DNA of 64,000 bases from Chara braunii (lineage: Eukaryota > Plantae > Charophyceae): contig BFEA01000028.1 in the NCBI GenBank assembly GCA_003427395.1, positions 3,823,665 through 3,887,664 of the forward strand. Direction: 5' to 3'. Numbering within the stretch: position 1 is the first letter of the stretch; each line of letters begins with the position of its first letter. The notes under the pieces are model-generated. The model had not been told where the DNA came from. It made no database searches and saw nothing but the letters and a program-made list of their open reading frames with translations. Both the position numbers and the translations under genes were made by a program. Positions 1 through 64,000 of the stretch are shown here, one piece after another.

Positions 1-830
1 AATAATAACGGCGTGCGATTTGATGAGAAGGCCATGCGAACCGTAAGGAATGATGCTGACCAGATGACAAAATGATGTGACGACGGTATAGGGCAACAAG
101 GTCACGAGGATAACGACAAGAAGACCTTGTGGAGACCAAGGCAAGAGTGGGGGTGCTGATTGATGATACCAACGTCGACAAGGGTAAAGGAACAGCCACG
201 GCAATGGCATGGTCAATCATGGTGTGGGTGAAGATGGTATCCGTGAACGATAACGAGGGAGACGACGGCAAGCACTGCTATCACTGCAAGAACAAAAAGA
301 CTGCATTCGAATCGTGGAGGGCAGCGAAAAAGATCACATCGTCAGCTGGAACGATAACGACGTCAACAATGGCAATCAACGATATTGACGACGGCAATAA
401 TGTTGATGGTGTGGAATCTCTCCGGATAGCAATAACGATATTGTAATCCTTTTGAAAACGACACTTTTCACAATGATAATGACGATGATAGAACACAGCG
501 AAGGGTGTCAACGATCGCGCAACTAGTATGGAGGGAAAAACGATATAAAAAGTGCACAAACAAAGGACAATAGCAAGCAAAAGATTCTGAAACGGGTGAA
601 GACGAGGAATGAGAACTGCGAAGGAAATCCCTCGTGGTGATAATGGAGGGGGATGAACGATAGCGGTGATTGATGGTGACGTTTACAGCAATACTAACGA
701 GGTTGAAGACGAGTATGAAGACGATGATGAACATAACAACCTACAGGACGCAGAACCGTGAGAAAGACACGTGGTCAAATGATGACGACTCGGGCAACAA
801 GCATGACAATGACTGCATGGCGGAGTATAG
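1..830. repeat. Low-complexity GAC/AAC/GAT-rich degenerate trinucleotide region
   Basis: Dense acgac/aacga/gatga motifs; the overlapping ORFs are compositionally biased (D/N/T-rich) with no recognisable domain. Confidence 0.4.
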
Positions 831-1851
831 TCCAGACAGTGAAAAGAGCCGGAGGGTGAGGAATTGTTTCTTCCAGAATAACAAAAAGAATCATCTGAGG
901 GCACTTCAACATCGACCTCGTTTGCAGGGTGATTTTCCCAGCAGCACACCTGCAGTCATGCCATCCGTAGCTTACACTTTTTAAAGTCTTCCCATTAGGA
1001 TCCATCCTTGCAGCAGTGCCTAAGAACGAAATAAAAGCAGATAGCTCTTTCCGTTCCATAAGGCGCTGCCAACCTTGATTACAGATGTAGCGACGCCTTC
1101 AACAGCTTTCAGCGCCAACAATTCTCAAAGAATTCTCAAAGAATTCTCAAAGAATTATTACCACAGTTGCTCCATTCGTTGTCAGGATCACAAAGGAGAA
1201 TTCCGAAACTGCCCCTGCAGCTGCAGTTGATCTATTGGTATTTTTTATGTTTCAGGCCGACATACCAGAAACGACCAGCCAGACCACAAATCTCCTATGG
1301 ACCCCACCCGTACTCGACAATGAAATATGCACAAGACATGACGCAGTGGCGTTGGGAAAGCAGGCACGAGACTGTGCGTCAATCTCTTTACAGTCTGTTC
1401 CTCTCACATAGCGACCATCGAAGACGAACACGATCCATCCATACCTCACACCCGAACACGACTCTAGCACGCACTTGTACATCATTGCTGCTTGTCAGCA
1501 TATCCATGTCTGCGGAGAGATGAGATGCTCTTGCCTAGCTGTTTCCCGACTGCCACAAACTTCCCCTCTCGATGTACTTGCTCTTAAGCCCCTATTGTCT
1601 CAATCTGACATAACGGACAGGCCCAGCTCACAGAAGAATGAAGTGTATTTACATTGGGCCCCCATTCTCAAAATATGGACAAGAACTGGCTCACAGAGAC
1701 GTTAGGGTAAAGAGGACCCGAGGCTGTGCGTCTTCATTTCTCACGTGCACGAACGATCGAAATGCACACAATTCCAAAAGCGGGCGCATCCTAATCATAC
1801 TCGCACGGAACCACAGACTACACATGCGCTCTTCCTTTTTTACGCGTGCGC

Positions 1852-1852
1852 A

Positions 1853-1904
<52 letters not shown>

Positions 1905-1999
1905 AAAAGCGCCTACTCATACTCGCACAGAACCACACGCGCATGCACATGCGCTCTCCCTCATGCGTAAGCAATCTCCCTCTCTCTCTCGCTCGCTCG

Positions 2000-2034
<35 letters not shown>
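1852..2034. repeat. (CT)n and (CA)n microsatellites; similar tracts at ~4088-4433, 7261-7378, 37306-37560, 37706-37756, 38900-39348, 39419-39468 and inside the Ty3 LTRs
   Basis: Directly visible dinucleotide runs; they generate the spurious SLSL/ERER ORFs. Confidence 0.95.
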
Positions 2035-3167
2035 CTCCCGTTCCCACGCGCACAAATATGAGACCCACTGCGTGATTGGCGGATCCTTACATTTCCGTCC
2101 ATTGAAGCCCAAACTTCGCGAGAGATGTCGGGGAGGAAGCAAAGCAGACGCACCTCTTATTCACGCACTCAAAACCAGAAGTGGAAAATAAAAAGGTTGA
2201 CGCCCATTCTCACACACAAAAGAGAAGTAACGACAATGGAAAGAACAAAACGAACGACACAGGTTCTGATACACCAATGGAAACAGTGAGACATAACATC
2301 TGACAGGCATCAATGGCACCCGCTTTTCGAGTTTGTGTGTTGTCATGTCCACTAAACATAACATCACAAAAAAAGCGTGACTCTCGGATTACAATTCCGT
2401 CGGATTTTAACCGAGTCATTACGATGTTTAACCTCGACGGTCGGTGAATCCACTCCTCGACAACCAAAAAGAAAAAAAGCGCCGCCTCCCACTTCCTCCC
2501 TTCGTTAATCATATCAGCTAAAACTATCCGCGATGATCCTAGCGATACCTTCCTTCCTTCCTTCCTAAGTGGCATTGTCCACTTAAACAGACCACATTCC
2601 TTCGCATTAGGAAAAATACAAAGGGGTGAAGACCACACGCCGGCGACATCGCCATGCTCTTTCCTCAGACACAGACGCCTACAACATAGGCTCAAGATGG
2701 CGATCGGTTCTGGAACTGCCATGGCGCGGCAGAGCAAAGTACAGGACACCTATGCTACTCACAACATAGCAATCCAGCTATCCTGCCACTACAAAGAGGC
2801 AGCAACGCAATGAACAAACAAAAGAAAGAATCGTAAATTCTGAAACTACAGGAACGATAGCAACGCAATCGAGAAACAAAAGAAAGAATCGTCAGGCGAC
2901 AAGGCAGATGCCAAGAGCAGCACACTCGTCACTTTCCGCCTTCACCCCTACAACAAGAAGGGCTTGCAGTAATTACACTTCGCCCGCTTCCTTCTTCCTC
3001 GCGGGTTCTTCTAGCCACAGCCTGCGGCGAGCGAACTCAAGCAAACGTTCCCAAAGAAGGGCACATAATCAATCAGACGCGACCAATTTCCTTTTTCCTT
3101 TCCATACCTTCACAGTCCTTTCAGAGCGCGAATGTCAGTGATGACGCTTACGCACTTCCATCCGTTC

Positions 3168-3293
3168 CTCCTCTCATTCGTCCCTCCTCACTTCGACAAT
3201 CCCTCTGCAAGTGCGTTTGCAAATCTGTACCTCCTCTCATTCGTCCCTCTCAAGTTCGGCAATCCCTCTGCAAGTGCGTTTGCAAATCTGTAC
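3168..3293. repeat. Two-copy ~63-bp tandem repeat
   Basis: ctcctctcattcgtccctc...caatccctctgcaagtgcgtttgcaaatctgtac occurs twice in tandem. Confidence 0.85.
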
Positions 3294-3659
3294 CGAGGTT
3301 GGTCGAAACGAGACTAAAGACTTCTTTACCGAAGTCTCAAACGAGACTTAACTCACACAATGCAGCCCAGGACCTGACTTAACTAGAACGGCCCAGGGTC
3401 CAGTCCTCTCCTCGTCCTCCCTACGTACAACTAGAGCGCTTTCTTCCTCTCTTCTTCCTCCTAGGTACAACTAGAGCGCTCCCTTCCTCTCCACCCCTTC
3501 CTACGTACAATACAAATAACTGCTCGATGATTCCTCAGCATCTACGGATCAATTCTTCGGCAAGTAAACACAGGCAAGCTCCGCGGGACCTTGATTCGCC
3601 GCTTTTCCTCAAAAGTACCAAGCTGCACTGCTATAGTTGAGGACCCAGCAACTTCCCCA

Positions 3660-3985
3660 TTTCTTGGGCAATATTGTACATACGCGAGGAAATATGTTTG
3701 AAGAGTTTCTTGCCGTAGAGCGCCGTCCTTAACAGCGCCGCTCGCTCCGAAGCTCTCGCAGGTCCTTCGAGCAGACAGGGAGCGATCCCCAGAACTGTCC
3801 GTTGCATTATAAAGAACTACTTCAGCTCCCGGGGCCTGAAGAGCAACTTCCTGTTTCGGCACGGAGACGGAACATGAGCAACCGTTGATAAACCTCTGAC
3901 CAGATTGTCCTCTTCGCTGGAGAAGCTTGGGCGCTTTTCTTATTGACGGGCTCGCAAATCGTTCACCAGCTTGGTATCCGCATCT
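3660..3985 (-). pseudogene. Decayed, 5'-truncated tandem paralogue of the LBD gene
   Basis: Translated pieces TKLVNDLRARQ and FINGCSCSVSVPKQEVALQA...LYNATDSSG...VKDGALRQE align to LBD TKLLHDLPVHQ and PVYGCVGAISVLQQQVAHLQA...LHNAAANSG...VSDDALRQQ. Frameshifted and lacking the C-block. Downstream flank 2750-3660 is also homologous to 5235-6010. Confidence 0.8.
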
Positions 3986-4119
3986 ACAAGCTGTGTCCAC
4001 TCATGCAGCCCATGTAAAACCTCTTCTCGTTTATGTGTGTGTGAGCGAGAGAGAGAGAGAACGGGAGCGTATCTCGTCCACCTTCTCTCTCTCTCTCTCT
4101 CTTGAGAGAAATGGTAAAG

Positions 4120-4127
4120 TCCGCAAG

Positions 4128-4180
<53 letters not shown>

Positions 4181-4530
4181 GGCGCCTTCACCTTTGCGAG
4201 CCTCACCACTCTGTCATGAGAGAAGTGGTGCCTTCGCCTCTGCGAGCCTCACCACTCTCTCTCTCTCTCTCTCTCTCTCAAGACAGAAGTGGCGCCCTGC
4301 GAGCCTCACCACTCTCTCATGAGAGAAGTGGCGCCTTCCTCTGCGAGCCTCACCACTCTCTCTCTCTCTCTCTCATGAGAGAAGTGGCGCCTTCACCTCT
4401 GCGAGCCTCACTACTCTCTCTCTCTCTCTCTCTCTGTGTATGAGATAGAAGTGGCGTGTTTGACCCTGCTAGCCTCTCCACCCTCTCTCCCTGAGAAGTA
4501 GCGCATTCGCCCCTGCGAGCCTCTCCACCC
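4120..4530. repeat. Composite minisatellite: agaagtggcgccttc(n)cctctgcgagcctcaccact units separated by variable (CT)n
   Basis: About 7 recognisable units between 4175 and 4530. Confidence 0.85.
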
Positions 4531-4944
4531 TCTATCTCTCACTCTCTCGCTCGCTCGCTCGCTCGCTCGCTCATCATAGCGAAGCCCCGCCTTTGCCAGT
4601 CCTCCCCCCTCTCTCACACGCACACACGGGTTGGATGCGCTCATGAACTTGGCGCAAAGCATATTCGTTGGCGTTTCTTTCGTCTCTGTTCATTGTTTCC
4701 TAAACACCATTCCAACGACAAGAGCATGCCTCTGACAGAGTTTTCGTCGAAGGTTTCACGGACACGCGTTAGGACATCAACGCTTGACAGTCGTTGATAC
4801 CGCTCACCGACAGTCAAACAATCGAGCAGCCTCTTCCTCTCTAAGTAGGACTATCAGCTTACACGACGAAGAGGATCGGTGCCAAGTTCCCTCCAAATAG
4901 GCAAACTGCCCCCTCGGTACAGCAACCTTTCCTTATCATCAGGA

Positions 4945-5244
4945 AAGAGCAACGAAGGAACGAAGATCAACGACGACTTAAGACGTCAACATCCTCCCTT
5001 CACTATAACTGACACGACGTGAGGGCCAAAGTTGACGATCCAGCTCGAAACTGGACGCCGAGACGGATCAGAGCACAGGACAACTACGCTACAAAAGAGC
5101 AACGAAGGAACGAAGATCAACGACGACTAAAGACGTCAACATCCTCCCTTCACTATAACTGACACGACGTGAGGGCCAAAGGCGACGATCCAGCTCGAAA
5201 CTGGACGCCGAGACGGATCAGAGCACAGGACAACTACGCTACAC
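4945..5244. repeat. Near-perfect two-copy 150-bp tandem duplication downstream of LBD
   Basis: agacgtcaacatcctccc at 4981 and 5131 (period 150); the units are almost identical. Confidence 0.9.
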
Positions 5245-6012
5245 GCATAGCAAACCTGCTGCTCTGCAATTAGACAGGCACCAACGCAATGGAAAACCAA
5301 ACGAAAGAATCGTTTTAAGGCAATACAGGAGCGCCCGGAGCAGCACACTTGTCATCACTTTTCGGCTTAACCCCTACAGAAACAGGGCTAGCATTAATTA
5401 CACCGCGCGATTGGTCCTGCCGGCTCCTTCCCTCAACGGTTCTCTTCCACCCACAGCCTGCAGCAACCTCAAGCAACCTCAAGCAATCGTTTCCTCAAAA
5501 AGAGCGAGAACATGCATCATACATACCTCGCCTTTCCCGTGGATCGACGCAAAGGGCCCTTAGTTGTATCTTCGTGTCAGAACCCTGTGGTATTCCCCTT
5601 CCGGGTGGCAAGTAGTCACAAGTGCTCATCGGTCATACGCCCTCGTTTCCTGCGCTCTTCGAAGACCTGTCCCAACGTGAGTGACAATAATGAAGTTCCC
5701 TGCTGCTCCAACCACTCCTTTCCTCGTATGCGATCGACAAAGCAACCGCTCATCACTCTTGCAAGCACGATATCAGATCTATGCCGAAGCCTGAAATGAC
5801 TAGAGAGCCTCCGATCCCCTCCTCTCTCCTTCCTCCTTCCTACGTACGGTACAAAACAAACTGCTCGATAGGTCCACAGTATACATGGATCCGTTCTTCA
5901 GCAAGTAAGAAAGCACACAAAGCGCTGCTGGAGCATCAATGAGACGGAAATCCTCTCTTTCGCGAGGTAAGCCTACGTAGAGTTTCTCCCACCTAGATAC
6001 CCAGATGGACAA

Positions 6013-6651
6013 CTATAGCTGCGCTGCTAGCTGACTGCCCATTTGTTGCGTGATATTGTGCATTTGAGAGGACATCTGCTCGGAGAGTTGTTGTCGAAGA
6101 GCGTCGTCGCTGACGGTGAAAGCGGTGTCGTAAGATCCGCCGGCGCCGCCGGCGCCCAGCTCTAACAGGTCCTTCGAGGAAACTGGTATCGATCCGGAGT
6201 TCGCTGCTGCATTGTGAAGCCGCTGAATCTCGGCGTGAGCGATTGCCAACTCGGCCTGTAGATGAGCAACTTGTTGTTGCAGAACGGAGATGGCGCCAAC
6301 GCACCCGTAGACAGGATCTTTGACTCGAGCGTCCGCCTCGTAGGCGAGACTGTTCACAGCATCTTCGCGTTGATGGACTGGCAAATCGTGCAACAGCTTG
6401 GTGATATTGCTAGCGCCAAAGATCTTGTGCACGTTGGCGAACTTCTGCGGCTGATCCGGCGGGAAATACGGAGCGAACAGGCACTCGCTCGTGCATTTTC
6501 GCCGCAAAAACTTGCACGCCGCGCATGGCGAGATGGCAGAACTGCCCATCCCGGACTGCCGGGATGCGCCCCCGGGAAAACATAGCAGATTGCTCGTGCT
6601 GGTTCGCCAGTTGCGCCAGCTCGTGCTACCGAGATTCGTCTCAAACCTCAT
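6013..6651 (-). CDS. LBD: Class I LOB-domain (LBD/AS2-like) transcription factor, intronless; alternative start at ATG 6549 (MGSSAISPC)
   Basis: CAACKFLRRKC-x3-C C-block, FAPYFP, VHKIFGASN GAS block, AVNSLAYEA..R..DPVYGCVG and a leucine-zipper-like LQQQVAHLQAELAIAHAEI; ORF uninterrupted. Confidence 0.95.
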   Translation of the reverse strand: MRFETNLGSTSWRNWRTSTSNLLCFPGGASRQSGMGSSAISPCAACKFLRRKCTSECLFAPYFPPDQPQKFANVHKIFGASNITKLLHDLPVHQREDAVNSLAYEADARVKDPVYGCVGAISVLQQQVAHLQAELAIAHAEIQRLHNAAANSGSIPVSSKDLLELGAGGAGGSYDTAFTVSDDALRQQLSEQMSSQMHNITQQMGSQLAAQL

Positions 6652-7256
6652 CGTGACTCAGAAGAATTTACCGCCGAAAACACTTGTCCACCACGCACTT
6701 TTTACGCTCCACACCACTCTTATCTGCCTCGGTATGTCCCGCGCTATCGTAGGTGACGGAATAACAGCGGCAGCAGCCAAGAATAGAAAGACGGCGAACA
6801 CGCAAGCACACCTGTCTGGTCAAATCAGCGGATCCCAACCAATGGCGCGAGCTCTTCCTTCTTCAATCGCTCAGCAATCTTCTCTGAATCCCTTTCCACG
6901 CCTTCCAGATTCAGCGACCTTCGTCCCCAAGCTTCCAGGTATAACCTTTAGCTCGCAGAGTCAAGCCAAGTACTGAGCGAATTTCGTAAGAGACCGGGAA
7001 AAACACTGCAGTGAACTGCGGAACGATGAAAAGAGAGTGACGAAAACGAAGAGGACAAGGACGGCCAAGAATAGGCCACAAACTGTCCGAGCGAGTACTT
7101 GCATCCACATATAATCGCGGATAGCCCCCCGCTCCCTCGCTATAGTTCACGAGGTCGATGCAACGCAGAAGGTTACGCAACCGCTAACAACGGCGACTAC
7201 AATGCCACAAGGCACCGTGCTCGGCTTCAGTCACTGCTACTACCCAGTCCAATTCG

Positions 7257-7291
<35 letters not shown>

Positions 7292-7324
7292 AAAAGAACT
7301 TCCTCTGCCCGTGTACCTCCAGAG

Positions 7325-7378
<54 letters not shown>

Positions 7379-9560
7379 NNNNNNNNNNNNNNNNNNNNNN
7401 NNNNNNNNNNNNNNNNNNNNNNNNNNNNNNNNNNNNNNNNNNNNNNNNNNNNNNNNNNNNNNNNNNNNNNNNNNNNNNNNNNNNNNNNNNNNNNNNNNNN
7501 NNNNNNNNNNNNNNNNNNNNNNNNNNNNNNNNNNNNNNNNNNNNNNNNNNNNNNNNNNNNNNNNNNNNNNNNNNNNNNNNNNNNNNNNNNNNNNNNNNNN
7601 NNNNNNNNNNNNNNNNNNNNNNNNNNNNNNNNNNNNNNNNNNNNNNNNNNNNNNNNNNNNNNNNNNNNNNNNNNNNNNNNNNNNNNNNNNNNNNNNNNNN
7701 NNNNNNNNNNNNNNNNNNNNNNNNNNNNNNNNNNNNNNNNNNNNNNNNNNNNNNNNNNNNNNNNNNNNNNNNNNNNNNNNNNNNNNNNNNNNNNNNNNNN
7801 NNNNNNNNNNNNNNNNNNNNNNNNNNNNNNNNNNNNNNNNNNNNNNNNNNNNNNNNNNNNNNNNNNNNNNNNNNNNNNNNNNNNNNNNNNNNNNNNNNNN
7901 NNNNNNNNNNNNNNNNNNNNNNNNNNNNNNNNNNNNNNNNNNNNNNNNNNNNNNNNNNNNNNNNNNNNNNNNNNNNNNNNNNNNNNNNNNNNNNNNNNNN
8001 NNNNNNNNNNNNNNNNNNNNNNNNNNNNNNNNNNNNNNNNNNNNNNNNNNNNNNNNNNNNNNNNNNNNNNNNNCCCCCCCCTCCTCGGCCCTCCAAATCA
8101 AATCAAACCGAACCAATCCAAGGCGACAAGTCCGTCAGCCCAGCACTTCAGTCCAGAACAGAGTACGGAGTAGGGCAAAGGTCGCAATTGAGACTGTGCC
8201 ACTGCGCCGCTGCAACTTTTTAGCCGAACGGGCAGATCAGCAGTCCTGAGTAGGCAGGACCGCACAGGGTGGACAGCCGAGAAACAGTCCGCTCTTCGCT
8301 GGCTTCCGCAGGCGTCTCGTGCAACCGTCGACACCACTTTAATCGCTGCTATTTTTGAGGTGTTTTCAGGGTCGGGCTGGGTTGTCATGGTCCCGGGCCG
8401 TGTTGTTGTAGTCCCGGCTGGGTTGTCATGGTCCGTGGGTTTCGTTCTGTGTGTCCAGCGGCCCTTTATTCAATGCTGAAGCCGGCTGTACCGTTCACGC
8501 CCTTCGCTCCCCTATTTTTGCGGTTATTCGTCGGGTTCTCTCTGTCCGTGGATTTCGTTTTCTGTTGCGCCAGGCCGCTGGGTGGGGCCGCTCACGCCCT
8601 TCGCCTTTTTTTTTTCTTTACTTCCCTGTTTTTTTTTTCCCTCTCGCCTTTTTCTTGTCTTTTCCTGGCCCCCAAGATTGACAGTCTTCCCCGCTGGCAA
8701 AAAAAGCCACACCGGTACGAGAGCAGTTTCCTCATCAAGTCCAGAATCCAGAACAGTGGCCCCAGTCGGACCCGACACCTGTGCTCCACCACCGTAGATT
8801 TCGGAGATTGTTCCACCACAAGAAACGACCACCTAGCTGCCGTCAATCGATAATATCTACGGCTCTGAGTGCGTTCCAGGATTCAATGGCACCGCCCGCT
8901 TCATTTCGCCTAACTGTTCCAATGGCCTCTTGCCTCTGCTGCTGCCGCAGACGCCGCCTTACTATTTTTGTGTTCTTACGTTGGCCTCTTCGGGCCCGTC
9001 GATCCTGTTTGTCTCTCTCATTCACATGCCCGACAGCGCCATCGTACGGGTGTTCCTCCGCTCTCTTGCGCAGATTAGCCCTGGTCTTGAGCGTGCGGGT
9101 CCCCACGTATGGACACCGGATACCAGGCGGCGGGGAGGGTGGAACGGGAGAAAAGAGGGGGAGGGGGAAAGTGGGGGATGGGGGGGGCGCGGGGGGGGGG
9201 GGGCGGAGCTAGAGTGCTGGTCATCGGCTCACTTCTGCATACCCTGGTCCCTTGTGATTTCTCTTTCAGGAAGGGAAACAAACCGATCAGCCTTACAACT
9301 TCCAAATCTAGATCTGTTTGGACGTACTTTGACGTGAAAGCCGGCAGGTGCATGATCTGCGCACTAGGTCCGCAGTTTCGGAGGTTGTAAACCTGCGTGG
9401 GCTGTCCCGAAGCTCAAACCAACGCTCACTGCTGCTTAGAACTGTTGTCTCTAGCTCAGTGTATAAACGACGTCTTTCAGGCCATAGTCACCTGGCATCC
9501 TCCAAATCCCAAACTTGATTGATAGCCTTGTGGAAAGGGTTTTGGTGCCACAAGTTCTAA

Positions 9561-10120
9561 GGGGCTCTTTCTACACTCCTCGGGCGCATAAATCCCCCGA
9601 GCAATTCATCGTTCCACTTATCCTCGGGGAAGAAATTGAAAAAAAAATGTGAAAACATTTCCTCGGGGATTCCTCGGGCTACAGCCATTTCGACGCGTTC
9701 CCCAAGGGACCTCCCGAGGTCCCTCGGAGGTCGAACATCCGGGAGAACCGGGGCGTCGACAGCAGCTCTCTCGACGACAATTTTCGATGCAGCTGGTCCA
9801 TTGCTGTTCCTGGCGGCCCGTCAACGGACATCTTCGGTCGGCAACGGTCGGTACGGACACACCTTGCCAACTTCCGAATTTGCGACGCCCACCCGAGCTG
9901 GACCAACGACGTTGGCATGGACACACCTTGCTGGACCAACCTCATCTCCCCCCCCCCGTCCGCTTGTCGATATATGAAACTGGTCGTGGAACCCCCCGAG
10001 GAATCGTCCTCGGAGAACAATTCCAAGGATGAGTGGATCGACAGAGCGAATTTCCTCGGGCGATGATGGGAGAATTTCCTCGGGCCCGGAAGACGGTCCG
10101 AGGAGTGTCGAACGAGGCCC
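9561..10120 (+). mobile_element. Non-autonomous PIF/Harbinger (Tourist-like) MITE, copy 1
   Basis: Imperfect TIRs GGGGCTCTTTCTACACTCCTCGG / CCGAGGAGTGTCGAACGAGGCCC; TAA on both sides (9558-9560, 10121-10123); internal CCTCGG/CCGAGG motifs; homologous inverted copy at 61864-62547. Confidence 0.85.
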
Positions 10121-10167
10121 TAACCTACAAGGATGGAAACACAGGAAGGGATTGCACTAAAACGGAA

Positions 10168-10956
10168 TGTTGTAAAAGGTTTTGCAGCTGCTTTCAAATG
10201 TCTGGCCTTTGTTTTCACTTGGGCCTTTTGATCATCGCAACTTTCAAGAGAAAGGATGTCACATGTGGTGAGGCTAACTGTGGGATCCACCACGTCAGGA
10301 ATGACGTGGCACACACACACATCCGCAAGAATGGATGTGATCAGTTCGGTCTCTCGGTATCTACATGTGTCGGATTGCTTGGCGCGCAGTGCAAGAGGAT
10401 TGCAGTTGGGTGGTTGTCGAGGAACATCTCCACAGCATCCGACCACACGTCCAAGTGGATGTTGAAGAAAGTCAAAAAGAGACCAGTGGAGTTCATCAAC
10501 GAGGCTCTACCCATTAAAGTTAAACCAGCAGCAGAGTCCAATGGAGTTCATAGAGGTTCTAACTATTGAAGTTAACCACCATGAACCTCGTTTATGCTGG
10601 TGGTTTAACTTCAATAGGTACAACCTCGTTTATGGACTCAATTGGACTCTTTTCGACTTTCTTCAATATACACTTGGACGTGTGGTCAGATGTTGTGGGG
10701 ACATTCCACGACAACCATCCAACTGCAATCCTTTTGCACTGCACGCCAAGATATCAGACATATGTAGATACTGCGAGACCAAACTGATCACAACCATGCT
10801 TGCCAATGTGGCTGCCACATCAGTCTTGGCGTGCTGGATCCCACAGTCAGCCTCGCCACATGTGACATGCTTTCTCCTGAATGTTGCGATGATCAACAGG
10901 CCCAGGTGAAAACAAAAGTCGGGCAATTGAAAACAACTACAAAACCGTCAACAACA
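10168..10956. repeat. Long imperfect inverted duplication (arms ~10168-10530 and ~10595-10956)
   Basis: Arms are reverse complements, e.g. tgttttcacttgggcc...atcatcgcaac vs gttgcgatgatcaacaggcccaggtgaaaaca; the peptide FHLGLLIIATF is read on both strands. Confidence 0.9.
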
Positions 10957-11199
10957 GAGCTCTCCAACGGAGGCCGCACTTGGCCTCTAGAAGTGGCCAA
11001 ATGCATCCTGAAAATTCGGCGCGCAGGGCTCGCCGCTGATAGTTGGGAAAGGTACTGGCAGTTTAATAGAAGTATTGCAGCATGTGAAAGCAACAAAGAT
11101 CCAACATTAGGGCATCTAGTGATGTACATCAACCTGGGCTCACATGAGATAGTTTGCAAGTATTGTGGCCTCATATATATGCAGAAGGACCACTATTGA
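10380..11199 (+). pseudogene. NDUFS6: Scrambled pseudogene of mitochondrial complex I 13-kDa zinc-binding subunit (NDUFS6-like)
   Basis: DHTSKWM..KKRPVEFINEALPIKV (10441-10521) and RSIAACESNKDPTLGHLVMYINL....VCKYCGLIYMQ (11068-11199) match the plant NDUFS6 pattern HTAKWM..KSPMELI.EVPPIKV / IVACEG..PALGHP.EFI.L....ICKYCGLRY. Conserved GHP reads GHL; the halves are separated by an inverted copy. Confidence 0.75.
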
Positions 11200-11993
11200 T
11201 TGAGAATATGACATGTGGAATAGATGCGCAGTACACACTGCTCACATCCCTTGTGGTTGTTGCAGGAGATGCTGACTTACTTGAAGGTAACTTTATCGAA
11301 AAAAAAAACAAAAAAAAGGGAAAGGCAACCAGTGAAATTACAGTTGTGTCTGTGATGTGACCTCGCTGTCGAGTTAGGTCCGACTCTTCCCCAACCCTCG
11401 ATAAATGTTATGGAAAACCCATCCCGACCAACACTGGCAGAGCTCTCGTTCACCAGTTTCACGGGCATTGGTTGTGTTTAAGGGATCTCGAACTCCTAAT
11501 TGTTTCTTTTGCATGATGTTTGCCACAACCGTGACAAATATTCATGCCAACATCCACTCAGGATCAAGGTCACCCTTGAAGAATAATTCATTTACAATTG
11601 TTGATCATTGTAATCGATGCTCTGAAATGAAGAAAAATATCAAATATGCAACCACTTCCATTTTATTTCTTTATAGACCACCAGTACAGTGGGGCTTAGA
11701 TAGAACCCAAAAACAATATTGACCCCAACTTTTGTTATCGATGATGGGAGATGAAGACAAAGTCAAACCTACATGGTCAAAATAATTATGATCATCATAA
11801 TAACAATAGTAAGGTTGGGGGCCTTACAATTCAATCTGGAGATATATTAAGAGCATCATTCAACTTAGCTTATCTATAATGAGTAACAATGTAATGAATA
11901 ACAAATTAGTAAGTTCATTGTTATATCCACCATGTACAACTATATAGTCAAAACCTCTTACATCGTATCTTTCCAACTAATATGTCTAACACT

Positions 11994-12220
11994 TTTTTTT
12001 TTTTTCACCCTGAAAGGGGGAATGGGGCGAGCCATGCTCTGCTGCAGTGCAATACAGAGGCAACTCAAAAGGATCGAGTAGGCAAGCCTACCCATATGAC
12101 CCTACCGTACCTTGGAAAAATTAATTTAATATCATGTGGCCCGATGGACCACGGATTAGATATTAAACTGATCAGAACAGATACTACACTTGATTTTGGC
12201 CAAAAGACCGAGAAAAGTAT
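11994..12220 (-). pseudogene. U2: Full-length U2 snRNA retrocopy with short 3' extension, poly(A) tail and TSD
   Basis: Minus strand reads ATACTTTTCTCGGTCTTTTGGCCAAAATCAAGTGTAGTATCTGTTC (branch-point recognition GTAGTA), then Sm-like AATTTTT, stem III GTAGGCTTGCCTAC and loop IV ATTGCACT. An A-run follows (T-run to 12005 on +); CTAACACT is duplicated at 11986-11993 and 12221-12228. Confidence 0.9.
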
Positions 12221-12792
12221 CTAACACTATTAACGGCGTTTTCGTTAAAAATAAATTGTTTTGTAAAAAGTGAACATAATGAAATTAACGAAGTAACCGA
12301 ACAAAAGGTAAATTGTAGAACAAAAAAAATAAGATTTTAATATTCCGACAAAGTGTAAACCTGGAGCAGAAAACTGTCCAAATGATTAATGAAAAAACAT
12401 TACATCGAATGCGAAGGAAAGAATTGTGAAATTTGTAAAACCCTTGACACATTCAAACAAAGAGCAACTCTCCAAAGTCCAAGTCTTAGACCTTAAGTTG
12501 CTTCAAACTATAAGAACGCCCTTCATATGGAGACCGTGGAAGGAAAATTTAATGCAAAAGTTCATTGACAATTATGTTAAAAGCAAAGCAGTGCCATTTA
12601 CATCAGCTCAATGGTGCGTCAGACTCTATGAACTCTTAAAATTATACATTGTCAAAATCTTCGTCAAAGTTGACTATAATTGAAATCAACTTCTAGGCAC
12701 TGCTAGATATCACTTCAAAACGATATTCTAAGGCTACTTGAATCAGATCTAAGTACGTAATGGACATATTAACACGATCTGCGTGATAAATT

Positions 12793-13458
12793 TCACGCTC
12801 TCCTCATGTGAATTGTCCAATCTTCTACAGTGCTCGTCTCATTGTGCCCATCGAACGTGGGGTCCTTGTACTCTACGTAAGTTTCAATGACTTCATACTC
12901 TCGCAACAGAAGACTTCGTAAATATGTAATCGTTGTATCCACGAGCCCATCCACGAGTGCTTTGAGCGACGGTTGGTCCATGATTCTCCTTCCAAATGCT
13001 TCCCGTCTTCGTCCGTCGATGTAAAGTGCATTGGATATGTTTGCACTTGTAAAATGATCGTTATGAATAAGAAAAGAAAGTTTGCAGCGCTCTTGGATAC
13101 TTGACGTTGCACAGTACAAGGTCATCACCTTGAAGTCGTTGTGGTAGAACTTCAATGCTGAATAGTACAATTCTGAATACGGTGTGAGCACTTCTCGCGG
13201 ATATTCTCTTGTTCCACAATACCTGCGACCACAAATATACAAACATTGTCGAGGATAATGCTCCCAACAATCCGGTGCGACATCCACACCTCTGACACTG
13301 AGTACTGCACCCTCGAAAACCACTTCAGGTGTAAAAAAGATAGACCCCATATCATGCCATACATTTCTGCCCCACACCATATTGTTTGGCGGCCATCCAG
13401 TCGTTGAATGAACCATTCTGCAACACATGAAATACAGAAACAGTAAAAGGCAAGCCAA
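12793..13458 (-). CDS. Orphan ORF of unknown function inside the transposon
   Basis: 221-codon ORF of globular composition downstream of the transposase; no domain recognised; the true start may be spliced (cag|aatggtt near 13415). Confidence 0.4.
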   Translation of the reverse strand: MACLLLFLYFMCCRMVHSTTGWPPNNMVWGRNVWHDMGSIFFTPEVVFEGAVLSVRGVDVAPDCWEHYPRQCLYICGRRYCGTREYPREVLTPYSELYYSALKFYHNDFKVMTLYCATSSIQERCKLSFLIHNDHFTSANISNALYIDGRRREAFGRRIMDQPSLKALVDGLVDTTITYLRSLLLREYEVIETYVEYKDPTFDGHNETSTVEDWTIHMRRA

Positions 13459-13559
13459 TGATATATAGTTTAACTATATATGAATGGAAGCTCAATGACA
13501 AGTAAATGGTACACCAACACGCACGAAATGAGGCATTCTCAGCGACTTATCCTATTGGT

Positions 13560-15869
13560 TTTCATCATCTGGAAGTGAAAGACATGCCACGACTTTCTCT
13601 CTGACCGATTTGAGAATGTGCACTCCATTTTTCAAATGCAACGTCCTTGATGATCAGCTCTACAAAACACAGTTCACGTGCTGCCACTGCTGTGCTGTTG
13701 TGCTGTCTTTCTTCTATATCTTCTTCCATGCATTTACATATTGCAGAGAAAGACTTTTAACGACAGGTTGTGACACCCAATATTCAATAAGAACATGATT
13801 GAAGGCAGGCGACTTCCTATCGTTGTCAATATTAGAAATGACTCTACCCATCCACACGGTAACTTCCTGATCGATATCATCTTGTGAAGGACGCAAGAGA
13901 ACGAATTAACCCTTTTCGACATCCACAACCGGGTCGAGCTCTGCTTTGGGACGTTCATTGGCTGACCCAACAAACAACGGCTCCTTATTCTCATTGCTCT
14001 GCAAGAGGAAGACAATATCAATATCCTCAGCATCGTCGTTCGTAATTCTGTCCCGCGAGGGCCAAAAGCCAGCCTTGAGTGATGTTTTCGCAAAGCCAGA
14101 CCCATAATTTTGTTCGATTCTGTCCAGAAAAGTTTTTTAGTGTGAAAGAGCACTCTCCTTTGAGAAGCTAACCTCATCTTTCATTCCCAACCACTCGTGT
14201 CACTTGTTTTCCAACCACTCAGCAAACGTCTTCACGCCTTCAATTCCTGATTTGAAATCCGAATTCTTATCCTTAGCGGGTTGACCACGTGATGTTTCTG
14301 TAACAGGTCGAACAGGTGAAGGCTCGAATGACCATTCGGGTCCATCATATGCTTTATTTTCATCTCGTTTAAAGCAATAGACCGGGGAAGACCAATGCGG
14401 AGAAGTGCAAAATTCTTTCCACTGGAACACACGATTGTCATCCTTCATATAAAACCTAAATAAATGTGGCTTTGTATGACCGGTCAGTCTGTTGACCAGG
14501 AAGGGCTTAACAGCTCCCCGCCAGTCAGCAATTTCATCTATGAATGTGCACAAAGGACGCTCGTTTTGGGAACTGGCAACGAGTTTGAACAAGTCGAGCA
14601 TGGTATAAGCATCGTGCATTTTCAGTTTGCGAGAGAAATGACTGAAAGTGGCATCAACGTCCGTATGTGTATGTCCTACCAACATAAAACCGAATTCGAC
14701 TTCTTTGAAGAAACAAAATTTCACCAAAGCTGCGGCCAAAGACAAAACGTATTTGTTTTTGTTTTCTCTCCAGCAGTTGTCGGCTTGTATCCTCAATTTA
14801 GGAGGTAAGTCGTTTGTCGCCTGTATGTCACGCAGAACTTTCATAACGGATGGCACCACAACATTGGAATCATGTGGATAGCAAGGGTACCATGTGTGAA
14901 CATGCACCGATGGTGAACGACCGTGTGCGATAATAGCTATTAAATTTGTTTTCATCATTGGAATATTTGAGAATGCCTTCGACTTGTTTTCTCCGTGAAG
15001 TGTGGAATACTCGTCTTGCCTTGGTCCATACCGTCAATAATGATGCATAAACTGTTGGAACCTGGTCTCTTCGACTCATCCTTCCACACCTCATAACAAG
15101 CACGGTGTTGGAGCTACAAGTCCAAGTGTCTGTCGCGTTCCGAAACGAAATAATTACGCACACGTACGAACTTAGCAGAATTGATAGATTCTTTGAACTC
15201 AACACACTTCTCGCATTTCGCAAAGTTTTGATCAACTTCATGAAATTTCACATGCCAGAAGTGTGTTCTCCACATGTTATAGAAAACTTGGAGAGAAACA
15301 GAAGGGACACCCAGGTTGTCAAATTGTGACTTCAACAACTTATAAATGTCAACCTTGTTATAGCAAGCAGGCAATCTCAAAACCACTCGTGATTCTCCAT
15401 CTTTGATCCTCATGTCATTGGGCATGGAATCTCCATTGTCACACACAAAGGAGCTTAGTTTGCCGAACATCGTCGCATATGTTGCAGATGTGCATCTGAG
15501 TCCAGTGCTGCCATGCTCCGGCATAATGTAACCTTTTGATAAAGTCACCCTCTTTTTCAAAAATGTATTCCTGCACACACCCAGTATGAAACACCATGCA
15601 CTAATGCACACATTTCTTTTTCCCACGGTAGGTTGCACAATCTCTTTCTCATCTTCCACGAAGGTGAACCTCTTTAACGTTTCAACCCACCATGCATCTC
15701 TACTTTTGTGATCCTTACAGTAATATGCACTCCGGACAGCTTTGATGTCTTCCATGGTCATGCGAGCGCAACANTCTTGTTTACAACAAACTTGTCCGCG
15801 CACACTCGCCAGTGTTTTTTTGGTGAGCTTTCTGTGAACTGTTTGCAGAATCTTCTTTGACCGAGGCAT
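13560..15869 (-). pseudogene. Sola-like DDD transposase (DUF7869-type motifs), disrupted by stops and frameshifts
   Basis: ATG 15869 (MPRSKK); Cys-rich N-terminus (CCKQxCC, VCISAW, FAKCEKC); catalytic-type motifs IIIDGMDQGK (~15020-15045), LRIQADNCWRENKNK and GHTHTDVDATFS; TAG at 15114-15116, frameshift near 14980, stop at 14200. Confidence 0.8.
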
Positions 15870-16620
15870 TCTGGTCGAACTCGACAGTGGTAAATGTCGA
15901 AGCGAACTCGACAATGGCCAGGGGTCGTCGTCGTGCCGGACTCGACAACGGCCTTTGGTCATTGTCGAATCGAACTCGATAATGGCCCGGGGACGTCGTC
16001 GAGACGGATTCGACAATGACCTGTGGTCATTATCCAGTCGGAAACGACAAAGGACACGAGTTATTGTAGAGATGGAATACATGACAGCCTGGGGTCACCG
16101 TCGAGTAGGATTCGACAATGGCCAGGCCGTCGCCATCAGTCGTCGAGTCGAACACGACGGCAGGGAAGCGCCAAAGCCTTCGGCCACTGTCGAGTTGGAC
16201 TCGACGATGACCCTTGGGCGTCGTCGATTTCGTCTCTGCATTGTCGAGTCCGACCCGACGATGAACCCAGGCCGTCGAGTCGAACTCGATGGTGGCCCAG
16301 CGCCAAGTCGTACGACCGACGTCGAGTCGAACTCGACAAATGCCCGGGGCCGTTGTCGAGTCCAACTCGATGACCACCGTCCGTTGTCGAGTTCGACTCG
16401 ACAATGGCCATATGACTTGCCGCTGCCGATGTGTTGGACTCGATGGCCCCATGCTGGCCGCTTTCGAGTTCTACTCGACGACGGCGTGCTGGCCATTGTC
16501 GAGTACGACTCGACGGTGGCAAGCCGGCCGGCGTCGAGACAAGCTTTACGAACTCGTCCGCTGGCAAGAGCCAAGGCCTCTGGCCATCCATTTGAGCTTC
16601 TCGATTGTCCGTCAACGGCC
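15870..16620. repeat. Degenerate TCGA-rich tandem array directly upstream of the transposase ATG
   Basis: Recurrent (t/c)gtcgagtcgaactcgac(a/g)atggcc units of roughly 30-45 bp. Confidence 0.85.
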
Positions 16621-16817
16621 TCGTCGCGAGGAACGAGACGATGGATAGCCGCCGAATGAATTTGTCGTTTTGTGTGTTTTCTCCTTCTGTTTTGGGACTT
16701 CGCAATGCCTAGTTGTTGTGTGTAACTGCGATGGCTCCTCGGTGTGTGAGCGCGTTCGACCTTAGCAATGGCTCCCTGTTGTGGTTGTCAATCGTCTGAG
16801 TGTGTAGGACGTTTGCG

Positions 16818-17590
16818 ATGGCTCACGGCTTCGATTACTCGTTCCCTTTGAATGTTAGCGTAAGGTACCTGCGAGGTTCAAGGCGGGAGACAACTATACT
16901 TGGGGCCCGTAGAGAAGACTTCGACACAGACCCTTGGATGAGCGTTATGCCCTTGCTTGAAAAACCCTTCGATGCATGGTCCGAATTGGACTGGGATAAC
17001 ACAATGAAAGACTGCCCTTGGGCATCTGATTATCGACTAGCATCCAGCCAGGAATGGGGGACATTCATCTTCCTCGACCTCATCCTCGTGACGAAACACA
17101 CGTCGGTGTTGTCTGCGGCATTTCGTACCCGAGACCGGTCTTTGTCGTTGATCGCGCACAATGTGTCGTGTCCACCGCGCTTGTGGTGGGGACCATCGAT
17201 GAAGATGGAGTTGCTCGACTGCGCAAAACAGAACCAGTTTTTAGAGGAATATCCCCTTCCTTTCCAGGACAACTTGACGGGAGTGTGTCGTACTTCTGCG
17301 TACATGTTGATCTCTGTCGTTTCTCTTTCGCTAGAGTTCTTTATGTTTCGGTAAGAAATAGAAGTAAGACTTCAGCGAAAGCAAGTATTTACGTGTCCAG
17401 GAACGAGCTCATCGTTGACGGGGACTCGATTATGTTAACGCATGGTTGGAGGAACGGTAGGTTTGACGTGAAACTGGCGGGGCAGGTCGATACACCCCGA
17501 CATTGGGAGGAGGTCAAGGAGTACGTGAAGGTCATTAGAGACGCCATCGGTCGAACTTTAGCGAGATCATGTGGTTTCGTCCGTCCATGA
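16818..17590 (+). pseudogene. Second orphan ORF inside the transposon, probably frameshifted or spliced near 17345
   Basis: MAHGFDYSF... frame to 17354 then VRNRSK...GFVRP to 17590; protein-like composition, no domain recognised. Confidence 0.35.
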
Positions 17591-18279
17591 TACGTGTCTT
17601 GCTTCTCCTCCACTGCAACCCTGTGCAGTCCACAGCTCCTGACGTACGGTTCATCCCTGAACGCAGTGTACGGTTTCGGGGCGGAAGGATAGGCGAGGTC
17701 GAGGGGGAGGTCATGTGAGATGAACAGTGTAGGACATGTCAGCTATTCAGTTGTTCAACAAAAGTGACACCTAAGACTGTGTATGCGTGCGAGCATTGAG
17801 TTTGATGTGAGCTTGTCGACGTCGGTTTAACCTCTCTCTCTCTTTCTCTCTCTTATGTGTGCGTGTGTGTGCTTATTGATCGGTGGAGCGTACTGTTAGT
17901 CGCTCGTTGCGGGTGCCGGTTGCCGGCCTTGCCAATTGAATGCCTCGAATTGATGATGGATGTAGGCTTCCAATTGATGTGCCTTGATTGGTGTGCCTTG
18001 TTCGTGACACCGCTTCCTATTCAGCGAAAGATGAACAGTGTGAGAAATGTGGGCCATTCATCAACAGTGTGGACTGAGACTGTGTATGTTATGAAAGCAA
18101 TGGGTTTGATGTGAAATTGTCGATGCCGGGTTTCGATCCTTCTGCTTTGTTTGATGTGACTTTTAGCTACACCGCTCCTGTGTTCTGTTTGTCTGCTTTT
18201 GGATACGCCGTCCCGTTCCCGTGTTCTGTTTGCCGGCCCGGTCGTGTCGAGCTGTCGCGCTGGCCCCCCACGTTTGAGT

Positions 18280-18990
18280 CGAACTCGATGGAATCGACCT
18301 CCATCGAGTCGATCTCGATCGAGTCGAACACGATCGAGTCGAACACGATCACCTGGGCTCACGATTGGATCCAACAGAATCGTCTGGACTCACGATCGGC
18401 TGTACTCACGATCGCTTGGACTCACGATCGTGTCCGACTTGATTATGATCGACTCGATGTGGACTCACGATCGTCTGTAGTCACGATCGCCTGTACTCAC
18501 GATCGTGTCTAACACGATCCAACACGATCGGATCCAACACGAATCGACCTCCATCGTGGCTTATCGTGTTCGACTCAATCGTGTCCGACTCGATTATGAT
18601 CGACTCGATCGCGTTCGACACGATGGTGTTCGACTCGATCGAGTCGAGCACGATCGAGTCGAGCACGATCGAGTCGAGCATGATCGTGTCAAACTCGATC
18701 GAGTCGAACACGATCGCCTGGACTCACGATCGACTCGAAAACGATTGAGTCGAACACGATCGAGTCGAACGCGATAGAGTCGATCACGATCGAGTCGAAC
18801 ACGATCGAGTCGAGCACGATCGAGTCGAACACGATCGAGTCGATCATAATCGAGTCAGACACGATCAAGTCGAACACAATAAGCCTGGACTCATGATCGA
18901 GTCGAACACGATCGAGCTGGCCTATCACTCTCGCGCCGAACGAGATCGTGTTGACCACGGGCACGATCACGATCGAGTTGAACACGATCG
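18280..18990. repeat. 15-bp tandem array (CGATCGAGTCGAACA), partly inverted, upstream of the large cargo ORF
   Basis: Many consecutive cgatcgagtcgaaca units (IESNT/FDSIV translations); reverse-oriented units at ~18560-18640. Confidence 0.9.
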
Positions 18991-19136
18991 AGGCAGCCTC
19001 GTCACTAAGGAGATGCTGCCTTATCACTATCTGGAACTTTTCTGCTCCTCGTGCCATGCCAACGTTGTGCGCCTTCTGATTTTTTGCTTCGCGGTGATGT
19101 GTTGTGTTGCTTTCAGATTAGGCAGCGCTACAAAAC

Positions 19137-22100
19137 ATGGAAGGAGAGGGGAAGGCAAGTAAACGACGAGCAAGTAAGAATTCAGGAAGCATGGAACAAT
19201 CTCCGAAAAAATCGAAGGGGACGCCGGCCGCAGGGGATGGGAGTCTGGAGGCACCGGGGTCTAAGCGGCAACGCACCTCGGTTTCGAGGGGTGCACCTTC
19301 CACGGGCACTCCGTCGACTCGTGTTCGGGGCTCTGGACCGGATAAGGCTGTGTTGATGACTGTCGGGCCTGAGGGTCAGGAACGTGTGCCTGGTCCACAG
19401 CAGGGGAGATCTGCAGTGGAGGTTATGCCCGGACGCAAACCGTCTGGAGAACGTAAACCGTCTGGCGAAAGTAAACCGTCTAGTGAAACGACTGCCGCGG
19501 GTCGGCGAGACGATGTTCCCGTGATTGACCACAAGGACAAGTTCTGGATGTTGGACTGGGTGGGGGAGACCGGACAACCATCGAGTGACCTTGTTCTATA
19601 CGTGGTCATCAAAATGTGCCGGTTGGCGGCCTGGTGAGGTGGACTGGGCAAAATGTGCCGTTTGCAACTTTCGAGTTGACGATGGTCCTGAATGGAAGAG
19701 GGGAAAAAATACCAAACATTAAACACGTCGCTCTTCGATGGGCCAAACACGCGGGGTTTGGAAAGTCGCTGGTTGATGTGTTCAACCCACCAGGGACATT
19801 GGAAGTGAAGTTGCCTAAGCTCGTTGACGTCCTCGGGTTTTTCGACAGTAATGTGATCGCGTGCAGAGAGCCGGTTGTGCATCCAGAGGACCGCATATCA
19901 GAGCCTAAATGCGTGCTTTCGAGAACCGTGGAAACAGGGCCTTCGATCACGATCCGCGATACCCCGCCTGGTCCGAAAGCTGGGCAGATAGGAGAGAAGG
20001 GTCCGTGCCGCGGACTGGTCGTACCGTCAGCCCCTATGAAGACCAGGCCAACGACGACCAAAACACCAGTTGCCTTGGGCAGCCGATCGCGCTATGATGT
20101 GGCCACCAAGGGACATCTCCCCTTGGTGGGCCAGCAGCGCTATGACTACACTGTGTCGGGCCTCGTAGAGGAAGTCCATGAGTATTTTGAAGATGAGGAT
20201 GAAGAGAACAACGAGGAATATTCGGAACGAGCAGGAGGAGAGGAACAGTACGCTGCGGGTATCGGGGGCATGACAAGGCATCCAGGAGAGACATGTAAAG
20301 TGGTTGGACAGGATGAAGACAGTGAACACACTGTGAGCACATCTGGTGGGGAGGTTGGTCTGGCAGGAGGATATGGGAGCAGCTACGAAGTATATGAGGG
20401 GGATGTGCACGCGACAATGGCTGTGGCTGGGCATACAGATGCTGCAGGGCTCGCTGAGCGAAAGAGGAAGCACAGGCGGGAGAGAAAAAGTCTTATGGAT
20501 AATAAACGGAGTAGGCAAGAAGCGAGTGAAAAAAGACGATTGAAAAAGCAGCTGCGAAGAAAAAGCAGCAGCCAAAGAAAATAAAGGCAAAAGGTGGTGT
20601 TATGGAAAAGACTTCTGTTTTTCCAGCGGAACAACCACAATCGGATGAAGAGGCCAAAGGTAAGACAGTTACTAGGCCGCCAAGTTTGCGAAATGTGCCA
20701 TCAATGACTTCTTCTGGTGTTCTTAGCAAAGGTTTTTTCCTTGAGTTGGACGAGCATGGGAACCAATGTCTAGACATGGAATTCATTTCTGTCCAGTTCG
20801 ACAGAATTCTGGATATCCCCAACGGGGAATTCAGATACAATCAACGCTATCTTGTGCAACAGACGGTTGACGACATTTATGACGCAATGATTGCATCGGG
20901 TGAGGCTGCTATGAGAGAGAGAATGACTGGAGCTGCCGGTGTGAATGTCTGTACGTTGTATGAGAAGCCTGTCCTTTTGTTGGTTGCCCTCCGTGATACA
21001 TTGCATACTGACGCTTTATGGAAGATTGTGAGAGCAAGGAGAGTGTTGCCCGATGATTTCGATATCGAATCTGTGAACAAGTACTACTACTACCCTCTTA
21101 GCGGTCAGCATAACGTGGCGGCGGCAAGAAGGTGTTTTGTTGAACGCCCTGACATCGCACAAGAGCTCCGATTGGATCGCTGGACTGCGAGGCCTGTTTA
21201 TTATCCGGATAAGAGCATGGACAATTACGGCATGCTGAGCACTTTCCAGAGCTCCAAGGACAAATGGAATACCCCACCGCACCAGAACGTGGTCGTCCAG
21301 AACGTACGGAAGTTGTGGCACGAGTCGAACTGTCCTGAAGCTAAAGGCGGCTTAGCGACAAAAGTGAAAAATGCAGAGTATAGAAAGTTTGCGGGAGAGG
21401 TTCTTCGTTTGACCGGGATTCGTAATTTGATTGAGATGTCCCTTACTACTTAGTGGAGCGGCCAGTGGTCTGACGCCCTCGGGCCCTACATGTTGTTGGC
21501 AAGGGCGACAGATGACGTTTTCGAAAAGGTGAAACAAGTGTACGCCGCTTGGGAAGCTGGACAATTGTCGGGGAGAGATGTTGTGAAGCCTGCTACCAAA
21601 CAAGGTGAATCAGGGAAGGCACCGAGGGCTGGACCCGGATTTGAGTTGAAAGGTAGAGTTAGGTATTCGGTTCACTGGGTTCAGGGTACCAAAGGACCTG
21701 GTTACCTCGTGGCTGTACACGATCCGGATATCAAAGCGTGGAAGTGTTTTTCAGCGCTTGGGAGGCGTGAGTGGCTGCAACTGTTGCGAAACATTCTCAC
21801 AGACAGTGTGATACTGACTCCTAAGCGAAGTGGAGCTGCTGAACGTGCCGGAAAACATTCAACGGAAACATATGTGGAAATGGTGAAGATTGAAAGAGCA
21901 ATGTTGAGGATGTTTCACTACTTCGTCTTCATTGCTGACCCTCACAGGAAGTCGTCAGAGTGGACGGAACCATTCTTCAACAACCTTTCCGATTTGTTTG
22001 ATAAGTACTCTGATGAAGGATTGACGTCCGAGAGGTGGATCGACCAGCGTCGCCATTTCAAAGAGATGAGTTGGGTGCGAACGTTCCCGGCTACACTTGG

Positions 22101-24970
22101 AGGAGAGGAGGAAAAAGGAAAAGAGGGCTTCAAGAAAACAGCGTCACTTGCTGCGAAGTGCCCCCAAGAGTTCGTGCAGTTTATCAACAAGCTGCTGCGC
22201 AGATCAGAAACCAGGGGTTCGAAAAGTATAAGAATGTCGGGCTCGGCGCAATATATACATTTAAAAAAACAGAATGTGAACTCTGTTTTCGTCCCATTCC
22301 AACGGGAACCAAACGATATTTCAAACGAGATGGATTCCAAGAAAATATATAGAGTCGTAAAACATCTGTGTTGCCACACGGCCGTGCTGGATTTATGTCA
22401 CCCAACCCAGATAAGGGTGTGGACTGAAGAAGTCTTTGATGGTCTGCGTAAGTTCATGGGAAAATTGGCTGGTGATTATTGGACATTATTGTGCTTCGTT
22501 CCGCGGTCTTGCGAGTATACATTTTTCAAGCGAGTTACAAGTTGGGAGATTGACATTCACTTGTCTATTCTAAAGTAGACTCGTCAGCTACAAACGAAGG
22601 CGAAGCATTTATATAAGGTTGCGAACTTGCCTTTGGAGGACACATACATAATGGCTGTCATCATGTACTCCAACGATGGGGACTATCACCGCAACACTAT
22701 TCCCTTGCTTGAAGACATTCCAGCAAGCACTCGAGAAGAACTTCACGCTCACGAAGTTGAAAAGGGCAGGTATGGAGCCAAGGGAGAAATTGGTGTACGA
22801 AGGTATGGAAAGGGAGCCAAATGCGATGGTGGAGACATTGGAGCATTTTTGTCCTGCGGATGAGGCGATTGTTTTCATGGGAAAAGGCCATGCGGCGTTG
22901 ATTTGGGAGTTGTTAAAGAGTCACCTTCATTGCATTATTCTGGAAGGGGAGGGTATAAAGTTCAAGTTTCTCGTTCAATTCGTCACCAAGATGGTCAAGA
23001 GTGGACTTTACCTCGCCAAATTTGTTAAGCCGCCTCGTCGACATGATGAAAAGCGTGATCTCGTCTACAAAGTCGGCAAAAACATCGTCAACATTTGGGA
23101 GTTATTTTTCGAGACTAAGCCAAAAAACAGAGGGGAACGTGTATATGTCGTCAAAAGGCGAAAAATGAAATTACTTCTGAGGGGGTATCATAAGGCACCG
23201 GCGGAGACGGAAGTTGCATTTCTAGACCGTTTGGAGATGATGTACTTCGACGAACAAATTGGGGCGTTTACAATCGCAGCTTATGCAACTTGTTTTGGGG
23301 AAGGCTTCGATGCTGAGGACTCAGAGGAAGAAAGTGAAGATGGTACTTTGCAAGCGGCTTTGGCAGATGAGAGGCAAAAAGCTTGTAGCTCAGCTTCGCA
23401 GAAGATGGGTGCGCCAGGCACATCGTCCGGTTCTGGGGGGGCTTCGAGTATGGCAGTTACAACGGACCAGTTTCCACGGACCAATTACATGGCGGGCAAC
23501 ACAACAGCGCTATCTTTCGGCGCAGTTCGGGATGATCCGAGGCTGCAGGCAATTCTCTCCCAGAGGTTATGGCAAGTCTGTCAACACTTGCACATAGCCC
23601 GGCTACTGTTTTGGAATTGCTACGCTCTCAAACTTCTCAACCACCTCCGTCTGAGCCTTTGGAGTACGAGATTGAAGACATAATCCCTCCGGACTTTGCA
23701 CGGCTTCCTGGACCTATTGTGTGCTGGGACGATTATACGGTGATGCCTGACAACGTATGGGGTCATCACATTATATGGCACCCCCACCACTTCCAACCTG
23801 CATTGGCGAGAGAGAACTGGGTAATGGCTATAAAAGAAGAAGGGGAGTGACAATTTTGCCTCCACAAACGATGTCACGATCCAAGTTTGTCGCACACGCC
23901 AAAAATGAGATTGGCAAGCGACTACTGCGACTTAATCCGAAGGTTTCTCAATCAAGACTGGAAGCAAGGACATAAGAAATTTTTGAGGAGTTCAAAACAT
24001 CTCGATGGCTTGAGTATCTGAAAGAGTTCTATGATCGAGAAACAAGTTCAACTTTTGGATATAATTGGCGTATCGAAGAGGAACTTGAAGACAAAGTTGG
24101 GGAAAGGAAAGGAGCGAGCGGCGATGAGAGTGGCAAGGGATCAGGATCAGGCGGCGGTGCGCTTGGCAAGGGAACAAGGTCAAGTGGTGGTGAACATGGC
24201 AAGGGATCGGAACCACTGGGCGGTGCCAGTGGCAAGGGCCTGGGACCGAGCGTCGGTGCAAGTGGAAAGCCAATAAGTCATGGTGAACTGCAAAAATACG
24301 AAATGTGTCAAGGACGTCAAGCAACAAAGGGAAAGGTATCAGGGCCAAGCGGCGGTGCACATGACAAGGGATCGGGTTCGCCTCTGGGATTAGGACCAAG
24401 CAGCGGTGCACATTGCAGGGGATCGGGTTCGCATCTGGGACTAGGACCAAGCGGCAGTGCACATGGCAGGGGATCGAGAGGCGATGCAAGTGACCAGGAT
24501 TTGGGAGGAAGCGGCGGTGTAAGCGTCAAGGGCGTAAGTCATGGAGAACTGCCGAAATGTGTCGAGGACGTCCTTCCGGATGACCAAGTTTGGGCGACCA
24601 CTGTGTTGGCGAGCGAGAGTGTTACTGCACAAGTGGATAATACTGGTGCACTTGCAGAATTAGAGATGCCATTGGATATGCCAACTGAGAAAGATAAACA
24701 TGAAGTCTCTCTGGACATGAAGAATGAAAGCGTGACTGCAGGTGCGAACGAAACTGCCAATGTACAGGCCATCGAAGAGGATGAAGGACATATAGTACTA
24801 AGTACACGGGAGCAACATACGCTTGTACAACCTGAACTTATGGTTGCAAAATCAGAAGCACAACAGTCTGCTAACCTCGTGATATCTATCGACGAATCTC
24901 CTTTTACACCATCGCATAGTGCGATAGAAGATTGTGTTGAAGACAAAGTGTTAGTGAACCACCGAGGTGA
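19137..24970 (+). pseudogene. Large disrupted cargo ORF (~1,900 codons) with ParB/Srx-like and beta-class amino-methyltransferase-like segments
   Basis: Abutting ORFs 19137-19637, 19616-20584, 20602-21453, 21490-22578, 22627-22863, 22676-23683, 23569-23850 and 24303 onward join by single stops or frameshifts. ParB-like: QRYLVQQTVDDIYDAM...KPVLLLV...YYYYPLSGQHNVAAARR. MTase-like: EREPNAMVETLEHFCPADEAIVFMGKGH...LHCIILEGE. Domain calls are by eye. Confidence 0.6.
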
Positions 24971-25611
24971 GCACGTACTTATCTCTAAGGGAATATCTAA
25001 TACTATATGCGGATTAGGGGGTACATGCACTCATCTCATAGGAACTAATTTTTTGCCTAAATTTGCAACCGTGCGCTCGGTCATGAGAAAAAACGAAGTA
25101 GAATATTGTGTATCTCTTATTTGCAATTATGTGGAAAATTGAACTTAAACTCATAATGTTTTGTTTTGTCAATCATTGTCGTTTTATATTGCTGAACATG
25201 CAGGTCGACGAAACGAACTGTGGAAAACGACGCACATACATTCGGAAAGGCAGAGTGAGAAAAATATTATTCGTCGTGGCTTGCAAGCCTTATCGACTTT
25301 GTCGTTATTGCCCAAAAAAAAGAGAAGAAGACTTACACCCATGACATTTCCATCTATGAAGCCAGCTGCCCTAAGGATGTTTAAAGTTGTTGGAATAAGC
25401 CTCAGGGAAGGGAAGAAATTGCATCGCGAAGGTTGCAGTTTATCTATTGTGGATGACAGCTCTGATAGCGAAACAGATAGACAACAAAAAACTTGAACTC
25501 GGGTCTACGTCGTACATCACATAACGAAAAGTTCATTTTTGTATGAAGTCTTAGTCGTTCCATTGTTGTTTATATGTGTGTTTGTATGCAGTGCATGACT
25601 CTTTGTTCCAG

Positions 25612-26394
25612 ATTCCTTTAGCAACAAAACGCCTCACCGTAGAAGAAAATGAGTATCTTGACATGATTACAGGCAGCAGCGAAGACAATGAAGCATACGA
25701 CATTGTCGATTACAAGGGGAGCTGGAAGGTGGGAAAGGAAGACATCATGGTCGTCGTCGAGGATGGGAAATGGCTAAATGACGAAGTCGTCAATTTGTAC
25801 ATGCTAGCCGTCCAGATCACCAATGATCACATCAAGGTTGATTCGGCATGTACATAAGTGACAAGAGATAGGGTTCCTTTTGTGTACATTTTCGATTCAT
25901 TTTTCTTCATTCGATTCTCAAGTCCTTCGAGGTTTGAAACCGCATATTCCGAAGGGATGAAATGGGTGAAGGACACAAATCTTTTTGATTATGACTTAGT
26001 GATTATCCCTCTTCATTTTGGAAATCATTGGGCGTTAGCTTATGTCAGCATAGACGGTCCTAACTGTAAATTTCACATCATAGACTCTCTCCCTCGTGTT
26101 GACTATGTTTCAGTCCTTGAACGTTTGGAAGATTTTTTCGAAGCGGAGCTTCATCGATACAATCTTCGCGAAAGATATTATGTGGACGGGCCTACATCCT
26201 CCTTTGATACATCAGTGGATGGGATTCCTGCTCAAGAGGATCCTTATAGTTGTGGTGTTTTTATGTTAGGTTTTGCATCTTTGCTTGCAAGAGGTCACTT
26301 CCCTCCATTTGCTTTCTCACAAGCCAACATTTCTGATATGAGGCTTAGAATAGCATTTGACATTTTGTTCATGGTTAGATACGAAAGTCAATGA
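25612..26394 (+). pseudogene. Ulp1/SENP-family (peptidase C48) SUMO protease domain, with one in-frame stop (25855-25857)
   Basis: GKWLNDEVVNLYM, FDSFFF, LFDYDLVIIPLHFGNHWAL (His), IIDSL (Asp), IPAQEDPYSCGVFML (Gln/Cys); putative acceptor ttccag ending at 25611. Confidence 0.88.
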
Positions 26395-27933
26395 GGTGCG
26401 ACTAAAGCTACAGTCCGTAGTTAATATTTTGTTGATGAGATTGACATGTTTACTGAGTGTAAACATTCGAGGTAAAAACTTGACATTGTATTATATTTTG
26501 AGCACAGACAACACAAGAGCATGACTGTCACATTAATTTTTCCTCATTGCTTTGTCGTTCCTTCAACTTTGCATTGCTATGAATTTGTTTCGTCCTTATT
26601 TTGCTTTGTCGTTATTTCGATTTGTTATTATTTTGCTTTGTCGTTATTTTGCTTTATCGTTATTTCGTCTATAATTTCCTCATTTCGTTCTGCCATTTTA
26701 CAGTTAAAAAAAAAAGTAAAGATGAAAACAATTTCAATTATAACGAAAACACCGTTTATTTTAACTATCAGTCATGTACTTATACAGACCTAGACCCTGT
26801 ATAACACCAGCCTAAGTCGACTAATTGAAAACGTTTTCAGTAAACTTAGTTTTCTTGTTTGTGCAATGACCTACTCATCTTTCCATAGCGCCTCGCTAAC
26901 TATTTTAATAACCCTCTTCTATTATATGACGCCTAAATACACTACAAAAAAAATGCATAGGATGTATTTCTCTAATGTATTTTCGTACTTCTTTTATTCC
27001 GTAAAACTAGTGATTTACTATGTCCTCCAAACATACTACAGTGCCTACTTTGTTCACCCTATTAGGCCCCGCCTATTGCATCGAGTCAATTGGACTTTGT
27101 CGAAGGATCTCTTCAGCATTTTCTATTTGTGACAATAACTTTCCTATCTCAGTTTATAAGTCTTCGATTCGCGGGACATTCCTTTGGGTCCAATTAAACC
27201 CGAAAGCACTCACCCGCCCTTCTACTAAGAATTATTGTTCTTAATTCTTAGGTATTTATGAATTTTTATAAATTAGATGAGATACTAGTTTATGTTTGAA
27301 CTTCGGAGTCGCAAGTATGAGCGACTTATTTGTTTTCAAACTTTTAAGGTTTTCTTTTGAAAACTTGATTTCTTTTTTTAATAAAAAATAAGTTAATCAT
27401 CAACATACCCAATTGTTTGAATCTCTACTCAAACTCATTATCTCTTAAAAATGCAATTTGTGCGTTTTTACTCATCTTGTCACATTCAACATTTACTTAC
27501 TATGAGAACCAAAATTTGAGACTTTGGAAGTGTTATCGTGAAACTTTGTTATACAGGTACTTTAATAATGTAACATTTGCTAAAAAATATACCGATTTAT
27601 ACAAATTAATGGAAGCTTCATAAAATGTGCATATAGTATCAAACATTCTTTCATGAGATTCGTAATCAGAATGATTTGAAATTATAGTCAAACAATAAAA
27701 GACCAATTATTTTGCACAACACTGTATACTCTCTTTGAGTGAGAATTATTTGATTTTTTAACTATCAAAACTCTTAGTTTTAAAATAAGAGCAGAGGTGC
27801 TAGCGGATAACATTGGTTGAAATACCTTATTAAGCAAAATTATTGCGGAACTTGCCATTATGTGACAATCTAATCATCGTAAATGCATAAAACGTTTTTT
27901 GTTGAATATAATTTTTTTATAAAAGTCTGATAA

Positions 27934-28110
27934 CCTCAAGGGTAATGAGCATAAAGGATCGTTTTACCTTATTATAATTCTTCTATGAATTGAGCAGTAA
28001 AAAATATTTTTTTCTTGCATATAAAATATTGTGAAAGTCTCATGGCCTTGAGGGTAACGAGTATAAAGGATTAATTTACCTTATTATAATTCTTCTATGA
28101 ATTTAGCAGT
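27934..28110. repeat. Two-copy ~112-bp tandem repeat
   Basis: agggtaa.gag.ataaaggat...ttaccttattataattcttctatgaatt.agcagta occurs twice. Confidence 0.8.
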
Positions 28111-28749
28111 AGAATTGTTATGTTTAATATTTGTTTTCCTACTTTCTTCGGAGCCTTAATGGTCATCAGTAAAGTATAAATAATTGGTTTTTCCATCACT
28201 AAAACACCCTCATTCCGCTAAAAAAACCTTAAAAGTTTGATCAAAGTTTATGAAAAGGTTATTGCCATAAATTTATACATATAGCCTAGTGAAAAGATAA
28301 GTCTTCATTTTTTTCGCCTCGAGTTTATCTCACTTCTTGTTTATTAACATGATGTTTTTTTTTTCTAATTGTTTTTTTTTAAAGGTTTTTTGTGAGAACC
28401 TTGTTGTATAACTTGAGTACATTCTCTTATAGTTTTTCTCAACAAACTTCAAACTTTAATCAATAGATCATTACCTCTTTAAAGTTTTTAATTCTCAATC
28501 TCGTTCACTTTTGATTAATTCTTCATCTTTAACATTTTCATCAAGTAAGAGTCTCGAATGAATACGTGGTTTAACGGAAGGAAATCTCATAATATTGATG
28601 ATTTTGATATGCCGACATCACTATTTCATTTCACCTTATTGTGAGGGAATGTCACCAAAGTAATCGTTTTGCATATAAAAACATATCGTACAAAATCGTT
28701 ACTGATATATATTTATGGTGGGGATACCTTATTGTTGTCATTAAGAAAA

Positions 28750-31195
28750 ATGTCCAGGGGTGCTGTGGTGGAAACCGTAGCTAAAACTGACGTGCAAATC
28801 GTTCGTCGAACAAGGTATAAGGGCTAAGGGTTACTCAAACTGTTTAGTAGCTTGCGCCGTAATTTTTTTGCGAAAGTGACTGAGGGTGTCGGGTAGACGG
28901 ACCAGACCACGACGACTACCTAGAGGTGCGTTAATTGAAGGCGACGAATGAGGTAACCACGGTGGAGGGGGTGAAGAAATGGAAGCTTGAACCTAGGGAC
29001 GAAGCGACGTTGGATGCATGTAGACGAAGGTGAGGGTGGTGCAGGCGGGAATGACGGAAGGGAGAAGTTGGGTATGGTGAGGGAGAAAACCGATACCTCG
29101 CTTGATTCTTAACAGAATCAGGCGAGGAGAGATGCAAAATAGGGGTTTTTTGGGAAGGCGAAATAGTCGGTAGCTTTAGTCTAAGTGATAAGACAGTGGG
29201 TTAGTAGTTATGGAGGAGAAGATTGTGTGTGAGACACTGTACGTCGATGGGGACAAATGGTTTTCGGGTAGGGCGGCCACAATTTCGAGGTCAGAATTAG
29301 TAAAGAAATTAGTAGGAGATGAATTAGTAGAGAAGAGACATGCGAGAAGATGGCGGAGACAAAGGGGAAGATGCCGATGGTGGAATGAAAACACATAGTT
29401 TGCTCGATTCTTAGCTCAATTGAGCGAACCACGTTGCTATCTAGGGGTTTGGGGGGTTTGCGAAGAGAACGAGTGCCGCAAATTTTGGGTTTCAGCAGCA
29501 GATTAGGCGGTATGGCCAGCAGGGGCTGCTCTCGGTAGTGAAGCTTAGCAAAGTGCTAATGCACCTAACCGGCTCATAGGGAGGGATACATTCTCATTTA
29601 GTATGCACTGGAGGGATGTGAAGAAAAGGAAGTGTTGGTCTTCCTTGTTAAGATTGATTGTGCTAGTCCGTGTAGAGTAAGTAGTGCAGAAGAGAAAAAG
29701 AAAAATGAGTTGCTCGTCAGAACATAGGCGCGCTTCGTCCTGGTGATCGCTAAAGGCGATCGACTCAGTGGTGTTCGTTCTCATGGGAACGATCTTCGTG
29801 GTCATTTCCAACATCGTGATAAATTATCACGATCATTGTGGGCGGGCTTATCACTGTGCTGATCATGGTTAATGCTACGCCCTCGCTCACCCCAGTCTAT
29901 GGCCACGTATTTGGTGAGTATCGGAGTTGCACTGTTGAAGCCCCTCCTAGTGGTCGCATGTTGCCTAATCTCCGACTCGTCATTACGAACTCAATTGAGG
30001 TACGTTTCCCGCTCGTGAATGCAACCTTCGTTATCAAAAGTGTCATTCCCATTTGCTGGTCATTTGCATCGGACAATAATGTATATTTCCGCATTATAGC
30101 AAAATGTTCATTTTCAATCCGAGGCTTTAGTGACTGGCGATAAGATGGCTGCTCGTGGTGAACGATCACTCCTAGTAATCGTCGTCGTCCCGCTCATCTA
30201 GATCACGCCGTTGTTCAACAAGCTCAACCTGACGGTCGACTTTTGTTCCCTCATCGTCACGTCCGTTTTGGTAGCAGTGGGCTTACCATCAGTCGGCGAA
30301 GTTGCTATTCCTTTTGTTGAGGCTAAAGGTACAAACTGTTGTTGCAAAAACACGGAGTAGCTATTACTGCATAGTGGGGTGTTGTCGAGAGATGAATAAA
30401 TGCCCTACAATTGTACTTTGGTTGTTGTTGGATGTTGATGTGAGGTTGAGCTTGTGATTGACCCATGCAAAACTGAAAGAGTTCACTTGCGGTAGCGAGC
30501 GCATGCTTGCACTAACTGTGAATTCACTGCCTCGACCTTCCATTGGTGGTATCAGAATGGGGGGGGCACACTAGTGAATGAGGGAGAAAGTTACACGAGG
30601 GGAGAAATCTTCTACATGCCTGATTAAGAATTGTTTGCTGCGATCGAAGGGGGCGTGAAGCTAGCCACGTGATTGAAGACTTACCCGTTGGCAGGTGCGC
30701 TGCATGCCATAATGAGCAAAGCAACTGCCAACGATTGTGGGACGTTGCAGCCTTATTTGTTGGTTAATGTGCTGATACCCCCAATAGTCCAAGTAGTGTG
30801 AGGCGCGCTGTGGGCTTTAGACTTGCCTGTTAGCCCGTGCGTTGGCCAGCCTATTGGCAGCACTGAAGTGAGGCCAGTCACAGAGGTTGGAGTCGCGCCT
30901 GCTGACTTTTACGCTATTCACTCCGCTGGTTGAAGCAATGCGAGTTTAGCTGCGGGATAGATACATGCCTGACTGTGTCTTTGACCAAGTTCGTGGCGGA
31001 GGCGAGCCGGGGGCTTGGAGGGATAGTGAACCCGACTACGCCAGTGGATTCTGCGTCTATGGGAGTAATTAAGTTGCGTAAGGGAGTTGTTGCTGCAAGT
31101 TGGAAGGTCGTAAGAGAGTCAACGACTGAAAGTTTGACTTCAGTTGACCAAGTTGCTGTGAACTCTGGCCGCTATTGAGGGGCCCTCAAACGCAT
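28750..31195 (-). pseudogene. Possible decayed long ORF, antisense to the putative LTR element
   Basis: GC-elevated block in an AT-rich background with successive protein-like minus-strand segments broken by stops; no domain recognised. Confidence 0.3.
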
Positions 31196-31684
31196 CAAGG
31201 TTTAAAAACCATCTCACGCGAGTCAGAGTACACCTTTCTTGGATCTGAGCGACTAAGTGTTTTTTCTTCTACTCTTCTTACTCTCAGTCTAGTATATTGG
31301 TTTGGAGAGGAAGGCGGCTGGTGGGATTTGAACCCGTAATCCGTGCCAAGGCCTCTGTGAGAGGTTGCCCCACCGATTGTGGGAGCTCTGTCGGGACCTA
31401 GGCGAGGTTTTGGAGGCAGGGAACAAGGTGATAATCTTCCTCCCCTTCTATAAACCCGGTTAAAACCCTTACTTGTACATCTTCATACAATTTCACTAAA
31501 TATACTGCATGCATCCCTATTGAGTTTATGTTTGGTTTTCTGTACTTAAATCAGAGTTAAAATAATGTATGCGCAATCTCAGTTTTTTTTTTTTGGTTGT
31601 CTAAAGTCAGATTGAAAAAGGGTTTGTGAATTGGGGGAAGGCAAGAGGAAAGTGGTTTTGCTTGTGATTGTCTAGTCAACCAAA

Positions 31685-32468
31685 GGGCGGGCGTAGTTGC
31701 TAAGTTGAATGACCCAGTGTTATGTTTATTTAAACTACCAGAGGACCAAACTTTGTTCCTAAGTTGGATGGTCCGGTTGCTTTGACTTGTGAGGGCTCCA
31801 TGCGATTGTATTTTTCAGAGACCAAGTTTTGTTTCTAAGTTGAATGGCTTGGTCGCCTTGGTTTATTTTTGGATTTTCTGCGTGGGAATGAACTTCGTTT
31901 CTGAGTTGAATGACCCAGTTTCCTTCTGTTTCTTTATTTTTTCTGAAAAAGAAGGTTAGGCCTTTGTTTATAAGTTGAATGACTTAAACTACCTTTTTGT
32001 TTACTATGAGGGAAATTAGGTGACAAACCTGACATTGTTTCTAAGTTGAATGGTTTCGTCTGGAGCCAGACACATGTTGGAAAAAAACAATAGTTTTATA
32101 TATAATTTATTATTATTTTACTCATGAACATGCTAGTCATACTTTGTTTATAAGTTGAATAGTCTGACCGTAGCTTATCATAATGAAGAGAATACAAATT
32201 AAGAATATTAATTGGTGGTAAGATGAGGCAGGTTGAACTTCGTTTCTAAGTTGAATGCTTCACTCCTGTGCTACCTTAAAAGATTAAGAGCAGAAAGGTA
32301 TGTATAACTTGGCTATTTAAACAGTTAAGGTGACCAGGTTTTGTTTCTAAGTTGAATGGCCTAGTCATATGCCCCAAAAAAAAAAAAGTATGAGCGCCTC
32401 TTTGTTTGTGTATATTCAATGACAAAGGTAGACTTTGTTTCTAAGTTGAATAGTCTGACTCTATGTCT
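31685..32468 (+). repeat. Array of 10 stem-loops with conserved loop TTGTTTCTAAGTTGAAT, variable complementary stems and unique spacers
   Basis: Core (T)AAGTTGAAT or a one-mismatch variant at 31701, 31760, 31836, 31902, 31971, 32042, 32151, 32247, 32348 and 32442; most copies are flanked by their own inverted repeat. Confidence 0.85.
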
Positions 32469-32759
32469 CATGTAAGATGGGTAAAAAAATATAAATCGTT
32501 GAGGGACAATAAACTATTGTAGACAAGGTTTAACTTTGGGATTTGGTGAGAGTACTTACCCATTGTGGTTTAGACGTGTGTGTGGCCGAGTGAGAGTTTT
32601 ACTTAGTATGAGTTTTCGTTTGATAGGTAGTTGCTTTAGTTGCTCGCTACGTGCTACAGCTCTATGAGTTGGTTCAATTCCTGCATTATGTAGGTTAACT
32701 TTATTTTACTTAGTAAAGTTATTGCATTTTCTGGGATCATTTGTTTTACTTGGCTTTGT

Positions 32760-33385
32760 ATAAAAATTTGGAAAGCTACTTTCTCTACAGGAAGCGCTGC
32801 CGACATTTCTATAAAACCAAAAAGTTTATCAAATTTTGACTTTTCAAGGTTCAACTTTGTATAAGTTTTATATATGGCTTAGTAAAAATCTGAAAAATCT
32901 TCTTTTTTATTGGGAAGTGTTGTCTGAATTTTTACTAATCAAGGGAGTTCGACAAATTTTGGCTTTGCGAAGTCATAATCATTCTCGAGTTTTGTATTTT
33001 ATTTTGTATAAATTTTGAAATGACACTTCTCTGGAGGAAGTGCTGCTAAAATTTTAACAGATCTAAGGAGTTAGTTAAAATTTTGTCTTAACAGAAACTG
33101 AAATCTTGTTTCGAGTTCTTATATAACTTAGTATAAATATGAGAAGTCTACTTCATAAAGGAGATGCTGCCCAAATTTTTGTTAATTCAGAGAGTCAACA
33201 AAATTTGACCCTATAGATTTGAGAACCATTTCAGTTTTTATATTCATATGAATATCAATTATAAGAAGACATTTTTGCAACGGAAATCGCTGTCGAAATT
33301 TTCTTAGTTTAAAGGAGTTATATTATATTCTGATAGGAAAGATTCTGGCGATTCACCCTAAGAAGGGGAGATGCTGTTAAAAAAA
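32760..33385. repeat. Degenerate ~123-bp tandem repeat, about 5 copies
   Basis: gga(a/g)..gctg....aatttt-like motif at ~32790, 32912, 33036, 33160 and 33282. Confidence 0.7.
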
Positions 33386-33435
33386 AATTCTTTCTTTAGG
33401 CACCTGCTTATTCAGACTTAGTTAAGGGAGGGATT

Positions 33436-34955
33436 TGAGCGATACATGATATGGGGTTTATTCTTCATGCACTTATAAGTTTTAGTCTTGGGGATTGGTC
33501 TGTCTTATGTCACAAGACCTCTTTTGATCATTTCGATTCAAGATCTGAGTAGATTCAGCTTGATCCCACGAGGATCATCTTCTGTTATCACTGATAACAA
33601 GTCGATTGTCGATTCGTCCGTTCATGACTCAACTCTAATTCACTCTCGCTACTCAACCTAAAGACCTTAACCCCTGTGGTTTGAATTATTTCGTTATGGT
33701 TTTCATGCAGACTTTATTGAATGACCAATTAACAAAGATACGAAGTATTTTATTATGAAAGGTTGGACAAAGGTTGAAGCTTCTGTAGCTAAAACGAGGG
33801 GTGTGAGCACATAGAGTGGTTGAAGCTGACCACGTGTAATGCTTGGACTTCTGGTTGAATCTTTGATGTGATTGCAGGTATGTTTGTGGTTCTGACTCTA
33901 GATTTGGCTGCCTGCGATCACACATATACATGGTTGAAAAAAGTCTTATTGTAATTGTGAGAAGTGATCGTCTCGTGTTGTATAACCCTCTATATACATA
34001 TATATCTCGAGTGTCCTCACGACCTCATGCGACCGTGTGTAAAGGCTAAACTGATTTTGCGTTTGAGAAGAAAGAGAGACTTTTTTTCCCTTTTGGTTAT
34101 AGACTGATTATAGTTGGAAGTTGAAACCTATCTACCACCCACTCTCTACAAGGTGCAGAAGAGCGTGTGGTTCTCAACCTGCTCGCGATTGCCTTGCGTC
34201 GAGAGATTAACCCCTGTAGGCGCTTGTTAGCCGATACTTGGGTGTCGGACGTAACCGTCGAGACCACTGAGGGTCATGCGATTATGAGTACTACATAGTA
34301 TTCATGTATGGCTAGTCGGTATGAAAAGGCCTAGCGTCCGCGCAGTTTTATCGTAAGTCTCACGTGCGACATAGAACCAATTTCCATCTCAAAAGATTAT
34401 GGGTCGAACACTAAAGGGACTACGAGTGTTTTTATTGTGTGAGTTATCTGACTTTTTGCTTTGACGTGGTGTAGAGCGTGGTAAAAAAAATATGTTTTAG
34501 TCGACTTACGACGAGTCGCTATTGGGACTTCAGCCCCCCATGGCGTCGCTTCACATACGGGTCCGATAGAGGTGTGAGACCGCTCGTACCTTTTATGCTA
34601 CAGCGTACGAAAAACGCCATCGGTTGGGCCACCTCTGCAATTGCAACTGATTAACTTTCGCATGTGGTTCAGTGGCTCGATGGGGATATGCCCACCTAAG
34701 GGATGGTGACAGCTCCCGCATATGGAGGTAAGTTGTAACTCGTGTGGGCCTATCCTGCCGTAGGGGATTGCGAGAGGTATGGCTGACATACTCAGCTAAA
34801 GCGGCAACGAAAGCTCCATTACACCACGATAAAGGATAAAGACCTGCACAAAATCCTGCGTGACGTGGCCGGGAGGGTTCCCCTGCGGGACCGATGCACT
34901 CGATAACGTATAGTAGATTAAAGTAGAGTAGAGTAGCGTAGAGTAGAGTATCGCA
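33436..34955 (+). mobile_element. Putative 3' LTR (~1.5 kb) of an unidentified LTR retroelement
   Basis: Purine tract AAGGGAGGGA at 33424-33433; termini TGAGCGATAC...GTATCGCA (TG..CA with GCGATAC/GTATCGC inverted repeat); TATA-like tatatacatatata near 33990. No second copy in the window. Confidence 0.4.
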
Positions 34956-37304
34956 AATAAGAGTCTGAATTTCGGTCGTTCGGGTGTTCGAGCTGTCTTG
35001 ACTTGTCCCGACCTGTCTTCGATAACATTGGTTATATGATCATTAAATCTTTGTTAAAATATGACATCTTTAAGCAAGTGTACAACAACAAGACTAATCA
35101 CCAAGATTTGGTTGCGATGTAAAACATATTTTTCTCTATTCAAATATGATATCTGAAACCACTAATACATTTACCATTGTTGGGAAATTACATCGAAACG
35201 CTTGTTCCCGAAAGATTCGGGGGTGGGACCCAGGGTCTCATAAATCGTAGTTTTACATTCCCCATGTGTGAATGGAAAAGGAAAAAAAAGAAAATGCTTT
35301 CTTTATTTGCAATGATGTCGGGCAATGTAGTTTAGGAAGCCATGCTCACAGTTTTCATTCAAATAATCAATCTTACAGCTAACACGATTACGTTTTGAAT
35401 GTTGTTGTTTTTATTTTTTTTTTCACCCTTTTGTCTTTCATAAAGTCCCCTTCTCAAACTGTTTTTTCTCAAAGGATTGTAATGTTGATCATACTGACAC
35501 TTAGAATAATGTATCCAACCATTTTTACGACCGAATCCATGTTTCCATTTTTTTTTCCCTTCTTCTATTTTTATGGAATCGGACAACTTAGCCACGAGGT
35601 TGAGATGCCCTCAGTGAGGGCACATTCACACTACCACTTCCAACAATGTATACAACTTCAATCACGACAAAAAAATCATTTTCTTTATTTGTTATCTTGT
35701 ATTGCGAGTTTCACGACCACACCTTTTTTTTTTTGTTCTTTCAATGAAAGTACCGAAAAGAAAATGAGGTGAGACTCATACTTGGCAAACTCGGAGCGCA
35801 CTAAAGTTCAGACTCGACAAAAACAGACTCAGAGCTGCTAGTGGCTTAAGCCATAGTACAACAATATGACTAATCACCAATATTAGGTTGGGATGTTAAA
35901 CAAACTTTCATAGAAATCGCCTCAATTAATTGAATTCCGTATGTGAGGTGTGCGAATATCCTTCGTTGCAATCCTCCAGCCGACATTGAAATCCCTCTTC
36001 TGGTTCGAGTAGTTGCAACTCCTTCGACTGCATCACCGTCATTATTATTCCCCTTTAATCATAAATTGATTAGTCTGATAACAATAGGAAAATCAGAGAT
36101 GTAGTCTGGTTTAGTCTCAAAATATATGTTGAATCTAAACCAACAAGTGAGATACGTTTTTAGATTAACCTTTATGACTTAAAATACATATTATTAGACG
36201 TACGTTATTATTTTATTTATTTATTAAAAAATAATGGACATTCTTGTATTGCCATATCACCCTCTATGTAATAATCAATCCATAAGGTCATTGCACATAT
36301 CTTGTTCATGATAAGAGTGTCTAATCCAATTTAGATTATATAATACTAAATGTGTATCTTTATTATCGCTCACCATAAATTTGTGTCGCTAGTACTTCGT
36401 GTTAGATAAGGAATTTTCGTGTACCTCATCTCCTAACTCTTCTGTTCATGTATGCAATCTACAAATGCTACTTTATGTTCTCTCATTATAATTAAACTGC
36501 CTCCCATTTATTCGCCTTATACCGCCACTCCCCCCGACAACCGGAAACCCTTGGCCCTGTGAGTTAGGGTTGGGTTCTACAGAGAGACGACAATCATTCG
36601 TTACTGACGGGTCTAATCCTGCCATTTGAAAGCCGCCACTTTGACGATTTTTGTGCTCCGAATATTTTTTCAAAAATTCTGAAAATTTGAGGTTTCGTAG
36701 ATTAGGTCGTGATCTGTCGAGAAAAAATATCAGCAAAAAAAAATATTTTGACCGTGAAATAATCGCCTCGCCAATTCGGCGCGTTTTTAATTTTTTGTTC
36801 AAGTTCCATTTTTGCTATTTACTCGGTTTTTCACTCTATGCTACAAATGTCCCTAGTAAAACGACGCTACTGGTCCCCCGAGGTTTTTGACATCGGGGGA
36901 AATGGTGGTCTCAATGGTTACGTTCCCTTGCATTGCCATTGCATAAATAATACTAATAATATAATAGGAGTCGAACCATAATTGGCATAGGTTAAGTCAT
37001 CGAGGAAAACAAATCATTGGATGCCAATATAGTAGTAGTAAGGGTGTATGAACGACTTAAAGCATACGTACTTGACCCTTCCTTCAAAACATGCCGCTGT
37101 GTAAGAGGTGACTGTTATTTCGATGTATCGGCCTGCTTGCAACCAATTTGTTATGTACTCAATGAAAATATTTTCTTCAGAGGAAAATTGTCTGCTGGTG
37201 ATCTAAACTTGTTTTCACTATTCGCCATAATTTTAGATCACAAGACGAATAATGATACCTGCGTATTTATACCGCAATCCTGTTGAGATGGCGAATTCCC
37301 TCTT

Positions 37305-37368
<64 letters not shown>

Positions 37369-37383
37369 ACACACACAGACAGA

Positions 37384-37425
<42 letters not shown>

Positions 37426-37702
37426 CTCCCNNNNNNNNNNNNNNNNNNNNNNNNNNNNNNNNNNNNNNNNNNNNNNNNNNNNNNNNNNNNNNNNNNNNNN
37501 NNNNNNNNNNNNNNNNNNNNNNNNNNNNNNNNNNNNAGAGAGAGAGAGAGAGAGAGAGAGATCATCGACAAACTTTTTTTTTTTTTTCTCTCTCCCACCC
37601 CCCACCCCCCTGGTGCGCTGCTGAACTACTATAGCGAAAGAATTAATCTTTTATTTTATTCACAAAAAAATCATTCTCTTGCTGTAGTAGTTTTGCAACG
37701 AG

Positions 37703-37761
<59 letters not shown>

Positions 37762-38107
37762 AAGAGAGAGAGCGAGGAGGGGTGGAGCTTGAAGGATGGT
37801 CAAGCACGCCAACGACATCACATAGCACACACCAATGACACCATGACCGACACTGTAAACGACGTACTCCAAGAGTCACAATGAAGAATGAAGAATGAAT
37901 GGAAAGATAGACTGCTGTTAAGGTGTACCTTCAACGGACTGACTGAACTGGACTGGACTGGCATTGGACTCTGTATCAGACTAGATGAATACACGACCTG
38001 TGGGGATAGGATGACGATCGGGTCCTACAGTCCGAACAGATACAAAGCAAGAATAGTGCCGGCCTGTAGCCAGGGCTAAACTTGAAGAAGGGGACATGCG
38101 GTGAATG

Positions 38108-38266
38108 GAAGGCCCAAAATTTGGGGTTTTTCGCCGCATCACTGCAAACAATGTCGTCAAAACTTTTGCAAACAAACTATGCGGTTAATAGAAGGCCCAA
38201 AATTCGGGTTTTTTCGCCGCATCACTGCAAGCAATGTCGTCAAAACTTTTGCAAACAAACTATGCA
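38108..38266. repeat. Two-copy ~83-bp tandem repeat
   Basis: gaaggcccaaaatt.gggtttttcgccgcatcactgcaa.caatgtcgtcaaaacttttgcaaacaaactatgc occurs twice. Confidence 0.9.
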
Positions 38267-38896
38267 GGCTCATAATACAAACATAAAAAACCAAATAGGC
38301 AAAAAAAAACGAAAAAGAAAAATCGAACAGCACTATAAAACCCATTTCGAAGTTGCTTTCGAAGTTCGCCTAAACGTTTCCCGAATGCGGTGTTTTTGCC
38401 AACTTTTTCGTTACTCGTCTAAATACGCTGAAACTGAATACAGATATACCCTAAAGCTTATACATATCAGAAAACAAAACAAAAAAAAGCAAAAATTAAG
38501 GAAAATATGACCGTTTCGGTGAAAAATTCGCCGAAAATGACACCGCCTATTAACCACGAGTGAAGAAGGGCTGCAATATCCATGCCACTAGACAACCAAT
38601 GATCCACACACAAAATGGAGGAAGGAAAAGGAATGTAGGCCTTGTTTCTTTTCCAATGGTTTGGTACCGAGCGCTTTTTCTTAGTCAGCAGGAACCTTGT
38701 TCACAAATTTTTCTCAGTAAAAGCCCGCCTCAACCAATGGCTGTAGAAGGAAGCTCGACCAGTTTTCTCGCTTGGGCAATTGACATGTGTTGTAATTTTG
38801 GAAAACCACGGAGAAGTATTCCTTACTTCCTGTACTTTTTGCCACGTAAACGGGCGCGGGAAGATTCGATGACAACGGGGGGCGCGCGCGCGCGCG

Positions 38897-38976
<80 letters not shown>

Positions 38977-39144
38977 GGTGAACTACGCGGGGCCCTGCGT
39001 GCAGTTCGTCGGGGAACTCTCTCTCTCTCTCGCTCCCACCCCCCACCCCCTCTGTGCGCTGCTAAATTACTATAGCAAGGGAATGAACCTTTCATGTTAT
39101 TTGCAAAAGATTCATTCTCTCGCTGTAGTAGTTCTGAAACACGC

Positions 39145-39184
<40 letters not shown>

Positions 39185-39285
39185 NNNNNNNNNNNNNNNN
39201 NNNNNNNNNNNNNNNNNNNNNNNNNNNNNNNNNNNNNNNNNNNNNNNNNNNNNNNNNNNNNNNNNNNNNNNNNNNNNNNNNNNNN

Positions 39286-39350
<65 letters not shown>

Positions 39351-39417
39351 CTCTGTCACTCTCTCATTCGCTTTTCGAGGTATAAAATGGGAATGTAAGG
39401 TACCTTCCCGTTTACCA

Positions 39418-39471
<54 letters not shown>

Positions 39472-39500
39472 TCGCTCTCTCACTCGCCTTTCCGAGGTGT

Positions 39501-39687
39501 AAAACTAGGGCGCAGTCATGATTTTAGTTTAAAATCCAGTTCATGCATGCCTTGAATACAACACATCCCCACTGGACCCTCAAGCTAGGTTGTATACATT
39601 CACCATTTTCCGTGCTTTGGCACAACATTCGTGAAATCTTGCGTGAAGTGCATCTTCAAACTGAAACTGTGATTGCGCCCTAGTTTT
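39501..39687. mobile_element. Small foldback MITE-like element; related copy at ~63169-63340
   Basis: AAAACTAGGGCGCAGTCA... and ...TGATTGCGCCCTAGTTTT terminal inverted repeats; no clear TSD. Confidence 0.55.
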
Positions 39688-40644
39688 CCCTTTTTTAAAA
39701 AATTGGAGTCAGGGGGGTTCCACTTAACAAGGTGATTAGAGCATCCTCCTTAAACCACCAGTACATTTTCTGATCTGAAAAATAAATATGAGGCTCGTGT
39801 ACGCCTATATTTCTCGGGGGCTCAGGTACAGGAAGGAAATGACTGGTGGCGCCAACCAAAAGCAAACCCTCCTCAGTTCTGTTTCTTGGTGTGCAGGATG
39901 AATTTAGGCTTGACATCGATAGCTGGGTGTGGCCAATGTTTTTGAACCGCCAGTGGCTGGCACCGCCCAAAAACACGGCCCCAACCTTGCAAAAAATCGC
40001 GAGTTGCCAACTCCAAACTTTTCGGGGCTTGGGTCTACCGGACCACAATGGTTGGCGGTGCCAGCCACTGGCGGTTTGAAAAGCTTAGCCCATGTAGGAC
40101 CTCCAGTTCACACGAGCCTACTTCCAAGCCTCTCCAGCATGCAACTGCGACTTCTCAAAGTGGCCTACCGCTTTTTGGCCCAGCCTCTAGTCGATATTCC
40201 CTTACCGCATATATTGGTAAGAGAACTTTTTAGGTGTGTGTAAACTAGTGGTTTAAACCGCAAGTACACGACCCCAGCCTTGCAAAAAGTTTTTGTTGCC
40301 ACAAGCAAGACTCGGAGGGGCCGTGTGGCGTGGGGCTCTGTTGAAAAAACATCTGCGGCCTCCGAAGTTGTGCGGGTTTTGTGTTGACTTCCGTGGGCCG
40401 ATGTGTGGTCTCCTAGTGCTAAACCACCAGTATTTGACCCATACATCGGCCGTGGGCCTTCCCGATTACCGCGGCGACACCCCAGGGGGTCGGCCAAGTG
40501 AAGGTCAGTTGGTGCTTGAAAGTCGGGCGCCACCTTTCCTGGCATATGACAGTCAAAAAAGAAAAAAGAAAAAAAAAAAGGAAAGAAAAAAATACGAAAA
40601 CAAAACAAAGAAAAAACACGTTCAAAAACAAAAACATGTGGGGG

Positions 40645-41266
40645 TGTGACGAACTGTTTTCTGTAACCGCGCGATTTTCTAAGCAAGGCTGCTTCGAGGG
40701 TTGAATGAGGAGGGCCCACGGGATTACATGGGTGCCCTTGCTTTCCTTGTTTTTCAGAATCGAGGCCGGGGTGATCTTGTGACGATTGGTAGCTGGTTGC
40801 GCCTTAGCGAGCACGAAAGATAACTCTTACCATAACTTCTTTCCTGTTCTGCTGTGGGAAATGAGAATTTTGGCGTGGTCGTCGTGTGGAAAAATCTTTT
40901 TGAACTTTTAACTGAAATCGAGCCCCTGTGAACTCTTGGAATTTTCTCTGGTCAAAATTTCTTTTTGCAATTAGGATTTAGATTGGGAATTTAGGCGCGT
41001 CTCAATTTTTGTTGCACGACGCTTCTTGCTTGCGTACGCCTTCCACACCTTTATCCTTGCGTGTAACTGTAATTTTTGTTTTGGCGGGCATAATTGCAAC
41101 CAGGGTAACCGGCGTTCGGGACGGGCTGAACGCCCGAACCCGAACGCCCGAACGTATGGGACCCCTTGGGGATGCGTTCGGCCGTTCGGGCCGAACACGG
41201 ACCAAAAAAAAAAAAAAAAAAANGACCCCTTGGGGATGCGTTCGGCCGTTCGGGCCGAACACGGAC

Positions 41267-41301
<35 letters not shown>

Positions 41302-42412
41302 ATCAAACAAATCTGAAAAAAAGATATGTTATGGAGAAAAATAAATTAAAGAAGATTTACCTGAGCATTACATCCGAATTCCTTACCAAATTTGAAATAA
41401 AAATAAAATGCGGAAAATAAATACTAATAATAAAAATAAATAAAAATAAAAATAGAATTAAATTTAGTGAGTGCGCGAGCATGTTTTTGACACCGCCATC
41501 TTTGGCGATTTTTTATTTTTTTTGGCATAGCTAAATGCCCTGAAAATTTACAGATGTGTACTTCACATAATAAAAAACCCACTAAAAAAGTTTCGAAAAA
41601 TAATAAAATTGTTTCGACCCCGAACTAAAGTGAAAACAAAAAGTAAAAAGTGAAACAATACGTGGGCGAGCACGTTTTGACACCGCCATCTTTGGCGATT
41701 TTTAATTCTTATTTGGATTAGCCAAATGACTTGAACATTTACAGGCATGTACCTCATGTCATAGATAACTCACAAAAAATAATTCAGAAAAAAAATAATA
41801 TTTTTAGACCCCGAAATAATTTTTGGCGGGGGCCGAAGGCCGTCGGGTTCGGACCCCGTACGGGACCCTGAACGCCCGTGCGTACGGAGGTCTGCCCGGG
41901 GACCTCCGTACGTACGGGCTGGTGACCCTGATTGCAACTGTAATCCTTCTGTTCTTGATATCTTTTGTGGCGTCCATGTGCGTGCGTACTTCTTCCTCTG
42001 TCTTAATTGGCCGGAATGCTTGCATGACTAGATCGATGTGTGGAGTGAGGCTGCGTCCCCCACGCCGCGGCCTACATGTAGCCATGCAGACGTAGGCACC
42101 TCCTTCCTCCTCCTTCTTTTTTCCACTCAACCACAACCCCGGGTATCTCGTGCAAGCATGCATGTTATAGTCTCACATGCTCTCTAAGAATTCTGGGAGT
42201 TAGCGTGGTCGAGAGGATCGACTAACGAGCGAGATTTGGAAGGTGAGTAGGGAGTTGGGCGATCCGACGAGCTGGTGCTGGGCATGCGGGGTTGACGTGG
42301 GGCTACGACGGACTGTCGCACACGGGAGAACCTGGTTGGCATACTCAGACTAAGTGGGGTGACAACTCTTTGTAGGTGCGAGGCGACGGATTGCCTGCAT
42401 CGCAATTTTGTG

Positions 42413-42502
<90 letters not shown>

Positions 42503-43351
42503 NNNNNNNNNNNNNNNNNNNNNNNNNNNNNNNNNNNNNNNNNNNNNNNNNNNNNNNNNNNNNNNNNNNNNNNNNNNNNNNNNNNNNNNNNNNNNNNNNN
42601 NNNNNNNNNNNNNNNNNNNNNNNNNNNNNNNNNNNNNNNNNNNNNNNNNNNNNNNNNNNNNNNNNNNNNNNNNNNNNNNNNNNNNNNNNNNNNNNNNNNN
42701 NNNNNNNNNNNNNNNNNNNNNNNNNNNNNNNNNNNNNNNNNNNNNNNNNNNNNNNNNNNNNNNNNNNNNNNNNNNNNNNNNNNNNNNNNNNNNNNNNNNN
42801 NNNNNNNNNNNNNNNNNNNNNNNNNNNNNNNNNNNNNNNNNNNNNNNNNNNNNNNNNNNNNNNNNNNNNNNNNNNNNNNNNNNNNNNNNNNNNNNNNNNN
42901 NNNNNNNNNNNNNNNNNNNNNNNNNNNNNNNNNNNNNNNNNNNNNNNNNNNNNNNNNNNNNNNNNNNNNNNNNNNNNNNNNNNNNNNNNNNNNNNNNNNN
43001 NNNNNNNNNNNNNNNNNNNNNNNNNNNNNNNNNNNNNNNNNNNNNNNNNNNNNNNNNNNNNNNNNNNNNNNNNNNNNNNNNNNNNNNNNNNNNNNNNNNN
43101 NNNNNNNNNNNNNNNNNNNNNNNNNNNNNNNNNNNNNNNNNNNNNNNNNNNNNNNNNNNNNNNNNNNNNNNNNNNNNNNNNNNNNNNNNNNNNNNNNNNN
43201 NNNNNNNNNNNNNNNNNNNNNNNNNNNNNNNNNNNNNNNNNNNNNNNNNNNNNNNNNNNNNNNNNNNNNNNNNNNNNNNNNNNNNNNNNNNNNNNNNNNN
43301 NNNNNNNNNNNNNNNNNNNNNNNNNNNNNNNNNNNNNNNNNNNNNNNNNNN

Positions 43352-43388
<37 letters not shown>

Positions 43389-43448
43389 TCACAAACAGAG
43401 ATGCCCGGTAAACCATAGGCATATATATATATATATCTGTATATATAT

Positions 43449-43519
<71 letters not shown>

Positions 43520-44819
43520 AGATGTATTGTGTTGATGAGGTTTTCTTTCATTCTTCTGATTAATTTCGGTATTGTCGCCGAGCGCCTTGTCCTTCTTTTT
43601 GATCGACATCTTTCGTTTTCCTTGCTTCCCTTCTTCAGAGACTGACATATGGATTGTTTTTCCCCACTCCCCGTCTCTGTCTTTTTGAATCGGCAAATCT
43701 GATTGATTGGTTTCCAGAGATCGAGCCTTGTGTGATCTCTGGGCTGATTGGCCAAGGAATTCTTGCATGATCCTCGGTTCTCTCTGTTTGTATGTAAGCT
43801 AGATGCATGATAGGGGTGGTTCTGTCTGTGTATGAATTGGATAGGCATGCTAGACTATTAGATGACCGTCTCACTATAGGATGATCCATCTCGCGAATTG
43901 CTTGCTATGTGGTCGAAGGACAGGTCTCCCGTTGCACGTGTAGGCTCGACCAAACACGATCGCTGTCTACGAGCGCGTCTGCGAAACCTGAACTCGACTT
44001 ATTTCCCGAATGACTGATGTTCCACCATGGCTCGCAGCATGAATTTCAGCCTCCCTTTTGTGTCCTCGAGTGCTTGAGGGATCTGGAATTCCAGGGATAT
44101 TGGGAACACTATTTTTAGCCTGCACGACCTTGGGCGGAACCAACGGAATTTCCCTACTTGACGGGGAACGACGTATTTGCGAGTGGGACCTCGACCATGC
44201 CTTGGGACGTAACCCCCATCTCCCCATTTACTCTAGCCCATACACGTTTCACGTCCTCACGAGGCCCAAAATCATTATCTTAGGGACGGAATTCCCTCCT
44301 TATCACCGCATCCTACCCTACCGCTCCCTAACCATCGTCCCCTGGCTCGCAATTGCTCCTGACTGTCCCCAACCCCTGTGCTCAGAGTGTCTGCGGGACC
44401 ACGAGTACTAAGCCTCTGGCCTCATCCGACGAACTCATTCGGAGGAAGAACGACGGGCGCATAGTCTTAGATTGAGGCCAGCCACGTCGGGTTCGGGGAC
44501 TTGAGACGTTCGACGTCGGCAAGTGACGAATCAGCGGGATACCCATACGATCCCGCTAGTGCACCAGATGCGACCCCGACCTGGACGACGGAACCAATAG
44601 AGTCGGTAACTCAGCCCCCCCCTCCCCCCCCCTCTTCTATGCAAAACGGAACTCCAGTCCGCCCCCACCCTCCTGCATTCGCATCTTAGGGCTTGTCACA
44701 TGAGATCTCAGTTCCGACTTGGGACTCCACCCCCACTTTTCTAAAATCCTTGGCACACCCCCTTTTCGCACTTCCAGAGCCACTCACACTCCGATCAGGA
44801 AGTTGTGCCGGGCGCGAGG
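40645..44819 (+). mobile_element. Probable solo LTR of the Ty3/gypsy family at 47776-59877, in opposite orientation; 3' end lost in an N gap
   Basis: Starts TGTGACGAACTGTTTTCTG and is colinear with the reverse complement of the other two LTRs; no gag/pol on either side. Confidence 0.85.
41101..41930. mobile_element. Non-autonomous hAT element nested in the solo LTR
   Basis: TIRs CAGGGTAACCGGC / GCTGGTGACCCTG; 8-bp TSD ATTGCAAC at 41093-41100 and 41931-41938; the site is empty in the other two LTR copies. Confidence 0.92.
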
Positions 44820-45101
44820 NNNNNNNNNNNNNNNNNNNNNNNNNNNNNNNNNNNNNNNNNNNNNNNNNNNNNNNNNNNNNNNNNNNNNNNNNNNNNNNNN
44901 NNNNNNNNNNNNNNNNNNNNNNNNNNNNNNNNNNNNNNNNNNNNNNNNNNNNNNNNNNNNNNNNNNNNNNNNNNNNNNNNNNNNNNNNNNNNNNNNNNNN
45001 NNNNNNNNNNNNNNNNNNNNNNNNNGGCGATCTGCATGGAGGGCCGCGGCAAAGTCGCCGCCTCTCTCTCTCTCTCTCTCCAAGCGTTTGCATTTTGGAA
45101 C

Positions 45102-45145
<44 letters not shown>

Positions 45146-46946
45146 GAATGAATCTTCCGGCTTTCGTGCGACGATGCATTCCCTTTTTTNAGTTCCCTTT
45201 TTTTTTTTTTTTTTTTTTTTTCCCTNTTTTNTTTTTCGAATCTTTCAAGATGAGCTCCAGGATTTGAACGCCCGGTAGTTCNANCCTNGGGAACGGNCAG
45301 CNNATTGNTAGGCCGAGGCTCGGAGTAGATAGCTGGGCCAGGTACTGGTGGTTTAAGTGCCCCCCTGCTCTGAAGGCTCCATATATTGGTGGGGAGCTGC
45401 ACCTACTGGAAAACGGGTCCAGCGTTTCATCAAACCAGCAGTACTCCATAAAGTCGTGCCCGTTAACGCGCCACGATTTTAGAAAACGTACGGCCCACTA
45501 CAGGAGCGCCCAAATTCATCCATGTAGAAACGTTTCTACTCTATGTTTTCCCGTGGCCAATAGCTTGGCCAACTACTGGTGGTTTAAGTACATTGATTGT
45601 CTGCGACAAGCTGCTAGTCTAAGAGAGGATATCCCTGTCCCTTCGAGTGTCCCGTTTCCTACACACTGTTGCATTCGTCCTGCGTCCTCCTTTGTCCCAT
45701 ATTTTCCATTTCTGTTTCCCTCTAGGTTTCTTATCTCACCCACTCTTGAGCACTGTAGATCTCTGTCTCTACTACCAGAAGTGATAAGGCCTCTGCTAGC
45801 ATTTATGGACCCCGTTGCATATGTCAGTAGAGATCTGAGCAGTCTGATCACAGTGCTGTGCCTCTATTTCTCCTCGGAAGTGAGAACTTCACAAAGGAGC
45901 ACGATAGTAGGGGAACTATTGTGGCAGTAGCAACAGAGGGTAGGTCATCCAACGGAGGGTGCACCTGCCTCCAGCTTCCCAGTAATATATGAGCGAACCG
46001 CAGACCTTGATATCTTTCCCAATTTGATACGGTCATGATGAGGGTGTCTTGTACTTGGGGAAGATGGTGCTAGTTGTCTATTGGAGTTGTGGAAGTATCT
46101 TCTTAGGTCTTTATTCGGAAACTCCTGCACTAGTGTCTCCTGCTGTAATTGGGACTGGAACTTTCTTTTTTTTTTTTTTCTTTTTTTTTTTTGGGGGGGA
46201 GGACGATTGCTCCAAGCTATTCGTGGGGAGCAGCACGTGCTGGGAACGGGGCCCAGCACCCCATCAGAATCTTACAATATATGAGTTACCGGGGTCATTA
46301 CCCGGCTTCGGCTAGGAATTCACGTACTAGAAATTCTCAGGAAGATTCAAGCGAAAATCATGACTCACAGGGGCTATAGAAAAAGAACACAAGCCTTCTA
46401 CCCATAGGAGACTTCAGCCCAAAACCAAACTGCCTTGGTGACATTCAGCAGCCCAACACAAAACCTTCCTTAGCCTCCCATATCCTCAATACCCAGTCTC
46501 TGCCAGACCTCACACCCCCAACTGCTAGGTTAGAGAGTGGCGCGACCCACTCCAGAACAATCCCCACCTGCTGGGCTAAAGGGTGAAGCGACCCACCCCA
46601 GCTCCGAGCAACGTTGTCTGCGTACTACCGTAGCTTGCCAACAGACAGTAGAGTGCCTTCCACCCTCGACATCTCCCCAGATCTCTCTACCAGGCCTCTT
46701 GCCCCCATACAACTCGAGTTACAAAGTCCAGCAGGGTTGTCGTGTTCTTTTCTTCTCGGTACACAGTACTGGCTCGGTAGAGACTGGCTGGTTGGTATGA
46801 AAACGTGAGATTAGGGTTAGGGTATTATGTGAGTTCTGAGTAGATAAGCATTTTGAGTATTCAGCATCAATCTCTATTATCTCAATCATCCAGAAGCGTT
46901 CCTGAATCATCCCCAATTTTCATCAATCATCAATGTATTCCAATTA

Positions 46947-47289
46947 TAAGGGACGCTGGGCCCGGTTCCCAGCACGCGCTGCTCCCCACGAATAGATTGG
47001 GGCATTTTTAATTGAAAAAAAAGGGAAAACTACGCGGGAGTCACAAAAATGAGTTGTAATTGCACTATGCGCCAAGATACAGTTTCGAATTGAAGTTCCG
47101 GCAATGTATACAACCCAGCTTTCTGGCCAGGTGTAGGGTGCAAGAAGTGCACTTGCAAACTGTATCTTGGCCCATAGTGCAATTATAACTCGTTTTTGTG
47201 ACTCTACTGAAGTTACTCCCCCCCCAAAAAAAGGCTCCATCTATTGGTGGGGAGCTGTACCTGCTGGAAATCGGGTCCCAGCATCCTTG
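46947..47289. mobile_element. Foldback MITE (TA-flanked, Tc1/mariner-like); fragments at ~45380, 46217, 60625, 60765-60955 and 63378-63530
   Basis: ~55-bp TIRs (aagggacgctgggcccggttcccagcacgcgctgctccccacgaatag and its inverse) plus an internal inverted pair gagtcacaaaaa..gagtt.taattgcactatg.gccaagatacagttt; TA at both ends. Confidence 0.7.
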
Positions 47290-47775
47290 TATAGTACAAA
47301 AATACTTTGTCTCCTAGTTTGTCCATGTAACGGGCAGGGTCTTACACCCCTTACCAAAGGTGGTGTGCATGCAACTGCTGTCTGGTTGTGATGTGTGTGG
47401 CAGCGCTACTGTGCCAGTGAGGTTTGTAAGTGCAGTTTCCTGCATCTCCTTGTTGTCCTTCTCTTGTGTAACTAAGGCGAGAGCGCCCATCCTGGTGTAA
47501 TGACTGTATGGAGCTGATGCTGTTGTGTGGTTGGGGCCAAGGAGCCCTTCTCAGTATAGTGGCTGTAAGCTGAAGGTCGTGTCCCAAGGTATCTACTGCA
47601 ACAGGTGCCTTCCGTCCGAAGCCAAGTGGCCAGTACTGTCCCCATTTCGAATCGGCAAAACTCCTACTTGCTATCTCCCCGCAAATCTGTCACTGAGCAC
47701 TCTCTGAGGTCCCCAGGGGAGATCCTTGCTCGGCCGACAAACTGAAGTAGGGTTTTTGGGAAGGGTTTAAGGGGC

Positions 47776-49239
47776 TGTGACGCCCAACCTCACGCCCGAC
47801 ACAACTTCCTGATCGGAGTGTGAGTGGGCGTGGAAGTGCAAAAAGGGGTGTGCCAAGGATTTTAGGAAAGTGGGGGTGAAGTCCCAAGTCGGAACTGACA
47901 TCTCCTGTGGCAAGCTCCGGGATACGAATGCAGGAGGATAGGCGTAGACTGGAGTCCTGTTTTGTGCTTCGAGAAGCAGAGCTACCACCTCCGTTGGTTC
48001 CGTTGTCCATGTCGGGGTCGTATCCGATGCACCGTCGGGACGCTATGACTATCCCGCTGGCTCGTCATTTACCGACGTCGAACGTCGTAAGTCTCCGAAT
48101 CTGACGTGTCCGGCCTCAATCGAAGGCTGTGCGCCCGTCGTTCTTCATCCGAGTGAGTCGCCGGATGAAGCCGGAGGCTCGGCACTCGTGGTCCTGCAGA
48201 CAGTCCGAGCAATGGGGTTGGGGCCAGTAAGCAGCGATTGCAAGCCAGGGGACGATGGTTAGAGAGTGATAGGGTAGGATGCGGTGATAGGGAGGGAATT
48301 CGGTCCCCAAGATAATGATCCTGGGCTCCATGACGACGTGACATGTGTATGGGATAGAGTAGCTGGGGAGATGGGGGATACGTCCCAAGGCCTGGTTGAG
48401 GTCCCACTCGCAAATACGTTCGTTCCCGTCAAGTAGGGAAATTATGGAGGTTCCGCCCTGGGTCGTGCAGACAAACAAGAGTGCTTCCAATATTCCCGGA
48501 ATTCCCGATCCCTCAAGCACTGACGGTCAGTGATGCGAAATGGAACGCCGAAATTCATGCTGCAAGTCAGGGTGGAAAACTAACTATTCGGGAAATTGGT
48601 TCAGTTCAGGTTTCGCAGACGCGCGTGTAGGCAACAATCATCTTTGGTCGAGCCTACACGTGCGTGCACGGGACCTGTCCTTCGATCAGATGGGTGAAAG
48701 CTAGCGGTTCGCAAGATGGATCGTCCTATAGTGAGACAGTCATTCATCTAATCGTCTAGCATGCTTATCTACTTCATACACAGACAAAATCACACCTAAC
48801 ATCCATGCATCGAGCTTGCATACAAACAAAAGGAATCGAGGATCCTTATGCAACAATTCTTTAGCCAATCAACTCAGAGATCACACAAGGCTCGATCGCC
48901 GGTAACCAATCAATCAGATTTGCCAATTCAAAAAAACAGAGAAGGGGAGTGGGGGAAGACAATCCACACGTCAGTCTCCGAGGAAAGAAAAGAAGGGAAA
49001 AATCCGAGATGTCGATCCAAAAAGGACAAGGGCGACTGACGCGAAATACCAAAATTGCTCAGAAGGATGGAAGAGAAACATCAACACAACNNNNNNNNNN
49101 NNNNNNNNNNNNNNNNNNNNNNNNNNNNNNNNNNNNNNNNNNNNNNNNNNNNNNNNNNNNNNNNNNNNNNNNNNNNNNNNNNNNNNNNNNNNNNNNNNNN
49201 NNNNNNNNNNNNNNNNNNNNNNNNNNNNNNNNNNNNNNN

Positions 49240-49273
<34 letters not shown>

Positions 49274-50212
49274 ACAATATCCCGATGCGGGCGGTCCGTC
49301 ACCTCGCACCCACACAGAGTTGTCACCCCGCTTAGTTTGAGCATGCAAGTCAGGTTCGCCCGTGCGCCGCAATCCGTCGAGGCCCTACATCAACCCCGCA
49401 TGCCCAACACCAGCTCGTCGGATCGCCCAACTCTCTACTCACCTTCCAACTCTTACTCGTTAGCCGATACTCTTGACCGCGCTACCTCCCAAAATTCTTA
49501 GAGAGAGAGTTAATCGCGCTTGCAAAATTTATAGCATGCATGCTTATGCGAGATATTCGGGGTTGCGCCTGAGTTAATGTACGTCTGCGTGGCCGGGCCG
49601 CGGCGTGGGGGACGTAGCCTCACTCCACATATCGATCCGGTCATGCAAGCGTTCAAGCCAATAGGACGGAGGAAGAAGTACATGCGCACAAGGATGCCAC
49701 AAAAGATATCAAGAACGAGAGGATTGCAGTTGCAATTATGCCCGCCAAAACAAAAGTTATAGTTACATGTAAGGATTAAGGCGCGAAAAAGTCAGAACAC
49801 AGATCTTGACGCGGCAAAGTGTGCGTAAGCAAGAAGCATCGTGCAACAAAAATTGAGATGTGCCTAAATTCCTAATCTCAATCCTAACTGCAATGAAAAA
49901 TTTTGAACGAAGTAAATTCCGAGAGCCCACGGGGACTCGATATCAGTTGAAAATTCAAAAAGATTTTCCCGCGTGACGATCGCGCCAAAATTCTCATTTC
50001 CCACAACAAAAGAAGAAAGAAGCTATGACAACATTTATCTTTCGTGCTTGCTAAGGCGCAATCGGCTACCAACCGTAACAAGATTACCCCGGCCTCGATT
50101 CCGAAAACAAGAAAAGCAAGGGCATTCATGTAATCCAGTGGGTGGTCTCGATTCAATCCCCGAAGTAGCCTTGCGCAGAAAATCGCGCCGTTGCAGAAAA
50201 CAGTTCGTCACA
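47776..50212 (-). repeat. 3' LTR
   Basis: Direct repeat of 57460-59877; contains an internal (CT)n tract and gap. Confidence 0.9.
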
Positions 50213-51379
50213 TATGTGACGCCCAGGGGGTTCCAATCTTGAGCAAGTTCCTGCTTGCTCACCCAATCATCCGTCAATCTCGTGGGAAAATACCAGCGAT
50301 CGATGTGGAGTCGATACGTGCCACTTACCGTAAGATGAGAATGTGGAAGTCATCCAGGTGGCACCCGCTAACTCCGATCTTAGAGATTGTTGGGGAAGGG
50401 TAGCCTGATGACAGGCGGGGGAGGAGGAGGGTCAACTTGCGGGAGTACATGTGGACCACAACAGATGTGGTACCACCGTACGGCTAAGCATCGCCGGTGT
50501 GGGCCGCTCATCGCAGTGCGAAAGGATATCCAGAGGCAGATCATCCACGAGCTGCACCAAGAACACCAGGATTAGCTCCAAATGGTCGTCCTCACCTTCC
50601 CGAACAGAATCCCCAACAGCTCCCCTTCCATGTCCATTCTCCATGCTTGGATTATCAAAAAGTTCGTGTCATCATCGGGACTTCGTCTTCTTCGTCCCTC
50701 TTGACCGGCTCCGCCCAATGGAACACCAGCTCGAGGAAAAAGAAGCTAAGCGCGACGTACTCGTTCCACCACTTTGCCCACTTGCCGACGTCAAGGATCG
50801 ACACGTCCAATTGCCTGATCCGAAAAGAGAGAGGGGCGTTCGTAGCGGATTGCCAGAAGGTAGGGAGATCAGAGGGAGGCCCGAAAGTCGAGAGGCGGTG
50901 CTGGTTCATTGAGGCGGCACGAAGGGAAGAAACTCTAGGATGATGACAACCGGCGTAGTGAGAGAGAGTCTGAGTTGGCTGAGGTCGATATCGTTGGTGG
51001 AGTCGATCTGATCGCCTAGCTAGCAGCTGGACCCACACAGCCGTGAGTCCCGCGCCCAGAGTCGCAGCTGTCGAAGGGCGCCTGTATGACCTAACAGATG
51101 CAACGCTGTAAGATCACCGATGAAGGCGACGATCACTGTCACGTGGATGAGGCCTGGTGGAGACAGCCGCAGAAAAGTCGACACCTCGGCCAACGCCCGC
51201 GTTCGATCGCTGGTCCGTGCAAACCGAAATTCCGCCACGGTGTGGATGGCCGCCGTACTGAAGAAAGTCGCGGAACAGAGCAGATCGGGACTCAATCGTG
51301 GTCGCTGTACCTGCCGGATCGACGAAATATGCCCCCAAGGTCTCATTAGCCGGTCGCTAATGACTTGCTCGGTAGAAAA

Positions 51380-54300
51380 GCTCATGGCGATGGGGGAGAT
51401 GGTAGAGACGGAGGTTGAGAGGAAGGAGAATCAGAGTATTCGAGTTCGAGATCGTCGCCTTCCTCTTCAGAATCGAAGGATGACGTGGACGAGGGGAGAG
51501 ACGGAGAAGGAGGTAAGGGACGAAGATAGGAAATGTGTTGAATGATCGGTCGGGCCGATCGGCTTTCCGAGACCTCCCGCGCAAGCCGCACGGTGTTCAC
51601 TCCGCTCGGACCGAGCTCAACTACTAGGAATCGCCCGAAGAATTGTGGCGCTAACTTGCCCTGGCAAACACATTTCCTTACCTGCACTATGTCCCCTAAT
51701 TTATACTGGGGCCGAGTCCCAACGTTCCCATTTCGGGCCTCATAGCTCCGGACCTGTCGTCCGTGGGCCATTTCGGTTATCCGCTATCCTTTTCGGGCTA
51801 ATTGGGGGAGGGTTTTTTCCATTAATTCTAAGTGGCGATGAACCTTGTCTTTGACCGTCGCCCTCGTGGCTCGTCACGCTGGGGTCGTCTTGTCGTTCAG
51901 GCTCGGCAGAGCTACGCAGGCCAGACTATTAGTCGGTAACTGAAAAGGGGTCAGGCCGGTGGATTCAAGGGGTGTCCCTCGGTGGATAGCTAAGATGTGG
52001 TCTACGATATCGGGCCAAGGCCTCGTGTCCCGAGCCGCGATATTTTGCCGCAAAGCTGTCTTAATCACCCGGCTCGCATTCTCTACCAGTCCGTTCGACT
52101 GCGACACATGGGGGTCCGTATTGCGAATGGAGACGCCATGTACGACTAGGCTCCTTAAGACTTCTCCTCAGAATTCTGCCTCGTTGTCTGTTAGGATTTC
52201 CTCGGTGTCTTGATGCATTCCGAGGAAGCGGTTGACATACCGCACAATTTTTGCTGTCTATCGCGTTTTGCAAGGGTAGGCCTCGATCCATTTCGAGAAA
52301 TGATCCACGAATACCAGAAGAACTGAATATTCGCAGTTATTCGGTCCAGGGGACACGCCGATATCTGTCATGTCCATGCTAACCCTTTGGAACGGCTGCT
52401 CGACTATAGTAAGCACTATCGACCTAGGCGGATGAATCCGCTCCTTGTCTTTTGCGCTGACTGGACAATTATTAACGATGAATTTAACATCGTATTGGAT
52501 ATTGGACCAATACCATTCGTTTTTGTCAATTGCTGACTCCGTGATCCTGACAGCAAACTGAGCGGCGGTTTTTTTGTGGGCCGACTTAACCCCGTCGTAA
52601 CTCATGAACTGATGAGGCACTGACATCCAAGTCCCACTACCATCAGTCTCTCGTTTCTCTAACCGTTCGTCGTTCCATTGGTAATCTCGTGCCCTCTCGT
52701 TAGCCCGCCTCCGATCTTCCTTGGTGAATTCTCGGAGGGAGTTCCCGACCACCGTGGCTATCAAAACGACATTTGTCCATACTTCCGCCCGTCAAAATTT
52801 GCGTGTTTTTTCCAACCCTTCGGACATGGCTTCGAGGAATCAAGCCTCCGTCGGGATTTTATCGGTTTGACACAAGGGACATAACCAGGGTTTATCCTCA
52901 TTCTTATTTTGGATACAGGAGCAGTGGGCCTGAGAGACACACCATTCACAGTCTACCCACTCGACATACCCTTCGCCACTAGGATGCATAGGAACCGAAT
53001 AGACTCGCGATATTGCTTCGCAAAAACAACAAAATTTGTCAGGCAAGGAGAGAAGAGAAGAAAATGAGAGGGGAGAAAGGGGGCCTCTAGAGTTACCTTC
53101 TTCACCCATCGCCATCGTGTCCACGTGTCACTTCCTGGAGGTTCGGGGGAGAATGACCACTTCTCCGTACGGGGGTCCTTTGGCTGGCTCCGACTCCTTC
53201 CACGGGGTGATCTTTTTACCTTCGGCCACCTTGCTTGGTCGATGCAGTCATGTCAATCCGTCGGCGTTCCCGTGCTTTTCCGTCTTCCGATGGATGATGT
53301 CAAAGCCGTATTTATGTAGCCGGATAGCCCATTGCCCAATCATGCCCGTATAGTTAGTGAGCCTTTTGAGAGCCAGCAGGGGCTCGTGATCCGTGACGAG
53401 GAGGAACTTCTGTCCGTACAGATAAAAATGGAAGTGCTGAATTTTCCAAACAACCGCGTAGCACTCGCCTTGAGGGGCCGAATCGTTCCTTCTTTTGTCA
53501 GGTACAGTTCGCCGGGCGTATTCGATGACGTGTTCTCGACCATCCTTCCCCTTCTGGGGCAAAATAGCGGAGATCGCTTCAGGCTGCCAGTCTGTGATGA
53601 GAATGAATTGATTCTCAGAATCGAGCCGAATCAAAATAGACGTGGAGGCCAGGGTCTCCTTCAAAGTGACAAAGGTCTGTTCACACTCCGCGTCCCACTT
53701 CAGTGACTGGTCTTTCCGTAGGAGGTTCGTCAGAGGACGAGCAATCGCCACAAACCCCTTGATAAACCTCCAATAGTACGAGGCCAGCCCCAGAAAGGCT
53801 CGAACCGCCTCGACTTTTCTGGAATCTGGCCTCAAACCCCCTTAGGTTACTACGTACCCTAGGAACGAGATCTCTAAAAGGAAGAACTCACTTTTCTCTA
53901 GTGCGATCTTGAACCCAGCATCTCGCAATGCCCCCAGCGTCCATTCGATGTGCTCAGCGTGTCCGTGAAATGATTCCGAATACACTAGGATATCGTCAAT
54001 GTACACAATGACGCAAAAGTTGATCATTTTCTGGGTCAGTCTGATCTTGTTGACAAAGTTCTGGAATGTGACGTTCATCGCTCTCTGAAAGGTAGCCGGT
54101 GCATTGCATATTCCCATAGGGTAAGAAACCTATTGCCAAGTGCCTTCGAACAGTACGAACGTCGTTTTTGGCCGATCCTCCTCCTTAACTAGGATATGAT
54201 GAAACCTATGACAAATATCAAACTTACTGAAATAATTAGCACACCCAATCACATCCAATAAATCATCAATCCGGGGAAGGGGGTACACATCTTTGATCGT

Positions 54301-57300
54301 GATGTCATTTAACTTTCTATAATCGATGCATATGCGGATCGATCTGTTTTTCTTTGGAACTAGAACTACGGGGAATGGCCATGGTCCGTTAGCTGGATCA
54401 ATCCAACCATTAGTTTCGAATTCCCTGATTCATTCCAGCGATGTCCTTCGGTCGGCGAGGGAGTATCGGTATGGCTTGCAGTAGATTGGTCGGTGCGTTC
54501 CGATTTGGATTTCGTGCTGAATAATTAACGACAACCCGATATATGTGTCCTTGACGCTAATCGCCCCTTGATATTCGGTCAGGATATCTGCGATTAGTCA
54601 ATGAGTTTCGTCGGGCACGTACTGGGGTACATGTAGTTTATAAAGTTGTTCGTGTATGTTAACCATCACTTGTTTTGTGCCCACTTTACTACCGTTCCCT
54701 GGTGGAGGAGCTGAAATAAATGAGTTGTCCGATCGCTAGGAGAACACCGTGACGACCATTTGGGCGTCTTCTTCACGGATTGCCACGTGTTCTTCCAGTG
54801 TCACGCCATCGTCGATGTCCCGCAAGCTTACGGGTTTCTCGATGATCTTGATCCCGAGTTCGTAAGGGTTGCCGCACCCAGGGGGTTCCAAAGCTCCGTC
54901 CTCGGCGCCATGTTGCAGCAATCAAACCTTTTTCCCTGTAGAGAGTAGGGAACGAGGTTATTCTGTAATGTTGCAAAATGCTTTCTTGTCACTGTATCTC
55001 GAGAGATGTGGGGTGGTGGCTTCGCATAGGGTCCGAGCCGGTTCCAAAGAATCGGTCATTCGAGATACTTGCACGAGTGGTTCCCCTAAAATTAGAGCTC
55101 GCGTCCGTTGGAGGTTCCTTTCCGTGAGGACGAATGCTTTCGTTGTTTTCTGCCGATGGGGTAGCGAGTCAGTTGGTGCGCCATGTCCCAGATCTCTGGG
55201 TCCGCTTCGTCCTTGCTCTCAAAGGAGCTATTTGATAACTCTGGTTCCTTTCCCCTCTTGCCCGTTTATTTGAGGGGTCCCCTCCAGGTGATCACATGGA
55301 GTGTTTCTCTGTTCCCGGGACGAGTTTTCCGGGTCGTAGGGAGTGTAGTTCGGAGAGTTAGACGCATCGGGATGACGTACGGTTTCATGCCCGTATTCCA
55401 AAGGATGATTGACCGCCTTTCGAAATCGAGATTGACTCTTAGTGCAGTAAGGGCCGGTAATCCCAAAAGAACATCGTATGTATTTACGTCTAGTACCACG
55501 ACATCTCCCAACACGTGAACTTTTCCCAATTGAAATGCAACATTTGTCATCCTTCCTACCACCTTGATATTTTCCTCGTCGGCGGAGACAAGGTGATCTC
55601 CTTCTGCTACGGGATCAGATTTTTTCTTCTTCCTACCTGTTTCATGACCCTCAAGGAAATGGCTAGGACCGCGGCCCCCGAGTCGATAATACTAGCATTG
55701 TACGGATTTCCCCAGACTTCTATGTCGCATTCCACGGATTTCCACGGAATGGTCTTAATGCGCAGAAAACGATCGTTTTTTCAGATGAGTCGTAACAATA
55801 TTGGGTCGGAGGTGCTGGGGGCATCGGGCTTGTCTTCACCGGCGGGGGCTTTCCCTTTGATGGCTGCTTGCTTAGCATGGGCAAACCGTTTCCGGTTTGC
55901 CTTGCAATGCTGCAACATTCATTCATTCGCTTGTTCCGATATGGACAGTAGGTGTCCAATGAGCAAAGGGATTCGATGGTCCAAGGCTCGGACGATGTTC
56001 AGGACATCAATTTCTCCCGTAGCTAAGGCAGGGTCACCCGATTCAATTTCTCCGGGGGACGGTCTCCATTCCACTATTTTTCGTTGCTCGTTCGCTGGGC
56101 GGATGGTTCCAATCATTCCCAACCCTGGGTAGCCCAGCGAGATGTATTGATCAAGCGGGATAAGTTCCGCAGCTTCCTCAGTGGTAACTATCGCACCCCC
56201 TCCCCCTTCCATCTCCTCAACTATCGTGCTCACTCTTCCTGGTCCGTTGACCACTAGTGCTGCTGCCACAGGGGCGACTCCTACCTGGACTTGCGCCGTT
56301 TGATTGGGGCTGTCCCGGGCTAGGTGGCCGAGCTGGTGACACGTGTAGCAGACGCTTAGATTAGCCGCCACACCGCCCACAGTCTGAGGGGGGGCTGCTG
56401 CTTGTGTTATGGGCGCAACTCAGACGACAATAGGGCGGATCGATCTCATCAGGGATTCTACCCGGGCATTATGCTCACACTTTTCTTTCTTGCTTTCTTG
56501 CATAAGGCTAACTAGTGTTCGAGTTAGCTCCAGTATGGCGTTTGACTCACTTGGTTTCACGGGGGCATCTGAGGGTGGCGTAGGTGTGACCATCACAGGC
56601 AGTCCCGTGGTTGTGTCCGGTATCGATCTCTTAACTACAACATGTTCTAGGTAAGTGACGGGGCCGGAGACGAAGACCATGTTTTCAAATTTGTTTTGGA
56701 GCGCGGTTAATTCGGCCTTCGCTCTGGCCAATTCCGAAGAGTCTCCTTCCTTGGCGTGGTCTTCCCCTTCTAAGTAGCAGCAAACTTTTTCTTCATTTCT
56801 TCTGCAACGTTCATGATCTGTTGCATGGTGTGGTTGATTGGGGAGAACTGATTCCACAATTTCGCCCTCATTGCACGACTCTGCAGCCCATCGATGAACA
56901 AATCTCTCCCGACTTCCTCGCCCCGTTCTGACTTAACAAACAATCTATAGAGCCTACTGTGGTATTTGGTGACGAATTTGGGGGGCTTCTGGACTCGATC
57001 TTTAATCATGAAGAAGGCCTGTTCAGGGTGGATGTAATCAAATCGAGTTAAGAAGTCCCTTTCGAAGGTCGGAAGATCTACCCAGACGTAAGTGGTAAAT
57101 CAATTGTGTGCAACCCCTCCCAACGTGGGGGGATGTTGATCCTGGCCTCGCCATTGTCGTATTGTTGTGCACTCAGCGTGACTATCCATGCTCCGACCAA
57201 ATGATGTGCGGGGTATAAGAGGTATAGATTAGGCGGGGTCATCGGTGCGCATGCTCGAGGGGCTGGGGCCCCACCGACATTTGGTGTCGGGTTGGCATTC

Positions 57301-57302
57301 AT
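51380..57302 (-). pseudogene. gag-pol polyprotein remnants (zinc knuckle, aspartic protease, RT, RNase H, integrase, GPY/F)
   Basis: CYTCHQLGHLARDS; IIDSGAAV; YPLPRIDDLL, NAPATFQRAM, YIDDILVYS; FLGLASYY, LITDWQP, ECYAVVW, TDHEPL; VDHFSKW, SNGLVE; KLAPQFFGRF. Many stops and frameshifts. Confidence 0.92.
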
Positions 57303-57447
57303 ATTGGCGGCCTGCCGACTTGTCGATCTACTTCGGGTTCTTATAGGGTCGTGGCGTGGCGCGTTCCTCTGCCTAAGACGCCCTCTGTTCACCAGATCGT
57401 CTCTTAAATCCTACCTGATTGGCAATATCTAGGCCTACCACGTGTCG

Positions 57448-57459
57448 ACTCCAATACCA
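57448..57459 (-). promoter_or_regulatory. Primer-binding site, degenerate initiator tRNA-Met type
   Basis: TGGTATTGGAGT vs canonical TGGTATCAGAGC (9/12), abutting the 5' LTR. Confidence 0.6.
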
Positions 57460-58686
57460 ACCTCACGCCTGACACAACTTCCTGATCGGAGTGTGGGTGG
57501 GCCTGAAAGTGCGAAAAGGGGTGTGCCAAGGATTTTAGGAAAGTGGGAGTGGAGTCTCAGGTCGGAATTGAGATCTCATGTGGCAAGCTCTAGGATACGA
57601 ATGCAGGAGGGTAGGCGTAGACTGAAGTCTTGTTTTGTGCTTCGAGAAGCAGAGCTACCGCCTCCGTGGGTTCCGTTGCCCGGACCGGGGTTGTATCTGG
57701 TGCACCATCGAGATGCTATGGCTGGCTCGTCACCTGTCGACGTCCAATATCGTAAGTCTCCGAATCTGACGCGACCGGTCTCAATCGAAGGCTGTGTGCC
57801 CGTCGTTCTTCCTCCGAGTGAGTTCGTCGAATGAAGCCAGAGGCTCGGTACTCGTGGTCCTGCAGACACTCCGAGCACGGGGGTTGGGGCCAGTAAGGAG
57901 CGATTGCGAGCCAGGGGACGATGATTAGGGAGTGATAGGGTAGGATGCGGTGTTAGGGAGGGAATTCGGTCCCCAAGATAATAATCCCGGGCTCCGTGAC
58001 GACGTGACACGTGTATGTGCTAGAGTAGCTGGGGAGATGGGGGATACGTTCCAAGGCCTGGTTGATATCCCATTCGCAAATACGTTCGTTCCCCGTGAAG
58101 TAGGGAAATTCCGGCCTGGGTCGTAAAGACAAGCAAGAGTGCTCCCAATATTCCTGGAATTCCCGATCCCTCAAGCACTCGTGGTCAGTGATACGAAAGG
58201 GAACGCCGAAATTCATGCTGCAAGTCGGGGTGGAAAACCAGCCATTCGGGAAATTGGTCAAGTTCAGGTTTCGCACACGCGCGTGTAGGAAAGCCAGCGG
58301 TTCGTGAGATGGATCGTCCTATAGTGAGACGGTCATCTAATCGTCTGGCATGCTTATCTAGTTCATACACAGACCTAATCACACCTAACATCCATGCATC
58401 TAGCTTGCATACAAACAGAAGGAATCGATGATCCTTATGCAACAATTCTTTGGCCAATCAGCCCAGAGATCATACAAGGCTCAATTGCCGGTAACCAATC
58501 AATCAGATTTGTCGATTCAAAAAGACAGAGAAGGGGAGTGGGGGAAGACAATCCACACATCAGTCTCCAAGGAAAGAAAACAAGGGAAAAATATGAGATG
58601 TCGATCCAAAAAGGACGAGGGCAACTGGCGCCGAATACCAAAATTGCTCAGAAGGATGGAAGAGAAACATCACCACAACACATCCC

Positions 58687-58732
<46 letters not shown>

Positions 58733-58854
58733 NNNNNNNNNNNNNNNNNNNNNNNNNNNNNNNNNNNNNNNNNNNNNNNNNNNNNNNNNNNNNNNNNNNN
58801 NNNNNNNNNNNNNNNNNNNNNNNNNNNNNNNNNNNNNNNNNNNNNNNNNNNNNN

Positions 58855-58916
<62 letters not shown>

Positions 58917-59877
58917 ACAGCATCCTGATGCGGGCAGTCCGTCGCCTCGCACCCACACAGAGTTGTCACCCCGCTTAGTTTGAGCATGCAAGCCAGGTTT
59001 GCTCGTGCGCCACAGTCCGTCGCGGCCCCACGTCAACCCCGCATGCCCAGCACCAGCTCGTCGGATCGCCCAACTCTCTACTCACCTTCCAACTCTTGAT
59101 CGTTAGCCGATCCTCTCGACTGCGCTAACTCCCAAAATTCTTAGAGAGAGAGTTAATCGCGCTTGTGAAATTTATAGCATGCATGCTTGCGCAAGATACC
59201 CGGGGTTGTGCCTGAGTGGAAAAGGAGGAGGAAGGAAATGCCTACGTCTGCATGGCCGGGCCGCGGCGTGGGGGACGTAGCCTCACTCCACACATTGATC
59301 CGGTCGTGCAAGCGTTCAAGCCAGTAGGACGGAGGAAGAAGTACGAGCGCATAGGGACGCCACAACAAGCGTTCAAGAACGAGAGGATTGCAGTTGCAAT
59401 TATGCCTGCCAAAACAAAAATTACAGTTACACGCAAGGATTAAGGCGAGGAAAAGTCAGAACACAGATCCTGACGCAGCAAAGCGTGCGCAAGCAAGAAG
59501 CGCCGTGCGACAAAAATTGAGATGCGCCTAAATTCCTAATCTAAATCCCAATTGCAAAAAGAAATTTCGAACGAAGCAAATTCCGAGACCCCACGGGGGC
59601 TCGACATCAGTTGAAAATTCAAAAAGATTTTTTCGCGCGATGATCGTGCCAAAATTCTCATTTCCCACAGCAGAACAAGAAAGAAGCTATGACAACAGTT
59701 ATCTTTCGTGCTCTCTAAGGCGTGATCAGCTATCAACCGTCACAAGATTACCCCGGCCTCGATTCCGAAAAACAAGAAAAGCAAGGGCACCCATGTAATC
59801 CAGTGGGCCCTCCCGATTCAATCCCCGAAGTAGCCTTGCACAGAAAATCGCACGGTTGCAGAAAACAGTTCGTCACA
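57460..59877 (-). repeat. 5' LTR; lacks the terminal GCGTCACA seen in the 3' LTR
   Basis: Direct repeat of 47776-50212 with many substitutions and indels. Confidence 0.9.
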
Positions 59878-61724
59878 GGGCAGGGTAAGGCAGTGCCTGG
59901 AGAAGGGTTTGGGGCAGGGTGGTCATGGATATGGTAGTGGGCATTTTTAGGGTAGGGGGAGTGGGGAGGGTGGATGCATGGTAGGGGGGCGGCGGAGGGG
60001 CATCTTGGCAGGGCCGGGGGGGTGAGTGCAGTGGGTCAGGGACGAACACAAAGTGCTGACACGGCTGCCTATCCCATGGCCTCTCAGTGGCTAGCCAGGG
60101 TTTCCAGTGTAGTTATTCTGTGAATTGAGCTCGCAGAGCCAAGAATCCTTATAAACCCACACAGAGGAAGTTTGCTGAGATTTCTGCCTGCTTGGCCTTA
60201 TCAGGTTCATTTTTGCAGTATTTCTTGGAGCTCCTTCCAGGCCGCATGGGTGTTAGAGGTTATGGTTTCGGCTATCAATGCCCTGGCCAGCATGTAGCCG
60301 AATGTACGTTGGTGGTGTTCGTGTGAACACCGCATTCCAGGAAGCCGTCAAGATAGTTAGCCTTGTGACTTTGAAGAAGTTCACCATGAAGGGTGACCAC
60401 TGACCCAAGTGTGGAGAGATATCACCCAGCAGGAGAGTTTTTATGTCCCATGGCAGGTGAATGCCGGTGAAGTAGTGCCATGCCTCATCCCACCAACGCC
60501 ACAGTTGGGTCTACCAGGGAACATCCTCCAACACATACGTTTTTTTTTTTTGTTTTTTTTTCTTTTGACAACACTCGCAGAGGCAGATAGGAGAGAATGA
60601 TAGGCATACCCTCCTACCTCCGGTCTATTAGTGGGGAGCGGCACCTGCTGGAAAATGGGTCCAGGTGCTGAGACAAAAGGAGAGTGTAGGCTCTTCAGTC
60701 CCTTGACAGGCCTGCCAGATCTATCTAGATATCCTAGCTACCTTCCCGTAAGAAAAGGCCCCTTTGGGCGCTGGGCCCGCTTCCCAACACATGCTGCTCC
60801 CCATGAATAGTTGGAGCATTGGGGTAACTTCAGTAGAGTGCACTTCGGGCACCCTACCTGGCCAGAAAGCTGGGTTGTATACATTGCCCAAACTGCAATT
60901 CGAAACTGTATCTTGGCCCATAGTGCAATTATAACTCGTTTTTGTGACTCCCGCGCAGAAACTTCCCCCAGACCATACTACTGAAGGTCAACCAACGCCA
61001 ACTCTGGGGGAGGAAGGGATCAATGGAAAGAACTCTGGGGATCTGAGGGTGACTCCCGGCTGGAGTGAAAACCAGTCCCGGAAGTCGAGATGGAAGTTCC
61101 GCTTCAAGGTTTCTTCAATACCTCTCTCCTAATCCACGGGGCAGGTTTGCACCATGGCGTTGGTGGCAGAACGAAGCTGTACCAGCCATTCATCATGCTG
61201 ATGTGTGGGATGGGCAGTCCTTGCCAGAGGGGGAACACAAACAGTGCCATGCTGAGCACTGCACTGTGGCCAGTCGCTGCATCTCCCATTCTTCCCAACC
61301 CAGGCGACATTAGCTGTGTCCCCTACCTTCTTCACCTGAATACAAAAGACGGTCATTAAAGCTGTATTTGGGTTATCTTTCAGTCTAAATACAACAATAA
61401 TGACCGTATGTTGTATTCGGGTGAAAAAGGTAGCCAATATTGCTCTTGCATGGTACCCAGCAACATCGGCCATTGCCCAGCAATATTGGCGAGGGCTCTG
61501 CTAACGCTAGCTTGGGAGTGTGGACGGTAGGGCACCAAGCATGGCAAGGCATATACGCAAGGGCAAATTGGAGTTGAACCCATGACCTCCTGAATGCAGT
61601 CTGTGTACCTTATGAACCTCGCTAGGCCCATTCTGCATTCTGGTTCAGAATCCTATACCTACCTCACGGTAGGTCCCAATGGGTTTTGGTCATAAGAACA
61701 GCCCAGTGGCTAAGTCCCACTAGC

Positions 61725-61828
61725 ATACTTCTTCCGCCCTTTTGGCTAAAAATAGATCAAGTGTAGTATGTGTTCTGATCAGTTCAATACCTGATCCGCG
61801 GTCCATCAGGCCACACATAAATAAAAAA
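61725..61828 (+). pseudogene. U2: 3'-truncated U2 snRNA retrocopy (first ~93 nt) with A-rich tail and TSD
   Basis: ATACTTCTTCCGCCCTTTTGGCTAA...GATCAAGTGTAGTATGTGTTCTGATCAGTT...GGTCCATCAGGCCACAC then ATAAATAAAAAA; GTCCCACT at 61714-61721 and 61831-61838. Confidence 0.88.
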
Positions 61829-61863
61829 TGGTCCCACTCTCGGGCGTTTAGACTTGTGAGTAT

Positions 61864-62547
61864 GGGGCTCGTTCCACACTCCTCGGGGCATCCTCAGGGC
61901 CCGAGGACGATTCCTTGGAGTCGGCCGAGGAAATTCCCGCCTTCGTTCCACTCATCCTCGGAAATGTTCCCCGAGGACGATTCCTCGGGTGCTCCCGCGG
62001 CCAGTTGCATATTTCAACACGCGAATGCCTGACCGCAACAAACGACAAAAGCACGGTAACGCATTCCGTTTGTGAACAGATTGCGCAATCGCCCGGCCGG
62101 GGGACGGTTGAAATATTCGAATCTGGCGACCGTTGGGCGCCTTCCCGCTTGGGGACAAGGGCGGCGACGCAAGAAAGCCGCTTTTCGAAGTCGTGGAAGC
62201 GACCGGGCCGCAAAAGGGGACCGTTGGCGGACTCTTCCATGACGCCGACCGTTGCCGATCGAAGATGTCCGTCCACGGGCGCCAGGAACAACAGTGGTAC
62301 AGACGGCCGTCGCAAAATGTCGTTGAGAGAGCTGCCGACGACGTCCCGATTCTTCCGGATGCTCGACCTCCGAGGGACCTCGGGAGGTCCCTTGGGGAAC
62401 GCGTCGAAATGGCTGTGGCCCGAGGAATCCCCGAGGAATCCCCGAGGAAATGTTTTCACTTTTTTTTTTCAATTTGTTCCCCGAGGATAAGTGGAACGAT
62501 CATTTCCTCGGGGGATTTACGCGCCCGAGGAGTGTGGAACGAGCCCC
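61864..62547 (-). mobile_element. PIF/Harbinger-type MITE, copy 2
   Basis: Perfect TIR GGGGCTCGTTCCACACTCCTCGGG; 3-bp TSD TAT at 61861-61863 and 62548-62550. Confidence 0.9.
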
Positions 62548-64000
62548 TATGTGACGGTTCCTACCATCCTATCTGAGAATCTCACAGCTGAATTGTGGTG
62601 AAGTTGAAAGTACTCGGACACTAAATGAAACCCCGGCTGGTGGGAATCAGGCCTGGACCCTACTGCATGGCAGTGGCTTGGTGGCTGGAATGCATTTGGA
62701 AACCAGTAAGCGTAGCCACCGGGAATGGGCAAGACAGAACAGACCCCATGGTGACCGAATTTTCGGCACCTTCCTAGCTGTCGGTTACCTGACCAGGAAG
62801 GGCAAGTTGACCTCCGCTTTTCTAGCTACACTTCCAATCCCAGTGTCTCCTTTCCGCACAGGACGGCTGAAACGAGAGGGTAAGGCCTGTAGTCGCTCGT
62901 TCACACCTAGCTCCAGAAGTACCCGTGCAACAGGGCTTGCCAGGTGTCCACTTCAACCAGGGCTGAGTGGGGAAGTAGGTGTTCCCCCGCCCAGCCCAGG
63001 TGCCTGCAACCGCTGTCTGGTCAGGTCACCTTGCCGAGTTGGTGATGGGTGGTGGTCCTGGGCGGTCCACACTAAGGTAGGACAGAGGGGGTGGGGGTGC
63101 GCCAGGGAATTGATGAGAGAAAGGGTGGATGGGGGTCTATAGAGGGGAGTTACAAAAATAAAAAGGAGAAAACTACGGCGCAGTCAGGGTTTGAGTTTGA
63201 AAATGCACTTGAGGCAAAAGGGCCGGTAATGGTGAATGTATATTTCGGATCCGGTCGTGGGGGTGCACGTGGGGGTGTGTTGTGTTCGCGGGATTGCGTG
63301 AAGTGCATTTTCAAACTGTTTTCGTGACTGCACTCAAGTTACCCCCAAAAAAAGAGAAGGAAAAGAAAAGATGAAGGAGAGTCACAAAAGCGAGTTATAA
63401 TTGCACTATGGGGCAAGATACAGTTTGCAATTGCACTTTGGGCACCCTACCTGGCCAGAAAGCTGGGTTGTATACATTGCCCGAACTGCAATTCAAAACT
63501 GTATCTTGGCTCCTAGTGCAATTATAACTTTTTTTTTTTTTTTTTTTTCATATTTTCCTTCAATTTCAGACTGAAAACGATCCGAGGCCGGGGACCCCAC
63601 AATTCCACCCGGTGGTTATCCTGGCAGCATCAGCCGGTTTAGCTTATCCCACTTTGTATCAATCAAACTCCAATGCCTGTGCTTATCTGCTAACATGTAA
63701 CCAGATTGGTGCTGTGTAGTTGGTTAGAAAATAGGTGAAGCGGTTTGCTCTGAACCTGGACACTCGGTTCCTGTCGGCGGTGGGCGGTAGACCGCAAGAG
63801 TAGGGGAGGGTGGAGAGTGTCAGGTAGGTAGGCAGGGAGAGTCTTCTCCCTTTGGCCAGTTTAGGCTGAGTTCAGACCATTTTGAGGTTGTGCAGACCTA
63901 GCCGGTTCTAAGGAATGGAATAATTAAAAAAAGGGATAACTGCTCCTGGGTCACACTTTAAGTTCAAAACAGCCAAAAAAACACTTAATGGTAACATCCT

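Follow-up and report, generated by a model that had tools for sequence, protein, structure and literature searches.

The 64,000-nucleotide stretch of Chara braunii DNA analysed here (the window) harbors an array of ten small hairpin units, followed by a second array and a candidate 3' LTR (Table 1). Elsewhere in the window, a LOB-domain gene occupies 6016-6657 (-), its domain being closest to Klebsormidium and to bryophyte and fern proteins, and + strand ORFs at 10033-11199 give weak CXC and zf-CHCC matches; an inverted repeat of 216 nt (85%) lies at 10318-10810. A DUF7869 ORF (14200-15033, -) and a long ORF run ending in an Ulp1 (Peptidase_C48) domain (19589-26394, +) are probably DNA-transposon genes, and a degenerate 15-nt tandem repeat at 18268-18999 is open as a low-complexity reading frame. 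Further inverted LTR-related pieces are found at 40645-45420. A separate, decayed Ty3/gypsy element at 47784-59877 (-) has LTRs of about 2.4 kb that are 88% alike and retains remnants of a zinc knuckle, protease, RNase H and integrase; all 120 of its best longer relatives are proteins from Chara braunii. A tRNA scan found no tRNA genes.

The hairpin array is real. Scanning the 64-kb window with the 17-nt motif returns ten matches between 31694 and 32451, all on the + strand and spaced 59-109 nt apart, where 0.32 matches are expected by chance and ten were reached in 0 of 100 shuffles. The original prediction had described ten copies at this spacing, separated by unrelated spacers; the first part is borne out and the second largely so, since the spacers (24-74 nt) score z > 2.5 in just 3 of 36 pairs. 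Four copies of the core are free of mismatches, three carry one and three carry two. Mean pairwise identity falls from 0.90 for the core to 0.43 and 0.45 for the two 9-nt arms and to 0.27 and 0.31 for the outer flanks. When the ten copies, which themselves score 40.6-52.4 bits, were used to build a covariance model, it detected no eleventh unit in the window, the next-best score being 15.3 bits, and Tandem Repeats Finder reports no tandem array at the hairpins.

Table 1. Features of the array region. Each core begins at a start of the 17-nt motif; the last column gives the effect of family majority letters on the window copy.
Feature	Positions	Strand	Remarks	Family majority letters
PBS-like TGGTATCAGA	30547-30556	+	sole such motif in the window; no LTR copy before it
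Hairpin unit 1	31685-31719	+	core 31694-31710, 2 mismatches; stem weak in window copy	restore core at 31699 and pair at 31688
Hairpin unit 2	31744-31778	+	core 31753-31769, two core changes	restore pair at 31774
Hairpin unit 3	31820-31854	+	exact core 31829-31845; stem pairs 9/9
Hairpin unit 4	31886-31920	+	core 31895-31911, 2 mismatches; stem weak in window copy	restore core at 31896 and 31903
Hairpin unit 5	31955-31989	+	core 31964-31980, C7A variant; weak stem
Hairpin unit 6	32026-32060	+	exact core 32035-32051	restore pair at 32030
Hairpin unit 7	32135-32169	+	core 32144-32160, C7A variant	better pairs at 32169 and 32170
Hairpin unit 8	32231-32265	+	core 32240-32256	restore core at 32241 and pair at 32258
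Hairpin unit 9	32332-32366	+	exact core 32341-32357; stem pairs 8/9
Hairpin unit 10	32426-32460	+	exact core 32435-32451
Shared segment	32607-32688		summed contig depth 50,000-300,000, far above array
Second array	32735-33350	+	five head-to-tail units, 123-124 bp, 70% column identity
PPT-like purine run AAGGGAGGGA	33424-33433	+	function inferred from sequence; TG at 33436
Candidate 3' LTR (TG ... CA)	33436-35027	+	boundaries by eye

The arms that flank each core are free to differ between copies, and they pair within copies. In a gap-free alignment of the ten window copies, taking the nine pairs directly flanking the core (90 cells), 66 cells pair (73.3% versus 65.5% when shuffled, a level reached in 4 of 500 shuffles), 16 are double changes (3 of 500), and the covariation score of 0.509 lies above all shuffles (0 of 500). 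Registers slid by 1-3 columns pair in only 24-43% of cells, and left arms pair better with their own right arms than with permuted partners (P about 0.003). These shuffle P-values, like those of the simulations described below, are optimistic, as the copies are related and the tests treat them as independent. The covariation that had been proposed for the stems is upheld against shuffles, but RNAalifold predicts no consensus pairs for the ten copies. Likewise, the stems exceed shuffled flanks in pairing, yet the predicted energy of the complete 810-nt array, -179, is only about 1.3 SD better than that of 30 shuffles (-169 +/- 8) and not significant; folded alone, only four of the ten copies show a mean in-register pair probability above 0.6. 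The individual stems quoted in the original prediction are in register for copies 3, 7, 8, 9 and 10 but shifted for copies 2 (GGACC/GGTCC) and 6 (GACAAACC/GGTTTCGTC), and its remark that copies 1 and 4 have weaker stems is correct but omits copy 5, which is equally weak.

What would a single unit look like? We predict a hairpin of about 35 nt with a 9-10-bp stem whose sequence may vary and which is closed mostly by U-G; above it, the model places a UUGU/U internal loop, a 3-bp UUC/GAA helix and a UAAGUU hexaloop. U-G closes six of the ten stems, or seven with the family letter at 32452. The putative UUC/GAA cap helix inside the core is suggestive only: it pairs in 27 of 30 cells and shows a complementary double change in unit 2 (U-A to C-G), and it is broken in units 5 and 7 by the C7A variant. 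The arms also have a rough 5-nt periodicity, which gives rise to a second, shifted fold of two helices, in which AAGUU within the core forms an upper helix with the inner arm (46 of 50 cells) on top of a shifted lower stem. This fold pairs in 80.9% of cells, but its covariation does not exceed that of shuffles (242 of 500), and we therefore rejected it as the main fold in favor of the in-register one. It has the lowest energy for unit 2 only and may represent an alternative state. An H-type pseudoknot uniting both folds was rejected by reasoning, because its loop 3 would have zero length. A CRISPR-like reading of the array was also rejected, the organism being a eukaryote and the stems variable.

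The array belongs to a large, diverged, high-copy repeat family of Chara, in keeping with the original prediction. Comparing 31500-32700 at 80% likeness with contigs of DNA runs yielded 2,881 and 2,860 matching contigs in two runs, most of them less than 95% alike and about half less than 90%, the many diverged copies expected of the Ty3/gypsy class. The stretch occurs in four DNA runs, all from one study and possibly the source, so they are not independent. Summed contig depth over the array is 350-16,600, which is not a copy number, and the one contig identical to the window has a depth of 14-21. Other family copies differ in their spacers and in unit order, as seen from joints and inserted letters.

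The family letters bear directly on the hairpins. We considered the best-supported 40 of 574 differences, all 40 being majority letters, in columns that are unlinked and where reads of paralogous hairpins may align to the wrong copy. Among these 40, the four differences that fall in cores all bring back the motif letter. The nine that lie 10 nt or less from a core all preserve or re-create in-register pairing: five turn a mismatch into a Watson-Crick pair, three turn G-U into Watson-Crick and one turns Watson-Crick into G-U. That all nine keep pairing has a probability of about 1e-4 by letter chance. Two differences lie just outside the stems, one breaking the 11th pair of unit 6 and the other altering a mismatch. 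Because the majority letters restore both cores and pairs, the window copy is a decayed member of a family with better hairpins.

The strand on which the hairpins would act is less evident. The original prediction took G-T pairs as a sign of a + strand RNA; we find this a weak argument, because G-U cells (16 of 90) and A-C/C-A cells (11 of 90) both arise by decay, and RNA reads fall on both strands. The three G-U to Watson-Crick conversions are again drawn from the best-supported 40 of 574. Both strands can form the stems at similar energies, and the best pointer to the + strand, a hint, is the U-G closing pair in six of ten units. In one oligo-dT RNA run (X6), 440 of 16.7 million reads fall on the array region, two of them at 99% identity or more and 336 below 90%; a second (X5) contributes four reads. 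The RNA reads over the array come mostly from other copies. Among the indexed runs, none from RNA was listed as containing the stretch, which says nothing about expression.

What carries the array? The PPT-, PBS- and LTR-like layout (Table 1), together with a possible likeness to Tekay/Del elements, suggests the 3' UTR of an LTR retrotransposon. The PBS-like motif, which may or may not belong with the array, resembles a tRNA-Met PBS; the translation of 31050-31240, judged by eye, looks chromodomain-like as in Tekay/Del elements, which the 123-bp units of the second array presumably resemble as well. The region does have candidate PPT and PBS motifs for the retroelement 3' UTR originally predicted, but neither a second LTR in the window nor a protein remnant was detected. 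A blastn search of 26401-37300 against the window (word size 7) finds no second copy of 33436-35027, and this element copy may be truncated. PMC4029996, as far as its accessible text goes, supplies no sequence for comparison with the candidate LTR ends. Near the array, no protein match was obtained with Pfam in six frames read through with X, with tblastn of 120 Chara Ty3 proteins from another family, or with PDB, ESM Atlas and word searches, the antisense frame included. The single phmmer match (P0242), a bacterial repeat protein, was dismissed as spurious, many weak stretches adding up. Overall, we regard an LTR retrotransposon 3' UTR as the probable carrier, with appreciable doubt.

Several further observations concern the surroundings. 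The segment at 32607-32688 (~80 nt) exceeds the array's summed contig depth 20- to several hundred-fold and attracts the most RNA reads, about 3:1 with the first mate on +; it is likely a motif common to many more families. The second array consists of head-to-tail tandem repeats of the kind found in Ogre/Tat-type 3' UTRs; it was missed by Tandem Repeats Finder, and a partial sixth unit extends into the PPT-like tract. Its units 1-3 are predicted to form bulged hairpins of about 70 nt, and its consensus fold keeps only five pairs, without double changes. Imperfect, purine-rich inverted repeats at 29674-29716 and 31250-31284 (76-84%) enclose 1.6 kb upstream of the hairpin array; they could mark transposon ends or be fortuitous. 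The whole region is also bracketed by a perfect 13-nt direct repeat (27806-27818 and 35021-35033); chance alone would produce about one such repeat per 10 kb.

Could such an array arise without selection? A tandem repeat whose monomer chanced to hold an inverted repeat might decay neutrally into related hairpins, and hypervariable repeats are common in the 3' UTRs of plant LTR elements, as the accessible part of one study of Ogre/Tat repeats describes (PMC7004042). We simulated neutral star-like decay from three window copies down to the observed arm identity. Watson-Crick cells (50 seen, 34-42 simulated) and double changes (16 seen, 5-10 simulated) both exceed this expectation, with P <= 0.002 at kappa 2-4 and 0.004-0.05 at an extreme transition bias (kappa 50). 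The family's transition to transversion ratio is 278:201 (DNA run X1). Neutral decay fares best when G-U is counted and transition bias is strong, then reaching 63-67% pairing against the 73% seen (P 0.03-0.11). In favor of RNA helices, the stem changes are mostly A-U/G-U/G-C transitions, the route by which such helices usually change. Neutral decay cannot hold cores at 0.90 while the arms drop to 0.44, core identity in the simulations reaching at most 0.68, and Tandem Repeats Finder sees no array at the hairpin units. For the core, neutral decay is already largely refuted, and as an account of the array it is the least probable of those weighed here. Shuffles and simulations thus support the earlier claim that selection keeps the core fixed and the stems covarying, and the restoration of cores and stems by family majority letters reinforces it.

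Selection might nevertheless act on something other than a folded RNA. The 17-18-bp core could be a duplex-DNA site for an element-encoded or host protein, its flanks being complementary not through selection on RNA but because an inverted repeat in the ancestor underwent templated repair as the element was replicated or reverse transcribed. The direct orientation of every copy, the fixed core, the mostly Watson-Crick stems of the family majority and the weak strand evidence all suit such a site, as does the finding, in the portion of the source available to us, that VANC targets are often tandem repeats in non-coding regions of transposable elements (PMC5735166). Yet recognition of double-stranded DNA does not need covarying flanks, templated repair would yield perfect pairs where U-G closes six of ten stems and mismatches fall at varying places, and spacing is irregular (59-109) with unrelated spacers; we rate this reading as unlikely. 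Less likely again is a role of the hairpins on single-stranded DNA or an RNA-DNA hybrid during reverse transcription, where they might cause pauses, aid strand transfer or place RNase H close to the PPT. Both arrays do lie directly upstream of the PPT-like tract, the stems form on either strand at similar energies, and Sireviruses are described, in the passages accessible to us, as keeping multiple PPTs and an inverted repeat at the same place (PMC2829016), but a fixed, U-rich 17-nt loop exceeds what a pause signal needs and the core is not a purine tract. The alternative offered in the original prediction, a polycistron processed into small RNAs, here with the core in common, seems to us less probable still. 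Ten equal units in a single orientation would suit it, and a missing Rfam match excludes no new family. Conservation, however, resides in the loop, rather than in an arm of a long precursor hairpin as in miRNA polycistrons; Dicer-type precursors need longer stems than the 9-10 bp present here; and no piled read ends appear over the array in two oligo-dT runs, which cannot reveal small RNAs.

On balance, we favor a multivalent protein-docking site on the element's full-length RNA, serving export or packaging. Ten covarying stems would display one fixed RNA head ten times, and the repeated head would dock a protein that exports or packages this RNA. A head that is fixed, stems that are free in sequence but not in pairing, tenfold repetition and unrelated spacers together suggest a design for multivalent protein binding; RNA structure formation, + strand action, an LTR carrier and protein binding are inferred. 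The position of the array just upstream of the PPT-like tract, like that of 3'-located retroviral transport elements, leads us to favor a role in export or stability, with Gag packaging as the next most likely use. Conserved secondary structure, a property of export and packaging elements, is seen here computationally, in covariation and family letters. More tentatively, and with doubt outweighing confidence, the array may be nature's version of the MS2/PP7 arrays built by engineers: a series of modular RNA aptamers, at least ten interchangeable hairpins with one 19-nt head, on which Gag or a host RNA-binding protein would nucleate to form a particle for export or packaging. Such hairpins might also alternate between closed-cap and open-heptaloop folds.

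A multivalent docking site would have partial counterparts among known systems. In retroviruses, Ty1 and musD, cis-acting RNA export and packaging signals have been mapped in detail, and the MPMV CTE is a further retroviral RNA transport element. Alphavirus, coronavirus and MLV packaging signals comprise several hairpins with variable stems and a shared loop motif; the Chara head, by comparison, is longer, at 17-19 nt against 3-6, and is found close to a PPT-like tract, not in the 5' region. Like the musD MTE, the MLV PTE and the HIV-1 RRE, the last of which has more than one binding site, the array would be a structured cis-acting retroelement RNA that acts via protein binding (PMC5767303, as far as its accessible text goes). 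Whereas those transport elements are single large folds, the Chara array consists of ten small, independent units with an identical head and unrelated spacers. It would share its position in the element with Ogre/Tat 3' UTR tandem repeats, as these are presented in the available sections of PMC7004042, but lacks a fixed monomer and keeps only core and pairing: its units are not joined head to tail, given spacers of 24-74 nt, flanks 27-31% alike and no array in Tandem Repeats Finder. Sirevirus motifs, too, are short, conserved and clustered upstream of the 3' LTR with divergent linkers, but the Chara core is no purine octamer and no CGG-CCG palindrome, and covarying stems are not reported in the portion of PMC2829016 available to us. 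VANC targets of VANDAL DNA transposons similarly repeat a motif in a non-coding part of a plant transposon, with protein recognition, in the part of PMC5735166 consulted, at the DNA level, where covarying flanks are unnecessary.

The array is apparently undescribed. Rfam gave no match in it; within 27000-37000, the two weak matches both lie outside it, with E-values of 1.9 and 4.4 and scores well short of the gathering thresholds, the latter being mir-1422 on unit 2 of the second array. Neither the motif nor its reverse complement occurs in the full-text literature searched, and concept searches of that literature found no description, though repeat libraries, subscription papers and supplements lie outside their scope and may mention it. 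The literature searched likewise yielded no export or packaging RNA signals for plant or algal Ty3 elements. Exact-match scans, which say little about other plants, returned no matches in viral contigs for a 19-mer and none in prokaryote genomes for the exact pattern. A 16-mer gave 60 single matches in viral contigs, none arrayed and the best at 31.2 bits against the 40.6-52.4 of true units, which we attribute to chance. The one metagenomic match to the two-copy pattern (L061) is an unrelated, stemless short duplication in a bacterial ribosomal-protein operon, where 81 nt are duplicated in tandem (3001-3096) between the genes for L14 and L24.

The docking-site reading lends itself to experiment: one 35-nt unit could serve as a pull-down probe, the number of units can be titrated, and natural compensatory variants already exist. 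If it is true, some 3' UTR repeats of retrotransposons in the plant lineage would be selected RNA devices and not merely by-products of recombination.
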